Of a DNA stretch of 64,000 nucleotides, positions 1-64,000 are shown piece after piece. How positions within the stretch are numbered: the first letter of the stretch is position 1; each line of letters opens with the position of its first letter. The notes beneath the pieces are model-generated. The model had not been told where the DNA came from. It worked only from the letters and a program-made list of their open reading frames with translations, and ran no database searches. The position numbers and the translations under genes are program-made. The stretch covers positions 256,270-320,269 of the forward strand of contig NW_005434640.1 in the NCBI RefSeq assembly GCF_000315625.1, written 5' to 3'. This DNA is from Guillardia theta CCMP2712 (taxonomy: Eukaryota; Protista; Cryptophyta).

Positions 1-3000
1 GTTGCCATGGACGGCGAAGAAGTGACATATCCATTGTTCGAACTTGACTGCTTGCAAAGTCACCACCTCAAGTGGTGCACAGGTACGGTACCTGCAAGCT
101 GGAGTACGCCATCTTCACGGGTGTGTTGTTGGAGGGAGGGACCTGGCAGTCAAAGATTGGAACAAGAACAGGAGGAACAGGAAACGAGTGACTTCACTAC
201 CTCGAGCGGCCTTGAGGTCTTCGGGGCGGTATCGGGGAAGATGAATGCCTCCCTGCTGTAGTCCTCGAAATCCCTGAAGGGAACAGAACAATTCTGCAGC
301 GCTCTAGCAAGTTCCTCCTGTCACCTTCCCGTCAGCTCAAGTCTCGAGCACAGTGTGGGGAGTAGGATGTGGAGCAAGTCAAGACTTGTGACCTGGGACT
401 TGTGCAGCATCTCCCACTGCTTGTGAAGCTCTTCGTGTGATCTCTTGAAGTCATTGTCGCTCTGCATTCTCATCCTCTCCTTGTCCACGATCTTCCTCCC
501 GTCCTCGTAGGCTCTTTCCAGCACATGCTGCAAGTCCCCGTTCTCCAAGGAGAGCATCCTCTCCTGCACTTTGGCCTCGTAGAGCTGCTTTTCTTTGTCT
601 ATCATGGCTGACTTAAGACAAGACGATCACACGCTTCCAGCTCGCTCACCGATTCTTGCATCCTCCAGCTGCATCTTCAACACCTCCATGGCCTCAATCT
701 TCTCGGGTTCCTTTGCAGTCTCTCTCTCCAACTCTTCGCTCATCTGCCTTTCTCTTTCCAGAGCTCTTGCTTTCTCTGCCTCTGCATCCTGGCACGCAGA
801 CGTGTTGAGCGGCAAGAGGGCGATGATAAAAGTTGTTACCTTGAGTCGGTTCTGGGCACCTGAAAGGTCCACGTGGACCTTGTTCTTTTCCTCTTCGATC
901 TTGTACAGATGGTCTCTGAGGACTGCAATTCTCTCTCGAAGAGCCTATACCAACAATTCAGCCTGCCATGCACAGGGTTGAAACTGAATCATCTGACCTC
1001 TGCCAGACTTTCTTCTGCCTGGAGTGCGGCCTCAAGGCTTTTGTTCTCCTGCAGAGATCAACCATTCAGAGAATGGCATTGCACGAAACCTGACTACTTC
1101 ACCTGTCCCATGCGCATAGCATTCTCTTCGAACTTCGACTGCTTGGTATCCAAATCCTCCTTGGTCCTTCTGTACTCCTTCAGATGAAGCATATCAGTAC
1201 AACTGAATCGCAGACACCGTTGCTTACATCTTTGGTGCTGTTCAATCGCTTTTGAAGCTCATTTTCAGACTTGCGGTATCTTTCCAAAAGTCATCGATAC
1301 CTTGAAGGTTTTCAATCGCGATATTTACCTGGCATTTTCCTCAGCTCTGCTTTCTTGCTCAAAACGCAGAGCGTTCTCCATTCTTTCTCTTTCATTCTCA
1401 AGCTTCTGCTTGAGATCGTCGATGATCTTCTCACGCTTTTTGATCTATCATTTCATAAGAATTTTCTCATCTCAGAGTCATCTTTTGTATTTATGCCACC
1501 TGCTCTTCTACTTCCATGATCTCAGCCTGAATGTTCTTGTTCTTATTTTCCTTCTCTGCCCTTGCCGAATCAATGTTCGATCTGGCTTCTTCAGCTTCTT
1601 GGAGCATTTGGTTCAGTCTGTTGTTGTCATCTTGAAGCTGAAGTTTGGCATGAAAATCAATAATTCAAGTCACATTAGAAAACGCAAGACCTTGTTCTTC
1701 TGCTGAAGATTTCTAGAAATTCTGGACTGAATCATCTGCGCAAAATTTGAGCCCGTCCAACAGCACGAGGGTGCAAAACCTCTCTCTTGCGAATGATCTC
1801 CTCGATTTCAGCCTGAGTGTCCCTGCAGGTCTTTTCATACCTGTATGTGAACAATCAGGACGAACAAGACCAACACAAGCTTGCTCTGTGAAAACAAACC
1901 TGCTCCTCTCTTCGTCAATTGCCATGAGCTCCCTTTCTCTTGCCTCCCTCTCTCTACGATCTCTCTCCACTCTGACCAGGAGCACGGAGTTCAGTACATC
2001 TTACACTGCAAGCGGAGAAACGTACTCAGCTTCCATCCTTCTCTTCAGTTCGCTCTCTTCTTGCTCGAGGCTTGAACGCTTGTTAATTTCGCTCTGAAGA
2101 TAGTTCTCTTGCTCCAACTTGTTCTTGCGGGTAGACTGATGTACAGGTGAACACCAAGAGCACTGAGAGACTGAAACAAGACCTCTAGAGACTGATGCGC
2201 ATTGGCCAGCTTGTCCTGGGCCTGTGTGAGCCATCCTCTGAGCTGCTCGAGGCTCCTCATGTCCTGGTCGCGTTGTTCTCTGAGGGGGAGCATCAACAGT
2301 GAGAAACTTCCATCTCGATGATGATGGTGTGTTACTTGGCCGCTATGACTCTCGTTTCAATCTCTTGCTTCTCACGACGATACTGGCTGACGGAGTACTG
2401 CAAGCTATGCAACCGCTCCTCCGTTGTGCTGGGTTTCAAATAACGCAAGGAAGACAACAGTTTGTGAGTTCTTTTCATACCGAAGCAGACGTCTCAGCTC
2501 ATCGATTTCGCTTCTGTCAGAGTTGGTGTCGTTTTCCAGCATGCTCAACTTCACAAGGCAGCAATCACACAACGAGAGTCAAAGCTTGAGCATGTACCTT
2601 GGCACGAAGGTCCTCCCTCGTTTCTTCCGCGGACTTGTAAGCAAGTCTGATTCGGTCTACTTCTTCCTGTAACGGTTGTTACCTCCACAACATCGCATCC
2701 TAGTTGATTCACAGAACCTGCAGCCTAACTTTTTCCTTGAGTTGGGAGAAGAAGGAGGCATTGCCCCTGATCAGCGACACCTTGTACTCAAACAGCTCTC
2801 CATCTGCACTCTCACGCAAGAACTGCAATGTCACGAAAGTCCCTATTTCCCCGAGGATTAGAGAGCGAAGCTCAGACATCGCCGACCCCTTCACTTCCAC
2901 CCCGTCGACCTCTTGGATTATGTCGCCCACTTGGACGGTTCCCTCGCGATCTGCCGAGGTTCCCTTCACAATAGACTTGACGAAGACGATGTTCTTGTTC

Positions 3001-3252
3001 CCCTCCTTCGGAGCGAAGAAGATTCCAACTCCAGCCTTGTCTGAGGAACGCGGTCATCATGAATGAACGCACAGGACGGGCATTCTTACTGCTGTCCATG
3101 AGCTCTTCGTTGTTCCCAGAGCCATACTTGGCCGATTGACTGTTCTTGGTGGTGCTTGGCGATGTGTTGGTTAAGGTTGGAGTTATGGGCCTCCCCATCG
3201 TGTATGTGACGCCAGGCGGGCTGGCGTTGTTGGACATGAAGCTATAGTTCAT
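1..3252 (-). CDS. Multi-exon PDZ-domain plus long coiled-coil protein (3' end beyond window start)
   Basis: PDZ-like segment GVGIFFAPKEG..VKSIVKGTSADREGTVQVGDIIQEVDGVEV..LRSLILGEIGTFVTLQFLR at ~2820-3035. Many short E/K/R-rich exons follow, separated by ~50-nt introns. Confidence 0.75.
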
Positions 3253-4796
3253 CTTGACCTGTAGGCGTGTATCAGGCAAGCTCCAGCAGCAAGGTTGATT
3301 CCACAAACATGTCAGATTCCTTCCATTCTAAGTCGTGCGCACAAAGGGTTTCTAAAAACCTCTACTGTAACTTCTATTACATTGATCTCAATTTTTCGAT
3401 CCCTTCATGAATGAGAATATTCCTCGCATCACTCTCCCTTCGAAGCGTTATTTTTTCAAACCTAGTAGTTTCTCATTCCATTCCTTCCAACATGCATGTC
3501 CAAACGATGCATCAAAGTACATTCCTCCATCGTCTCTACATCATCTCGTGATATTGCTGGATATTGCCATAGAATTCAGTATTCTTTCTACATCCCTTGA
3601 TTTCCCAGTTTCAAAAAACTTAAGAATCCTTTGTCAGTCTTTTGAATACCATTCTATCCTTCACAATGATCACTTGTTCTCACTCCTGATGTACCGTATC
3701 TTGCCTACTATCTTCTCCCATCCTCTCCTCTCAGTCCCTCTTCATCTTCCTCCTTCTCCTCCCTCCATCAAGGTTCGTCCCTCCATCCCCGTCCGCGGCC
3801 ACGGGGCAGCCACAACAGCTCATTTCAACTTTTTTAAAGTGTCAATGGCTATTTTCAAATTGTTCCTGATAAAATCAGGCTGTTCCTCAAAATGCCCGTA
3901 CGGTTACCAGTAACAGGCCCGACTCCGGGTCCGTGCAATTGGAAGTTGGCCAGTACGAGACATCTTATACCCCTCTATTTCCCATAAATCAAATAGCAGA
4001 AGGGTACATCTTATATGACAGGTGTTGCCAACTTCAACAAAATCAGTTGGACCCTCTCCCCCTCCACCGGCCCCTACCGGCCTATCAAGTACCCCTGGGT
4101 TCCCGGAAAGACCGGCGGTACCCTGATTTAAATCGGTTGAATGCTTCGAATTTTATTGGATCCGATAGTTGGTCTGATCTGATCTGCGATGGATTTTATT
4201 CGCCTAAATCGATTCAAATCATCACACAATCGCCGTCGGATTTTTGACGGCGATCATGCTGGGGTTGACCCGTCTCTCCCTCTCGCCCGTCCTCGTCTCC
4301 TCGTCCCCCCCCTCCCTCCTCCCCCCTCGGTCCTCCGCTTCTCCTTCTCCTCCTCGACTTCCCCAGCGCACCTCGCCTGCTCCTTCCTCGACCTCCCCAC
4401 TTCACCTCCGGGCCAGTTCCGAGTTAAGTCCGCAAGCTGGCCAATTTTTCACTTCTCCGTCCCCGCCGCATGCACAACAAATCTCAAGTTCGGCAGTGCA
4501 GCTCGTTCCCTCCCTCAGGCTGAAGCAGCTGCCTCACAGCATGCATGCATCTTCAAGAGCTCAGTCGTCTAGGTCGCCTGCGGGGGTATCAACGAGCAAA
4601 AAAGGGTCTGGGAGCGAGAGAGAGTCGAGGACGAGTGCGGAAGTGATCTGGTAGAGAGAGAAGGCAGAGAGATGTTGCAGCAGGTGAGCTGATGGTTCCT
4701 GCAGGGGGTTTCACAATCATCTTCGATTTTCAGGTGCGATTTTTACCATTTGTATGCATGCCAATCTCATCGTTTACAGATGGTAGGGGGGCAGGG

Positions 4797-5850
4797 ATGG
4801 TGGAAAGGTCGAAGCAACGAGTTCGCAGTGTCAGTCCTCCTCGGAACCTGACTCCTGAGGAGAAAGTTGCGAAGCAGCATGCCCTTGCGGCGGAGGGGAA
4901 GGTGGAGGAGATCGTACCGGGGATCGAGAGCTGGTAAATGGGATTGGCAGCACTTTTGCATCGGACTGAGGTTTCTCAGGCTGAGAAGGACGGGGAAGAT
5001 CCTTGGCAAGAAGGAGACGAGGAGAAGGAGGCCTGTATATAGCAACATCGTCGTGACGATCACAGGAGAGAGTCAGAGACAACAACGGCCCGCCCACGGC
5101 TACGCGCCGTCGGAAGCCGGGGCATCGGAAGAGGCCTGCTCTAGTCTACTTCACTGCATCAGGTGCAGGACGGGAGCTGATGCAGCCTCCTGCCCACCTG
5201 ATTGCCGTGCAGGAACCTCTCGCGGAAGGTGGAGCAGCTGGGGAGGGAGGGTGTGATCTCGATGCACTTCATCCTAACAAGTGATACATCCTCCTCTTCC
5301 TGACTTTGCCCGACCTCACCCGCACGACTGTCAGGGCTCAACGTCTCCGAATGGAAGGAGCTTGCGGAGATGCCCGTCGTCTGTGACGAGAGTTTGAAGG
5401 CGAGATGTTGCCAACTCCCTTGCTCCTTGCTCCTTGCTCCTTGCTCTCCCTCCCTCTCCTCTGGTATCTCTCTCTACCCCTTCTCCTCAGTCTACGCGCC
5501 CCTTCTTCTCGCCGACGTATGATGTTGTCTTGAGGATCACTGAAGGTGTTCTGCAGGACGGGCAAGAGAGGCAGCTGCTGATTCAGAAAGAGCTTGCAAC
5601 AAGACTCGCGATGCTGCAAGCAGCTGTAGATGAGGTGAAGTCTGTTCAAACTGTGAGGAACGTGTCGCTGTTTGCTGTTGTCGACCTTGCATTATGATGA
5701 TATGAACAAAACTCGATGGTCTGCGCGATGTTATGGACCAGATTGTTCTGCCTTCCGTATTGTTTCTTCTCTTGCCATCCCGATTGCACGAAGACGGCGG
5801 AGTGAAAAGAAGTCTTTCTGACAGGCGATGGAGGTCCAGGACGAAGGATC
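4797..5850 (+). CDS. Hypothetical multi-exon protein
   Basis: ATG at 4797 (MVERSKQRVRSVSPP), a GTAAAT...CTCAG intron, and a later coiled-coil exon (LLIQKELATRLAMLQAAVDE). The 3' end is uncertain. Confidence 0.45.
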
Positions 5851-6047
5851 ACTTGAGTTCAGAGAAGCGATTCAGTGGGGGTGCGTGCAAGTCAGCAAGT
5901 AGCAGAACAAGTGGAAGAGCCCCGCCATTCGTGCTGTTTGCACAAGATACCCAACTGGGGGGGAGGAGGTCTACTTGGCAACTTTGTTCGGTTGTTCTAC
6001 AAGTTGGTTGTATTCTACAATCTTTGCAAAGATCTGTCACGTTTGCA

Positions 6048-9532
<3,485 letters not shown>

Positions 9533-10183
9533 GGCGCCCGGCATTTCGGCAATGGCACGTGCGGGTACCTTGTTGGTACCTTGCAAGTCACGATACTGAG
9601 GCAGGCCTGGTAAGTTGGTATGGTGTTGCCCGGTCCGATTGGCATGTTCGCCGTCGCACTGGCAGGCTGCGGCCCGGCCGGCCAGCCGCCCGGGCCAGCC
9701 GGGCCCCGAAAGTTTAGCCAGCCGCTGAGCGGCCCCGGCGGCGCCGGGTCGTGGTCATTGTGACGGCCCGGTCTGCCCAGCCTGAGGGCCAGTGACTCAA
9801 GCTGCCTGAGCCGCCGCCCCGGCCGCCAAGGCGTCGCGGTCACTCGGAATCATAGCTGAGTCATTGAAATCGGGCTGGCCGGAACTAAGTTCCAAACACC
9901 TATGTGATGGAATCTTTACTCAAAGTTAAGTTAAAAATGGAATGATGCGGCGGGTGGCTGCCACAGTCAGTTGGAAACCGTCACGGAGCATTCTGGCATT
10001 CGGACCAGCCGCGAGCCGCCCTACGGACGGTCTGGCACCTGGCATGGGATCGTATCCAGCTGTAGCGCTGAACTTGCGAGCATCACAATCATTCGGTTTC
10101 TGGAGGATTATCTCCGTTGTCCCCCGACACCGTCCCTGACGGATTCTTTTCTGCCGCAATGATCACAAACTTATTGCTCTGGC

Positions 10184-11154
10184 TCATATCAAGACATTCA
10201 AACCTTCATCTTCGTCATACTCAGCGGAAGCATACAGTGGCTTGCTGGCGTTTGACAGCTCCTCTTGCACTCTCCTCACCTGATCCGAGTTGTCACCAGC
10301 AGCAGCCGAGTTCAGCACATGGACGCAAACCCGTTCGATCTCCTCCTCCACCTGGTTCAAGCGAACATTGGGGTCCTTGTTGAAAGCACCTGAGTACCCC
10401 AGCACCCTCCATGCCGGATCAGAACCTGTTCGAGAAGCATGGCGTTCACTTCGGTCTCCGAAATCTCTACTTCCTGCTCCTCCTTCTCCTGCCGGGTCCC
10501 TTCGAGCTCATTGGCGCGCATGCCCTCTTCCAGCTCCTGCGTGGGGGGAGCGCAGTAAGGACAAGGAGGAGGGAGGTGTTGGCAGATACTTCAGTTCGCA
10601 CGCGGACTCTCTCCAGCTCAAGGATTCGCTTCAGCGCGTTCATGTCCCGAGCCGCCAGCACAGTCTCAACACTGAATCGAACCAAATCCACCTCCTGCAA
10701 TGCCCCATCAAAAAACAACAGATCACGGTTGGGGCAACTTGAAGGGACGACGGAGGTGAGAGGTGGAGGGGAGGGTGGAGGAGGGAAGGGGAGAGAGGAG
10801 GAGGAAAGAGGAGGGGGGAGGGGGGAGGAGCGGGTGGTGGTGGAGTACCAAAACTCTGCTCTTCTTCAGCAGTAGCGAGCGGTCCTCGTCTTCGTCCTCG
10901 CTCTTGATGCAGATGACGTCGACGCTGATCAACAATCAGCAGTGAAGGGCATCAGTGAAGCCTCCGGCCCACCTGAGGAAACCCTGGGGGCACGACTGCA
11001 CCTCGGAAACACTTATGACATAATGATCCTCTTCCCATCCCTGGAAGACGCGATGAGCCCCTCCTTCGAACATCGTCAAGTGTTCTCTGACCTTGTCTCT
11101 GAGCCACTGCCTCGATGCCTCCACCGCCCTCTCATGTGAGGCTTCCTCCGACAT
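10184..11154 (-). CDS. Hypothetical multi-exon protein
   Basis: Successive exon-like ORFs (MSEEASHERAV.., FFDGALQEVDLVRFSVE.., LGYSGAFNKDPNV..) separated by GT-AG introns. Confidence 0.5.
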
Positions 11155-14100
11155 CGGCCGGTGTTGACGGCGTCCCTGAACGAGGAGGCGTCCAGACTAC
11201 CTCTACAACATGACGTCAACGCGAAGAGTTCAGCTCCAGCGACAGATTGATAGACGAAGGGAGGTACAACAAGAAGCAATCAGCAGCGGTGGTGGTGGTG
11301 GTGTGGGGAGGAGGGCAGGGAGAGGAGGGCGGGAGCTGGGAAGAATGCAGAGGACGTGCATGTGCCTTCATGTGTAATAATGGAGGAAGTAAGGGGGGGG
11401 GGGGGGGGGGGTGTGTGGAAGGATGCAGAGGAGGTGCGAGGCGGGTTGTGGGGAATTTCGACGTGGAGAGTCAGCAGGAATATGAGGGGAGGGGGGCAAA
11501 GCGAAAAGGTGATGATCAGAGACTGATGGTGGTGGGTTAATAATAGGGCTGTGAAGCCATAAGAAAGGGAAGGGGCATGTCAAGCCTTGATGATCGCCCC
11601 GACAGACATCGGGGGGGTCGAAGGAGGAGATTTGGAAAGGTCGAGAACGAGGAGCAGGAGAGGAGCAGAGGCAGGAGGGAAGGAGGTGACAGGACCGACA
11701 GGCAGCAAGGCATGGAGGAGAGGAGAGAGAGGGAAGGACAGAGGAGACAGCGACGATGTACCGGTGAGGTGAGGTCAGGAAGGAAGGGGAACGTTTGTGC
11801 CCTGGTCCTGAGTCCGAGCCTGTGTCCGAGTGAGTGAAACGCGCGGCCTGTCAAATTGCGAACGCCGGGCCCGGGCGTGTCACAGTGGCTGATCCGCCCC
11901 CCCCGCGGCCGCCGGGCCCGGCCCGTCCCCGGCCCGGGCGGCCCGGGCGGCCAATGCTATGGCCCGGGCCATGGCATTGGCGCCACCCGGTGACGCGGCC
12001 GGCGCCGGGGCCCGACCCTGGCCCACCGGCGTACTACACGGTACTAGGCGGCTAGCTAACGGGTTCCGGCCCACAGGCAGTCAAATCGTCTGACACTCAA
12101 GTCCCCCCGCTCGCCTTTTTGGCCCCCTTCACAGTCACCCTGCCCCCTTCAAGTGAGAGTCGACCGAACTGTAGAACAAGTTTTAAATCCTGCTGCCTAA
12201 AATGATTTTCAGTCATCGTGGTACAAGCGGTGAGGGAGTTGACTCGTAGCAGACTGTACCAGTAGGGGTTTCACTTGGTACGAGCAAAAAGATAGGATCC
12301 CTAGTCTAAAACTATTTTTAAACACCTCACCATTTTCCGCACCTGGAAGTGCAAGCATGTAACAAATCTGCTCTTACATGGGAGGGGGTACCTACCCCAG
12401 CTCAAGATTTGCTGAAGTGCTACCACTACCCCTGTGTTCTAGTATTTGAGGAGTCACACATCCCGTCATGGGATCCACCACTACCCCTCAATTGCCCTTA
12501 CGCCCCAATGCCTTGCAACTGGTCACCCCACCCCCACTGACCTCTGAACGGACTACCCCTACCTGACTCGATTCAGGGAACACCACCCCCATGGGATATC
12601 ATTCCTCAAAGTTCGGGTTCGACATGGTCACGCGACCAGGACAACCGTGGTCAATCGTTGCGGGTTCCGAACCCGCCTCGTGACTTGCTTACACCCAAGC
12701 TCTACACCCCGTTCTTCCAGGTCATTCACACCCGTACTCAGTCATTTCTTTCCCCTACAAATCCTTCCCCTGACCCTTCAATTTGTTTGTCAGACGCCCC
12801 ACCCCCACCCCCTTTTCCTACTTTCATAACACCCTTTTTACACTGTATCCAACGTTTCCCTGCACAGGAGTGTTTCTAGTACCCCTCTTCACCTATAGCA
12901 CATCCCTGGAGTCGGGTGGTAGGGTCTCTTCTTCTGTGTGGGTGGGGGGTCGCCCGAAGATCTTTCTTTGAGTAAAAACAATCCCCGGGTACAAGTGCCC
13001 CATTTTAAAAAAGAACTTTATGAAGCTGTATCAAGAGGAATAAATGTACTATTGTATACATCCAAGCAATATTTTTAAAAGAAATTTTTTGTTTTAATTA
13101 TTACCTACTTCATTATATAAGTATTTAACATATAAAACTTTTATACCCCTTTGCAGGGTCCCAGGGATGGGGGGGTCGTAACAGGACCCCTGTATACTCT
13201 TTAATACCCCGTCCAGACCCAACAAATCAATGGGTGGTAGGTATAGCAACAATATAGGGTATCAAGATAGGGGTTGCAAGTTCGGTTTGCTTTAGGAGTG
13301 GGTGGGTGCTCCACAAATCGTGAACCAGGGGGTACTGGGGTCATTGATCCTGCTTTACGACTGGTGGGTAGTCAATTCAATGGTTCTAAGTAAGGTGCCG
13401 TATCTGCCACCTATTTGTGGTAGGTGGGGGTACATTGACTAGGGGTACAGAAGATATGGCTGCCAGGGTACAAAAGGCCTTGGGGTAACTACCCAAGGAA
13501 AGAAGAATGGAAATTCATCTGGTTCCGGTGCTTTCGAAGTGACAACAAAGGGGTAGGGGTAGGTCAATCAGGGGTACTGATTGAGAAATGGATTTTGAAC
13601 ATGATCAGGCCTATGGGGTAGTGCCATTATATCAAAAATAAGGGGTAGTGAGTGGCATATGTATAAAACATAGGGGTACTTCCTCCCAGAGAATAGGCGG
13701 TGCATTAATTCCATGAGGGGTGGAGGTGGTTTACGGATGGTAAGGTGGAACAGGTAGGGGTGGGTGGAACAAGGGTAGTAGGAATGAGTGGGGAAGGGTA
13801 GTACAGACTTTTGAGAAAGGTGAGGGGATGTCGAAAATGCGAAGGCAACTAGCAGAAAGGCGAAGGAGGTGGGAGGCGTAAGATGAGGGCGGGCAGCAAG
13901 AGAAAGGGGGAAGGAGAGAAATGTACGATGAACAAGTAAGATGTACCTGAGTGAGACATGAAGAAAGGAGAAGGATGAGTTGGATGGACGCGGAAAGGTG
14001 CAAGTAGGGACGACGAGTTGGAAAATTCTTTCTCAATGCGTTCTTAGTTTTTCAGGTGGTATGGGAAGAAGTTGAGTGTTTGCAATGTGCTGCTTATGAT

Positions 14101-14459
14101 TCGAAATGGGTTGATATGAAAGATTGAGGCGTTCGATGCAAGAGAGTCGATGGTACTGTGTTACGAAGCGTCAGTTGTAGGGTGTTTTCTTAAAGCGCAA
14201 AGAAAGCAGGCATCGGACATTGTGTTGTAACACGTTGGTACGAAGTGATCCTTCAACTTTGAGATATGTATTTGTTGATGTCGACTGGATGGGCTGCACC
14301 GCGTATAATTGTTAGGATGACACGAAGAAGATGTTTGTGCTAGTTCGGATATCCTGTTGTGAAAAGTCCTAGAAAGACCAGGGTCATCCTCTGCGACTTC
14401 TTTCGCATGTTCTTATCCCTGCTGACCTGTTGGGCGGGCGCAGATATCACGACACCTGC

Positions 14460-15895
14460 ATGGACAAGTGTCCACGCGCCTCCATGTGGCCTTTGCACAT
14501 GATCAATGCCCACGATAGCTTGCAGCAGATCTACTCGTTCAGGGACAAGCTGCCACAGGCCAGTGGCTGGATGGCGGATCACCGAGCTCGCAGCTCGAAA
14601 AGCAGCAGGTCCACGGCCTTGCAGGGGATGACGAGCGATGCCTGGACGGCAGCCAAGAGCAAGGAGCTGCCTGCTGAGCTCCGAGGGCGGGAACCGCAGA
14701 GACATCCGAGCCAGGCCATTCAGGACTCGAGCAGGACGAGGCCTCTTCCTGTGTACTCGTACCCGATCATACAAGGAGCAGGTCCATGGGAGTCTTACGA
14801 GAACGGAGAACCGAGGGCATTCACACCCTACCGCCCAGGCACCCTCGGCGGCTCTTCCCCTTCCTCCACCTCCTCTTCCAAGGACAACCGCCTGGTCACC
14901 GTGGGTCAGGTGGGAGGAAAGCAGGAGAAAAAGTCGGGCTCGAAGAAGAAGCAGCAGAAGATGCAGACCAAGGTAGCGCAGCCGACGCAGACTGAGTACG
15001 GGGATATCGCGATCTTCCCAAGGAGGAAGGCGGGGCAGTCGGGGATGGGAAGCAACCGACCACCCGTGGTAGTGACGCGCGAGGTGCTGGAGAGTCACTT
15101 CAACATGCCTCTACTTGCAGTCTGCAAGAAACTGGTGAGAGGAGGAGGAAGAGGGGGGAGGGCGAGGGGGAGGGACGGAAAGTCTACTTGATGGAGGATG
15201 CTGACCGGGATTCTTGGCAGGGACTTTGCGCTACGGTGCTCAAGAAGGTTTGCAGGCAGTTGGGAGTACACAAGTGGCCGTACAAGGAGACGAAGCTGAC
15301 GGCGAGGAGGCAGGGCAGGCTGCTGTCCAACGGCATGATCGCTTCCTCCCCCGTTGACAGGCCAAAGGAGGAGGCAGAGAAGGCCATCACGCCCAAGAAG
15401 GAGGAGCACGCCCCAGCTGTAGGTTCAGCAGCGGTAAGGAAGGAGCTCTACAGCCCGGTTGCCTTGAGACCTGCTGTGCAGCAGAGGCCAGTCAGGACTG
15501 TCGTCAAGACGCTGGACTCCGTGGAGCCCAGGCACAGCTGGAGCGAAACTGACAAGGCTCGGGGCATCTGGATGAGCTCCCAGCACGAGGACATGTCGGA
15601 GCTCAACGTGGAGCCGGGGGACGCGGACTTGGAGCTCTGGCAGGAGGTGGAGGGAGGAGCGGAGGGGCAGGGTGGAGGGCAGGAGGCGGCCGCCATGTCC
15701 TCGAACGCTGGCGTGCCGGTGAGCGGGGAGGCGATCGGGGGAGACGCGCAGCTGGAGATGCTGATGGGGGACGGAGGATGCGACGACATGCGGTGGCTCT
15801 TCGCCGAGCCCCCCAGCAGCTGCCTGCCTGACGCCCGGGAGCTGGAAAGTTCCCTACTGGGCCCCTTGCAGGCGTTCCCTACTGATAGTAACTAG
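14460..15895 (+). CDS. RWP-RK domain transcription factor
   Basis: VTREVLESHFNMPLLAVCKKL|GLCATVLKKVCRQLGVHKWPYK joined across intron 15135-15220, matching the RWP-RK domain pattern. Confidence 0.88.
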
Positions 15896-16197
15896 AGGCG
15901 CCGAGGAGGAGGAGGAGGAGGAGGAGGAGGAGGAAACCTGTTGTAAGTTTAGGCTGTAACTCTTAACTTGTATTGAATCGCGGTGATCAGCGAGGAGGTG
16001 AAGGGTGGAGGGAGGGATGGACATTTAGCTGAAACAAGGGTGGAGGACTTGAGCTGCGATCCTTTCCCTTGTCATTCGAGTTGGAGGAAGAGCAGACTCG
16101 ACTGTTGTTCATTGTTGACGACGAGGAAATTGTTTACAAGTTTCTATGTGGAATTGTATAGAACGACAAGAACAAGTTCAATCAATGTGAGAGTGCT

Positions 16198-16757
16198 TCA
16201 ATGCTGTGTTGATAACGCTCTGAGCAGCAACTTGGCTCTTCTGAGAACCTCCTCCTCCTCCTCCTCCTCCTCCTCCTCCACCTCCTCTCCTTCCCCGTTC
16301 CCCTGCCTCCCCTCTTGCCCATCCTGTGGGTTCTCCCTTCGCTCCGTGTTCATCACCTCCTGCTCGATTTGCAGCCGAAAGTCGCTCTCCTTGCGGAGAA
16401 TGCCCTGCAGGAGTTTCAGAGGAAGGCTGTTGGACAGGAAAGACAGCAGGCAAGAGCAACGAGGCAGGAAAGAAGAGAGGAGGAGAGGAGAGGAGACGGA
16501 GAGCAGACGGAGAGGAGAGGAGACGGAGAGGAGAGGAGAGGAGGTGGAGAGGAGAGGAGGCGGAGAGGAGAGGAGAGGAGAGGAGATGAGATGAGAGGAG
16601 AGGAGAGGAGAGGAGAGGAGAGGAGAGGAGAGGAGGGTCACGATCTCTCCTACCTGGATGTCACAAGCAAGAGGTTTGAGAACATTCTCGCTGAGGTGAT
16701 CGCAAATGTGTCTGATACGATCAGAGAAACCAATTTCTCCTGCTTCCTCCTCCTCTT

Positions 16758-16795
<38 letters not shown>

Positions 16796-18220
16796 TTCCG
16801 CCCCCCTCCCTCCTGGCGCACCAATCATCACACTCTTCTAAAATCCTTTCCTCCTTTCTCACCTCGCCGTCTTCCTCGTGGGCCGAAAGTTTTGCAGGCT
16901 CCTGCATTCTGTCCTCTGCATTTTCGATCTCCCCATCGCTCTGCCTGCTCTCTCCCTCCACAACTTTTGCCATTAGCGCGTTCAGCTCGTCCAGGTTGTT
17001 CCGCAAGTCCTCCTTGCAGCTATCGAAGTTCCCTCCGTCCCAGCTGTCATCATCAATCTTCCCGACTTGCTCGCCTTCATCTTCCTCGTTGTCTTCGCCT
17101 CCCTTGCGTCGTAGTGTAGAATTACCTTGGATGGTCCTGTATGCCAGTCAGGTGAAACAATCCTCTGTCATATCAGATTGCAGACCCGAAGGCTTGAGGG
17201 GTCCGTTTGATGCTGCACGAGCATTCAAGTTCAGAACATACTCCTCCATTCTCCTCCTGCCCTCTCTCCTCTCGCCTTCCTCCTGCCTTGTCCTCCCTCC
17301 CCTCCCTGTCCTCCCTCCCATTTTCTTCTTTCCCCTCCTCCCTCCTCCGCGCCCCCCCCCCCCCCCCCCGCTCCCCAATCTGCCCAACTCACATTGCCTG
17401 CTCCACACGGAAGACATGGTCCACTAGGGGGTTGATCAGGTTCATCTGCTCGAACTCACACGTGAGATGTCGACAGGAGGAGACAAGAGAGAAAGTCACC
17501 TCTGATTGCAGTTGCAGGTTGTACTCGTTCATAACTCGCAGCATCTTCACCATCCCGTCCTTGCAGGCCTTCAGGTTCTCAACCTCGTCGTCGACCATCT
17601 GGTAGGAGGAGAGTTGGGAAGGAAGATGTTATCACCATCATAATTGTTTCCATCATCTCCATCATCATCATCTCAACCATCTTCATTTCTATCATCATCT
17701 CCATCATCGTCTCCATCATCATCATTATTGCTATCATCATTGCTATCATCATCATCATTGCTATCATCATTGCTATCATCATTGCTATCATTATCTCCAT
17801 CATCATTCGTCATCATCAACGAAACTTTCAATTTCGCTTTACGTTGAGCTTTCTGCCGAAATTCTGAAACATGAGTGCGTCTTCTTTCTGCCAGCTCTTC
17901 TGCTTCGTGTCAGAAGCCGAAAGGAGCTGGTAAACCAATCAGTAATCAGTCGGAGAAACGGGACGAGAAAGAAGGAAGATAGAAGGAGGAGGAGAGATGA
18001 AGAGGAGAAAGGAGGAGAGATGAAGAGGAGAAAAGGAGGGAGAAGGAGGGAGCGACAAGCGGAATTCACACTTCAGTCGTTTGAAACATCTTCAGTAGCA
18101 GCTTGTCTGTCTCTTTCTTGACATCTTTTGACTTGTCAAAGTTTTCTTTCTCTCTTTCCCTCAGTTGCGTCCTTCTCACTCTCTCCGACACCTACTTGAC
18201 AACTTCAATCAAACGACGAC

Positions 18221-18258
<38 letters not shown>

Positions 18259-18898
18259 CGACGACGACGACGACAAACAAAAACGACATCGTACAAACTC
18301 ACCCTCTCCATCAACCGCGCATGCAGTGTCGGATGAAAACTTGCTTCCTTCATCTTTTGAGAGGAGACCGACCTGTCAACTGCGTCAGAGCAGGAGCAAC
18401 TACATCTAACCTACTTCACCTGATCGCCTTCTTCCCCTCTGACTCGCCGATCGCCTCAGGTTTTGCAGTCCACAGACTCTTACTCGACAAGTTGAGCATC
18501 GTATCTCGGAAGGGCTTCGTCTGTCTTGCTGCCGCCCCCGTCGACGGAGCTGCTCTCGCATGCTGCCTGCTCTCCATGCTGAACACGACCTTGCTCGTTC
18601 GGCGATCATCCACATAGTCCCTCCCGTCCACCCCTCTCATCGCGTCCTCGATGAAGCACGCAGCTCGCTTGGTCCTCCTGATCTTCTCCCTCCCCCCTTC
18701 GCTCTCGCTCGGTCGATCCTTCCTATCTCTGATCGCCCTCCCGCTCCATGCCTGCACTGGCACGTACGTCTGAGGCACCGTCCTGCTCTTTCCCGCCGAC
18801 ATGGCAGCATAAACACTTCTCCTCTCCCCGCGCCCCTGCGACACTCGTTGCCATCCTAGCTTAATGCCCTCAGCTTGTCCTGGTACAGCCACAGCCAT
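16198..18898 (-). CDS. Hypothetical multi-exon coiled-coil/acidic protein
   Basis: Chain of minus-strand exon-like ORFs separated by microsatellite-filled introns. No domain recognised. Confidence 0.5.
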
Positions 18899-19295
18899 TC
18901 AGCCCAGCCTGAGTGTCTGACTCGAAGGACGTCAGTCCGATCGCATGCTTGAGGGATGAAGAACGATCATGCAGTCTGTCAAACTCTTCTCCTCCCTTCT
19001 TAAGGATCTCCTCCTTTCCCCTCGACTTTCAGTTCTCTCCTAAGACAATTGCCCTCTTTCCTCTCCTCTCCTCTCCAGGAGTCTGCTCTGCTCTGCTCTG
19101 CTCTCCAGGAGTCTGCTCTGCTCTGCTCTGCTCTGCTCTGCTCTGCTCTCCCCTTTTTCTATGCGATCGCATGCCAAGACTTTCAACGGCTGCATTTTCT
19201 TGCAAGTTTGACGTTTATGGTCTCCCATCATCACAGGTCACTCATTTGCATTGACCACATACCCACTATTACCCACCAGAGGCCACAAATACACA

Positions 19296-19945
19296 ATGCT
19301 AGCCGAGGCAGGAGGAGGAGGAGGATGGGCCGGCGCAGCCTTGCCTCTCCCATGCTTCTCACCATCGCCAGACTCTCTTCTTCCCTCCCTCCTCTCCTCA
19401 TCGGCGCAGGCAACAGGCCGGGGGATCTCTGCATGCAAGCCTTCGGCTCCGCTATGGCGTCAGAGTCGAGTGCGCGCCGTCAGCATGTCGTCGAGCTCGG
19501 GCAAGGAGGAGCTGGCAAGGAGACGCTTCCTGCTCAATACCTTCGCTCTTTCTGCACTTGTCTTCTTCAATGGGAGGCAGGACGCGGCTCGCGCTGACGA
19601 CAGCTCCACCATTATCTCTGGCGAGATAAGGTTGGAAGAAGGATCCGACAAGGTTTTTGAGAAGTACGGAGGAGCAGGGCAGCTCGTGCTGATCTCGAGG
19701 TGTGTTGGGAAAGGAATCATATCGAAGAAGTCTATCCCTGTAAAGCTCCAAGATTTTCCTGTAAGAAGATGTTCTATGGGAGGATGTGCGCTGATGTAGG
19801 GAAAAGGCGGCAGGCAAACCTAAGAAGGGCGATGAGTCGAAAGGTGAAGAGATGTGGCAATGTTGGATGTAAAGGAACTGATTTTCATGATGATGGTGAT
19901 GGTGGTGGTGGTGGTGACGATGATGATGATGATGACGACGACGAC

Positions 19946-19978
<33 letters not shown>

Positions 19979-20343
19979 GATGATGACGATGGTGGTGGTG
20001 GTGGTGGTGGTGGTGGTTGTGGTGGTGGTGGTAAGTGTGTGTGTGTGTGGAAATAATCCTCCTGTTGATGGAGACGACAACGATGATAATCCTTCTTGGA
20101 GGAGGAGGACGAGAAGAAAACCTCTCTGACTCACTGCTGGCCAGGATTTGCCTTCGAGATCAACAGTCAGGATCTCTTTGCGAAGACGGACAGGGGATAC
20201 ATAGTCTCTCCTACCCTGTACGTTGAAGTCCCTGAACTTGCGCAGCCATCCCCTCTGTGCCTTGTCCAGCGATCCGTTACCTTCCCCTCACCTTCCTTCT
20301 GATCCTGCTACTGATCCTTCCCTGTCCCCTTTGCGTCTTGCTG

Positions 20344-20377
<34 letters not shown>

Positions 20378-20727
20378 TGCTCCTGCTCCTGCTCCTGCTG
20401 CTGCTCCTGCTCCTGCTCCTGCTCCTGCCTCTGTTCTTGTAAATCTGATTGAAACCACCAGGTGGAGTGGTGACGACCTCTTCATTCGAGCTGAGCTGCA
20501 AGTGCAGGACAAGGACAAGCAGAAGACAATCCTGTGAGGAGGGAGGGGCACAGGGGGGGGGGGGAACGATGTGCGTGTGGCGTGGGCGACAATCTCATAG
20601 CTCCTCGTCGGATCCTCACTTGAAGAGTCTCTTCTCTGTCAGGACCTGCCGGAGAGAATCAAAACTTGTGCTATCGTCAGCTGCGCCATCACCAAACAGC
20701 ACTGAGGTGGTTCGAACGAGCCCAAGG
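19296..20727 (+). CDS. Putative thylakoid-lumen protein (twin-arginine signal); both ends uncertain
   Basis: Ser-rich transit-like region followed by ARRRFLLNTFALSALVFFNGRQDAARA|DDSS. Further exons at ~20145-20218, 20461-20533 and 20643-20727. Confidence 0.55.
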
Positions 20728-21382
20728 GTGACAAACGAGCCTTCCGGGCCACTCACAAGGGCCCCGACCTTGCGTCAGAGCATCACGTCTCCTGCAACTC
20801 TGCAAGCACGAGAGGGGNNNNNNNNNNNNNNNNNNNNNNNNNNNNNNNNNNNNNNNNNNNNNNNNNNNNNNNNNNNNNNNNNNNNNNNNNNNNNNNNNNN
20901 NNNNNNNNNNNNNNNNNNNNNNNNNNNNNNNNNNNNNNNNNNNNNNNNNNNNNNNNNNNNNNNNNNNNNNNNNNNNNNNNNNNNNNNNNNNNNNNNNNNN
21001 NNNNNNNNNNNNNNNNNNNNNNNNNNNNNNNNNNNNNNNNNNNNNNNNNNNNNNNNNNNNNNNNNNNNNNNNNNNNNNNNNNNNNNNNNNNNNNNNNNNN
21101 NNNNNNNNNNNNNNNNNNNNNNNNNNNNNNNNNNNNNNNNNNNNNNNNNNNNNNNNNNNNNNNNNNNNNNNNNNNNNNNNNNNNNNNNNNNNNNNNNNNN
21201 NNNNNNNNNNNNNNNNNNNNNNNNNNNNNNNNNNNNNNNNNNNNNNNNNNNNNNNNNNNNNNNNNNNNNNNNNNNNNNNNNNNNNNNNNNNNNNNNNNNN
21301 NNNNNNNNNNNNNNNNNNNNNNNNNNNNNNNNNNNNNNNNNNNNNNNNNNNNNNNNNNNNNNNNNNNNNNNNNNNNNNNNNA

Positions 21383-21605
21383 GATGTGCATGCTGGTGCA
21401 GGTCATTACAGAAGCTGCTTGTGTTGCGATTGTCTGGTTCATCTCCCTACATGAAGCTGCCTGCGATGTGCATAATGGTTCAACTCATTACCTGAAGCTG
21501 CTCGTGACGTGCATGCAGGTTCAGCTCATTGCATGTATCTGCTTGTGATGTGCAGGCTGGGTCAACTCATTACGAGATCCTGCTTGCGATGTGCAGGCCT
21601 GGTTT
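21383..21605. repeat. Degenerate ~41-bp tandem repeat, ~5.5 copies, abutting an N gap
   Basis: Units of 40-42 bp approximating GATGTGCATGCTGGTTCAACTCATTACATGAAGCTGCTTGC. Confidence 0.75.
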
Positions 21606-21764
21606 GCGAGCATGTCCCATGTTCAGGCAGCATCCATTCAGGCCAAGGTCCAAAGGCCTGAGGTTATGGACCTCAGACGGTCTCCCTCCTGCCGCATGCA
21701 ATTTGCGCTCAACATGTTCTGCGCAGGAATCAAATGAGAGTACTCCCTCGTTTTAGAATAGGGG

Positions 21765-23970
21765 CTAAAGACCCAGTCTGACAACCATCGCGGAAGCGAC
21801 CCCTGCACCCGAGGCGGAGGAGACGAGACGGGCGAAGGGGGAGAGGGAGAGGGGGAAGAGGAGGGGCAGGAAACGTCTTAAAAGCGGACGGGGAAAAATT
21901 GAAATCTTACGTGTATGACAGCAGAAGCTATCAGTTGGTCTTTCGGACTTCCTTCTCCTTGAACCATCACAACCTGCAGACACTGTATTCAGATCCCCCC
22001 TCCTCCTTCTCCTCTTGTACTGCCTCCCCTCCTCCTCCTCCTCTCACTCCCCTCCTTCCTCCCTCTCCTCTCCTCCCTCTCCCCCACATCCGCCTCCTCC
22101 TCCTCACTTGCAAGACTTGTTCTTTTTCGAGGCAACCAAACGACATCGCTGGCTCGCCTGACCAGCTGCATCCTCAGTCAGCAGCTAGAAGGGGTAAGGA
22201 GATTGAGGAGGAGGAGGAGGAGGAGGAGGAGGAGGAGGAGGAGGAGGAGGAGGAGGAGAGGAGGAAGACAAGGGAAAGAGTCGACCTCAGGATGGGTCCA
22301 GTGTTCCTGCATAAACCAGTCTTCCTGGCTCCTTTTTGGCCCGCGGATATGATGATGTAGAAGGAGGCGCTAGCAGCAGCAGCGTTCTGAGGAAGAGGAT
22401 CAGGCGGGAAAAGGAAGACGAACAGGAGGAGGAGGAGGAGGAGGAGGAGGAGGAGGAGGAGAAGGAGGATACAAGAGGGGAAAGGTGCAGGAGGGGATGG
22501 GTGTTGTTGGAACGACAGGGTCAATGTGGGAGAAGAAGAAATCGATCCCCCAACGACGAGGACGAGGAGGGAGGGACAGAAGTCAAGGGGGACCTTGTTG
22601 AACATGAAGTTGGAAGCGTTCTTGACAGAGATATCCAGCAAGAAGCTGCTGCTGCTGCTGCTGCTGCTGCTCTTTCCTTTGGTCTGTTCAGATTCTGCTC
22701 CTTTCTTCTTCCACCGAAACTCCATCACAACCTGCTAAGGGTGAGGTTGCCCGGCACTCTAAACTCCCTCCCAAAATCGTCTGCTCACCGACACTAACTT
22801 GCTCTTCACTGTTGATTGCTGCGAAGATACTCGTCATGGTATGGTAGTTCATATTGTTACAATTGAAACAACAACTACAATCATCATCCATGACAATCAC
22901 TACCACCACCACCACCACCATCTCCATCATCATCTACTCCATCATCAACATCAACATCAACATCATCAACAACAACCCCATCTACCTGATTTGGCGTTTG
23001 AACAGCAAACAACTGCACAGTCTCCACCATCCTGTACTCCTCTTCCTCCTCCTCCTCAATCTCCTTCATCCCGCGCTTGACAGGTGTTTCCCCCTCCTTC
23101 AGCATCTTCCCTCTCTCCATCCCCCTCTCCGTCAGCATCTCAGGCAGGGACCTCTCCGTGCACAGCGCAGAGCTCGCGTCCTCAGCCTCAATCTCTTGCT
23201 CCTCTTCCGCAACAGAGGACCAGAGCTTGCGCATCGTGATCAAGTAGCTGTCTGCGCTCCTCCCTTCTCCCTCCTCCCCGACTACCTGCTCCTCCACCTT
23301 GCTTAGAGCAAAGTCCGGGTCTCCCCAGGCCCTGCTGGGGCTCCACATGATGGGCAGGAGGGGGTCGATGCCCATGTGGTCCTTGAGGTGATGAGGGTCC
23401 GGCGGGGATGTGGGAGTCTGGAGGCTGCGATACTGATCACGACCCTGTCCTCCGTCATGGCTCCTCCCTCCCTCCTTCTGTTGTTCCTCTTTCTCCTCCT
23501 CCTCCTCCTCCTCCTCCTCCTCTTTCTCTTGCTCCTCCTTCTCTTGCTCCTCCTCGCGTCCTTGATCGTGCAACAGCTTCCCCACCCTTGCCAAGTCTGT
23601 CGCTGCATGGAGAGCCTCGTCGCTCTCACGGGGGATTCGGATATCCTCGCCTCCTGCTCGCTCATCGACGTGGTCAACAGTCGTGCGACGGTGGCGCTTG
23701 ACTTCACTCATGGATCCTCCTTGAGGAGTCTCATTGCCACGAGCTTGATCGCTGAAGTCCTGCTCCTGCTCCTGCTCCTGCTCTTCCTCCTGCTCTTCCT
23801 CCTGAACTGTCTCTTTCGAGATGTCAGTCTTGCCGTCATGATAGCCATCAGCAACATCGTCCTCGTCCTCCTTCTCTCTCTTTTCCTTGACTCCATTCAT
23901 CTTCACAGGTCCCTGCGCCGGCGACGATGCGACAAGGTCATTCCATAAGTCCTCGATGCTTGCATTTCCC

Positions 23971-24041
<71 letters not shown>

Positions 24042-25859
24042 TCGCTCCACATTTCCGTTGCTATTTCCTGCATCATCCTCTTCTCGTCTCCCTCGCTCCT
24101 CCCCCTCCTCCTCCTCCCCTTCCCCCATCATCCGCGGGATCACGTTCGTGTGCCTCTTAGGCTTCCACTTCTCCCCCCCTGTCTCCTCCTTCTGTTCAGC
24201 TGCCTCTTCCGGGTAGAATGTGCGGAACTGGTTGTTGTTCAGATCTATCCTCACATTCTTGCGCTGCTTCTCCTCAATCTCCCTTATCTGAGTCTCCACA
24301 GACGCACTTCTCCCTCCTCGCCCGAACAGGTTCAACACAGGGCTCGGCGTCTGCCCGAACTGCGTTTGGAAGGAAGCAGTGGAAGCAGTCGGAAGACTCG
24401 ACCAGCTACCTCCAACTCCGCGTCCTACTCCTGGCTCCCTGCCCTTCTCCTCCTCACTCCAGAGCCCGCTCGCCATCTCGAGCATGCTCTGCGGTCTGTC
24501 CGGCAGCTGCTGTTGGAGGGGCTGCGGAAAGAGCTTGTCCAGGAAGGCAGGACGAGGAAGGGAGGTATTCAGAGGGCTCGGCGTCTCGTGGCGAATGCGC
24601 AGGACCTCAGGAGAAAGACTCATCCTCTCGAACTCCGCCCGCATCTCCTTCACCGACTTCTTGCCTTGCTCCCACTTGCTTTCCTCCTGCATCAGCTGCT
24701 GCTGCTGCTGCTGCTGCTGCTCCTGCGTGTGAAGCACGTCAAACTTCTCTGAAGTGAAGCTGCGGTCCAAGCTGAAACTTTTCTTCGTCTCCTCCACTCG
24801 GCCTCGGTTGGCTTTGCCCAGGTCCTGGGCCTCTTGAGTATGGCGAGAGAAGTTTGACAGGACGAGGGAGTTTTCCTCCCATGGCAGCTTCGTCGGCGCC
24901 TCGTCCTCTGTTCGCTGGTCCTCTTCTTCATCGTCTGATGACATCGGCATTGCCTTGACTTCGATCTGCTTGTTGAGATGTAGCCTCAATGTCTCCGCCC
25001 GTTCGCCCTCCTTCCTCCTAGATTCTGCTTCCGTATCAACTTGTTCTCTCTCGCCTATATCTTGCTCTCGCTCTTGCTCTTGCTCTTGGCCTTGCACTTG
25101 CTCTGGCTCTGCCTGCTTCTCTTCTCTTTGGTGTTCTTCCTCTTGCAGATTCTCTTCCTCTTCCTCTTTATCGTTGCTTCCAAGTGCTCTTTCTCGCTCT
25201 TCCTCCTCCTCTACCTCTTGCTGATTGTTTATCTCGCCGACAGGCGAGGATTGATGCTGACTCAGCGACTCTGTAGTATAAGAAACCCAACCCTTCAGGC
25301 AGTCAGAACTGATCCTCCTCGACGAGGAGACGAGTAGATCGGCTCTTTCCCAGCTCTGCAAGCATGCAACTTGCCTCTCTCGCGAGGAGGACAATGCTTC
25401 ACACAGGCCCAAGAACGATCTCCTCAACACCCTGAGATTCAGTTTGATCAGAAGCTCCACGGACTTGTCGGCAAAATTCGTCCTTGTTGCGGTTTGTGGG
25501 CTCAAGACTGCCAGCAGCACATGAGCATGCTATCGGGCCCTGCCATCTCCTCCTCTCACCTCGGTCCAGCACTTTCATAGTCTCGCCGGGGATAGCTGGG
25601 TGGGGATAGCAGAGGATCGCATCATTCGCGTTGGCACGGTTTCAGCATGCGCGGCGACATCACATAGCCTCGGCATCCATTCCTTCGGTCAATCTTCTTG
25701 CTCTGAGCTCACCTGATGATCCTGTCATGAACCAAACAACATCCCGTCCATCTCAACTCTGACACTTGAAAGTCTTTAGTTCCTCTCAGCATGTGGTACT
25801 GTAGTTTTCGAATCTAACAGACGCCTGAACGACTGCCTGCTCCTCCCTTGCTCCATCAT
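21765..25859 (-). CDS. Large Glu/Gln-rich low-complexity hypothetical protein
   Basis: 878-codon ORF at 22884-25520 plus short flanking exons. Outer boundaries are approximate. Confidence 0.65.
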
Positions 25860-26606
25860 CGATCTTTCAATTCTCTTGGCGATCTTGGAAGTACCAGGAT
25901 CTCCTACTCTGCATTCTCATCCCTTCAGGTAAGATGTGTCTCATCGATTTCATTCTGATCTCTCCGCCTATCACCATGACTACGGGACCCGCACCAAAGT
26001 TCCTCCGTTCCCCACCTTCTTCCTTCTCCCCTCTGCGCTCACCATGACGTGTCTACCACGACTTGAGACAACCTCGCCGCTCCTCCGCTCCTCTCCTCCT
26101 CGCTTCTACTCCCGTCATATCAGTATCAACTTGACTTCATTTCCGCCCTCCCCACAGAACCCCCCACCCCTTCCTTGGGCCCCACCCACCCCAAGCCACC
26201 ATCCACCGACCCCTCAGGGGCGCCGGAACTGCCATAATCGCAACCTACCCACCCCCGGGAATGACCACCCCATATCCTCGTATTCATCACCCCCCTGACG
26301 ACCCTATGTTCACGGACATCATAGCCCATTTCAAGTACAACTTTTAATGTACCCAATCATATCCACCCATTTCCCACCCCACCCCTACACAACCCACCCA
26401 CGACCCTCCCAGTCTACAAGTCATTTCTCACGGGTGACTACACCACCCCTTGGTGCTTCGGCCCCCGCCGACGGTTACAACCGCCTGTTCAGTTGTGCCC
26501 AGGGATCACTGAGGCCGGGACCGGCGCTGGGCCGTCAGTGATGCATGCCCGGGGGGCCGGCCCGCCGGGCCGGGGGCGGGGGGCTTCCGATTCATCTGAT
26601 AGCTTC

Positions 26607-26766
26607 TTTACTCAAAGTTAAGTTAAATAGATAGCTAGTTAAACAGTCACCGGACGCGAGCCTATAGATCACTCGGATCTAACTAGTCACTTGAAGCCGC
26701 TGGACCGTCTGAAGGCCCCCGACAGCGAACGGGACTCGTGCTGATTTTAACTTAACTTTGAGTAAA
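26607..26766. repeat. Perfect 21-bp inverted repeat pair TTTACTCAAAGTTAAGTTAAA
   Basis: Arms at 26607-26627 and 26746-26766 (reverse complement). An identical third copy is at 9915-9935. Confidence 0.9.
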
Positions 26767-27313
26767 CGAGCATCTGGGCGTGTCACGGTCACCGGGGCCC
26801 GGGGGCTCACCGTGACCGCAGTCACGGCGGCGGCGGCCCGGCGTCGGACCGCCGGCGCCGGTCCGACGATCGGACGGCACTGCGGCACAAGCCGGCCCTC
26901 ACTGAGCGGCCGCGCCCACTGGCCGGAGGCCCGGCCCGGCGGCCGGTCACCGGGTTGTTGGGGAGGGGTCATAGCTCTTGATGGGGTACAACGGCACGGG
27001 GCGCAATGGACAGGAAAGGGATAGAGGGGAAGGGAGGGGGGGAGGGGGCGATGAGAGAAGAGGACGAGAGCTTGAGTAAGAGATAAAGTGAGGGGGAGGG
27101 GGGGAGGGGGGGAGGTCGTATATTTTGACCACAACTCCGTTGAGTACAATGTGAGTGGTAAATGCCCTCTCGGATGATTGTTCCTGCAGTTGACATAGCA
27201 GGATGAAAGCTATCCTCTTCGTTTGCCTCGTTTGCTGCTCGATCCAGGCCGCAGCCTCGGCTCATTTCGCACATATGATCCTCCAGGTGACCTCACCTGA
27301 TCAAATCTGAACA

Positions 27314-28200
27314 ATGATGCGAGCATGGTGCAGAAGCAGAGTCTCGGCACTCACAGCAAGGCATGCAGCTACGTCGCTCAATCCAGGTCTACCCTGCTTC
27401 ATCTCACTTGGACTGACTCTGTCTTGGGTAGAGGGCTGGCTTTCGTCGCTTCCGACAAGCAGGATGAAGGATCGAAGGTACGAGCACCTCACGACGAATA
27501 CACTGATGTCTGACCCTCTTCTTGCAGCTCTCAACGAGAGAGAAAGTCGAGAACTACCTGAAAGGTGCGAAGTCGATGCTGTTGACGATGCGTGAGTAGC
27601 TCATGACAGAGAGGGGGATATCTTGGATGGAGATACCCAAGGCTCTTGTTTTGTACGAGCTGACGTCTGCTGGGATCATGTACGGTCCCTCTCCCCAACA
27701 AGATGAGAGGATTGAAAATTCGCTCCTCCAGGATGGCGATCTGGGGGATTTGCTATGCATTCCAACCGATGCAGAGAGGGATCATGATGACAAAAGCGCT
27801 CAAGCCTGGAGCTTACGAGAAAGCGATTGTATTTCCTCCCTCCCTCTCCCTCCTCCTCCCTGCTGTGATCCTGACAACCCCGGTTCCCCCCATGCTCGCT
27901 CCCGTACATTTTCTTCGCCCTCGCGTCATTTTCCATCAATCTATTGAATGCATTGACGACAGGCGGCCGGCAAGAAGATAACAGGAAAAGAGCAGGCTGT
28001 ACGGTAAAGGAATGCAAGGCAACTATGACATGCTGAAGTCACATTCAGAGCGGTCACAGCCTATGCTGAAGGACTTTTGATCCGATCAGCTTTCAAGCCT
28101 TTGATCGTGAGTTTGGCAGTTGACAGACGAACTGGACCGCTAATCATGTCCTTCGTGATAGATTCCAGCCAAGCTGTTTCTTACGTGGAAGTTTCAACAA
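27314..28200 (+). CDS. Hypothetical membrane protein, possible mitochondrial leader
   Basis: Arg/Ser/Ala-rich start MMRAWCRSRVSALTARHAA. Hydrophobic exons ALVLYELTSAGIM|MAIWGICYAFQP and AYAEGLLIRSAFKPLI. Confidence 0.5.
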
Positions 28201-28518
28201 GCAGTGAACTACTTCACAAAGACGTGAGAAATCGAGGAGAAAGTAGATCGATGTTGATGCGCTTCATCGCAGATTGAAGAAAGATTCGACGCTGGTGAAG
28301 AAAGCTAGTTGACAGCATTGGAGCTGAAAACAGCCTTCTGCTCAAGGCTGAACGAAACAAACAGATCGTCCGTCTTCGTCGAAGATTTTGTCGAAACGAT
28401 CCCTCCTCATAGGAATTTCTTGACGAATTTACTTACCTGTACATGCCCTTGAATTGCTTTGTTCTAATCAACAAGACTCACAAGCGACTCCGTGAAATGC
28501 GCCAGCAGAAGAGTTTTC

Positions 28519-29167
28519 TCATGATAAGATCGCATCCTTCCTGTCAACTCCCATGACATTTGTTATGGAGATTGGAGGCCAGGCATGCTCGGAAAGAGGA
28601 AGAGAAGAAGAGCTCGATATCATCTCCTGGCCAATCCCCAAGGAATAGAGCCCGAGCTCAGGCTTCAAGCTCATGGTGATGGGGTTCGAGTCTGCCCGTT
28701 CACTGCCCAGCTGAAACGATCTCTCGTGCTCTATCGTTCGCTCCAGATCTTGTTCCGAACGGAACGCCTCCTGCACCATGCCGGGTACGTAGGGCTCAAC
28801 ACGACCATGCAGCTCCTTCCTGATGAACTCCTTCACGTTGCTCATGATCTCGCTGCTCTCTGTAGTTGTCGTCTCGTCGTGCGCTAAGGAGGGTTGCGCT
28901 GTCTGCATCCCAGGGTCGCGGTCGTCGTGTACCATGTAGCTTCCCTGAGTCTCGGAGAGGGAGGAGGCTGACAGAGAGAAGCCGTTGGTCATGCCCGATG
29001 AGGCGAGGGGATGGTTCCATGCTGACTTCGAGTTCATCCACGTTAACTGCGAGTCGTCGAGTCGTCGAGGGAGCAGGAAATCCTCGCTAGTGTTCCAACC
29101 TCTGTTCCTCAGGATCTGCGACAGGATCAATGCACGAACCAGCTTCCTTTCTTCCATAGTCCTAAAC

Positions 29168-29261
<94 letters not shown>

Positions 29262-29475
29262 TTACTTCCGTACCTTTGATTGCTTCACGTCCCTCTTCCA
29301 GTGCTGGAAGCAAGTCGAGAGGGTCTGACGACACGACTTGGAGTAGATAGTGTCTTCGCAAGCCTCCAACCTGACGTTTACTTGACTCAGAACTTGTCGA
29401 CACACGTCTGTAAGCTCACCTCAGCTGGTTGAGGTAGAAAGATCTCCACTGATTGAAGACTTTGATCTGCGCCAT
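28519..29475 (-). CDS. Hypothetical protein
   Basis: 294-codon ORF interrupted by a probable (GGAGCA)n intron, with an upstream exon MAQIKVFNQWRSFYLNQL. Confidence 0.5.
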
Positions 29476-29610
29476 CGAATCACAAGAATTCATCCCTCCT
29501 CCAGCCTCCCTCCCGCTTCCTTCCCTAGCTCCTTCGTTGCTCCATCGCTCTTCGCTCACTCTCTTCCTCGCTCCCTCTCTTCCTCCACCCTCTCCTTCCT
29601 CGCTTCTCCC

Positions 29611-30270
29611 TCATTCTCTGTGAAGGCTTACCCTCTTCAAGTGCTTGCAGCCGAACAACTCTTGCGAGCTGCATAACTCCCACGTCTCCTTCTTCTCCAT
29701 CTCCTCCTGCACTTGGCGGTAGAGGCGTATCAGGAGCGAATGCGCACGGTTGTGCATGGAGCGAAATCTGTTGCCCTGCTGCTGGTCAAACTGCCTGTAG
29801 TGAGAGTGAGACTCTGAGAGGATCCTCTTCCACTCCAGGAAGTCCTCCAGGGAGTCTTGCAGGTGCGAGAACGAGAGCGACATGCCGGCCAGCACGTTCG
29901 CCGCGCGATCATCGTCCACGAGCTCGGAGAAGTGAAGGCCAGCTGTGAAGCGCAAGTTGTCGTATCCCCTGGACAGGTCGACCTGGTTGCTCGTCTCCGT
30001 CGTCCTCTTGAGCAGGTCGTAGGCAGCGTCTCTCTCGCGCTCGAGCAGCGCGACCCTCCCTTCCAGGCTGAGGATGAGGTTGTTGAAGGGAACCAGCTCT
30101 CCCTCGACGAAGTCTATGGCCTTAGAGCAAAGCTCTCGTCTCAGACGCACCTGCTGCCCTCGAGCAATGTCGTCGGCGTCCAGCATGCGGCTAGTCTTCA
30201 TCGCATCCTCGAGATGTTGCTTGCGCCCTCACACACACTCTGCAGGAATCGTGAGAGAATGCTCAAAAGT
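29611..30270 (-). CDS. Hypothetical helical protein (3' exon; 5' exons unresolved)
   Basis: About 200 codons of normal complexity, preceded by (GATGA)n-filled intron-like sequence. Confidence 0.5.
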
Positions 30271-31336
30271 TGAGATGAGATGAGATGAGTGAGATGAGAT
30301 GAGATGAGATTGAGATTGAGATTGAGATGGATTGGGATGGGATGGGATAAGATTGAGATTGGGATGAGATGGGATGGGATTTGATGAGATGAGATGAGAT
30401 GAGATGAGATGTGATTGAGATGAGATGAGATGAGATGGGATGTGATGGGATGGGATGGGATAGGCACATCTCGACATTTCTCACATCTCTAACAGCTTCC
30501 TCTCTTCCTCTTCTCTTCTCTTCTCTTCTCTTCTCTTCCTCTCTCCTTCCTCCTCCTTAGCGCTACTGTTAGCTCCTCCTACTGGCCGCCCCCGGCCCTC
30601 AGCCCGGCCCTCCTTGCATTTGAAATGGTTGGGGAGGAGGGGGGCAAATGCAACGAAGGCGACGGATGAGCGATGGAGGATAGGAAGAGAAGAATGCCGA
30701 AGATGTTGTCAAGGAGATGGTTGAAGGAGGGAGGGAGATGGGAGGGTAGAGGAGGGAGGGTAGAGGAGAAGTGTAGAGGAGGGAGGNNNNNNNNNNNNNN
30801 NNNNNNNNNNNNNNNNNNNNNNNNNNNNNNNNNNNNNNNNNNNNNNNNNNNNNNNNNNNNNNNNNNNNNNNNNNNNNNNNNNNNNNGAGGAGGAGGAGGA
30901 GAGGGAGGGACGGTGGTGGGTGGGTAGGAGGAGAGGAAGAATGAGGGCATCGAAGAAGTTGCAGATTAATTGTTGATGGTTAAGTGCAACTGAATATCTC
31001 ACTCGAAATCAATGTGCATAGCATTGCATGTTATAGCTCCAGGTAGATGCATTGTACATACAACAACTTTCTTGCTGCAGCATTTCGCTGGCAGATGCTG
31101 TTGAACTCTTTACTGTGAATAGTAATACTCCATGCCTCAATCTCTTGACACATTCCGAGCGATCAAAATTATCTCCTGCTGGTTTCAGAGCAAACGAACA
31201 ATTCTCGTTTTTTCAGAATATCAATCATGGAAGCTCGTCCTTCTTCATGGAAGCTCGTCCTACTTCATGGAAGCTCGTCCTACTTATTGTACATGGCAGC
31301 CCTCAAGGTCCCGCACAAAGACATCTTTTCATGCTC

Positions 31337-32975
31337 TCAGATCTTCTCTAGCGCCTGAGACAGATCGGCAATGAGCTCGTCCACCTGAAGGAAACCGTCA
31401 TCGCACAAGTCAAACTCGAACAGCTCTCACGTCCTCGATCCCAACGCTCAATCGCACGAGATCGTCCGACACTCCTCCTGCCAGCCTGCATGCCACAAGG
31501 GTCAGCGCAACTTCTTCAGCTCCCTCCTGCCCTCACCGAGCCTCAGGAGAGAGCTTGGCGTGCGTCATGGACGCGGGATGTTGTATCAGCGTCTCCACTC
31601 CTCCAAGGGAGACAGCGAGCACGCAAACCTTGAGCGAATCAAGAAACCTCTTTCCATCCTCAAGCCCTCCTCGCAGCCCGAAGCTCATCATGTTGCCGGG
31701 CCCCTTCATCATCCTCTTGCAGAGCTCGTGCTGGGGATGCGACGCAAGCCCAGGGTATCTGATCCACGCGATCTTGTCATGCTCCTCGAGGAACTTTGCA
31801 ATCTTCCATGCAGATTCTTGAGACTGCTTCACTCGTAGCGGTAGAGTCTTGAGGCCTCTGCGCACGAGGAAAGCTTGGTTGGGATCCATACAGCACCCGA
31901 GGCCAACCATGACCGGGCGAAGTTTCTTGTAGAGCTTCTCAGTCTTGGTGACGATCATCCCCGCCACCACATCAGCATGGCCGTTGAGCGACTTGGTAAG
32001 CGAGTGTAGAACAATGTCTGCTCCAGATCAAGAGGTTTCTGTAGGAATGGACTACAGAAGGTGTTGTCTACACAGACTGGGATGTCGTGCTGCCTTGCAA
32101 CCTCAGCCACTGCACTGATATCCGTCACCGTCACCGTGGGATTCGCTGGCGACTCAAGAAAAATCAGAACAGTGTTGTCCTTGATCGCGCTCCTGACTTC
32201 CTCTATCTTCGAAGTGTCTACGAAACTTGCCTGCACGCCGAACTTGGCGTACTGGTTCTCAAGCATGCTCCTGCTGGGGCCATAGCAGGTCTCATGGCAG
32301 ATGACGTGCTTTCCTGCTTCAAGAAACGACATGTAGACCGTGTTCACCGCTCCCATCCCCGAGGACGTTGCGATACCATCGAAGCCGTTCTCGAGCATGG
32401 CGATGGTTTTTTCCAGCTCCCTCACGGTCGGGTTGTTGATCCTCGTGTATATGAAGTCGTCGTTGGCGCCCGCAAAGCACTGAGCTCCGTGATCAGCCGA
32501 TTCGAACCGGAAGGTTGACGTCTGATAGATGGGGAAGGTGACACTGCCGAACTGATCCTTCATCGAGGACCCATGAACGACATGCGTGTCGAACCCCTTG
32601 TCGGGCTCCATCCAACCTGAGTGCTCGTCCGCTGCCATGCTCTTGCTACCATGCTCCTCTGCTCCAGGATGCTTCTGGGAGAATGCCGACTTGAGCGACT
32701 TGCCGTTGACATCGACAGACTTGATCATGCCAAAGTTGGTGTGGATGCCGAATCGGAGGTGACGACCAGTTGGAGAACTCGTAGACTGAGCTCTCAAGAT
32801 GCTCCAGGGATGCGAGGGAGGTGCCATGAAACCTGCGCCATGTTCATCACAATCTATTCTTGCAAGAAATCTTTTCCTTACCTTGGAGTGCGTTGGCGCT
32901 TTCAGAGTGATAGCAGGCAGCGAAGCTAGCTTGCATAGCGATCATGCTGCACGAGAGCAAGGAAGAAAGCACCAT
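31337..32975 (-). CDS. PLP-dependent methionine/cystathionine gamma-lyase family enzyme; one-base frame break at ~32024
   Basis: Motifs PIYQTSTF, YTRINNPT, SSGMGA, ESPANPT, VDNTF, HSLTK (PLP lysine, after the frame break), AVSLGGVETLIQHPASMTH and LVRLSVGIED. Confidence 0.92.
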
Positions 32976-33239
32976 AGTCCGATGTCCCTGCTCCTTACTA
33001 CTCCTCGACACACGCATGCCGCCTTGTCTCTGCAACAGATCCCTGCCCCCCTTTTAGAGACCCATCTGAAAGGTAGGGGATATCACCCCTACCACTCATA
33101 TTATCACAGAATATCCTTCAAATGAGGGGTAATGTCAATTAAAGTACCCACCCCATCGAAGTTTGTGCTGATGAGGTGCAACAGGCCCAGATATGATAGG
33201 CGGCCGGGCGCAAGTAAAAACTGTAAAACCGAGAGACCC

Positions 33240-35132
33240 TCATCCCCCCCCCCCCCACAGGGGGATCAGCACGCACGGGCTCTGAAGCGCAGCCTCGCAG
33301 AGGGGATGGAGTAAAGCGCGTATTTCCGTGTCTGACTTGAAGCTCGTGGAGAAGAGCGTCTCCTGTAGGCTTGAGATCTTTTTCCAGAGGTAGTAGCTGT
33401 CGTTAGCAAGGAGGAAGACCTCGAGCTCTCCAGTCACACAGCCTGCTGATTCGAGGATGAACACAATCGACTTCGATTCCTCACCATCCTCTTCGCCCCT
33501 GCGGTTGGTGTATCCCTTCCTCAGCNNNNNNNNNNNNNNNNNNNNNNNNNNNNNNNNNNNNNNNNNNNNNNNNNNNNNNNNNNNNNNNNNNNNNNNNNNN
33601 NNNNNNNNNNNNNNNNNNNNNNNNNNNNNNNNNNNNNNNNNNNNNNNNNNNNNNNNNNNNNNNNNNNNNNNNNNNNNNNNNNNNNNNNNNNNNNNNNNNN
33701 NNNNNNNNNNNNNNNNNNNNNNNNNNNNNNNNNNNNNNNNNNNNNNNNNNNNNNNNNNNNNNNNNNNNNNNNNNNNNNNNNNNNNNNNNNNNNNNNNNNN
33801 NNNNNNNNNNNNNNNNNNNNNNNNNNNNNNNNNNNNNNNNNNNNNNNNNNNNNNNNNNNNNNNNNNNNNNNNNNNNNNNNNNNNNNNNNNNNNNNNNNNN
33901 NNNNNNNNNNNNNNNNNNNNNNNNNNNNNNNNNNNNNNNNNNNNNNNNNNNNNNNNNNNNNNNNNNNNNNNNNNNNNNNNNNNNNNNNNNNNNNNNNNNN
34001 NNNNNNNNNNNNNNNNNNNNNNNNNTCCTCCTCATGCTCCTCATCCTGATGCTGTCCTCGTCCTCTCCTCCTCCTCCTCCTCCTCCTCCTCCGCATCCTC
34101 CTCCTCGTCCTACTCCTCCTCCTCCTCCTCCTCCTCCTCCTCCTCCTCCTCCTCCTCCTCCTCCTCCTCCTCCGCCGCCGCTGCCGCCGCCGCCACCTCC
34201 TCCTCCTCCGCCGCCGCCTGCTGCTTCTGTTTGTCCGTTGCCTCCTTTTGTTCCGCCGGTTTCCTGACTTCCTGCTGTCCTGACAAAAATTCTCTGCACG
34301 TAACCGAGAGGGGCGAAACGCTGGAAGTACGAGGGCTGAGGAGATTTCAGTGCAGGGACGACATACAACCCACGAGCGACGGCGAAGGGCTTGAAGACTT
34401 CATCCGCAGTGGCTCCGGCGATGGCTTCGTTCGCCAAGTTTGACACGGGGTTGCTACCCGCCTTGGGCATGAACATGTTCACTCGCTTCGCCTTGGCCGT
34501 GAGGCGCTGGAGCGCTTGCTCGTCCTCCTGCTGCTGAGTGTCCATATCAGCAGCTCGTTCAGCAGGCAGCAAGCAGGAGCAGCACAGTCACACACAAGTA
34601 CCAGTTCAAGCTTGCTGTGCGGTCGTCGGAAACCCAGGGAATGAAACAGGTCTTCAACTCCTTGCAAGTCGTGTCAGCGAACTCTCTCGAACCTCAAACG
34701 CGAAACCTTTCCTCCGCCTGCTCAATCAAAGGTCATAATCGTGACAGCAGAGGGAGAGACAAGTCAGACCTGTAGCCGCTGATTCCGTTTCGCTTCCCTC
34801 CATCACTCTGGTGCACAGGTCAAAGACAGCTCGCATGTCAAACGTGTTGGCACCGGGCGCTGATGGTCTGGTTCCATCTTGCCTCTACGGGTGAGAAACA
34901 ACTGCAAAGCCATGCGCTCAACAAATCATGTGACATTGAATTCATGTAAATCATCTACGTTGTGTATGAAGACTTGGTATCGCCTGTCAGTTGGAGTACG
35001 CAACGCAAAGCTCTTGTGGGTTGTGGGATGAAAGAGGCTGCGAACATTTTCATCGCTGCCAGATTTCCATGGTTGAGCAGAGCAGCAACAAGCCATCAAA
35101 GCAAACAGGATGAGACGACGAAAGGAGATCAT
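33240..35132 (-). CDS. Hypothetical protein with signal peptide, spans an N gap
   Basis: Signal-like start MISFRRLILFALMACCCSAQP, followed by several exons. Confidence 0.5.
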
Positions 35133-36421
35133 TGTGACCGACTCTGAGGCACTGCTTCTTACAACTCTCAGATTCCTCATTTCAAGTCAGAGGTGCAATG
35201 AAAGCTGATGACTGTAGCGCCGCTCTAGTTGTGACGTCTCATTGCGTTCTCATGGCTTTCACTTGCAAGCACGTCTTCGAGTCACAGTATCGGCTGGCAA
35301 GTGCAGGCACTTTCACTTGAGATCAGCCTGTGTAGTGCTCCAGATTCTGGCAACCAGCTGTCGGCTTCAAGTTGGCCGCAATATCATGATCACTGACCCT
35401 TCACCAGGTCGCTTCTAATGCGGCTCAATCATCCCATACCGTACTGACTCGGGCCTTGTAGCAACTTCCAAGCCTTACTATGCCGCTGCCGCATGGAATG
35501 ATGCAAGCCCGGCCATGGCCAGTGCTCAGCAGCTGCTGTTGCTTCATCATGGAATACTTGTGCGATCACATTCAATCATCATGTGTGCAAGAGCATTCAT
35601 GCCATCGCCAGACTCTTGTCGACCACCATGAAGCCCCGAATTTGCCACTTATAGCCGCTGGTAGATCCTCGATGCAAGGTGGGTAGGGTACAAAAAGTAG
35701 GGTACGTTCTACCATAATTTGAAGGGGTAGTCAGATAATATTTGTATGACTGAGGGTGGGGTGGTGGGAGAAATTTCAAGCTCGCCCCAGTACATTGAAC
35801 ATTGAATTCCAGGTGACCCTTCGGAGATTTCTGGAAGGGGGCCTCCACATGTTACAATTTGAAACTCAGTTTTACAACAAATATTTACATTTCAAATTTA
35901 CTCGAATATATTGGCATCAGTTTAGTAAAAAATGAAAATCTTCAACATCTTTGAAAATGTATGTAGTCCTCAATTACACCAACTACCCCCAAACTACCTC
36001 TGACCACCCCCTGTTTCCTACACATGACCACCCCCATCTTGTCTCCCCCACCCCTTGCCCCAAATTAGGGTGCATACCCCTCCGACGTCCTCTCCTGCTA
36101 TCCCTACCCTTCCGGTCCTTCTCCTCCTCGTCCTCGTCCTCCTCCTCATCTCCTCCAGACGTCTTTGACCTCGAATCCCCTCGCTTTTGCCTCTTGGGAC
36201 CCCTAGATCGACTCTTCCCTCCTGCTCCCAGTCTCGTCCCATTCCCTTTTCTTTCACCCTCAACTTCGTAAGCATTGGATAGTTCTACCCATCGTCGAGC
36301 CTTGGGGCCTCCAACCCCAGCTGCTGGGTCTGACCTTAGAGCGAGGTGGGTACCCCTCAAGGGCTACTTCGCTCCTGGAGAAGGACCCGTAGGGGAAGGC
36401 GAACAGCACGCGGCGGAACCG

Positions 36422-38649
<2,228 letters not shown>

Positions 38650-38943
38650 CTGAATTTTGATGATCTCATTAACTTGCCGAGGTCCCTTCCATTAGATGTT
38701 CTGTAGAACCAGAACGGCATCCTTCATCCTACTAGTCTGTACCTGAGGAAATAGCATCATACCCCTCCTCCTCCTCCTCCTCCTCNNNNNNNNNNNNNNN
38801 NNNNNNNNNNNNNNNNNNNNNNNNNNNNNNNNNNNNNNNNNNNNNNNNNNNNNNNNNNNNNNNNNNNNNNNNNNNNNNNNNNNNNCCTCCTCCTCCTCCT
38901 CCTCCTCCTCCTCCTCCTCAGGATAGTCTACACCACAGAAACC

Positions 38944-39567
38944 TTAACATCGCATGTCTTGCACGAACCTCTGGGCTTCTCCGAATGTCCTTCGAGTGGG
39001 GTCGGGTCGCCCGGCCGGTCCGCCTCGCCCCCCTCCCCCCTCCCGCCCCCCTCCCCCTGGCCCGAACGCAGATCTCCCTCCTCCTCCTGGTGTCTGGTAC
39101 CTCTTCTTCTCCAGCGCCTCACACTCTGCTATGTGCTTCCCCGTCAGCTCCACCAGCTGCACGTGCGCATCCAGGTCGTCCCTGCTCAGCAGGGACGCCT
39201 TGCCCTTCGCTCGGAGGCTCTCCTCTTTCGCCATCTGCCTCTCCTCCGCCGACAGCTCGTTCTGCATCGCCTTGTGGGTCTCGTGTACATTCCTCAGCAG
39301 CTCCCTGATCTTGGAGGACAGGACCACAGCCTGCCTCCCTCCCGACCCCCCCGAGGCTTCCAGAAGGTCGTCCCTTTCCCCGATCATCTTGCGGATCTCC
39401 GAGACCTGGCGAGCAGCGAGCTTCTTCAGCCGAGTGAACTCATCCATCTCCTCTGGCTCCTGCTGCGATCTCTGCTCCGGCGACAGCTCCTCCGCCATGA
39501 CCACTAACCTGTCGATCAGAGCGCCGAGGTCGTTCTCCTTCCTCCCGTAACTCCCCTTCCGAGACAT
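38944..39567 (-). CDS. SYP7-like syntaxin N-terminal helical region; SNARE motif and TM anchor not visible
   Basis: Pattern LIDRL...DEFTRL...AVVLSSKIR...LSRDDLDAHVQLV resembles the SYP71-family N-terminus from memory. Confidence 0.5.
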   Translation of the reverse strand: MSRKGSYGRKENDLGALIDRLVVMAEELSPEQRSQQEPEEMDEFTRLKKLAARQVSEIRKMIGERDDLLEASGGSGGRQAVVLSSKIRELLRNVHETHKAMQNELSAEERQMAKEESLRAKGKASLLSRDDLDAHVQLVELTGKHIAECEALEKKRYQTPGGGGRSAFGPGGGGREGGGGRGGPAGRPDPTRRTFGEAQRFVQDMRC

Positions 39568-41503
39568 GCTGGCGATCGATCCCGATGGCCCTCAATCGCA
39601 CACAACTGACAAGACAACAGCTGCAAGCTCCTACAGCAAACGTGGAGCAGCAACAAGCAAGAGGACGGTTCTTATTCTTCCCGCTGACGACGCGACTGCA
39701 CGTTCATCGTCCTGCTGCAGGCAGGAAACGTTACAAATACTCCCCACTACCAACATAGGATAATGAAACAACACCAATATCATGATTTAGTTCCAATCAA
39801 GCAGATAACTCTTGCAGCAACACTCGAGACTCTCGACTCTTGTCCTGAATCCAGCAAAACCTCTCCAAAGATCTATCTCAACAATATGTGACGGAATCCT
39901 TCTCACAAACCACAGGAACATTACACGCTCACTAGTTCTGACAGTCTACGTGACATCCATACTTTTTTATTCTTCTGAAATGCCAAGTTGTTTGTTCTGT
40001 GAACAGAGCAGCCTCGATTGCACAACCTATCCCCTGGTTGGCCCCATTCAACAGTCTCTCCGTTCTACTTGTCTTGAATGTCCCGACATTCCCTCATCCT
40101 CTACCACACAAGAACTACCAGATCTGTTCATATCTTCATCAATCAACCTCTCTTCACGCCTCTGATGTTCCTGCCTCTCACTCAACTTCCATGATCAACT
40201 CCGCCGCTGTCAGTCCTGCCCTGCCATAGCTCCGCCCACATCTACGCCAGTGCTCCCACCCACCGACACCCCTTGTACTTTACTTATGTTTCGTACAAAT
40301 TTGGTAGAATGGTTATCATGGTACATATTTCATTACCATGTTGCTCTTTTAAATTTTAAAAATGAATTACAACTTTGAGTTATTTAACCACCCCTAGCTA
40401 TTCGCCAAACAGGGGGAAAAGGGGACCCCACCCACACTATCATGGAGTTTTCCTGCACCCCAAATCAGCATTGAAGTACCCCTGCTTATAGCGTACAAGT
40501 GATAATACCACCGGTACAGAAACAGGAATACCCCGTTTCTTTACAATCAAGTACCCCACCTTTATAGAGGCTTATCACTTGTCCTGTCTGAATAATCCCA
40601 CCACTCTGTGCGGCATTGTACCTACTTACTCGAGTACCCCACCGAAGCTCAACACCACCCCCTAGTCCTGTATCACCTACGCCCCGAGCCGCCGGGCCGG
40701 TGGTGATTGAAACTTCCGATCAACTTGCAAGGCCCGGCCCTTCCGACTGAGTCGGGTGACTCAAAGTTCTGCCGAAGTAATCAAGATCGGCGTGGCACAA
40801 CCGTTGACTTGAGCGCAGGGGGGCAGTGACTCCTCTACCGTACCGTGTCAAAGTAAAGTCGATGCGGCCCGGCCTGCCGCTGGATCGGGCACGGCCCGGA
40901 CGGTGCCCGCCCGGTGGCCGCGATCCACCCGGTCACCGACGGTTCCCCGGCACTGTAGACAGGCGGCGGCCTGACAGACAAGTCACTCAAGTTACTCCGG
41001 CGGCACTCCGCCAGGCCCTGAGGGTGGTTGACTGTACGGTCCAGTCCCTGGCCATACCGGCATCACGCTGAGGGTCATACTACATACTACATGACAGTGA
41101 TACACGGCACTCCGTGTACAACGGCTGATCGGCCGGGCGGCCCGGCAGCCCAGGAGTCTCAGCCGTTGAGGCGTCATGTCATGATCCTTTGTCATACAAT
41201 CCGATCATCATTAATTTGCATCTTGCTTCTTGAAGTTCTGCAAAAACACTTTCAGTTAGAAAGTTTTCACGAATGACAAAATTGACAGCGGTGAGCCGTC
41301 AAGCCTGAAACCGTGACTAGTATCAGCATTGAAAGCCGACATTGATACGAAGTCTATGGTGCTGCATGTAGTTTCCTCACATCATATCAATTTCCAAAGA
41401 TTACGTCAATCTTTTGAGGATGTTTCCCTTTTATTGGTATGCACTTAAAGATCAGAAAGAATAATTACATTCAGAAAATGCCCTCACGAAAGCTATACAG
41501 GTA

Positions 41504-41818
41504 TCATGCACTGGCATTGCGCTCTCTCACTGTTCGTATCCGAAGAGCTCTTGCCTGGCACGGCAGCTCCCGACCGTCGATTGACCCTCCATTCACCATC
41601 TGCTCCCGTTCAATATACGCGATGGCTCTTGCGAGCATCGTTAGGCGCTTCCTGTTGTAGCCTGAGAACCGTGAGAAGACCTGGGCATCGATGCCGAAAG
41701 GAACAGGAGAAGTCCTTGGCTCTGCTGCAGCCGGTTCAGCTTCATGTGAGTCGGATCTGTTGGAGGGGGCAAGAGGATCAGCGCGGGAGGCTTGCGGAGC
41801 TGGTTCAGTGTTCTGCAT
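41504..41818 (-). CDS. Microprotein family, diverged type C (104 aa)
   Basis: FGIDAQVFSRFSGYNRKRLTMLARAIAYIEREQMVNGGSIDGRELPCQARALR. Differences from type A are mostly synonymous. TATAAA lies on the minus strand at 41851-41856. Confidence 0.75.
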   Translation of the reverse strand: MQNTEPAPQASRADPLAPSNRSDSHEAEPAAAEPRTSPVPFGIDAQVFSRFSGYNRKRLTMLARAIAYIEREQMVNGGSIDGRELPCQARALRIRTVRERNASA

Positions 41819-42269
41819 GCTGTGGGTGGTTGAGAGATTGTGAAGGCAAGTTTATACGGTGCGTCGCGGAGATCGAATCCGAATCTTGTAGTAAACATCT
41901 GTCATCAATCTTTTGAACGATTTACTTATCACAACGTTTCATCAATTTCGTGATGTAAAACTGTCAGCAGCTTGGCTGAAACATGGCTATGCCTTTTTAC
42001 TTCAGGGAAATCTATACACCGCCAAGAAGTTGCTGACAATGCAGACCGCTCGCAGCCATGTCGGACTCGTGACAGTGTATGGTTCCGAAAGCAGAACGTT
42101 GGGGTTTTGAGCTGCACGGGACCCACCGAGGCCGTCATGGTAACGTGATGTCAGCTTCCTTCCATTAGAGCTGAGGCAGCAAACATTCGATCTATATACC
42201 GAGTTGCTGCCGCGCCATTGCGGTCGAGAGCCTGCCTCATCGAAATTCCGGCCGGACTGCTGAAGGATA

Positions 42270-43524
42270 ATGCAGGTAGCGCCGAGCAACGAGGGCAAGC
42301 AGGGAGGGAGTAGGGACCCGATGCTCGCTCCCTCGGTATCCGACAGCGTATTCACTATCTACTCCTTTTTTGCAGCATTTTCCCTCCTGCTCTCATGCCC
42401 ATTCAAGCTCCTCCTCAACATCATCGGCAGCAAACCCCGTGTCCAGCTGCGAAACATGGAAGGGAAGACCGTCATTGTGACGGGCGCCAATGCTGGCATC
42501 GGAAAGACTACGGCAGCATCTCTCTATGCCAATGGAGCATGTGTCATAATGGCATGTAGATCGTTGCAACGCGGAGAGGCAGCCAGGCAGGAAATCGAAG
42601 CGATGTTGGCATCACCCGAGAGCAGCCGCAAGCAACTTTGGATTCATTCAGACCGACCTCACCCGGGAAAGCTTTTGGTCAGGGAGCTCGATGTTTCGGA
42701 TCTCGAATCAGTGAAACGTTTCGCAATCTCCATTGTCAAGGAATTCTCCAAGATCGACGTCTTGGTGAACAACGCTGGTATTAATGGAATGGGAACCGAT
42801 ATACCGTCCAAGACTCCACAAGGAATCCCTTTCATCTTCGGCACCAACTTCGTTGGTCACTTCCTCCTTACACGCCTCCTTCATCCCAACCTGTCGAAGT
42901 CGGGAGGAGGCAGGATTGTGAACCTGTCCTCCGTCATGCATCACTGGGGATCGAAAGATGTGTCCAAAGCTGTTTCCTCAGGGAAGTACCCGAGACAATA
43001 TCAGAACTCCAAGTTGGCCATGGTACACCTGACTGCTGAGCTACAACGTCAGTATGCCGAGACAAGAGTCTCTTCCGTCGCTGTGAACCCAGGCTTCGTT
43101 GCAAGCGACATCTGGAGGGGAATACGCCCAGACTCGCTCGTTGGACGAATGTTCAGGCTAGCCATGGCCGTGCTTGCACTCGACACGAAGCAAGGTGCTG
43201 CTACCTCCGTCGCTGCAGCCTGCATGTCAGATGAGGAGATATGCGGCTCGAAAGTTCCCCTTTACCTTGTGCCATATTGGGTGCCGTCGTTCGCAAGGCT
43301 GCCGTTCGAAATGATGGGCGTGTTTACGGGTAGGTAGAATGTTTTGAGGTATTGCCGAGTTCACTTTTCATCCTTTCAGGTGTGCACTCTTGTCCACCAC
43401 GTGTTTCAAAGAATGAAAGTAAGTCATCTCAAGATTTGTGCATGGAGTGACAATGAGTGCAGAGCAAATTTCCATGGAGCTTTGGAAGGAATGTACAAAG
43501 CTGTGCGCAGGTTACTTGGAGTGA
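42270..43524 (+). CDS. Short-chain dehydrogenase/reductase, retinol dehydrogenase (RDH11-14)-like
   Basis: VTGANAGIG, MACRS, LVNNAG, NFVGHF, RIVNLSS, YQNSK and VNPGFVAS, plus two small 3' exons. Confidence 0.92.
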
Positions 43525-44254
43525 AATGTACCTGATTGAAACCGAAAGCTATTTTTTCCTCAGAGGAAGAGTAGAACTCAATTGGATTAGTTACGATGTT
43601 GTTGCAATTCGTCCCATCGAAAGAATATATAACCGATTTCTTGGTGAAATCCGAAAATCATATTGCAGATGTCCGATCAATTTCAATACTATGCGCAAAT
43701 TCACTTCAAATCCAATACAACCAAAGTATAACCAGTACAGATGGTTATACATCAAAATGACACGAAGAAAGTACATACTCTCAGTATAATGTGCGTCGAG
43801 AAACGATCTCCATCTAAATGAGGAAAAAACACAATAAATTTCATGTCACGATTCACTCCGTATGCATGTTGTTTAAGGAGAAAAAAAGAGACGAAAGGCA
43901 TTGTTATAGATGAGACAGTGAGAATAGATGAAACTGCTCACAGCATGATAGATCCTCGACGAGTTTCCTTGTATCCATACCATCTATTCGCTGTTGAATT
44001 GTACGATATAATGTGCCTCAGTGACAAAATCGCGTGCATTCATCGTGACGCTAAAACGGACGTAGCACAACTGAGATCTTCCTGATTGAAAAAACTTCTG
44101 AAATCAATCAGCTTTTCACAGCCCCATCCAAGATATGCATCACACGTTGCGATCGTCGTGCAACCGACCAGAAAAGTGATAGTCCACGTTTCTTTATATA
44201 CAGCAACATCCTTCAAATACTACTATACAACAAGTACATTCCTGGCGCTTGCGC

Positions 44255-44530
44255 TCACGCTCTGAGCTTCCTGAGCGCCCTCGCCTGGCATGGCAGCTCC
44301 CGCCCGTCTACCGAGCCCCCCGCCGCTTGCTGCTCCCGCTCGATGTACGCGATGGCGCCCGCAAGGCACGCCAGCCGCTTCCTGGCGCCCGCCGAGAAGC
44401 GAGAGTACACCCGCTCGTCCATGCCGAAAGGCGCCGCGGCGCCCGACTTGCTGCCAGCAGCGTCGCGGGAGATGGGGGAGGAGGAGAGGGAGGGTCTGGA
44501 GGCGGGATGATCGTCGCACGTGGGCTGCAT
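44255..44530 (-). CDS. Microprotein type A, copy 1 (91 aa)
   Basis: MQPTCDDHP..FGMDERVYSRFSAGARKRLACLAGAIAYIEREQQAAGGSVDGRELPCQARALRKLRA. Confidence 0.75.
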   Translation of the reverse strand: MQPTCDDHPASRPSLSSSPISRDAAGSKSGAAAPFGMDERVYSRFSAGARKRLACLAGAIAYIEREQQAAGGSVDGRELPCQARALRKLRA

Positions 44531-45117
44531 GGCGGAGGTTGATGGGGAAAGAGAGTTGGAGGCGGGGGAGACGCGGTGGGAATATATACTCCGAGGTCAC
44601 GGAGGGAGGGGCCGAGATTGACCGGCAGGGTCTGCGAAACGATGCGAGATTAGCGTGAGGGTCACGATATCCGCATGGCAGGCCAAGGCTTGATGAGGTG
44701 CCCCGCGTGACCTGATGACAGGCGAGGGAGACGGAGGGTGGGTGTTCACGTTGGTTGGGACGAAACAGCTTTTTGAGGAGCCCAAACGATGCGTATCTGG
44801 AGATGTATCACGCGTACCCCATGGCCTCATGACAACTCCTTCAGCTCCTTCGCGTCGCCTACTCTCTCAGATACGCTATCTTGATCCTGTTGCCGATGGC
44901 GCACAGCGCTACTTCATCTGTCCCATCATCCTGCGACTCAGAGCCACGAACCAGCGATGGCTTCCCTACTCGGGATGAAGGGCTTCTGTCACGCCTCTCG
45001 CCACAGAGAAGGAAGAGGCTGGCGTGCCTTGCGGGCGCCATCGCGTACATCGAGCGAGAGCAGCAAGCCGCGGGGGGCTCGGTAGACGGGCGGGAGCTGC
45101 CATGCCAGGCGAGGGCG
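44276..45117. repeat. 108-bp inverted repeats (44276-44383 and 45010-45117) flanking a 626-bp core
   Basis: The arms differ at 3 positions, all synonymous in the microprotein frame. Confidence 0.9.
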
Positions 45118-45147
45118 GTGAGATGCCATGCCATGCCAGGGCGGTGA
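44896..45147 (+). CDS. Microprotein type B, copy 1 (83 aa, tail AVRCHAMPGR)
   Basis: MAHSATSSVPSSCDSEPR..DEGLLSRLSPQRRKRLACLAGAIAYIERE.. Confidence 0.7.
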   Translation: MAHSATSSVPSSCDSEPRTSDGFPTRDEGLLSRLSPQRRKRLACLAGAIAYIEREQQAAGGSVDGRELPCQARAVRCHAMPGR

Positions 45148-45694
45148 GATGCCAGGCTTCTGCTCTACGAGAGTAGCAAGCCATAGAGACAAAGGCTGGG
45201 AGTGATAGGATATACAGGTGTTGTAACATAGTAGGAGTCGGAGGATGTGGAATACCATGTTGTGTAGAATAAAAACAAGGATGAAGCAAGCACGATTGAG
45301 CCAGATGCTATGGTTGAGCTGAGACCAGCTACAAGGAGCAGACTGATGTATGATAACAGTGTTGCTAAGCTCTGACTGGCCGGGGACCTCGCCAGGACCG
45401 GACCGCCATTTTCAAGCTCGTTGTGCAATCAACCAGTCGAAGGGATATCGTGTCCGGAGGTTCACCTTGCTGTCTTGCCAAATACCTGTCATGTACGGCC
45501 GAGAAGAGAAAAGAAACAGCTCCCTGACGAAACAGGGCCTTGATGTATCAGCCTTTCACAGCCCCATCCAAGATATGCATCACACGTTGTGATCGTCGTG
45601 CAACCGACCAGAAAAGTGATAGTCCACGTTTCTTTATATACAGCAACATCCTTCAAATACTACTATACAACAAGTACATTCCTGGCGCTTGCGC

Positions 45695-45970
45695 TCACGC
45701 TCTGAGCTTCCTGAGCGCCCTCGCCTGGCATGGCAGCTCCCGCCCGTCTACCGAGCCCCCCGCCGCTTGCTGCTCCCGCTCGATGTACGCGATGGCGCCC
45801 GCAAGGCACGCCAGCCGCTTCCTGGCGCCCGCCGAGAAGCGAGAGTACACCCGCTCGTCCATGCCGAAAGGCGCCGCGGCGCCCGACTTGCTGCCAGCAG
45901 CGTCGCGGGAGATGGGGGAGGAGGAGAGGGAGGGTCTGGAGGCGGGATGATCGTCGCACGTGGGCTGCAT
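45695..45970 (-). CDS. Microprotein type A, copy 2
   Basis: Protein identical to copy 1. Confidence 0.75.
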   Translation of the reverse strand: MQPTCDDHPASRPSLSSSPISRDAAGSKSGAAAPFGMDERVYSRFSAGARKRLACLAGAIAYIEREQQAAGGSVDGRELPCQARALRKLRA

Positions 45971-46336
45971 GGCGGAGGTTGATGGGGAAAGAGAGTTGGG
46001 AGGCGGGGGAGACGCGGTGGGAATATATACTCCGAGGTCACGGAGGGAGGGGCCGAGATTGACCGGCAGGGTCTGCGAAACGATGCGAGATTGGCGTGAG
46101 AGTCACGATGTCCGCATGGCAGGCCAAGGCTTGATGAGGTGCCCCGCGTGACCTGGTGACAGGCGAGGGAGACGGAGGGTGTGTTTTCACGTTGGTTGGG
46201 ACGAAACAGCTTTTTGAGGAGCCCAAACGATGCGTATCTGGAGATGTATCACGCGTACCCCATGGCCTCATGACAACTCCTTCAGCTCCTTCACGTCGCC
46301 TACTCTCTCAGATACGCTATCTTGATCCTGTTGCCG

Positions 46337-46482
46337 ATGGCGCACAGCGCTACTTCATCTGTCCCATCATCCTGCGACTCAGAGCCACGAACCAGCGATG
46401 GCTTCCCTACTCGGGATGAAGGGCTTCTGTCACACCTCTCGCCACAGAGAAGGAAGAGGCTGGCGTGCCTTGCGGGCACTAT
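46337..46482 (+). CDS. Microprotein type B, copy 2 (runs into N gap)
   Basis: MAHSATSS..LSHLSPQRRKRLACLAG, then gap 46483-46740. Confidence 0.6.
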
Positions 46483-47135
46483 NNNNNNNNNNNNNNNNNN
46501 NNNNNNNNNNNNNNNNNNNNNNNNNNNNNNNNNNNNNNNNNNNNNNNNNNNNNNNNNNNNNNNNNNNNNNNNNNNNNNNNNNNNNNNNNNNNNNNNNNNN
46601 NNNNNNNNNNNNNNNNNNNNNNNNNNNNNNNNNNNNNNNNNNNNNNNNNNNNNNNNNNNNNNNNNNNNNNNNNNNNNNNNNNNNNNNNNNNNNNNNNNNN
46701 NNNNNNNNNNNNNNNNNNNNNNNNNNNNNNNNNNNNNNNNGCCAGATGCTATGGTTGAGCTGAGACCAGCTACAAGGAGCAGACTGATGTATGATAACAG
46801 TGTTGCTAAGCTCTGACTGGCCGGGGACCTCGCCAGGACCGGACCGCCATTTTTAAGCTCGTTGTGCAATCAACCAGTCGAAGGGATATCGTGTCCGGAG
46901 GTTCACCTTGCTGTCTTGCCAAATACCTGTCATGTACGGCCGAGAAGAGAAAAGAAACAGCTCCCTGACGAAACAGGGCCTTGATGTATCAGCCTTTCAC
47001 AGCCCCATCCAAGATATGCATCACACGTTGTGATCGTCGTGCAACCGACCAGAAAAGTGATAGTCCACGTTTCTTTATATACAGCAACATCCTTCAAATA
47101 CTACTATACAACAAGTACATTCCTGGCGCTTGCGC

Positions 47136-47378
47136 TCACGCTCTGAGCTTCCTGAGCGCCCTCGCCTGGCATGGCAGCTCCCGCCCGTCTACCGAGCCCC
47201 CCGCCGCTTGCTGCTCTCGCTCGATGTACGCGATAGCGCCCGCAAGGCACGCCAGCCTCTTCCTTCTCTGTGGCGAGAGGCGTGACAGAAGCCCTTCATC
47301 CCGAGTAGGGAAGCCATCGCTGGTTCGTGGCTCTGAGTCGCAGGAGGATGGGACAGATGAAGTAGCGCTGTGCGCCAT
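47136..47378 (-). CDS. Microprotein type B, copy 3, with A-type tail (80 aa)
   Basis: B-type N-terminus joined to ..CQARALRKLRA*. Confidence 0.7.
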   Translation of the reverse strand: MAHSATSSVPSSCDSEPRTSDGFPTRDEGLLSRLSPQRRKRLACLAGAIAYIEREQQAAGGSVDGRELPCQARALRKLRA

Positions 47379-47744
47379 CGGCAACAGGATCAAGATAGCG
47401 TATCTGAGAGAGTAGGCGACGCGAAGGAGCTGAAGGAGTTGTCATGAGGCCATGGGGTACGCGTGATACATCTCCAGATACGGGTCGTTTGGGCTCCTCA
47501 AAAAGCTGTTTCGTCCCAACCAACGTGAAAACACACCCTCCGTCTCCCTCGCCTGTCACCAGGTCACGCGGGGCACCTCATCAAGCCTTGGCCTGCCATG
47601 CGGACATCGTGACTCTCACGCCAATCTCGCATCGTTTCGCAGACCCTGCCGGTCAATCTCGGCCCCTCCCTCCGTGACCTCGGAGTATATATTCCCACCG
47701 CGTCTCCTCCGCCACCCAACTCTCTTTCCCCATCAACCTCCGCC

Positions 47745-48020
47745 ATGCAGCCCACGTGCGACGATCATCCCGCCTCCAGACCCTCCCTCTCCTCCTCCCC
47801 CATCTCCCGCGACGCTGCTGGCAGCAAGTCGGGCGCCGCGGCGCCTTTCGGCATGGACGAGCGGGTGTACTCTCGCTTCTCGGCGGGCGCCAGGAAGCGG
47901 CTGGCGTGCCTTGCGGGCGCCATCGCGTACATCGAGCGGGAGCAGCAAGCGGCGGGGGGCTCGGTAGACGGGCGGGAGCTGCCATGCCAGGCGAGGGCGC
48001 TCAGGAAGCTCAGAGCGTGA
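47745..48020 (+). CDS. Microprotein type A, copy 3
   Basis: Protein identical to copies 1 and 2, on the opposite strand. Confidence 0.75.
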   Translation: MQPTCDDHPASRPSLSSSPISRDAAGSKSGAAAPFGMDERVYSRFSAGARKRLACLAGAIAYIEREQQAAGGSVDGRELPCQARALRKLRA

Positions 48021-48445
48021 GCGCAAGCGCAAGGATGTACTTGTTGTATAGTAGTATTTGAAATTGACATGTATGTTTCCGGTGTACGAGATTTTGCTGT
48101 AGATTGAAGTGTACAATAATGAATTACGCCTTTGCTCACGAAGAATCTTTGAATGCTCGTCATGTCATTGTATCATGATTTCTTTTTTTCTTTTTTTTTT
48201 TGCCGTATGCTTGATCTTGTTGTATGGAAAATCGCATTATCATCTGTTGGTTTCGTAGAGAAGACAGTTCCCAACTCATTTTATATGCTTGTGCACATCG
48301 TTACATCCTGCAACAATTCTCATTTCGTACAATTGATCTCTGGAGTAGGGGAACGATCGTCTTATTCCTTTATTACTCAGCATCGAGAATACCAGTCTTC
48401 GATCTTACTTTTGATACCGGGGCACAGCTATCCGATCTTCAATGG

Positions 48446-49656
48446 CTATTTATCGTCCTGGTCGTCTGTGTTGCTTTCGTTTTCTCTGCTTGGGTTTGTC
48501 CTCTTTTTGAACTTGAAACTGGTCTCTCCTTTGAAAGCCAGATCCCAGCCTCCTCTCTTAGGAATCAACTTCGTATTGCGAAACATGTTATGCACAGTTT
48601 GCTTGGGTACTTTGGCATTCCCTCCTGCCTTCTCATCTAGAAAGAGTTGAAGAATCCTTTTCTTGAAATTCTCAGAATGTCGAGGGATAACGGTGAAACC
48701 TTTCCATCCAAAGAAAGAGGCCTTGTCTTTTGGGTCGACAATTTCAAGAGGCTCTACCCATCCCTCGACCATGGAGATATGCAGGCGCATAAGAAAGCCT
48801 TGCTTCTGATTTCTGCGACCCTGGCTTCTGCACTCAGCCAGCTGCTGCTCAAAGATCAATTTCATCGGCGATTCAGAGATTTTCTTCCTATACTCAAGTT
48901 TGATTTCATCTGTCTTTTGGACCCATATCTGCTGTCCTGCTCTCGCTCTCTTGGCCTTATTTGATTTGACGTCCGCCGTTTGTTCTGGTGGCGGAGCTTG
49001 CTCAAGGGGTTGAGAGCCACTTGCCCCTTCATTCGCATGCACTTCTTGTTGCTCCTCGGTCAGAGCTTTCCCGGCCAGAAATGATGCGGTATGGATTTGA
49101 ACTCAGATGACGGATCAGCGTTTAGCCATCCTGCAGAGTAAAGCTCAGTGTCGCCGCCTTGAAAGTCCGTGACGTTCTGATCCTGCTGCTCAGGAAAGAT
49201 CTCAAGATCGGAATGACCTTCCTCTGAAAAAAAGGACATGCTGGTCTGATGGTCTGGACTATCTATCTGTGGATCATTGGCACTTTCTTGTGGAGTATTG
49301 TCTCCTTCCGCAATACTTTGCGTAGTATTTGGATCCTCACGGTTGGTGCACCATTCCATCCTCGTCCTTTCTTCAACCCTTTGTACCAATGCATAGTTCG
49401 ATGGAGACTCAGATGGGTGCAATAAATCGAAAGGTTGTTCAGCAACTTCTAAACACCCATACTCAAATGATGAAAGCGTCGTAATTGAATTCAGCCTCAA
49501 TTCAGCGGAATCATCAGACTCTAGGTACGGCGAAAAAACAACATTATCAGGATCAAGGAGTCTGGGGGATGGCTCCATTCTGCCATTCTGCCAAGGATCA
49601 GGCGATGCTGCTACATCTTCAAGCATGTTATCGTTGTTCTGAAAAGGAAAGCTCAT
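48446..49656 (-). CDS. Putative transcription factor: acidic N-terminus and divergent HSF-like winged-helix C-terminus; split into two frames near 49060-49100
   Basis: GFLMRLHISMVEG..FGWKGFTVI..ENFKKRILQLF..TVHNMFRN loosely follows the spacing of the HSF DNA-binding domain. Confidence 0.45.
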
Positions 49657-50371
49657 GGCTCAACAGACAACAAGGAGGACAGCTGCACTCAAGATCGAGA
49701 GGACAGGAGGGACCAGATGAGCAAGTGGATAGGGAAGGGCAAACCCCCTGTAAATCTCCACCCGAATACCCCCTGATCCGTTCTTCCATCCTTGCACCGG
49801 TTATTATGAGATAATTATTAGGGGTCATAGGGGTACTTCGAGGACGACCACCCCCAACTGATCGTTTTTGCAGGCGGCGCGCCACAAAGAAGTTTAAACT
49901 TGTTTGAAGTCCGTGGGCTTGTGCGGGGATGTGGGCTGTGAGCGATTCAAGTCGGGTGGGCCGAAGTTCCATACCCTCATGGTCTGATCCCGAGGCTGAT
50001 CTGTCGGGTGACAGTCTGATCCGACCGGGGACCGGGATCTCACTTGACTCCGTGATTCAGCCACATCACTGAGTCATGAGAATGCTGTTGAGTCAACTTG
50101 GCAAGTCGGCGAGCCGCTAATTGCTCAGTGCCGGTCACAGTGATGAAACCATCCTTGCACCGAGAACTTGAAGACCCTGCAATAATTGACTGTGCAGCTT
50201 GAACTAAACATATTTGATTATAACCATTATGATACAAAATTTTGCTTACAAGTGCCAACAAAAACCGCAAGGTTACCGTACCTTGCGGATCGGATAGCAA
50301 GACTCAGTCCACACGCCGAGACAGCGGCAGCGCTGGTAAAGACACGACCAGGGTGAAAAATCGTGGAGCTG

Positions 50372-51649
50372 TCATTCAAGCTTGAAGGATTGCTCTTTCA
50401 TGCTTGACTGCAACGCACTGATGAACGAACGGTGTGTTCTCCCTTGCTTCTCTTGAATCAGTGACTGAAGACTCTTCTCCACTCGCTCTGCAAGGGTCTC
50501 CTCCGTGTCATCTTCCTGCACAATCACAGGATCTCCGATATGCTGCGTCACCTTGACTGGGAGGGGAAGAGACAGACAGGAGACATTGAAGGTGATGATG
50601 ATAGCCAGCTGCATCAGCAACCACCGCATGGGGTCAGGAGTCAGGCGGATGATGATTCCCACCAAGATATCGAGGCGCAGGAAGGTCCAGAGCTCGAAGA
50701 AGAGGTTGAACTTCATCTCTTCTCCATTCTCACAGAAGCATGGAAAGATCTGAAAGCCTTTCCCCATCTTGAGTGCTACCCGAGCGAAGCCTGCTCGCTT
50801 CTTGCCGGACTTCGACACCCAGGAGACCACGTAAGCAGAGCGACCATTGCACGTAGAGTGTGCCATTATCTCTTCTGCTCCTCCAGGCACTACTGCCACC
50901 CAGTTGCCGCTCTTCAGGAGCTCGTACGCCGTGTCCCTGTAGCCAGGGACTGCTCCAAAGTAGCGAAGGAAACCCAGTACACTGATGAGCATTCGGTGCA
51001 AGAGGCCACGAACCACCCGACCAGAAACCTGCTGAGCATGGAGGAGACAAAGACCGATGTCTCCACTGTGAGTGGTGTGGAGGGATACCAGGAGGGCTGG
51101 TCCATCCTTGGGCAGCTTTTCCCATCCCACCACCGAGAATGAATGCAGAACTTGGCCATACCAACAAATAACAAACTGGAAGGATCTGTACAGCCAGTGA
51201 CCCGCAATTTCAGAATCCTGATGTATAGCAATTAGTGACTGAAAGCAATCCTGGGCTCGTTGGTGTGGTATCCAAATGCCTATGCGCGTTGTTTGGTTTT
51301 GTTCCTACGTGGACCTTGTGCTGAACATGCAATTTTTTGCAATTGACGAAAGGATCAATATTCTAACCCATCCTCATCAAAGTAAAATCTATGCTCAATC
51401 TCGTCTGCAACCTGTCATCACAACTGCCATTGACCAAAACAATGTATATTTGGAGTGAGCATGGGCGCTTTGCTGGATCTAAGCCAATCTATGCTCCTGA
51501 TACCACCTACATGAGCTGAAGGTTCAGCTATGTCTTGTCTGAATCATATACATGGACATTTCATGTGCATCTAATGCTGTGCTGTTGCAAGAGCTCTATC
51601 ATCGCATCCAACTCACCGGCAAAAACGCAAGCGCCTCCTTTCGCGCCAT
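50372..51649 (-). CDS. TMEM68/DGAT2-like acyltransferase
   Basis: GWEKLPKDGPALLVSLH, VVPGGAEE, RAGFARVA, IFPCFCENGEE and HIGDPV, plus short upstream exons. Confidence 0.85.
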
Positions 51650-52865
51650 GTCCAGTTGTTTCTTGTTTTCCCACAGAGGGTTGTTTCCAGTTCAAAATAT
51701 TTTAAATGATTTCATATATTTCAAACTTTATAGACAGATTTGCACATTTATCTGCAAATTTACACTGCAGGAGAGTACAGTATCTTGCCAGTCTCTTCAT
51801 AGCTGCGGGGGGACGGGTGGGGTATTTTAATTCGGGGGTACCTTGGGATGCCCAACACCCACCCTGCAATGGGATATTTCAGGAGAAGGTGGGGGTGGGT
51901 AGATACTATCGTGCTATGGTGGTCGGGGAGAGAAGCGGCCGCCGGATGAACCCCACCCCGGGTATAAATATCAAGATCAGGGGGTGAAAAATGAGGGTAC
52001 TTAATATATGGAAAAGAGGGGTCAAGAGGGGGTGATAGATAAAGTTGAGGGGTGGTCTAACAAACAATGGGGGTCGTCAGGGGGGTCGTCCACCTGAAGA
52101 GCTAGCTCATGGTAGGGTGTTGCCTGCGCAAGTTGATGGTATAAAACTACTTGTATGAACTGTAGCTGGGCATATATAAACGATAGAAAGTTTTTGAGGA
52201 GCCTCTCTTGTACCACACGTTTGAAAATTTTATGGAAAATTGATAGTTAATTTGAATTCTTCCTTTCTGGTACAAAGTCCTTGTATTATTGGTGGAAATA
52301 TTCGTTATCAGTCAAACATCTTGGTACAATCTCAAGTGGCTAAAATATTAAAATTGTTCATTTCTGTTATTAAAACTCCTTGACTGTTTTTGATTTTAGA
52401 ACTCAATAATTACTAATAAAAGCCTCCTGGCAATGGAGGTGGTACCTCGTTGGAATGCTGAGCCGTGGCTAGGAAGCGTCAGTGCGAGGAGGAGCAGAGG
52501 AGCAAGGAGTGTAGGCAGCGATCATACTAATGCCCGTAGTGCGAGGTCAGCAGGTGCAGAAGCGAGGCAGCAAGGTCGATTGTGTCTCCAGGCTGCTCGT
52601 GGAAGGTAGGATGTTTGACCGGGTGTAGGGGAGAAGTGTTGTGTACATAGAAAAAGAGTGAGAACTTGTATCCTACAAATGTTGCCGTCAGTACAAGAGT
52701 ACAATCCACTGAGCTTGACGGAGAAAAGAGGGATCCCCCGCTCCCGCTACTCTCATGGAGGGTGTGGGCAAGCCAGCCAGGAGTCGACGTAGTGGTGTAG
52801 AGGCAGGGAATTTGAGCCTGGAGTGCACTTGCCTATTTTCTCCGACCTGACACTCTGTGCTAGAG

Positions 52866-54635
52866 ATGGGTACTGGAAGCATCGAGGATACGAGACAACC
52901 AGACCATGTGCAGGCGCAGATTAATGGGCTACATCTTGACGGAGGCAGTTCAGAGATTATCTTCCTTGGGACCGGCTCGTCTTCGGGCCTACCCTCTGTG
53001 CGGTGTGCGCTGAGCCCTGGAGGAGGATGTCCATGCTGCAAGGAAGCGATGTCGAACCCAGACTCGAAGAATCGGAGGGGGAATCCGTCCCTGTTGATAC
53101 GATACAGGGGCGGGAAGCGGGACAACCCAGGGGACGTTGATGGGGGGTCGGGCGAGGCGAAGAACATCCTGATTGATGCTGGCAAGACCTTCAAGGAGAG
53201 CGTCCTGCGGTGGTTTCCAAAGTTTGGAGTGAGAGAGCTGGGAGGGAGGGAGGGGGCAGGGGTCTGATCATGGGCCTTAGATCAGGACGGTGGACGCCAT
53301 AGTTTTAACGCACGAGCATGCCGATGCTATCCTTGGGCTGGACGACTTCCGTGAGCTTCAGGTCACTTGTTGAGGATGAGGGCGGGGGGGAGGGGGTCGG
53401 AAGAAGGTCGGGGTTGCTTGAATCCTGATTCATCTTCTAGACTTGGGACCTAGAGTGGAGGGGAAAGGCGCTTCCGGTCCATCCTGTTCTCCCCTCTGTT
53501 CTTCGTCGCTGACTGCAGCGATTTCTCATCTCCTTATCCTCCTCCTCATCCGCTACATCCTCCTCCTCTGCCTCCTCCTTTTTTCACTCCACCAGCCGCC
53601 GACTCCTGTCTTCCTCTCGGACGCGACTTACAAGACACTTTGCAGCATATTCCCATACCTTACAAAGAAGGTGAGGAGGCACAGTCACGTGCTGGAAGTT
53701 GGTTTGACAACCGTTGCCGCCAGGTTGACACGTCGAAAGGGGAATTCCAACGGATGGTGTCTCAGCTCGATTTCAACTGTGTCCCTCCTCTCAAGACCTT
53801 CAACGCGATGGGCCTCGAGGTCACGATCCCCATTGTCGCCCTCCGGCTCTGCCACCATCCTGCGGATCCTTGTTCCTCTCTTGCCCTTCCTCTCTTTCCC
53901 TTCATCCTTTACCTTTCATTTCTTACCCTTTGTCACATATTTTCATGACCTCTTCATGCACAGATCAGAACTTTACCCGTTGAGGTTCTTTCCTGCAGTG
54001 AGTGAGCCGCTGGTCTCTGAACTTTGAGCAATGCAGCACGGGCCGGACTGCATCTGCTACGGCTTCGACTTCGGCGTCAGGGACCGAGTTGTGTACCTCT
54101 CCGACTTCACCTCCATCTCTGAAGAGGTTTACGAAGTTATCGAGGAGAGGTCGGCCCTTGAAGTTTCTCCCTTGCCTGCCTCGATCTTCGTTCTCATATT
54201 CTTGTCCTCAACGCAGGGAAGTAAGCATCCTCGTCCTCGACAGCCTCAGGTTCCCTTCCTGTCCGGCTGGGGGCAAACGATTCGCTCACCGTGGGCTCCA
54301 GGCCCGACAAGGACTCCCTAACCCACATCGGATTGCCGACAGCCGTCGAGGTAACGAAAGCACATCCCAGTCACCTCCTCCCTCCTCCCTCCTCCCTCCT
54401 CCATCTCATCGGAACGTCGGGCAGATCGCCAAGAGAGTAAAACCCAAGAAGACCTTCCTCGTCGGACTCTCTGACAACTTTGGGGATCACGACGAATTCA
54501 ACCGGGTGAGAGCTGCTGACCTCCCTGCTCCCGAATGACTCGCAACGATCTCAGGGGCTACGAGACAAGTACGGCCCGCAGGGGATAGACATCCAGCTGG
54601 CGCACGACGGCCTAAGGATCCCGCTAGAGTTGTAG
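52866..54635 (+). CDS. Metallo-beta-lactamase-fold hydrolase (PhnP-like)
   Basis: FLGTGSSSGLP, C..C, NRRGNPSLLI, ILIDAGK, LTHEHADAILGLDD, YLSD and LAHDGL. The 5' end may extend upstream. Confidence 0.9.
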
Positions 54636-54775
54636 GAGAGCCCCCTGCTCCCCTGCGGCCGGGCCTTGTGAGAGCGCAAGATCATGTCCGAGTGACATGC
54701 TCAGGTAAGGCGACGGAAGGTCCCTTGCCGACGCGCTCAGCAAGCTTGCGCGGATGTTTGAGAGAAGTCTGTTTC

Positions 54776-55697
54776 TTAGATGTGTATGCTACAGTAAGTC
54801 GGAACTTTAGATTTGATAACCTTGAGGGCCTCCGCTCCTCCAAATTCCTCGAAGGTCTGCATCGCCTGCCACGATCGTCAGCCACTCGCTACCATCATAC
54901 GGGGAAGAGCGACGTACCTTGAGGATCTTGGGAGACAAGTCCCTATCGCTGCTCTTCTTGTTCATCTGCATGACGAGGTTGTGGATGTGCGGGTTCATGG
55001 CTTCTCCCACCACCTCTGAGAGCTGAGTAGCAGCTTCCACTGCTCCTGCAAATACGTTCTTGTTGGGGCTCAGCAGAGCCGCACGCAGGCAAGGGATGAT
55101 CCGAGGGACGAGGGGAGTGGTCTTGGCCGAGCTTCCTTCAGCAGCCAGCATGTGCTCGAAACAAGCGCGAGCGGCGAACGCGTACGGATGCTGGGTCTCG
55201 CTCAGACCTTCTGCGCAGACGATGAGCAGAGGGTCGTAGTCGAGCTCCCTAGGATCTTTGCTCCACTGAAGCTTGATGTTCACCGCTCCATGGTTCAACC
55301 GGCAGGGGATTCCTCCTGCGTTGAACACGCTGCCGAACTTCGTCTTGAACTCGCTCGCCTTGCTAGCAAAAGGGTCTGCGCACTTGACGTTCTTCAGTCG
55401 GGAGGAGGGCAGTTCAGTCCACCCCCTCGACGGTTGCCGCGAGCTCGACGGCGATTCTGAAGCTGCAGAGACTTTGGCATGCGCAGCGTGTCCCCCATGG
55501 GGCACTGAAGAGGTCGACTTTCCTCGTCCTGAAGGGATGGCTGGAGGCATTTGGTTCGTCTTGTTCGTCAGGCCCTTGGCGTTCGTTTTCACATTCATCG
55601 GTATGTTCATCCTCGAACAAGCTTCCTTGCTTGTGTGATATTCCTTGTCGCTGATCTCTCGTTTGTTCCTGCAACAAAACCATGAGCGGAGATTCAT
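54776..55697 (-). CDS. PACRGL: PACRG-like protein
   Basis: GGIPCRLNHGAVNIKLQW..LDYDPLLIVCAEGLSETQHPYAFAA, with last exon EEFGGAEALKVIKSKVPTY. Confidence 0.88.
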
Positions 55698-56739
55698 TCC
55701 AGCGCCAACTGCGCAGTTGTCTTCAAGGCTGAAAGCTGCTTCTGATGTTTGGCACTGCTCTTACATCGTTCTTCATCTTCTATCGAAATCAAGCATACTT
55801 CTCCTTCTCATGCTAACCCTCCTTGCTTAACATCGATCATTCCATATTTCAGCTCCATCAACGCATCGTTTGTCGTTTCTTGCACGTTTCCTTCAGAACA
55901 TACCCATGATCTGCCCTGTCTTGACCTATGCGCTTAGCTCAACTAATCCTCACACCTGTCATTCTCTTCTTTGTCTCCTCTCCTCTCCTCTCCTCTCCTC
56001 TCCTCCTCCTCTCCTCTCTCCTCCTCCTCCTCTCTCTCCTCTCCTCTCTCCATCGCTTCCGCCACATTTGCATGGCGTTCCCTCTCATTTTGCCTAGTGG
56101 CTTTTCTGACCGCCATCTGGTTTCACATCGGTTTCTCAATATTCGTTCCCAGTTTCCAAACCTTTGAGAAAACTTTCTGAAGTATCTATGAAATTGTCAA
56201 ATTTGATCGGTTTGAAGGAAATCTCGGGCGATTTCAAAGACGAATTCCTACATTTCAATCTTTCCATATATAATTTGGGCAGCAATCCCTCGTATACGTG
56301 GAAATCGCTGCAAGCTTTCGAGATAACCCGCCATGGCCGACGACGAGCCGCCAGAGCTGGAGGACATGGCGGAAGAGCTGGCCATGTCGAGGAGAAGGAG
56401 GTAGAAGAATGTGCTTCATCCACACACACATTGTGTTTGTGCTGGGATGACTGTGTGATGTCTTGAGCTTCTTCGAACTCAAACGTGGACATGGCCTCGA
56501 ATCCGGATGTTTCTTGCAAGTTGCGATGTTTGGAGATAGGAGAGAGGATAACCATTTGAGTTTTGTTTTCTCTTGTCCTTTCTGATGATATGAATACGAA
56601 AGTGTGTGAGTGTGTGAGATGGTTGGAGCTGGTCAGAATCCATCATCTTCCTATTCCCAGGTGTTCGCATGCGTTGGGTCAACGGACATGATACGATCTA
56701 CATATGCGCATGACTTGCGGGCGTCTGTTCCTCCCTCAG

Positions 56740-58578
56740 CTTCTCACTCCATGGCAGACAGGCGAACGGAGTCCAACACGGTTCCGAGAACAAGGTCGAT
56801 AGAAGCCTCTACCAGGAGGTAGTCGAGGGGCCCCGGGAATCTAAGAAAATCCTTGTGAAGGGGACACATGTTAAGGTTGCTGGGCTGCAAAACGCGAAGC
56901 AGTACAACGGAAGGATGGGAACAGTCATCGAGTACGACGAGGGGACGGGGAAGTTCGGGGTGGAGCTGGAGAAGGATAAGCGGCAGATCAAAGTCAAGCC
57001 TGAAAACCTGGAGGTCGTGGAGAGCTTTGGTGGGCTCAAGGGAGGATTTCTTGGGGAGGAGAAGAGAAGTGAGGACGTGAGGAAGGTGAAGAGAGTTTGT
57101 GATGTTGACGTGATGAGGTTGAAGAGAGTTTGTGATGTTGACGTGATGAGGCTGAAGAGAGTTTGTGATGTTGACGTGATGAGGCTGAAGAGAGCTTGTG
57201 ATGTTGACGTGATGAGGCTGAAGAGAGCTTGTGATGTTGACGTGATGAGGCTGAAGAGAGTTTGTGATGTTGACGTGATGAGGCTGAAGAGAGCTTGTGA
57301 TGTTGACGTGATGAGGCTGAAGAGAGCTTGTGATGTTGACGTGATGAGGCTGAAGAGAGTTTGTGATGTTGACGTGATGAGGCTGAAGAGAGTTTGTGAT
57401 GTTGACGTGATGAGGCTGAAGAGAGCTTGTGATGTTGACGTGATGAGGCTGAAGAGAGTTTGTGATGTTGACGTGATGAGGCTGAAGAGAGTTTGTGATG
57501 TTGACGTGATGAGGCTGAAGAGAGTTTGTGATGTTGACGTGATGAGGCTGAAGAGAGCTTGTGATGTTGACGTGATGAGGCTGAAGAGAGCTTGTGATGT
57601 TGACGTGATGAGGCTGAAGAGAGCTTGTGATGTTGACGTGATGAGGCTGAAGAGAGCTTGTGATGTTGACGTGATGAGGCTAAAGAGAGCTTGTGATGTT
57701 GACGTGATGAGGCTGAAGAGAGCTTGTGATGTTGACGTGATGAGGCTGAAGAGAGTTTGGCAGCATGAAGATGACGGCATCGAGGTGATCAAGCCGCATC
57801 CTCGTAAGGAGGGAGTTCTAGATGGTTTGAAGTCCCTCAAAGTCGAGGTGAGGGAGGAGGAGGAGGAGGAGGAGGAGGAGGAGGAGGAGGAGGAGGAGGA
57901 GGATGGAGATAACGACAACGGTGTTGGGCAGAACCAAGACGTTCCTGAGTGGATGAAGGCAAATGACGACCTTCTGCGCGAAGTGGAATCAGATACTGAG
58001 GTCAGAGACCTGGCGTGTATTCCCCTCTTCCCTCTCACATGGGCGTCAGCTTGCAAGCGCCGTGAACAATCAGAAGTTGATCACCGCGATAGACGAGATT
58101 TCCAAGGATCCAAAGGCCTGGATGAAGTATCAGAATGATGAAGAAGTGAAGAAGTACTTCTCCAAGATGATGGGCCTGTGCGCTACCAGTGCGGTTGTCG
58201 TCAAGACTCATGAAGTTCTTGCAGGTTCGGCAAGAGGTATGAGAGATATGAGGAGCAGGCGAGCGCCAACGAGAAAAAGCAAGAGAGCAAGTCCAAGACC
58301 TCGGTAGTGGAAGAACTGCTGGCGCAGGATATGAAGCAGAAGGCGCCAGCAGCTGGGAAGTCTTTAATCCAGGAGATTGAAGTGAGATTGTTGACGGGCC
58401 GAAACCCTTTGCTGACTTGTGCTCGCAGCATAACAACCAAGATACGAAGAAGAAACCAGCGACAAAATCGAATCCAAGTAGAGATCATATTGAAGATAAC
58501 GATGACGCTATGCCGATGTTGATGATGTTCGTACTGGTGCCAGTGATGGTAGTGGTAGTCGTGATGATGATGGTGGTG

Positions 58579-58632
<54 letters not shown>

Positions 58633-59450
58633 GGGAGCAGGAGCGGGAGCAGGAAGATATGTCCGTCGTTTGTGTTGACCGACGATGCAGGGAAGGGAAC
58701 CACCGACTACTCCAAGTGGGATGAGATCGACAGCGACGAGGAGGAGGAAGCGGTCTCAGGGTTGTTGTTCGGGCCCAAGGTTGACAAGAACGACGCGAGG
58801 TGAAATGACTCTGAAAGACGCCGGGAGGAGGCTGGGGAGCGCGGGGTTGCGATAGGAGGGGGAGGGAGGACGATGGGGCGGGAGAGAGCAGTTTGAATGC
58901 AGATGGAAGAGGAGCAGGAGGTTTGGGAGGGGGCGAGGGGGACCGAGAAGACAAGGAGGAAGCAGCAGGAGGCAGGAGGAGGAAGGACGCAGCAGGAGGC
59001 AGGGTGTCCTGACGGAAGATCGGCAGAGTGAAGGACGCGCTGTCAGACTTGAAGGTCCAGCAGGTTATGAGGATGTTGAACTCAACTTCCGACGAGGGAG
59101 TCATACAGCAGGTCAGTTCCCTTTTCCTCTATCGCCGTGTGTCCTTTGTCCCCTCCTCTCCCTCACCTCCCCAATGTCCCTCTTTCTCCCTCCCTTCCTC
59201 TCCCGCTCCTTCTCTTCTCCCCTTCTCTTCCTCGCTCACTCTAAATCTCTATTCCCTTGTCCTCATCTGGTCGTTCAATCATGTTTGTTGCTGTCATAGC
59301 CTCTTGCTGTGGTGATGACTGCTAATACGGTTGTACTTATGCTGAAAAAAAATAATCGTTGAATAGATGTTACAAGACAAGGACGTGGCGGAGAAAATTC
59401 AGCTCCTGATGAGAGCTGGCGTTGTAGATATAAAACCTCCTTCGAAATGA
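56740..59450 (+). CDS. Co-chaperone-like protein with SH3-like barrel and STI1 domains (5' exons unresolved)
   Basis: GTHVKVAGLQNAKQYNGRMGTV..VKPENL, AIDEISKDPKAWMKYQND, DYSKWDEI and VAEKIQLLMRAGVV. Confidence 0.65.
57086..57763 (+). repeat. 33-bp minisatellite, 20 copies, filling a probable intron
   Basis: Unit AAGAGAG(T/C)TTGTGATGTTGACGTGATGAGGCTG, bounded by AAG|GT and CAG. Confidence 0.95.
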
Positions 59451-59531
59451 AGTCAAAAAGAGCTGAGAAATCAGAGGTGCCCTCCAAAGTTGACAGTGTT
59501 GAGCCTCCAGGTGTGTGTAGCCGGCAACTTT

Positions 59532-60012
59532 TCACCTCAGTCTCCGTCCAGCTGGGAGGTCCATCAGGTGGTTCCGGGTATGGAGCGGAGGAGGATCATG
59601 TGGCGAGAGGATGGGGAGGACAGGGGCAGGGATTAAAGCAAGATGCAGCGGCAGGGGCAGGACAAAGAGAAGGGAGAGGAAGGGAAGGAGAAGAGGACGG
59701 GAGGAAGGGAAGATCAAGAAACCTCCCAGTCGAGGTCCGATAACATGTCGATAGGCTCCATCTCTGAACCAACAAGGAAGAACAAGTCAAGCACACAGGA
59801 GGAACAAGCTCAAAGCTGTGAGGGGTGTTGACGTCATCAAGCAGGCGAGCGAGGCTTCTACTTCCAGCCATCACAGTCGCTAACTCTCAGTCTGTAAGAC
59901 GGCAGAGCAACGGAAGGAGGCTGAGGAGCAGGAGGGATGTAGAGTTGCAAGACAGGATGTAGAGGAGCAGCAGAGGAGCAGGAGAGGAGCAGGAGCAGGA
60001 GCAGGAGCAGAT

Positions 60013-60056
<44 letters not shown>

Positions 60057-60392
60057 ATGAGAAGGAGCAGGAGCCTTGACCGGACACACCTGACTTCTCG
60101 TGGACGCTCTCCGGGGACTCGATGGCACCAGAGAAACGAAGGAGGAGGCCAGCAAACGCAACGACGTGAGCGAAAGTGATCAGGGGGATCCAGGAGCTGA
60201 ATGAGGTAGTTAGAAGGCAACAAGCTAGAGGGCCAGAAGGCAAGATTTTTCGCACGATTTGCTCAGAGCCCAGTAGGGACACGAAGTCTTGAAGACGAGT
60301 GCGAAGACGAGAACACTGGCACCTGGAGAGAAAGACGATCATGAAGGAGGACGAGGATTGACATGGAGGAGGGGAATAAGCAGGAGCAGGAT

Positions 60393-60490
<98 letters not shown>

Positions 60491-60983
60491 ACTCACAGTA
60501 GATCCCTCTCAACACAACGATGATCAGGCACGTCCGTGTCAGCACCTTACTTCTGCACGAGGCTGCAGCGGATCCCACGACAGCTGGGCAAGCTCGATGA
60601 GCCGAGGAAGAGCAGGAAGCGCAAGATCGCAGAGCAAACCTGTCAGGCAGGAGATGCTGGCCCATGCAAGGTTCTCATAGTAGCAGTACTCATGCAGACA
60701 GTTGACCGCCTGCGCTGCCTTCGCCTCCCCAGCGATGTACGCGTCCTCCTTCTTCATGCGATCTGTCCATATGCTGCAGCTCCATGCACTGATGGCAAGG
60801 TCAGAACAGGCAAGAGGTTGCAGGATGCACGCGCCTTATGATGTTGATGAAGAAGAGGGTCGACCCGCCCATGACGCTGGCTCGGAGCACAGCGTTGGCG
60901 AGTGAAGGTACAGGCTCTGCTATGTCGCTGAAGGCGACGGCTCCAGCGGATATGACGCCGCCCATCGTTCCTCTGCCAACCAT
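59532..60983 (-). CDS. Hypothetical multi-exon protein with hydrophobic N-terminal region
   Basis: Exon-like ORFs separated by (CTCCTG)n introns. Confidence 0.45.
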
Positions 60984-61650
60984 GATCCACTTAGAGTCGA
61001 GCGACTCGACTCGACCCGAGAGAGGGAGGCGATAATGAGAAAGGAAGCCAGGACGGCACGGAGGAGGGAGGAGGGAGAAGGGAATCTATTCCTTCCTTCT
61101 TCCATTTCCCTTATTCCTTCATTCCTATCATTCTCCACCTCTTATCCTCTTGTCTCATTTCTATCTCCCTCCCTCTTGCTTTCTCCCTCGTCTTGTCATC
61201 TCCCTTTCCTTCCGATCGTCCTGCCTGTCCTGGCTCTCTACCTCCTGACCTCCCCACCTCCAAATCTCCCTCTCTCGCTCTCCTCCTCCCTCCTCCCTCC
61301 TCCCTCCTCCCTCCTCACCTTCCTCCCTTCCTCCATCCTTCCCTCCCTCTCCTCCTCCTCTTTCACCTTCTTCTCTTCCTATCGTCGTCGGTGCATTCAC
61401 GCTTCCACCATGTGACCGACTAGTCTATCTACCTACCCCAGCACCTGACCTATCAAAATACCCCACCCCCTGGAGGCCAGGGAAAATGCACTGGCGGCAG
61501 GAAGGAGATGCGAACACGGCTCCTTACACATGGAGGACGGAGAGACTACATCTGTTGATCCTCTGATCCCCTCCTCCTCCGTCCTCCTCCTCTTTCCTCT
61601 TCTTTCCTCCTCCTCGTCCTCCTCCTTTCGTCACTCTAGTCGTGATCGAA

Positions 61651-62559
61651 ATGTTTGGCAAGCCAACCGGAACCATCTTCGTTCTCCTCCTTCTCCCGCG
61701 AGCCTTCTCCTTCTCCATATGCCCACCTTCTTCATCATTCACTGCAGCTAGATGCCATGCTGCCGTTGCTATACGGCAACTCAAATGCTGCGGCATGGCA
61801 GGAATCGATCCAAGGGAAAGAGAGCGGGAGGAGATCGAGAGGAAGTACGCCCTCAAGAGTGCAATGATAGGAAGCAAGATGTGTGGACGCTGCTGGCTTC
61901 AGACAGCATGGTGCATCTGCTCCTGCGCCAGCAAGTTTCAAGATGTGGCATGCGATCCTCCTCAAGGCATGCCGATCGATGTTATCCTGTACAGCCACGT
62001 TGACGAGTTCATGCGAAAGTCCAACACAGGCAGCTTGCTGCACCTTTGCTCTCCCCTTGTTCGAACTCACCTGCTTGTATGCGGGCGATCCGACGACGAG
62101 CATCGGCTGGAGGAGCTTCTTGAAGCAAGGAAGGGGAAAGCGTGTGTGGTCTACCCATCGGACGACGCTACCCCCGTAGAGAGCTTTCTCGAGCAGCAGC
62201 ATGACACGGCTGGAGCGTCGGGAATGACTTTCATCTTGCTGGAGGGGACGTGGAGGCAGGCGAGGAAGATGGAGAAGCGGGTGCGGAGCGATATCCCACG
62301 AGTTGCTATCCCCCCGATGGAGGGAGGGGCCGACGGCCGCATGAACACGATCATGGCGTTCGGCGAGGTTGTTCTCAAGATGCCGATGGGGACGGAGGTG
62401 AAGAAGAGCTTGTTGAAGCGCATGGACCAGCTGATGAAAGCGAAGCAAGATGCTCTCTTCGAAATCCACGGACGTCACGGGACCAATACGGAGAACAGTA
62501 GGAGGAGGAGATTCCCTCAGGAGCGAGACGCGGCGTACAGCAAGTGGGAGCTCCTCTGA
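61651..62559 (+). CDS. DTW-domain protein (TapT/DTWD2-like), degenerate motifs, N-terminal targeting leader
   Basis: CGRC..CIC, H..E..RKSNTG, VYPS and LLEGTWRQARKM, in a single intronless ORF. Confidence 0.8.
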   Translation: MFGKPTGTIFVLLLLPRAFSFSICPPSSSFTAARCHAAVAIRQLKCCGMAGIDPREREREEIERKYALKSAMIGSKMCGRCWLQTAWCICSCASKFQDVACDPPQGMPIDVILYSHVDEFMRKSNTGSLLHLCSPLVRTHLLVCGRSDDEHRLEELLEARKGKACVVYPSDDATPVESFLEQQHDTAGASGMTFILLEGTWRQARKMEKRVRSDIPRVAIPPMEGGADGRMNTIMAFGEVVLKMPMGTEVKKSLLKRMDQLMKAKQDALFEIHGRHGTNTENSRRRRFPQERDAAYSKWELL

Positions 62560-62695
62560 CAGGCACATTCAGAGCTATTGTCCGTTGAGCAAGCTTTACG
62601 ATCTCGTTTCCTATCCACAGGCTAATCCACAATGTTCCATATCAGTCTTCTCATCTCCTAGAGCATCAGAGCCTCATGCTCATGCGCTGGACTTG

Positions 62696-64000
62696 TCAGG
62701 TCGAGCTGCTCTCGATGCGGTTCCTTGCCTGTGGCATCATCCTGTCTCTTGTAAACTCTTCCTGTGCAAATTTGACGATCGTCTCTGCCAGTACCTGAAC
62801 CTGCTCAGTCAGCTCCAGCGCCTTTGCCCGCGACATGGTCTCGAGGTCTTTCAGCGCCTCGTCCATGGGCTCAGCGCTCCCGTTGTAGAGATTCTCCAAG
62901 GAAGGCGTGTTGGGCGTGATGTGCGTGCCTGGCAGTCTCTTCAGGTCCAGCCTCCCCCCGATGCCGGTCGTGGGAGAGGTGAACTTGTCTCTCAAGGCCT
63001 CGCACAACAGGATGCTCTGGTCAATGTCGTCGCTGAGGAATTTCACGGCAAGGTTGCGAGAAACGCTGTACTCGTCCTTCAGCAGCCTCATGGTGTCTTC
63101 TGGTGAGGGACTGGAGAGAAGGAGGAGGAAGAGGAGGAGGAGGAGGAGGAGGAGGAGAGCCAAGTAAGGGCAAGCGCGTCAGCTGGGAGAGCAAGGAGAG
63201 GGGAGAGGCTCACCTGAACTCATCTAGGGGTTCTTGGTTGTTCGCTGCGTAATTCTTTCCCGTCTCCGACAACATCTCGATGAAGGAGAAAACTTTGCTT
63301 GCACTCTCGCTTCCGAACACATCCTTGAGCTGGCTGTTGGTCTTCATGGAGTTAGCAAACGCCGAGATCGACTCGAGGACAGGAGCAGCCGCAGCCAGCC
63401 CTTTGGACATCTCGCTCTGAAGCTTGCTGAGCTCAGAGAGGATAGGGATGCTCTTCTTGGCATCATAGTTGTTGAAGGCGATGTGTACGTTGGCTGCTCT
63501 CACCCTCCCGATGATCTTCTTGGTGTCCTCGATCGAGTTGATCAGCAGGTGCACCTTACAACCCAACGAGTGCCCCATCCCGATAGTAGGCAGCTCCGCA
63601 GGATCGAACATGTCGCTGCCGAGCTCGCCCTGCAGGGCCTTTGCTGCTCCCGCAAACTTGTATGCTGCCTCGAAGGCGGCCTTGTAGTGATCCATTCCCG
63701 TCAGCCCCGCGCATGGCGTCGCGATGACTATCATTCTTTCCTGACTCACCATCTCTTCCACAAACAGCGAGTACGCTTGCTTCGGCGCCGCTCCGACGAA
63801 CACGCCTCCGATGAAATGGACTATTCCCGCGAACCTGACGCCGTCTATTGGCTTCCTTAGATCCTTGGGCAAGCAGATATCACACCCTGCTAACTTCATC
63901 CACTGCACTTCGTTGCTTCCCGATCGCCTCCTCCCCTGCGACCTCGCCTCCACCTCCACCTCCTTCTCCCCCTCTCCCCTCTTGCTCCCTTCCGTGCCGC
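62696..64000 (-). CDS. DUF1350 alpha/beta-hydrolase-fold protein (5' end beyond window)
   Basis: GIVHFIGGVFVGAAP..Y, GMGHSLGCKVHLLI and NVHIAFNN, with an intron at ~63105-63213. Confidence 0.85.

Follow-up and report, generated by a model that had tools for sequence, protein, structure and literature searches.

Amplification of the yeast 2-micron plasmid needs a circular replicon, the FLP recombinase and re-orientation of the replication fork. In the palindromes of sex chromosomes, a crossover is one possible outcome of exchange between the inverted arms, and it inverts the spacer. For such palindromes PMC6790999 mentions conversion from arm to arm as well as structural variation. Fold-back duplications, according to Hermetz et al. 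(2014, PMC3907307), are recognised by a direct copy and an inverted one with a spacer between them, the spacer being edged by short inverted sequences.

The locus described here lies on contig C34 of Guillardia theta CCMP2712, within a window of 64 kb (the whole stretch of DNA that was analysed). It contains an array of small head-to-head gene pairs in which one copy is inverted. The locus is probably the fixed outcome of a local duplication within a family of small proteins peculiar to the lineage, not a switch.

Layout of the array

Each unit is a head-to-head pair of gene A (91 aa) and gene B (83 aa). Two direct units of 1440/1441 bp are followed by a 277-bp start of a third unit and then by a 906-bp inverted copy. 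L and R denote the left and right flanks of a unit; the A 3' flank lies in L.

44107-45546, plus strand: unit 1, consisting of L, gene A (minus), the 626-bp core, gene B (plus) and R
45547-46987, plus strand: unit 2, a direct copy; it is interrupted by the assembly gap, so that B2 lacks its end and R its start
46988-47264, plus strand: direct start of the third unit, consisting of L, an A-type tail and the shared coding repeat
47157-48062, minus strand: inverted copy of 44212-45117; unique DNA from 48063
44384-45009: core, 626 bp, with both N-terminal coding parts and a 365-bp intergenic stretch
45824-46450 and 47265-47891 (inverted): other copies of the core
44276-44383: shared 108-nt coding repeat, encoding a helix, a GGSVDG loop and LPC
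45010-45117, 45716-45823, 46451-46482 (cut by the gap), 47157-47264 and 47892-47999: further copies of the 108-nt repeat

Unit 1 (44107-45036) and unit 2 (45547-46477) are 98.8% identical, and 45300-45823 matches 46741-47264 at 99.2%. The direct start of the third unit (46988-47264) is 98.2% identical to 44107-44383 and has L variants in common with unit 2. The inverted copy comprises 44 nt of A 3' flank, gene A, the core, and gene B to the end of the shared repeat, and it overlaps the third-unit direct start in the 108-nt repeat. It is 98.2% identical to unit 1 (44212-45117 versus 48062-47157) and 98.8% identical to unit 2, and its core carries 7-8 variant states that are common to unit 2 and differ from unit 1.

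Inverted-repeat arms of 108-172 nt, 97% identical, flank a core of 626-627 nt. In unit 1 the arms are 44271-44383 and 45010-45122, with 626 nt between them; around the inverted core they are 47121-47264 and 47892-48035, with 627 nt between them. The arms of unit 3 are longer, at 172 nt (47093-47264 and 47892-48062). Alignments and ORFs thus bear out the first-pass annotation of this DNA, which described head-to-head gene pairs whose shared coding ends form inverted repeats around a 626-bp core. Its count of three units at a 1440/1441-bp period holds for the two direct units, but the third is partial, with 277 nt direct and 906 nt inverted. The ORF strands also agree with its reading that, relative to the same left flank, units 1 and 2 run A<-core->B and unit 3 runs B<-core->A.

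In a search of the 87-Mb genome the array unit is present at this locus only, and on that ground a dispersed mobile element was rejected. The right flank beyond 48062 is also unique in the genome. A search of 41000-49500 against Rfam returned no family.

Genes A and B and a chimeric B

Genes A and B account for all family-supported ORFs in the units and are listed here with the nearest paralogue.

44255-44530, minus strand: gene A1, 91 aa; family domain at E 1e-26
45695-45970, minus strand: gene A2, protein identical to A1
47745-48020, plus strand: gene A3, protein identical to A1; A-type over its whole length, with 44 nt of inverted L coming next and unique DNA beyond them
44896-45147, plus strand: gene B1, 83 aa from the first ATG
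46337-46482, plus strand: gene B2, 5' part only, the remainder being in the gap
47136-47378, minus strand: gene B3', 80 aa, with a B N-terminus joined to an A-type repeat end, A tail and A 3' flank
41504-41818, minus strand: A0, the nearest paralogue, 104 aa, outside the array; domain dN 0.23 and dS 1.19 versus A

A 26-bp tandem repeat (45088-45154) underlies the tail proper to B1. Two of the last nine letters of B2 before the gap differ from B1. At positions 47, 70 and 88 the repeat of B3' is B-type; position 100, the tail and the 3' flank are A-type. The switch from B to A thus falls beyond diagnostic position 88 but still within the repeat; this chimeric call rests on two or three diagnostic sites, whose equivalents in B2 lie in the gap. 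The B-type upstream part and A-type downstream part indicate that the arms have served as substrates for recombination or template switching, and at least one exchange inside the shared coding arm is supported. The earlier proposal that N-termini were re-paired with other tails while the ORFs stayed open is therefore upheld by B3', although not in the form of an invertible cassette, the product being non-reciprocal.

A TATATA motif is found at 44583-44588, about 55 nt upstream of the gene A ATG, and nothing comparable was seen upstream of gene B. The 365-bp intergenic stretch presumably contains a promoter. A contig from an RNA run covers 44151-44544 and spans the A1 ORF with short UTRs; gene A is weakly transcribed. 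No RNA contig from the one informative RNA run covers gene B, which may be silent. X18, the sole RNA run with raw reads, gave 3 reads, and none on a strongly expressed neighbour gene, and so carries no information on A or B.

Pfam returned no match to A, B or B3' at E<=10. Eight neighbouring long ORFs were searched as well: four matched (a dehydrogenase, a permease, a PLP enzyme and ParcG) and four were without match. The absence of a recombinase from A, B and these neighbours agrees with the first-pass annotation.

An orphan protein family

A and B are members of a previously unrecognised orphan family of about 40-50 genes, known from Guillardia and Hanusia only. Its members have in common a helical domain of about 45 aa, conserved at the C-terminus. 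A profile search of the genome gave 50 matches, 37 of them at E<1e-10, and a profile search of 1.84 billion proteins gave 18 real matches. Every one of those 18 that was looked up belongs to Guillardia theta, Hanusia phi or an ENA contig; the Hanusia phi proteins are transcript-derived only. The domain is confidently modelled by AlphaFold and is predicted to be helix-loop-helix-like. Foldseek against the PDB and a shape search of the Atlas with this model gave only weak, unrelated rows (TM <0.45), and a feature search of the ESM Atlas gave no usable match. A word-indexed protein search with A found no match within a length window that omits the 215-aa Hanusia relative. Exact look-up of A in public assemblies gave no record, and of 600 pattern matches to a single-protein query in metagenome contigs none was confirmed. 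In the literature searched, the annotated locus tags of family members are not mentioned, and inverted pairs in Guillardia were not found.

The repeat shared by A and B is the conserved domain-coding segment common to all paralogues. Between loci the domain has a median pS of 0.77, which is saturated, and a median pN of 0.47; of 135 pairs, 134 have pN below pS. This marks the domain as coding and the identity of the arms as recent.

Head-to-head pairs at other loci

Five further family loci (on contigs C1, C3, C31, C88 and C92) have head-to-head pairs with arms that are 93-100% identical. Across the six loci the arm identity of 93-100% has sharp limits and is far above family divergence. The arms lie within the CDS only on C3, C88 and C92, and nearly so on C31. 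This restriction to coding sequence, complete or nearly complete at four of the five other loci, argues for gene conversion between head-to-head partners. Such exchange would keep the coding segments of partners near-identical while the flanking non-coding DNA is unrelated, and the inverted repeats would be the genes' own coding ends because exchange homogenises the coding sequence and not the flanks. Family pairs with homogenised coding arms offer a convenient system for the study of gene conversion and of small palindrome formation in the nuclear genome of a cryptophyte.

Origin of the inverted copy

A direct test for inverted duplication identifies arms at 45680-46482 and 47233-48035, with 750 nt, interrupted by the gap, between them. 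By homology with unit 1, the single-copy spacer is about 598 nt. It is bounded by 108-nt repeats, that of B2 on one side and that of the third unit's A tail on the other, and the junction lies inside the repeat. At its right end unit 3 has a second A tail and 44 nt of inverted A 3' flank, and no B tail. Homology ends at 48062, and the unique DNA that starts at 48063 marks a second junction. The A tail and inverted A 3' flank at the right end point to an inverted duplication. They confirm the first-pass observation that unit 3 is A-type on both sides and not a simple reciprocal flip; a simple reciprocal inversion was rejected for this reason. Judging from its variants, the inverted copy is derived from a unit-2-like unit. 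If unit 2 had arisen by unequal crossover between L copies, it should be nearest to unit 1; it is nearest to the inverted copy instead, and this origin is not preferred. Of the origins that had been suggested, a single historical event fits best.

The array probably formed in three steps. The first is the arrangement of family members as head-to-head pairs, which is frequent at the level of the family. The second is the tandem duplication of the 1440-bp A/B unit, evident in the two direct units. In the third, for which the resulting structure is evident and the mechanism is proposed, a strand end freed in the third unit, by a break or at a stalled fork, would have paired with the gene B repeat of unit 2, some 590 nt earlier on the same strand. 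From there unit 2 would have been copied in reverse, so that the inverted copy begins inside the repeat and a spacer of about 598 nt, made up of B tail, R, L and A tail, is left. The inverted copy would have stopped 44 nt into the A 3' flank, where it was joined to unique DNA. Non-reciprocal recombination between the two repeats could give the same result. Either way, the duplication would yield B3', with its B head and A tail, and a third gene A.

Alternatively, occasional general homologous recombination between the 108-172-nt arms might flip the core in a subset of cells or strains. That would make the locus structurally polymorphic, and unit 3 would be a captured state later altered by conversion or deletion. 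At 97% identity the arms have demonstrably recombined once, and the five other family loci have the same geometry and recently exchanged arms. However, unit 3 is not reciprocal, with the A tail on both sides, and 108 nt of arm offers little length for an efficient mitotic crossover. Flipping of this kind is unlikely.

Copy number and the assembly gap

Unit 2 contains an assembly gap of 258 N (46483-46740) in its repeat and tail region, and the left and right parts of the array are consequently joined by scaffolding only. Both flanks of the gap align in phase with unit 1, offset by 1441, and the gap is as long as the homologous unit-1 piece, 45042-45299. Whole extra units could be hidden in the gap. 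Read depth across the array had been proposed as a check. In an independent DNA run (X3) the k-mer depth is 158-316 on pieces of the array and 70 in the unique flank, a ratio of 2.3-4.5, which supports a multi-copy array. R has about 3.4 times the unique depth versus two assembled copies, and L about 3.7 times versus three; one more unit may be hidden. Logan contigs of public runs stop at every repeat edge, and among contigs of this kind no junction of another orientation turned up.

The gap and these depths raise the question of whether the picture is in part an assembly artefact, in which the copy number or the join between the left and right contigs is wrong and the units or their order differ. 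Against this, L, the repeat and the A head occur twice, uninterrupted, in the left contig, and the series R, L, repeat, B head, core, A and unique flank is uninterrupted in the right contig. A variant specific to the A3 3' flank is found in X3 at a depth of 130, and the elevated array depth itself speaks for several copies. The units differ at 20-odd sites and so are not one collapsed copy. An artefact is a quite improbable explanation.

Recurrent or programmed rearrangement

It is conceivable, although we think it very improbable, that the coding-restricted pairs at all six loci recombine recurrently, flipping or re-copying their cores, and that the process is still active and polymorphic among cells or strains. 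If true, this would amount to recombination-based re-pairing of variable heads with tails, together with amplification of the pairs.

Programmed site-specific inversion that diversifies the microproteins or drives amplification, in the manner of a shufflon or the 2-micron plasmid, is suggested by the inverted repeats around a core that would carry the promoters and by the different tail pairings of the two orientations, but it is extremely improbable: the cassette encodes no recombinase, neither A nor B matches a known family, the repeat is merely the domain-coding segment shared by paralogues, the locus is chromosomal and not a plasmid, the product is non-reciprocal, and gene B is unseen in RNA. 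The claim of a eukaryotic shufflon is tempting but unsupported, the non-reciprocal unit 3 and the lack of a recombinase in the cassette both being against it. The likeness to amplification of the 2-micron plasmid is formal only; this is a single chromosomal locus with no recombinase ORF.

Comparison with known systems

The array resembles the yeast 2-micron FLP/FRT system in having inverted repeats alongside an increase in copy number. The G. theta array, however, is chromosomal and at one locus, and none of the requirements of 2-micron amplification applies to it. With bacterial shufflons and invertible promoters (Rci, Hin/Gin, fim) it shares inverted repeats that flank a segment whose orientation determines which tails are joined. 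Here the locus is a eukaryotic chromosomal one, with neither a site-specific recombinase nor a defined crossover site, and its product is a duplication, not a flip.

Inverted paralogue pairs kept alike by conversion between their arms, such as the sex-chromosome palindromes (PMC6790999), likewise have arms whose likeness is far above what family divergence would predict, sharp limits of identity, a unique spacer and a proneness to structural change by ectopic recombination. The arms in G. theta are tiny in comparison (108-410 nt at most loci) and lie mostly within coding sequence. Their spacer would hold both promoters in addition to the N-terminal coding parts, and conversion between them is deduced from identity.

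The array also corresponds to the fold-back and template-switch duplications (PMC3907307). In both, a direct copy and an inverted one are neighbours, parted by a spacer that has no inverted duplicate of its own; short inverted sequences bound the spacer, with the junction inside them; and a second junction leads to other DNA. The scale differs, being about 1 kb within a gene array here and megabases at chromosome ends in that account, and the present locus gives no evidence of a dicentric intermediate or a terminal deletion. The repeat that would have primed the event is a 108-nt coding segment common to two paralogues. The locus would be a compact case in which a short coding repeat primed an inverted duplication from within.

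Structure of the array

The array unit of A and B, two head-to-head small-protein genes, is confined to one locus in the 87.1-Mb, 669-contig genome, and no Rfam family is found there. The window spans 256270-320269 of contig C34. The first-pass annotation had described three units, each carrying both genes. Repeat finding, self-BLAST and ORF coordinates and strands bear out the array and its ORFs, with the reservation that "unit 3" consists of two parts, 277 nt of direct sequence and 906 nt of inverted copy, which overlap in the repeat (the coding segment common to A and B).

Components of the array (identities from the repeat finder and self-BLAST)
44107-45546, unit 1, direct copy, 98.8% identity with unit 2
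45547-46987, unit 2, direct copy, 98.8% identity with unit 1
46988-47264, third direct piece, 98.2% identity to 44107-44383
47157-48062, inverted copy of 44212-45117, 98.2% identity, 98.8% to the unit-2 equivalent
44255-44530, minus strand, gene A1, 91-aa ORF
45695-45970, minus strand, gene A2, 91-aa ORF
47745-48020, plus strand, gene A3, 91-aa ORF
44896 (ATG) to 45147, plus strand, gene B1, 83-aa ORF
46337 (start) into the gap, gene B2, ORF
47136-47378, minus strand, gene B3', B's N-terminus with A's last nine residues

Every unit has arms of 108-113 nt in opposite orientation with 626 nt (the core) between them; the arms of unit 3 are 172 nt (47093-47264 and 47892-48062). By the same methods, 45300-45823 and 46741-47264 are 99.2% identical. 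An N run at 46483-46740 falls across B2's repeat, the tail of B and the beginning of R (the right flank, on B's 3' side; L is the left flank, on A's 3' side). The sequence flanking this gap stays in register with unit 1 (offset 1441) on either side, and its 258 N equal the length of the homologous unit-1 piece, 45042-45299. The gap is compatible with a simple missing piece, and could hide whole extra units. Because it interrupts the array, the left and right parts are joined by scaffolding alone, and B2 is a predicted frame across it. Uninterrupted sequence holds L-repeat-A head twice to the left of the gap, and R-L-repeat-B head-core-A head-repeat-unique flank to the right.

An orphan protein family

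B's distinct tail begins exactly at the start of a 26-bp tandem repeat (2.6 copies, 45088-45154), which begins where the shared repeat ends and codes for that C-terminal tail. Slippage of the domain's own last codons appears to be its source. Six-frame genome searches with A or B gave 41-48 matches, and an ungapped alignment of 17 members over 51 columns has the conserved motif LS..KRK.L.ALA.SI.YI..LQ...GGS(V/I)DG..LPC. Searched with the family profile, the genome yields 50 places, of which 37 have E<1e-10, and 1.84 billion representative proteins yield only 19 hits, 18 convincing. The nine convincing hits that were looked up are all Guillardia theta "hypothetical proteins", Hanusia phi transcriptome proteins or ENA contigs; XP_005833303 is an example of the family from Guillardia theta CCMP2712. 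Pfam has no match for A or B, and a literature search found no paper that names the annotated members.

Between loci the domain has a median pS of 0.77 and pN of 0.47, with pN<pS in 134 of 135 pairs, and A differs from a paralogue at 41504-41818 by dN 0.23 and dS 1.19. These values indicate that the domain is protein-coding and old. An AlphaFold model built on 31 family sequences is confident over residues 31-91 (block pLDDT 83-95) and predicts a short helix (39-43), a long helix (47-69), a GGSVDG loop and a basic helix (80-90); searches of the PDB and ESM Atlas gave no significant match for it. The N-terminal halves are variable and modeled with low confidence. Other ORFs neighboring the array are a short-chain dehydrogenase, an amino-acid permease, a PLP enzyme and the flagellar protein ParcG. 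An 878-aa open frame at 22884-25520 (minus strand) has no Pfam match at E<=0.001.

Head-to-head pairs at other loci

Family genes are clustered in tandem, convergent and divergent arrangements. One cluster of five genes (contig C144, 53000-62999), among long CCT/CAT triplet-repeat tracts, comprises four minus-strand genes in tandem plus a divergent one. At five loci besides the window, divergent pairs have arms of high similarity.

Divergent pairs outside the window, by contig
C1, arms about 1.8 kb, 96-99% identity, whole gene and flanks, spacer 909 nt
C3, arms 160 nt, 100% identity, strictly inside the CDS, spacer 1441 nt
C31, arms 410 nt, 93% identity, nearly whole CDS, tandem third gene at 1603 nt
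C88, arms 187 nt, 98% identity, inside the CDS, spacer 1971 nt
C92, arms 279 nt, 97% identity, ATG-2 to stop+4, spacer 518 nt

The C92 arms (3202-3480 and 3999-4277 of 45000-52500) almost coincide with the 91-codon CDS, and their flanks lack similarity. The C31 genes (2971-6266 of 521000-530000) form a (-)(+)(+) trio whose inverted arms measure 352-381 nt and whose tandem period is 1603 bp; as in the window, tandem and inverted copies occur together, and the C-terminal tail differs in each.

Since synonymous sites are saturated between loci, arm identity points to recent exchange. Where arms end at coding limits, the simplest reading is that old partners still undergo gene conversion with each other, their non-coding flanks having drifted apart. 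The A/B repeat of the window, 108 nt with 3 mismatches, follows the same pattern.

Origin of the inverted copy

The six repeat copies were aligned in coding sense. A-type copies are mutually identical, and B1 departs from them at 47, 88 and 100. In B3', positions 47, 70 (also in B2) and 88 are B-like, and position 100, the tail and the entire L flank are A-like, which places an exchange point in the final 60 nt of the repeat. A3 is A-like over its full length; next to it come 44 nt of inverted L with two small changes, beyond which the DNA is unique in the genome. The inverted core and unit 2 have 7-8 variant states in common, against unit 1.

Between unit 2 and the inverted copy lies a spacer of ~598 nt (B tail, R, L, A tail), edged on both sides by the repeat in opposite orientations. 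This layout, a direct copy, a spacer and an inverted copy with the junction inside short inverted sequences at the spacer edges, matches the signature that PMC3907307 describes for fold-back inverted duplications. We infer a single event. A 3' end that broke or stalled in the A repeat of the third unit would have annealed to the B2 repeat of its own strand and been extended backwards through unit 2; the new strand would then have been joined to the present right flank. Non-reciprocal recombination between the same two repeats would give an identical product. The polarity adopted for the duplication is provisional. Most likely, the array represents a tandem-plus-inverted duplication that is now fixed, within an orphan gene family.

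The annotation had proposed that recombination between the arms flips the core. At least one exchange inside the arms stands, in the B3' chimera; an invertible cassette finds no support. A reciprocal flip would put B's tail and R beside A3, where an A-type tail and inverted L are found. Occasional recombinational flipping of the core is unlikely.

Copy number and transcription

Public runs were compared over 42900-45580; their assembled contigs, which all stop at repeat edges, show no position with two orientations. X18, the one run available as raw reads, matches there with three reads. In X3, a DNA run from 2021 deposited with a different organism label, k-mer depth is 70 in the unique flank, 262 in L, 316 in the A-type repeat, 158-238 in the core, 241 in R, and 182 for a piece ending 13 nt past the R-L junction. 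The array is therefore multi-copy, at roughly 2.3-4.5x the unique flank, by the depth check that the annotation had suggested. A variant specific to A3's 3' flank has a depth of 130 in X3, which confirms the right-end copy from an independent run. One contig of X1, a 2011 run and possibly the source sample, crosses the R-L tandem junction by 34 nt. A real locus with one unit more than assembled is possible; residual assembly errors in copy number are quite improbable as the explanation.

X6 is true RNA: its dehydrogenase contig (depth 354) lacks two GT..AG introns, 50 and 44 nt long. This strongly represented gene (42270-43696; introns 43329-43378 and 43419-43462) adjoins the array. A 394-nt X6 contig (44151-44544, depth 7) covers gene A together with a 3' UTR of about 100 nt; its other end lies 14 nt before the ATG, some 40 nt downstream from a TATATA (44583-44588). 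No X6 contig covers 44545-45580, though DNA copy number there is the same. Gene A is thus weakly transcribed, and B is unseen in this one RNA sample. About a quarter of sampled 31-mers from 43900-46482 occur in X7, a 2023 freshwater metagenome. Guillardia theta is a marine culture strain, and these 31-mers could reflect contamination or a close freshwater relative.

Comparison with known systems

The main value of the locus lies in a newly delimited family and in recurrent head-to-head pairs with coding-restricted arms. The array had been likened to shufflons and to amplification of the 2-micron plasmid, and has only geometry in common with either. Unlike both, the cassette encodes no recombinase and its exchange was non-reciprocal, with A-type DNA beyond A3; unlike the circular 2-micron replicon, its unit is chromosomal. 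Neither parallel is upheld. Arm-to-arm conversion and structural instability are described for sex-chromosome palindromes (PMC6790999). The array behaves like two familiar processes at once: concerted evolution of inverted paralogues, and duplication by fold-back or template switching for which a short inverted repeat provides the priming site.
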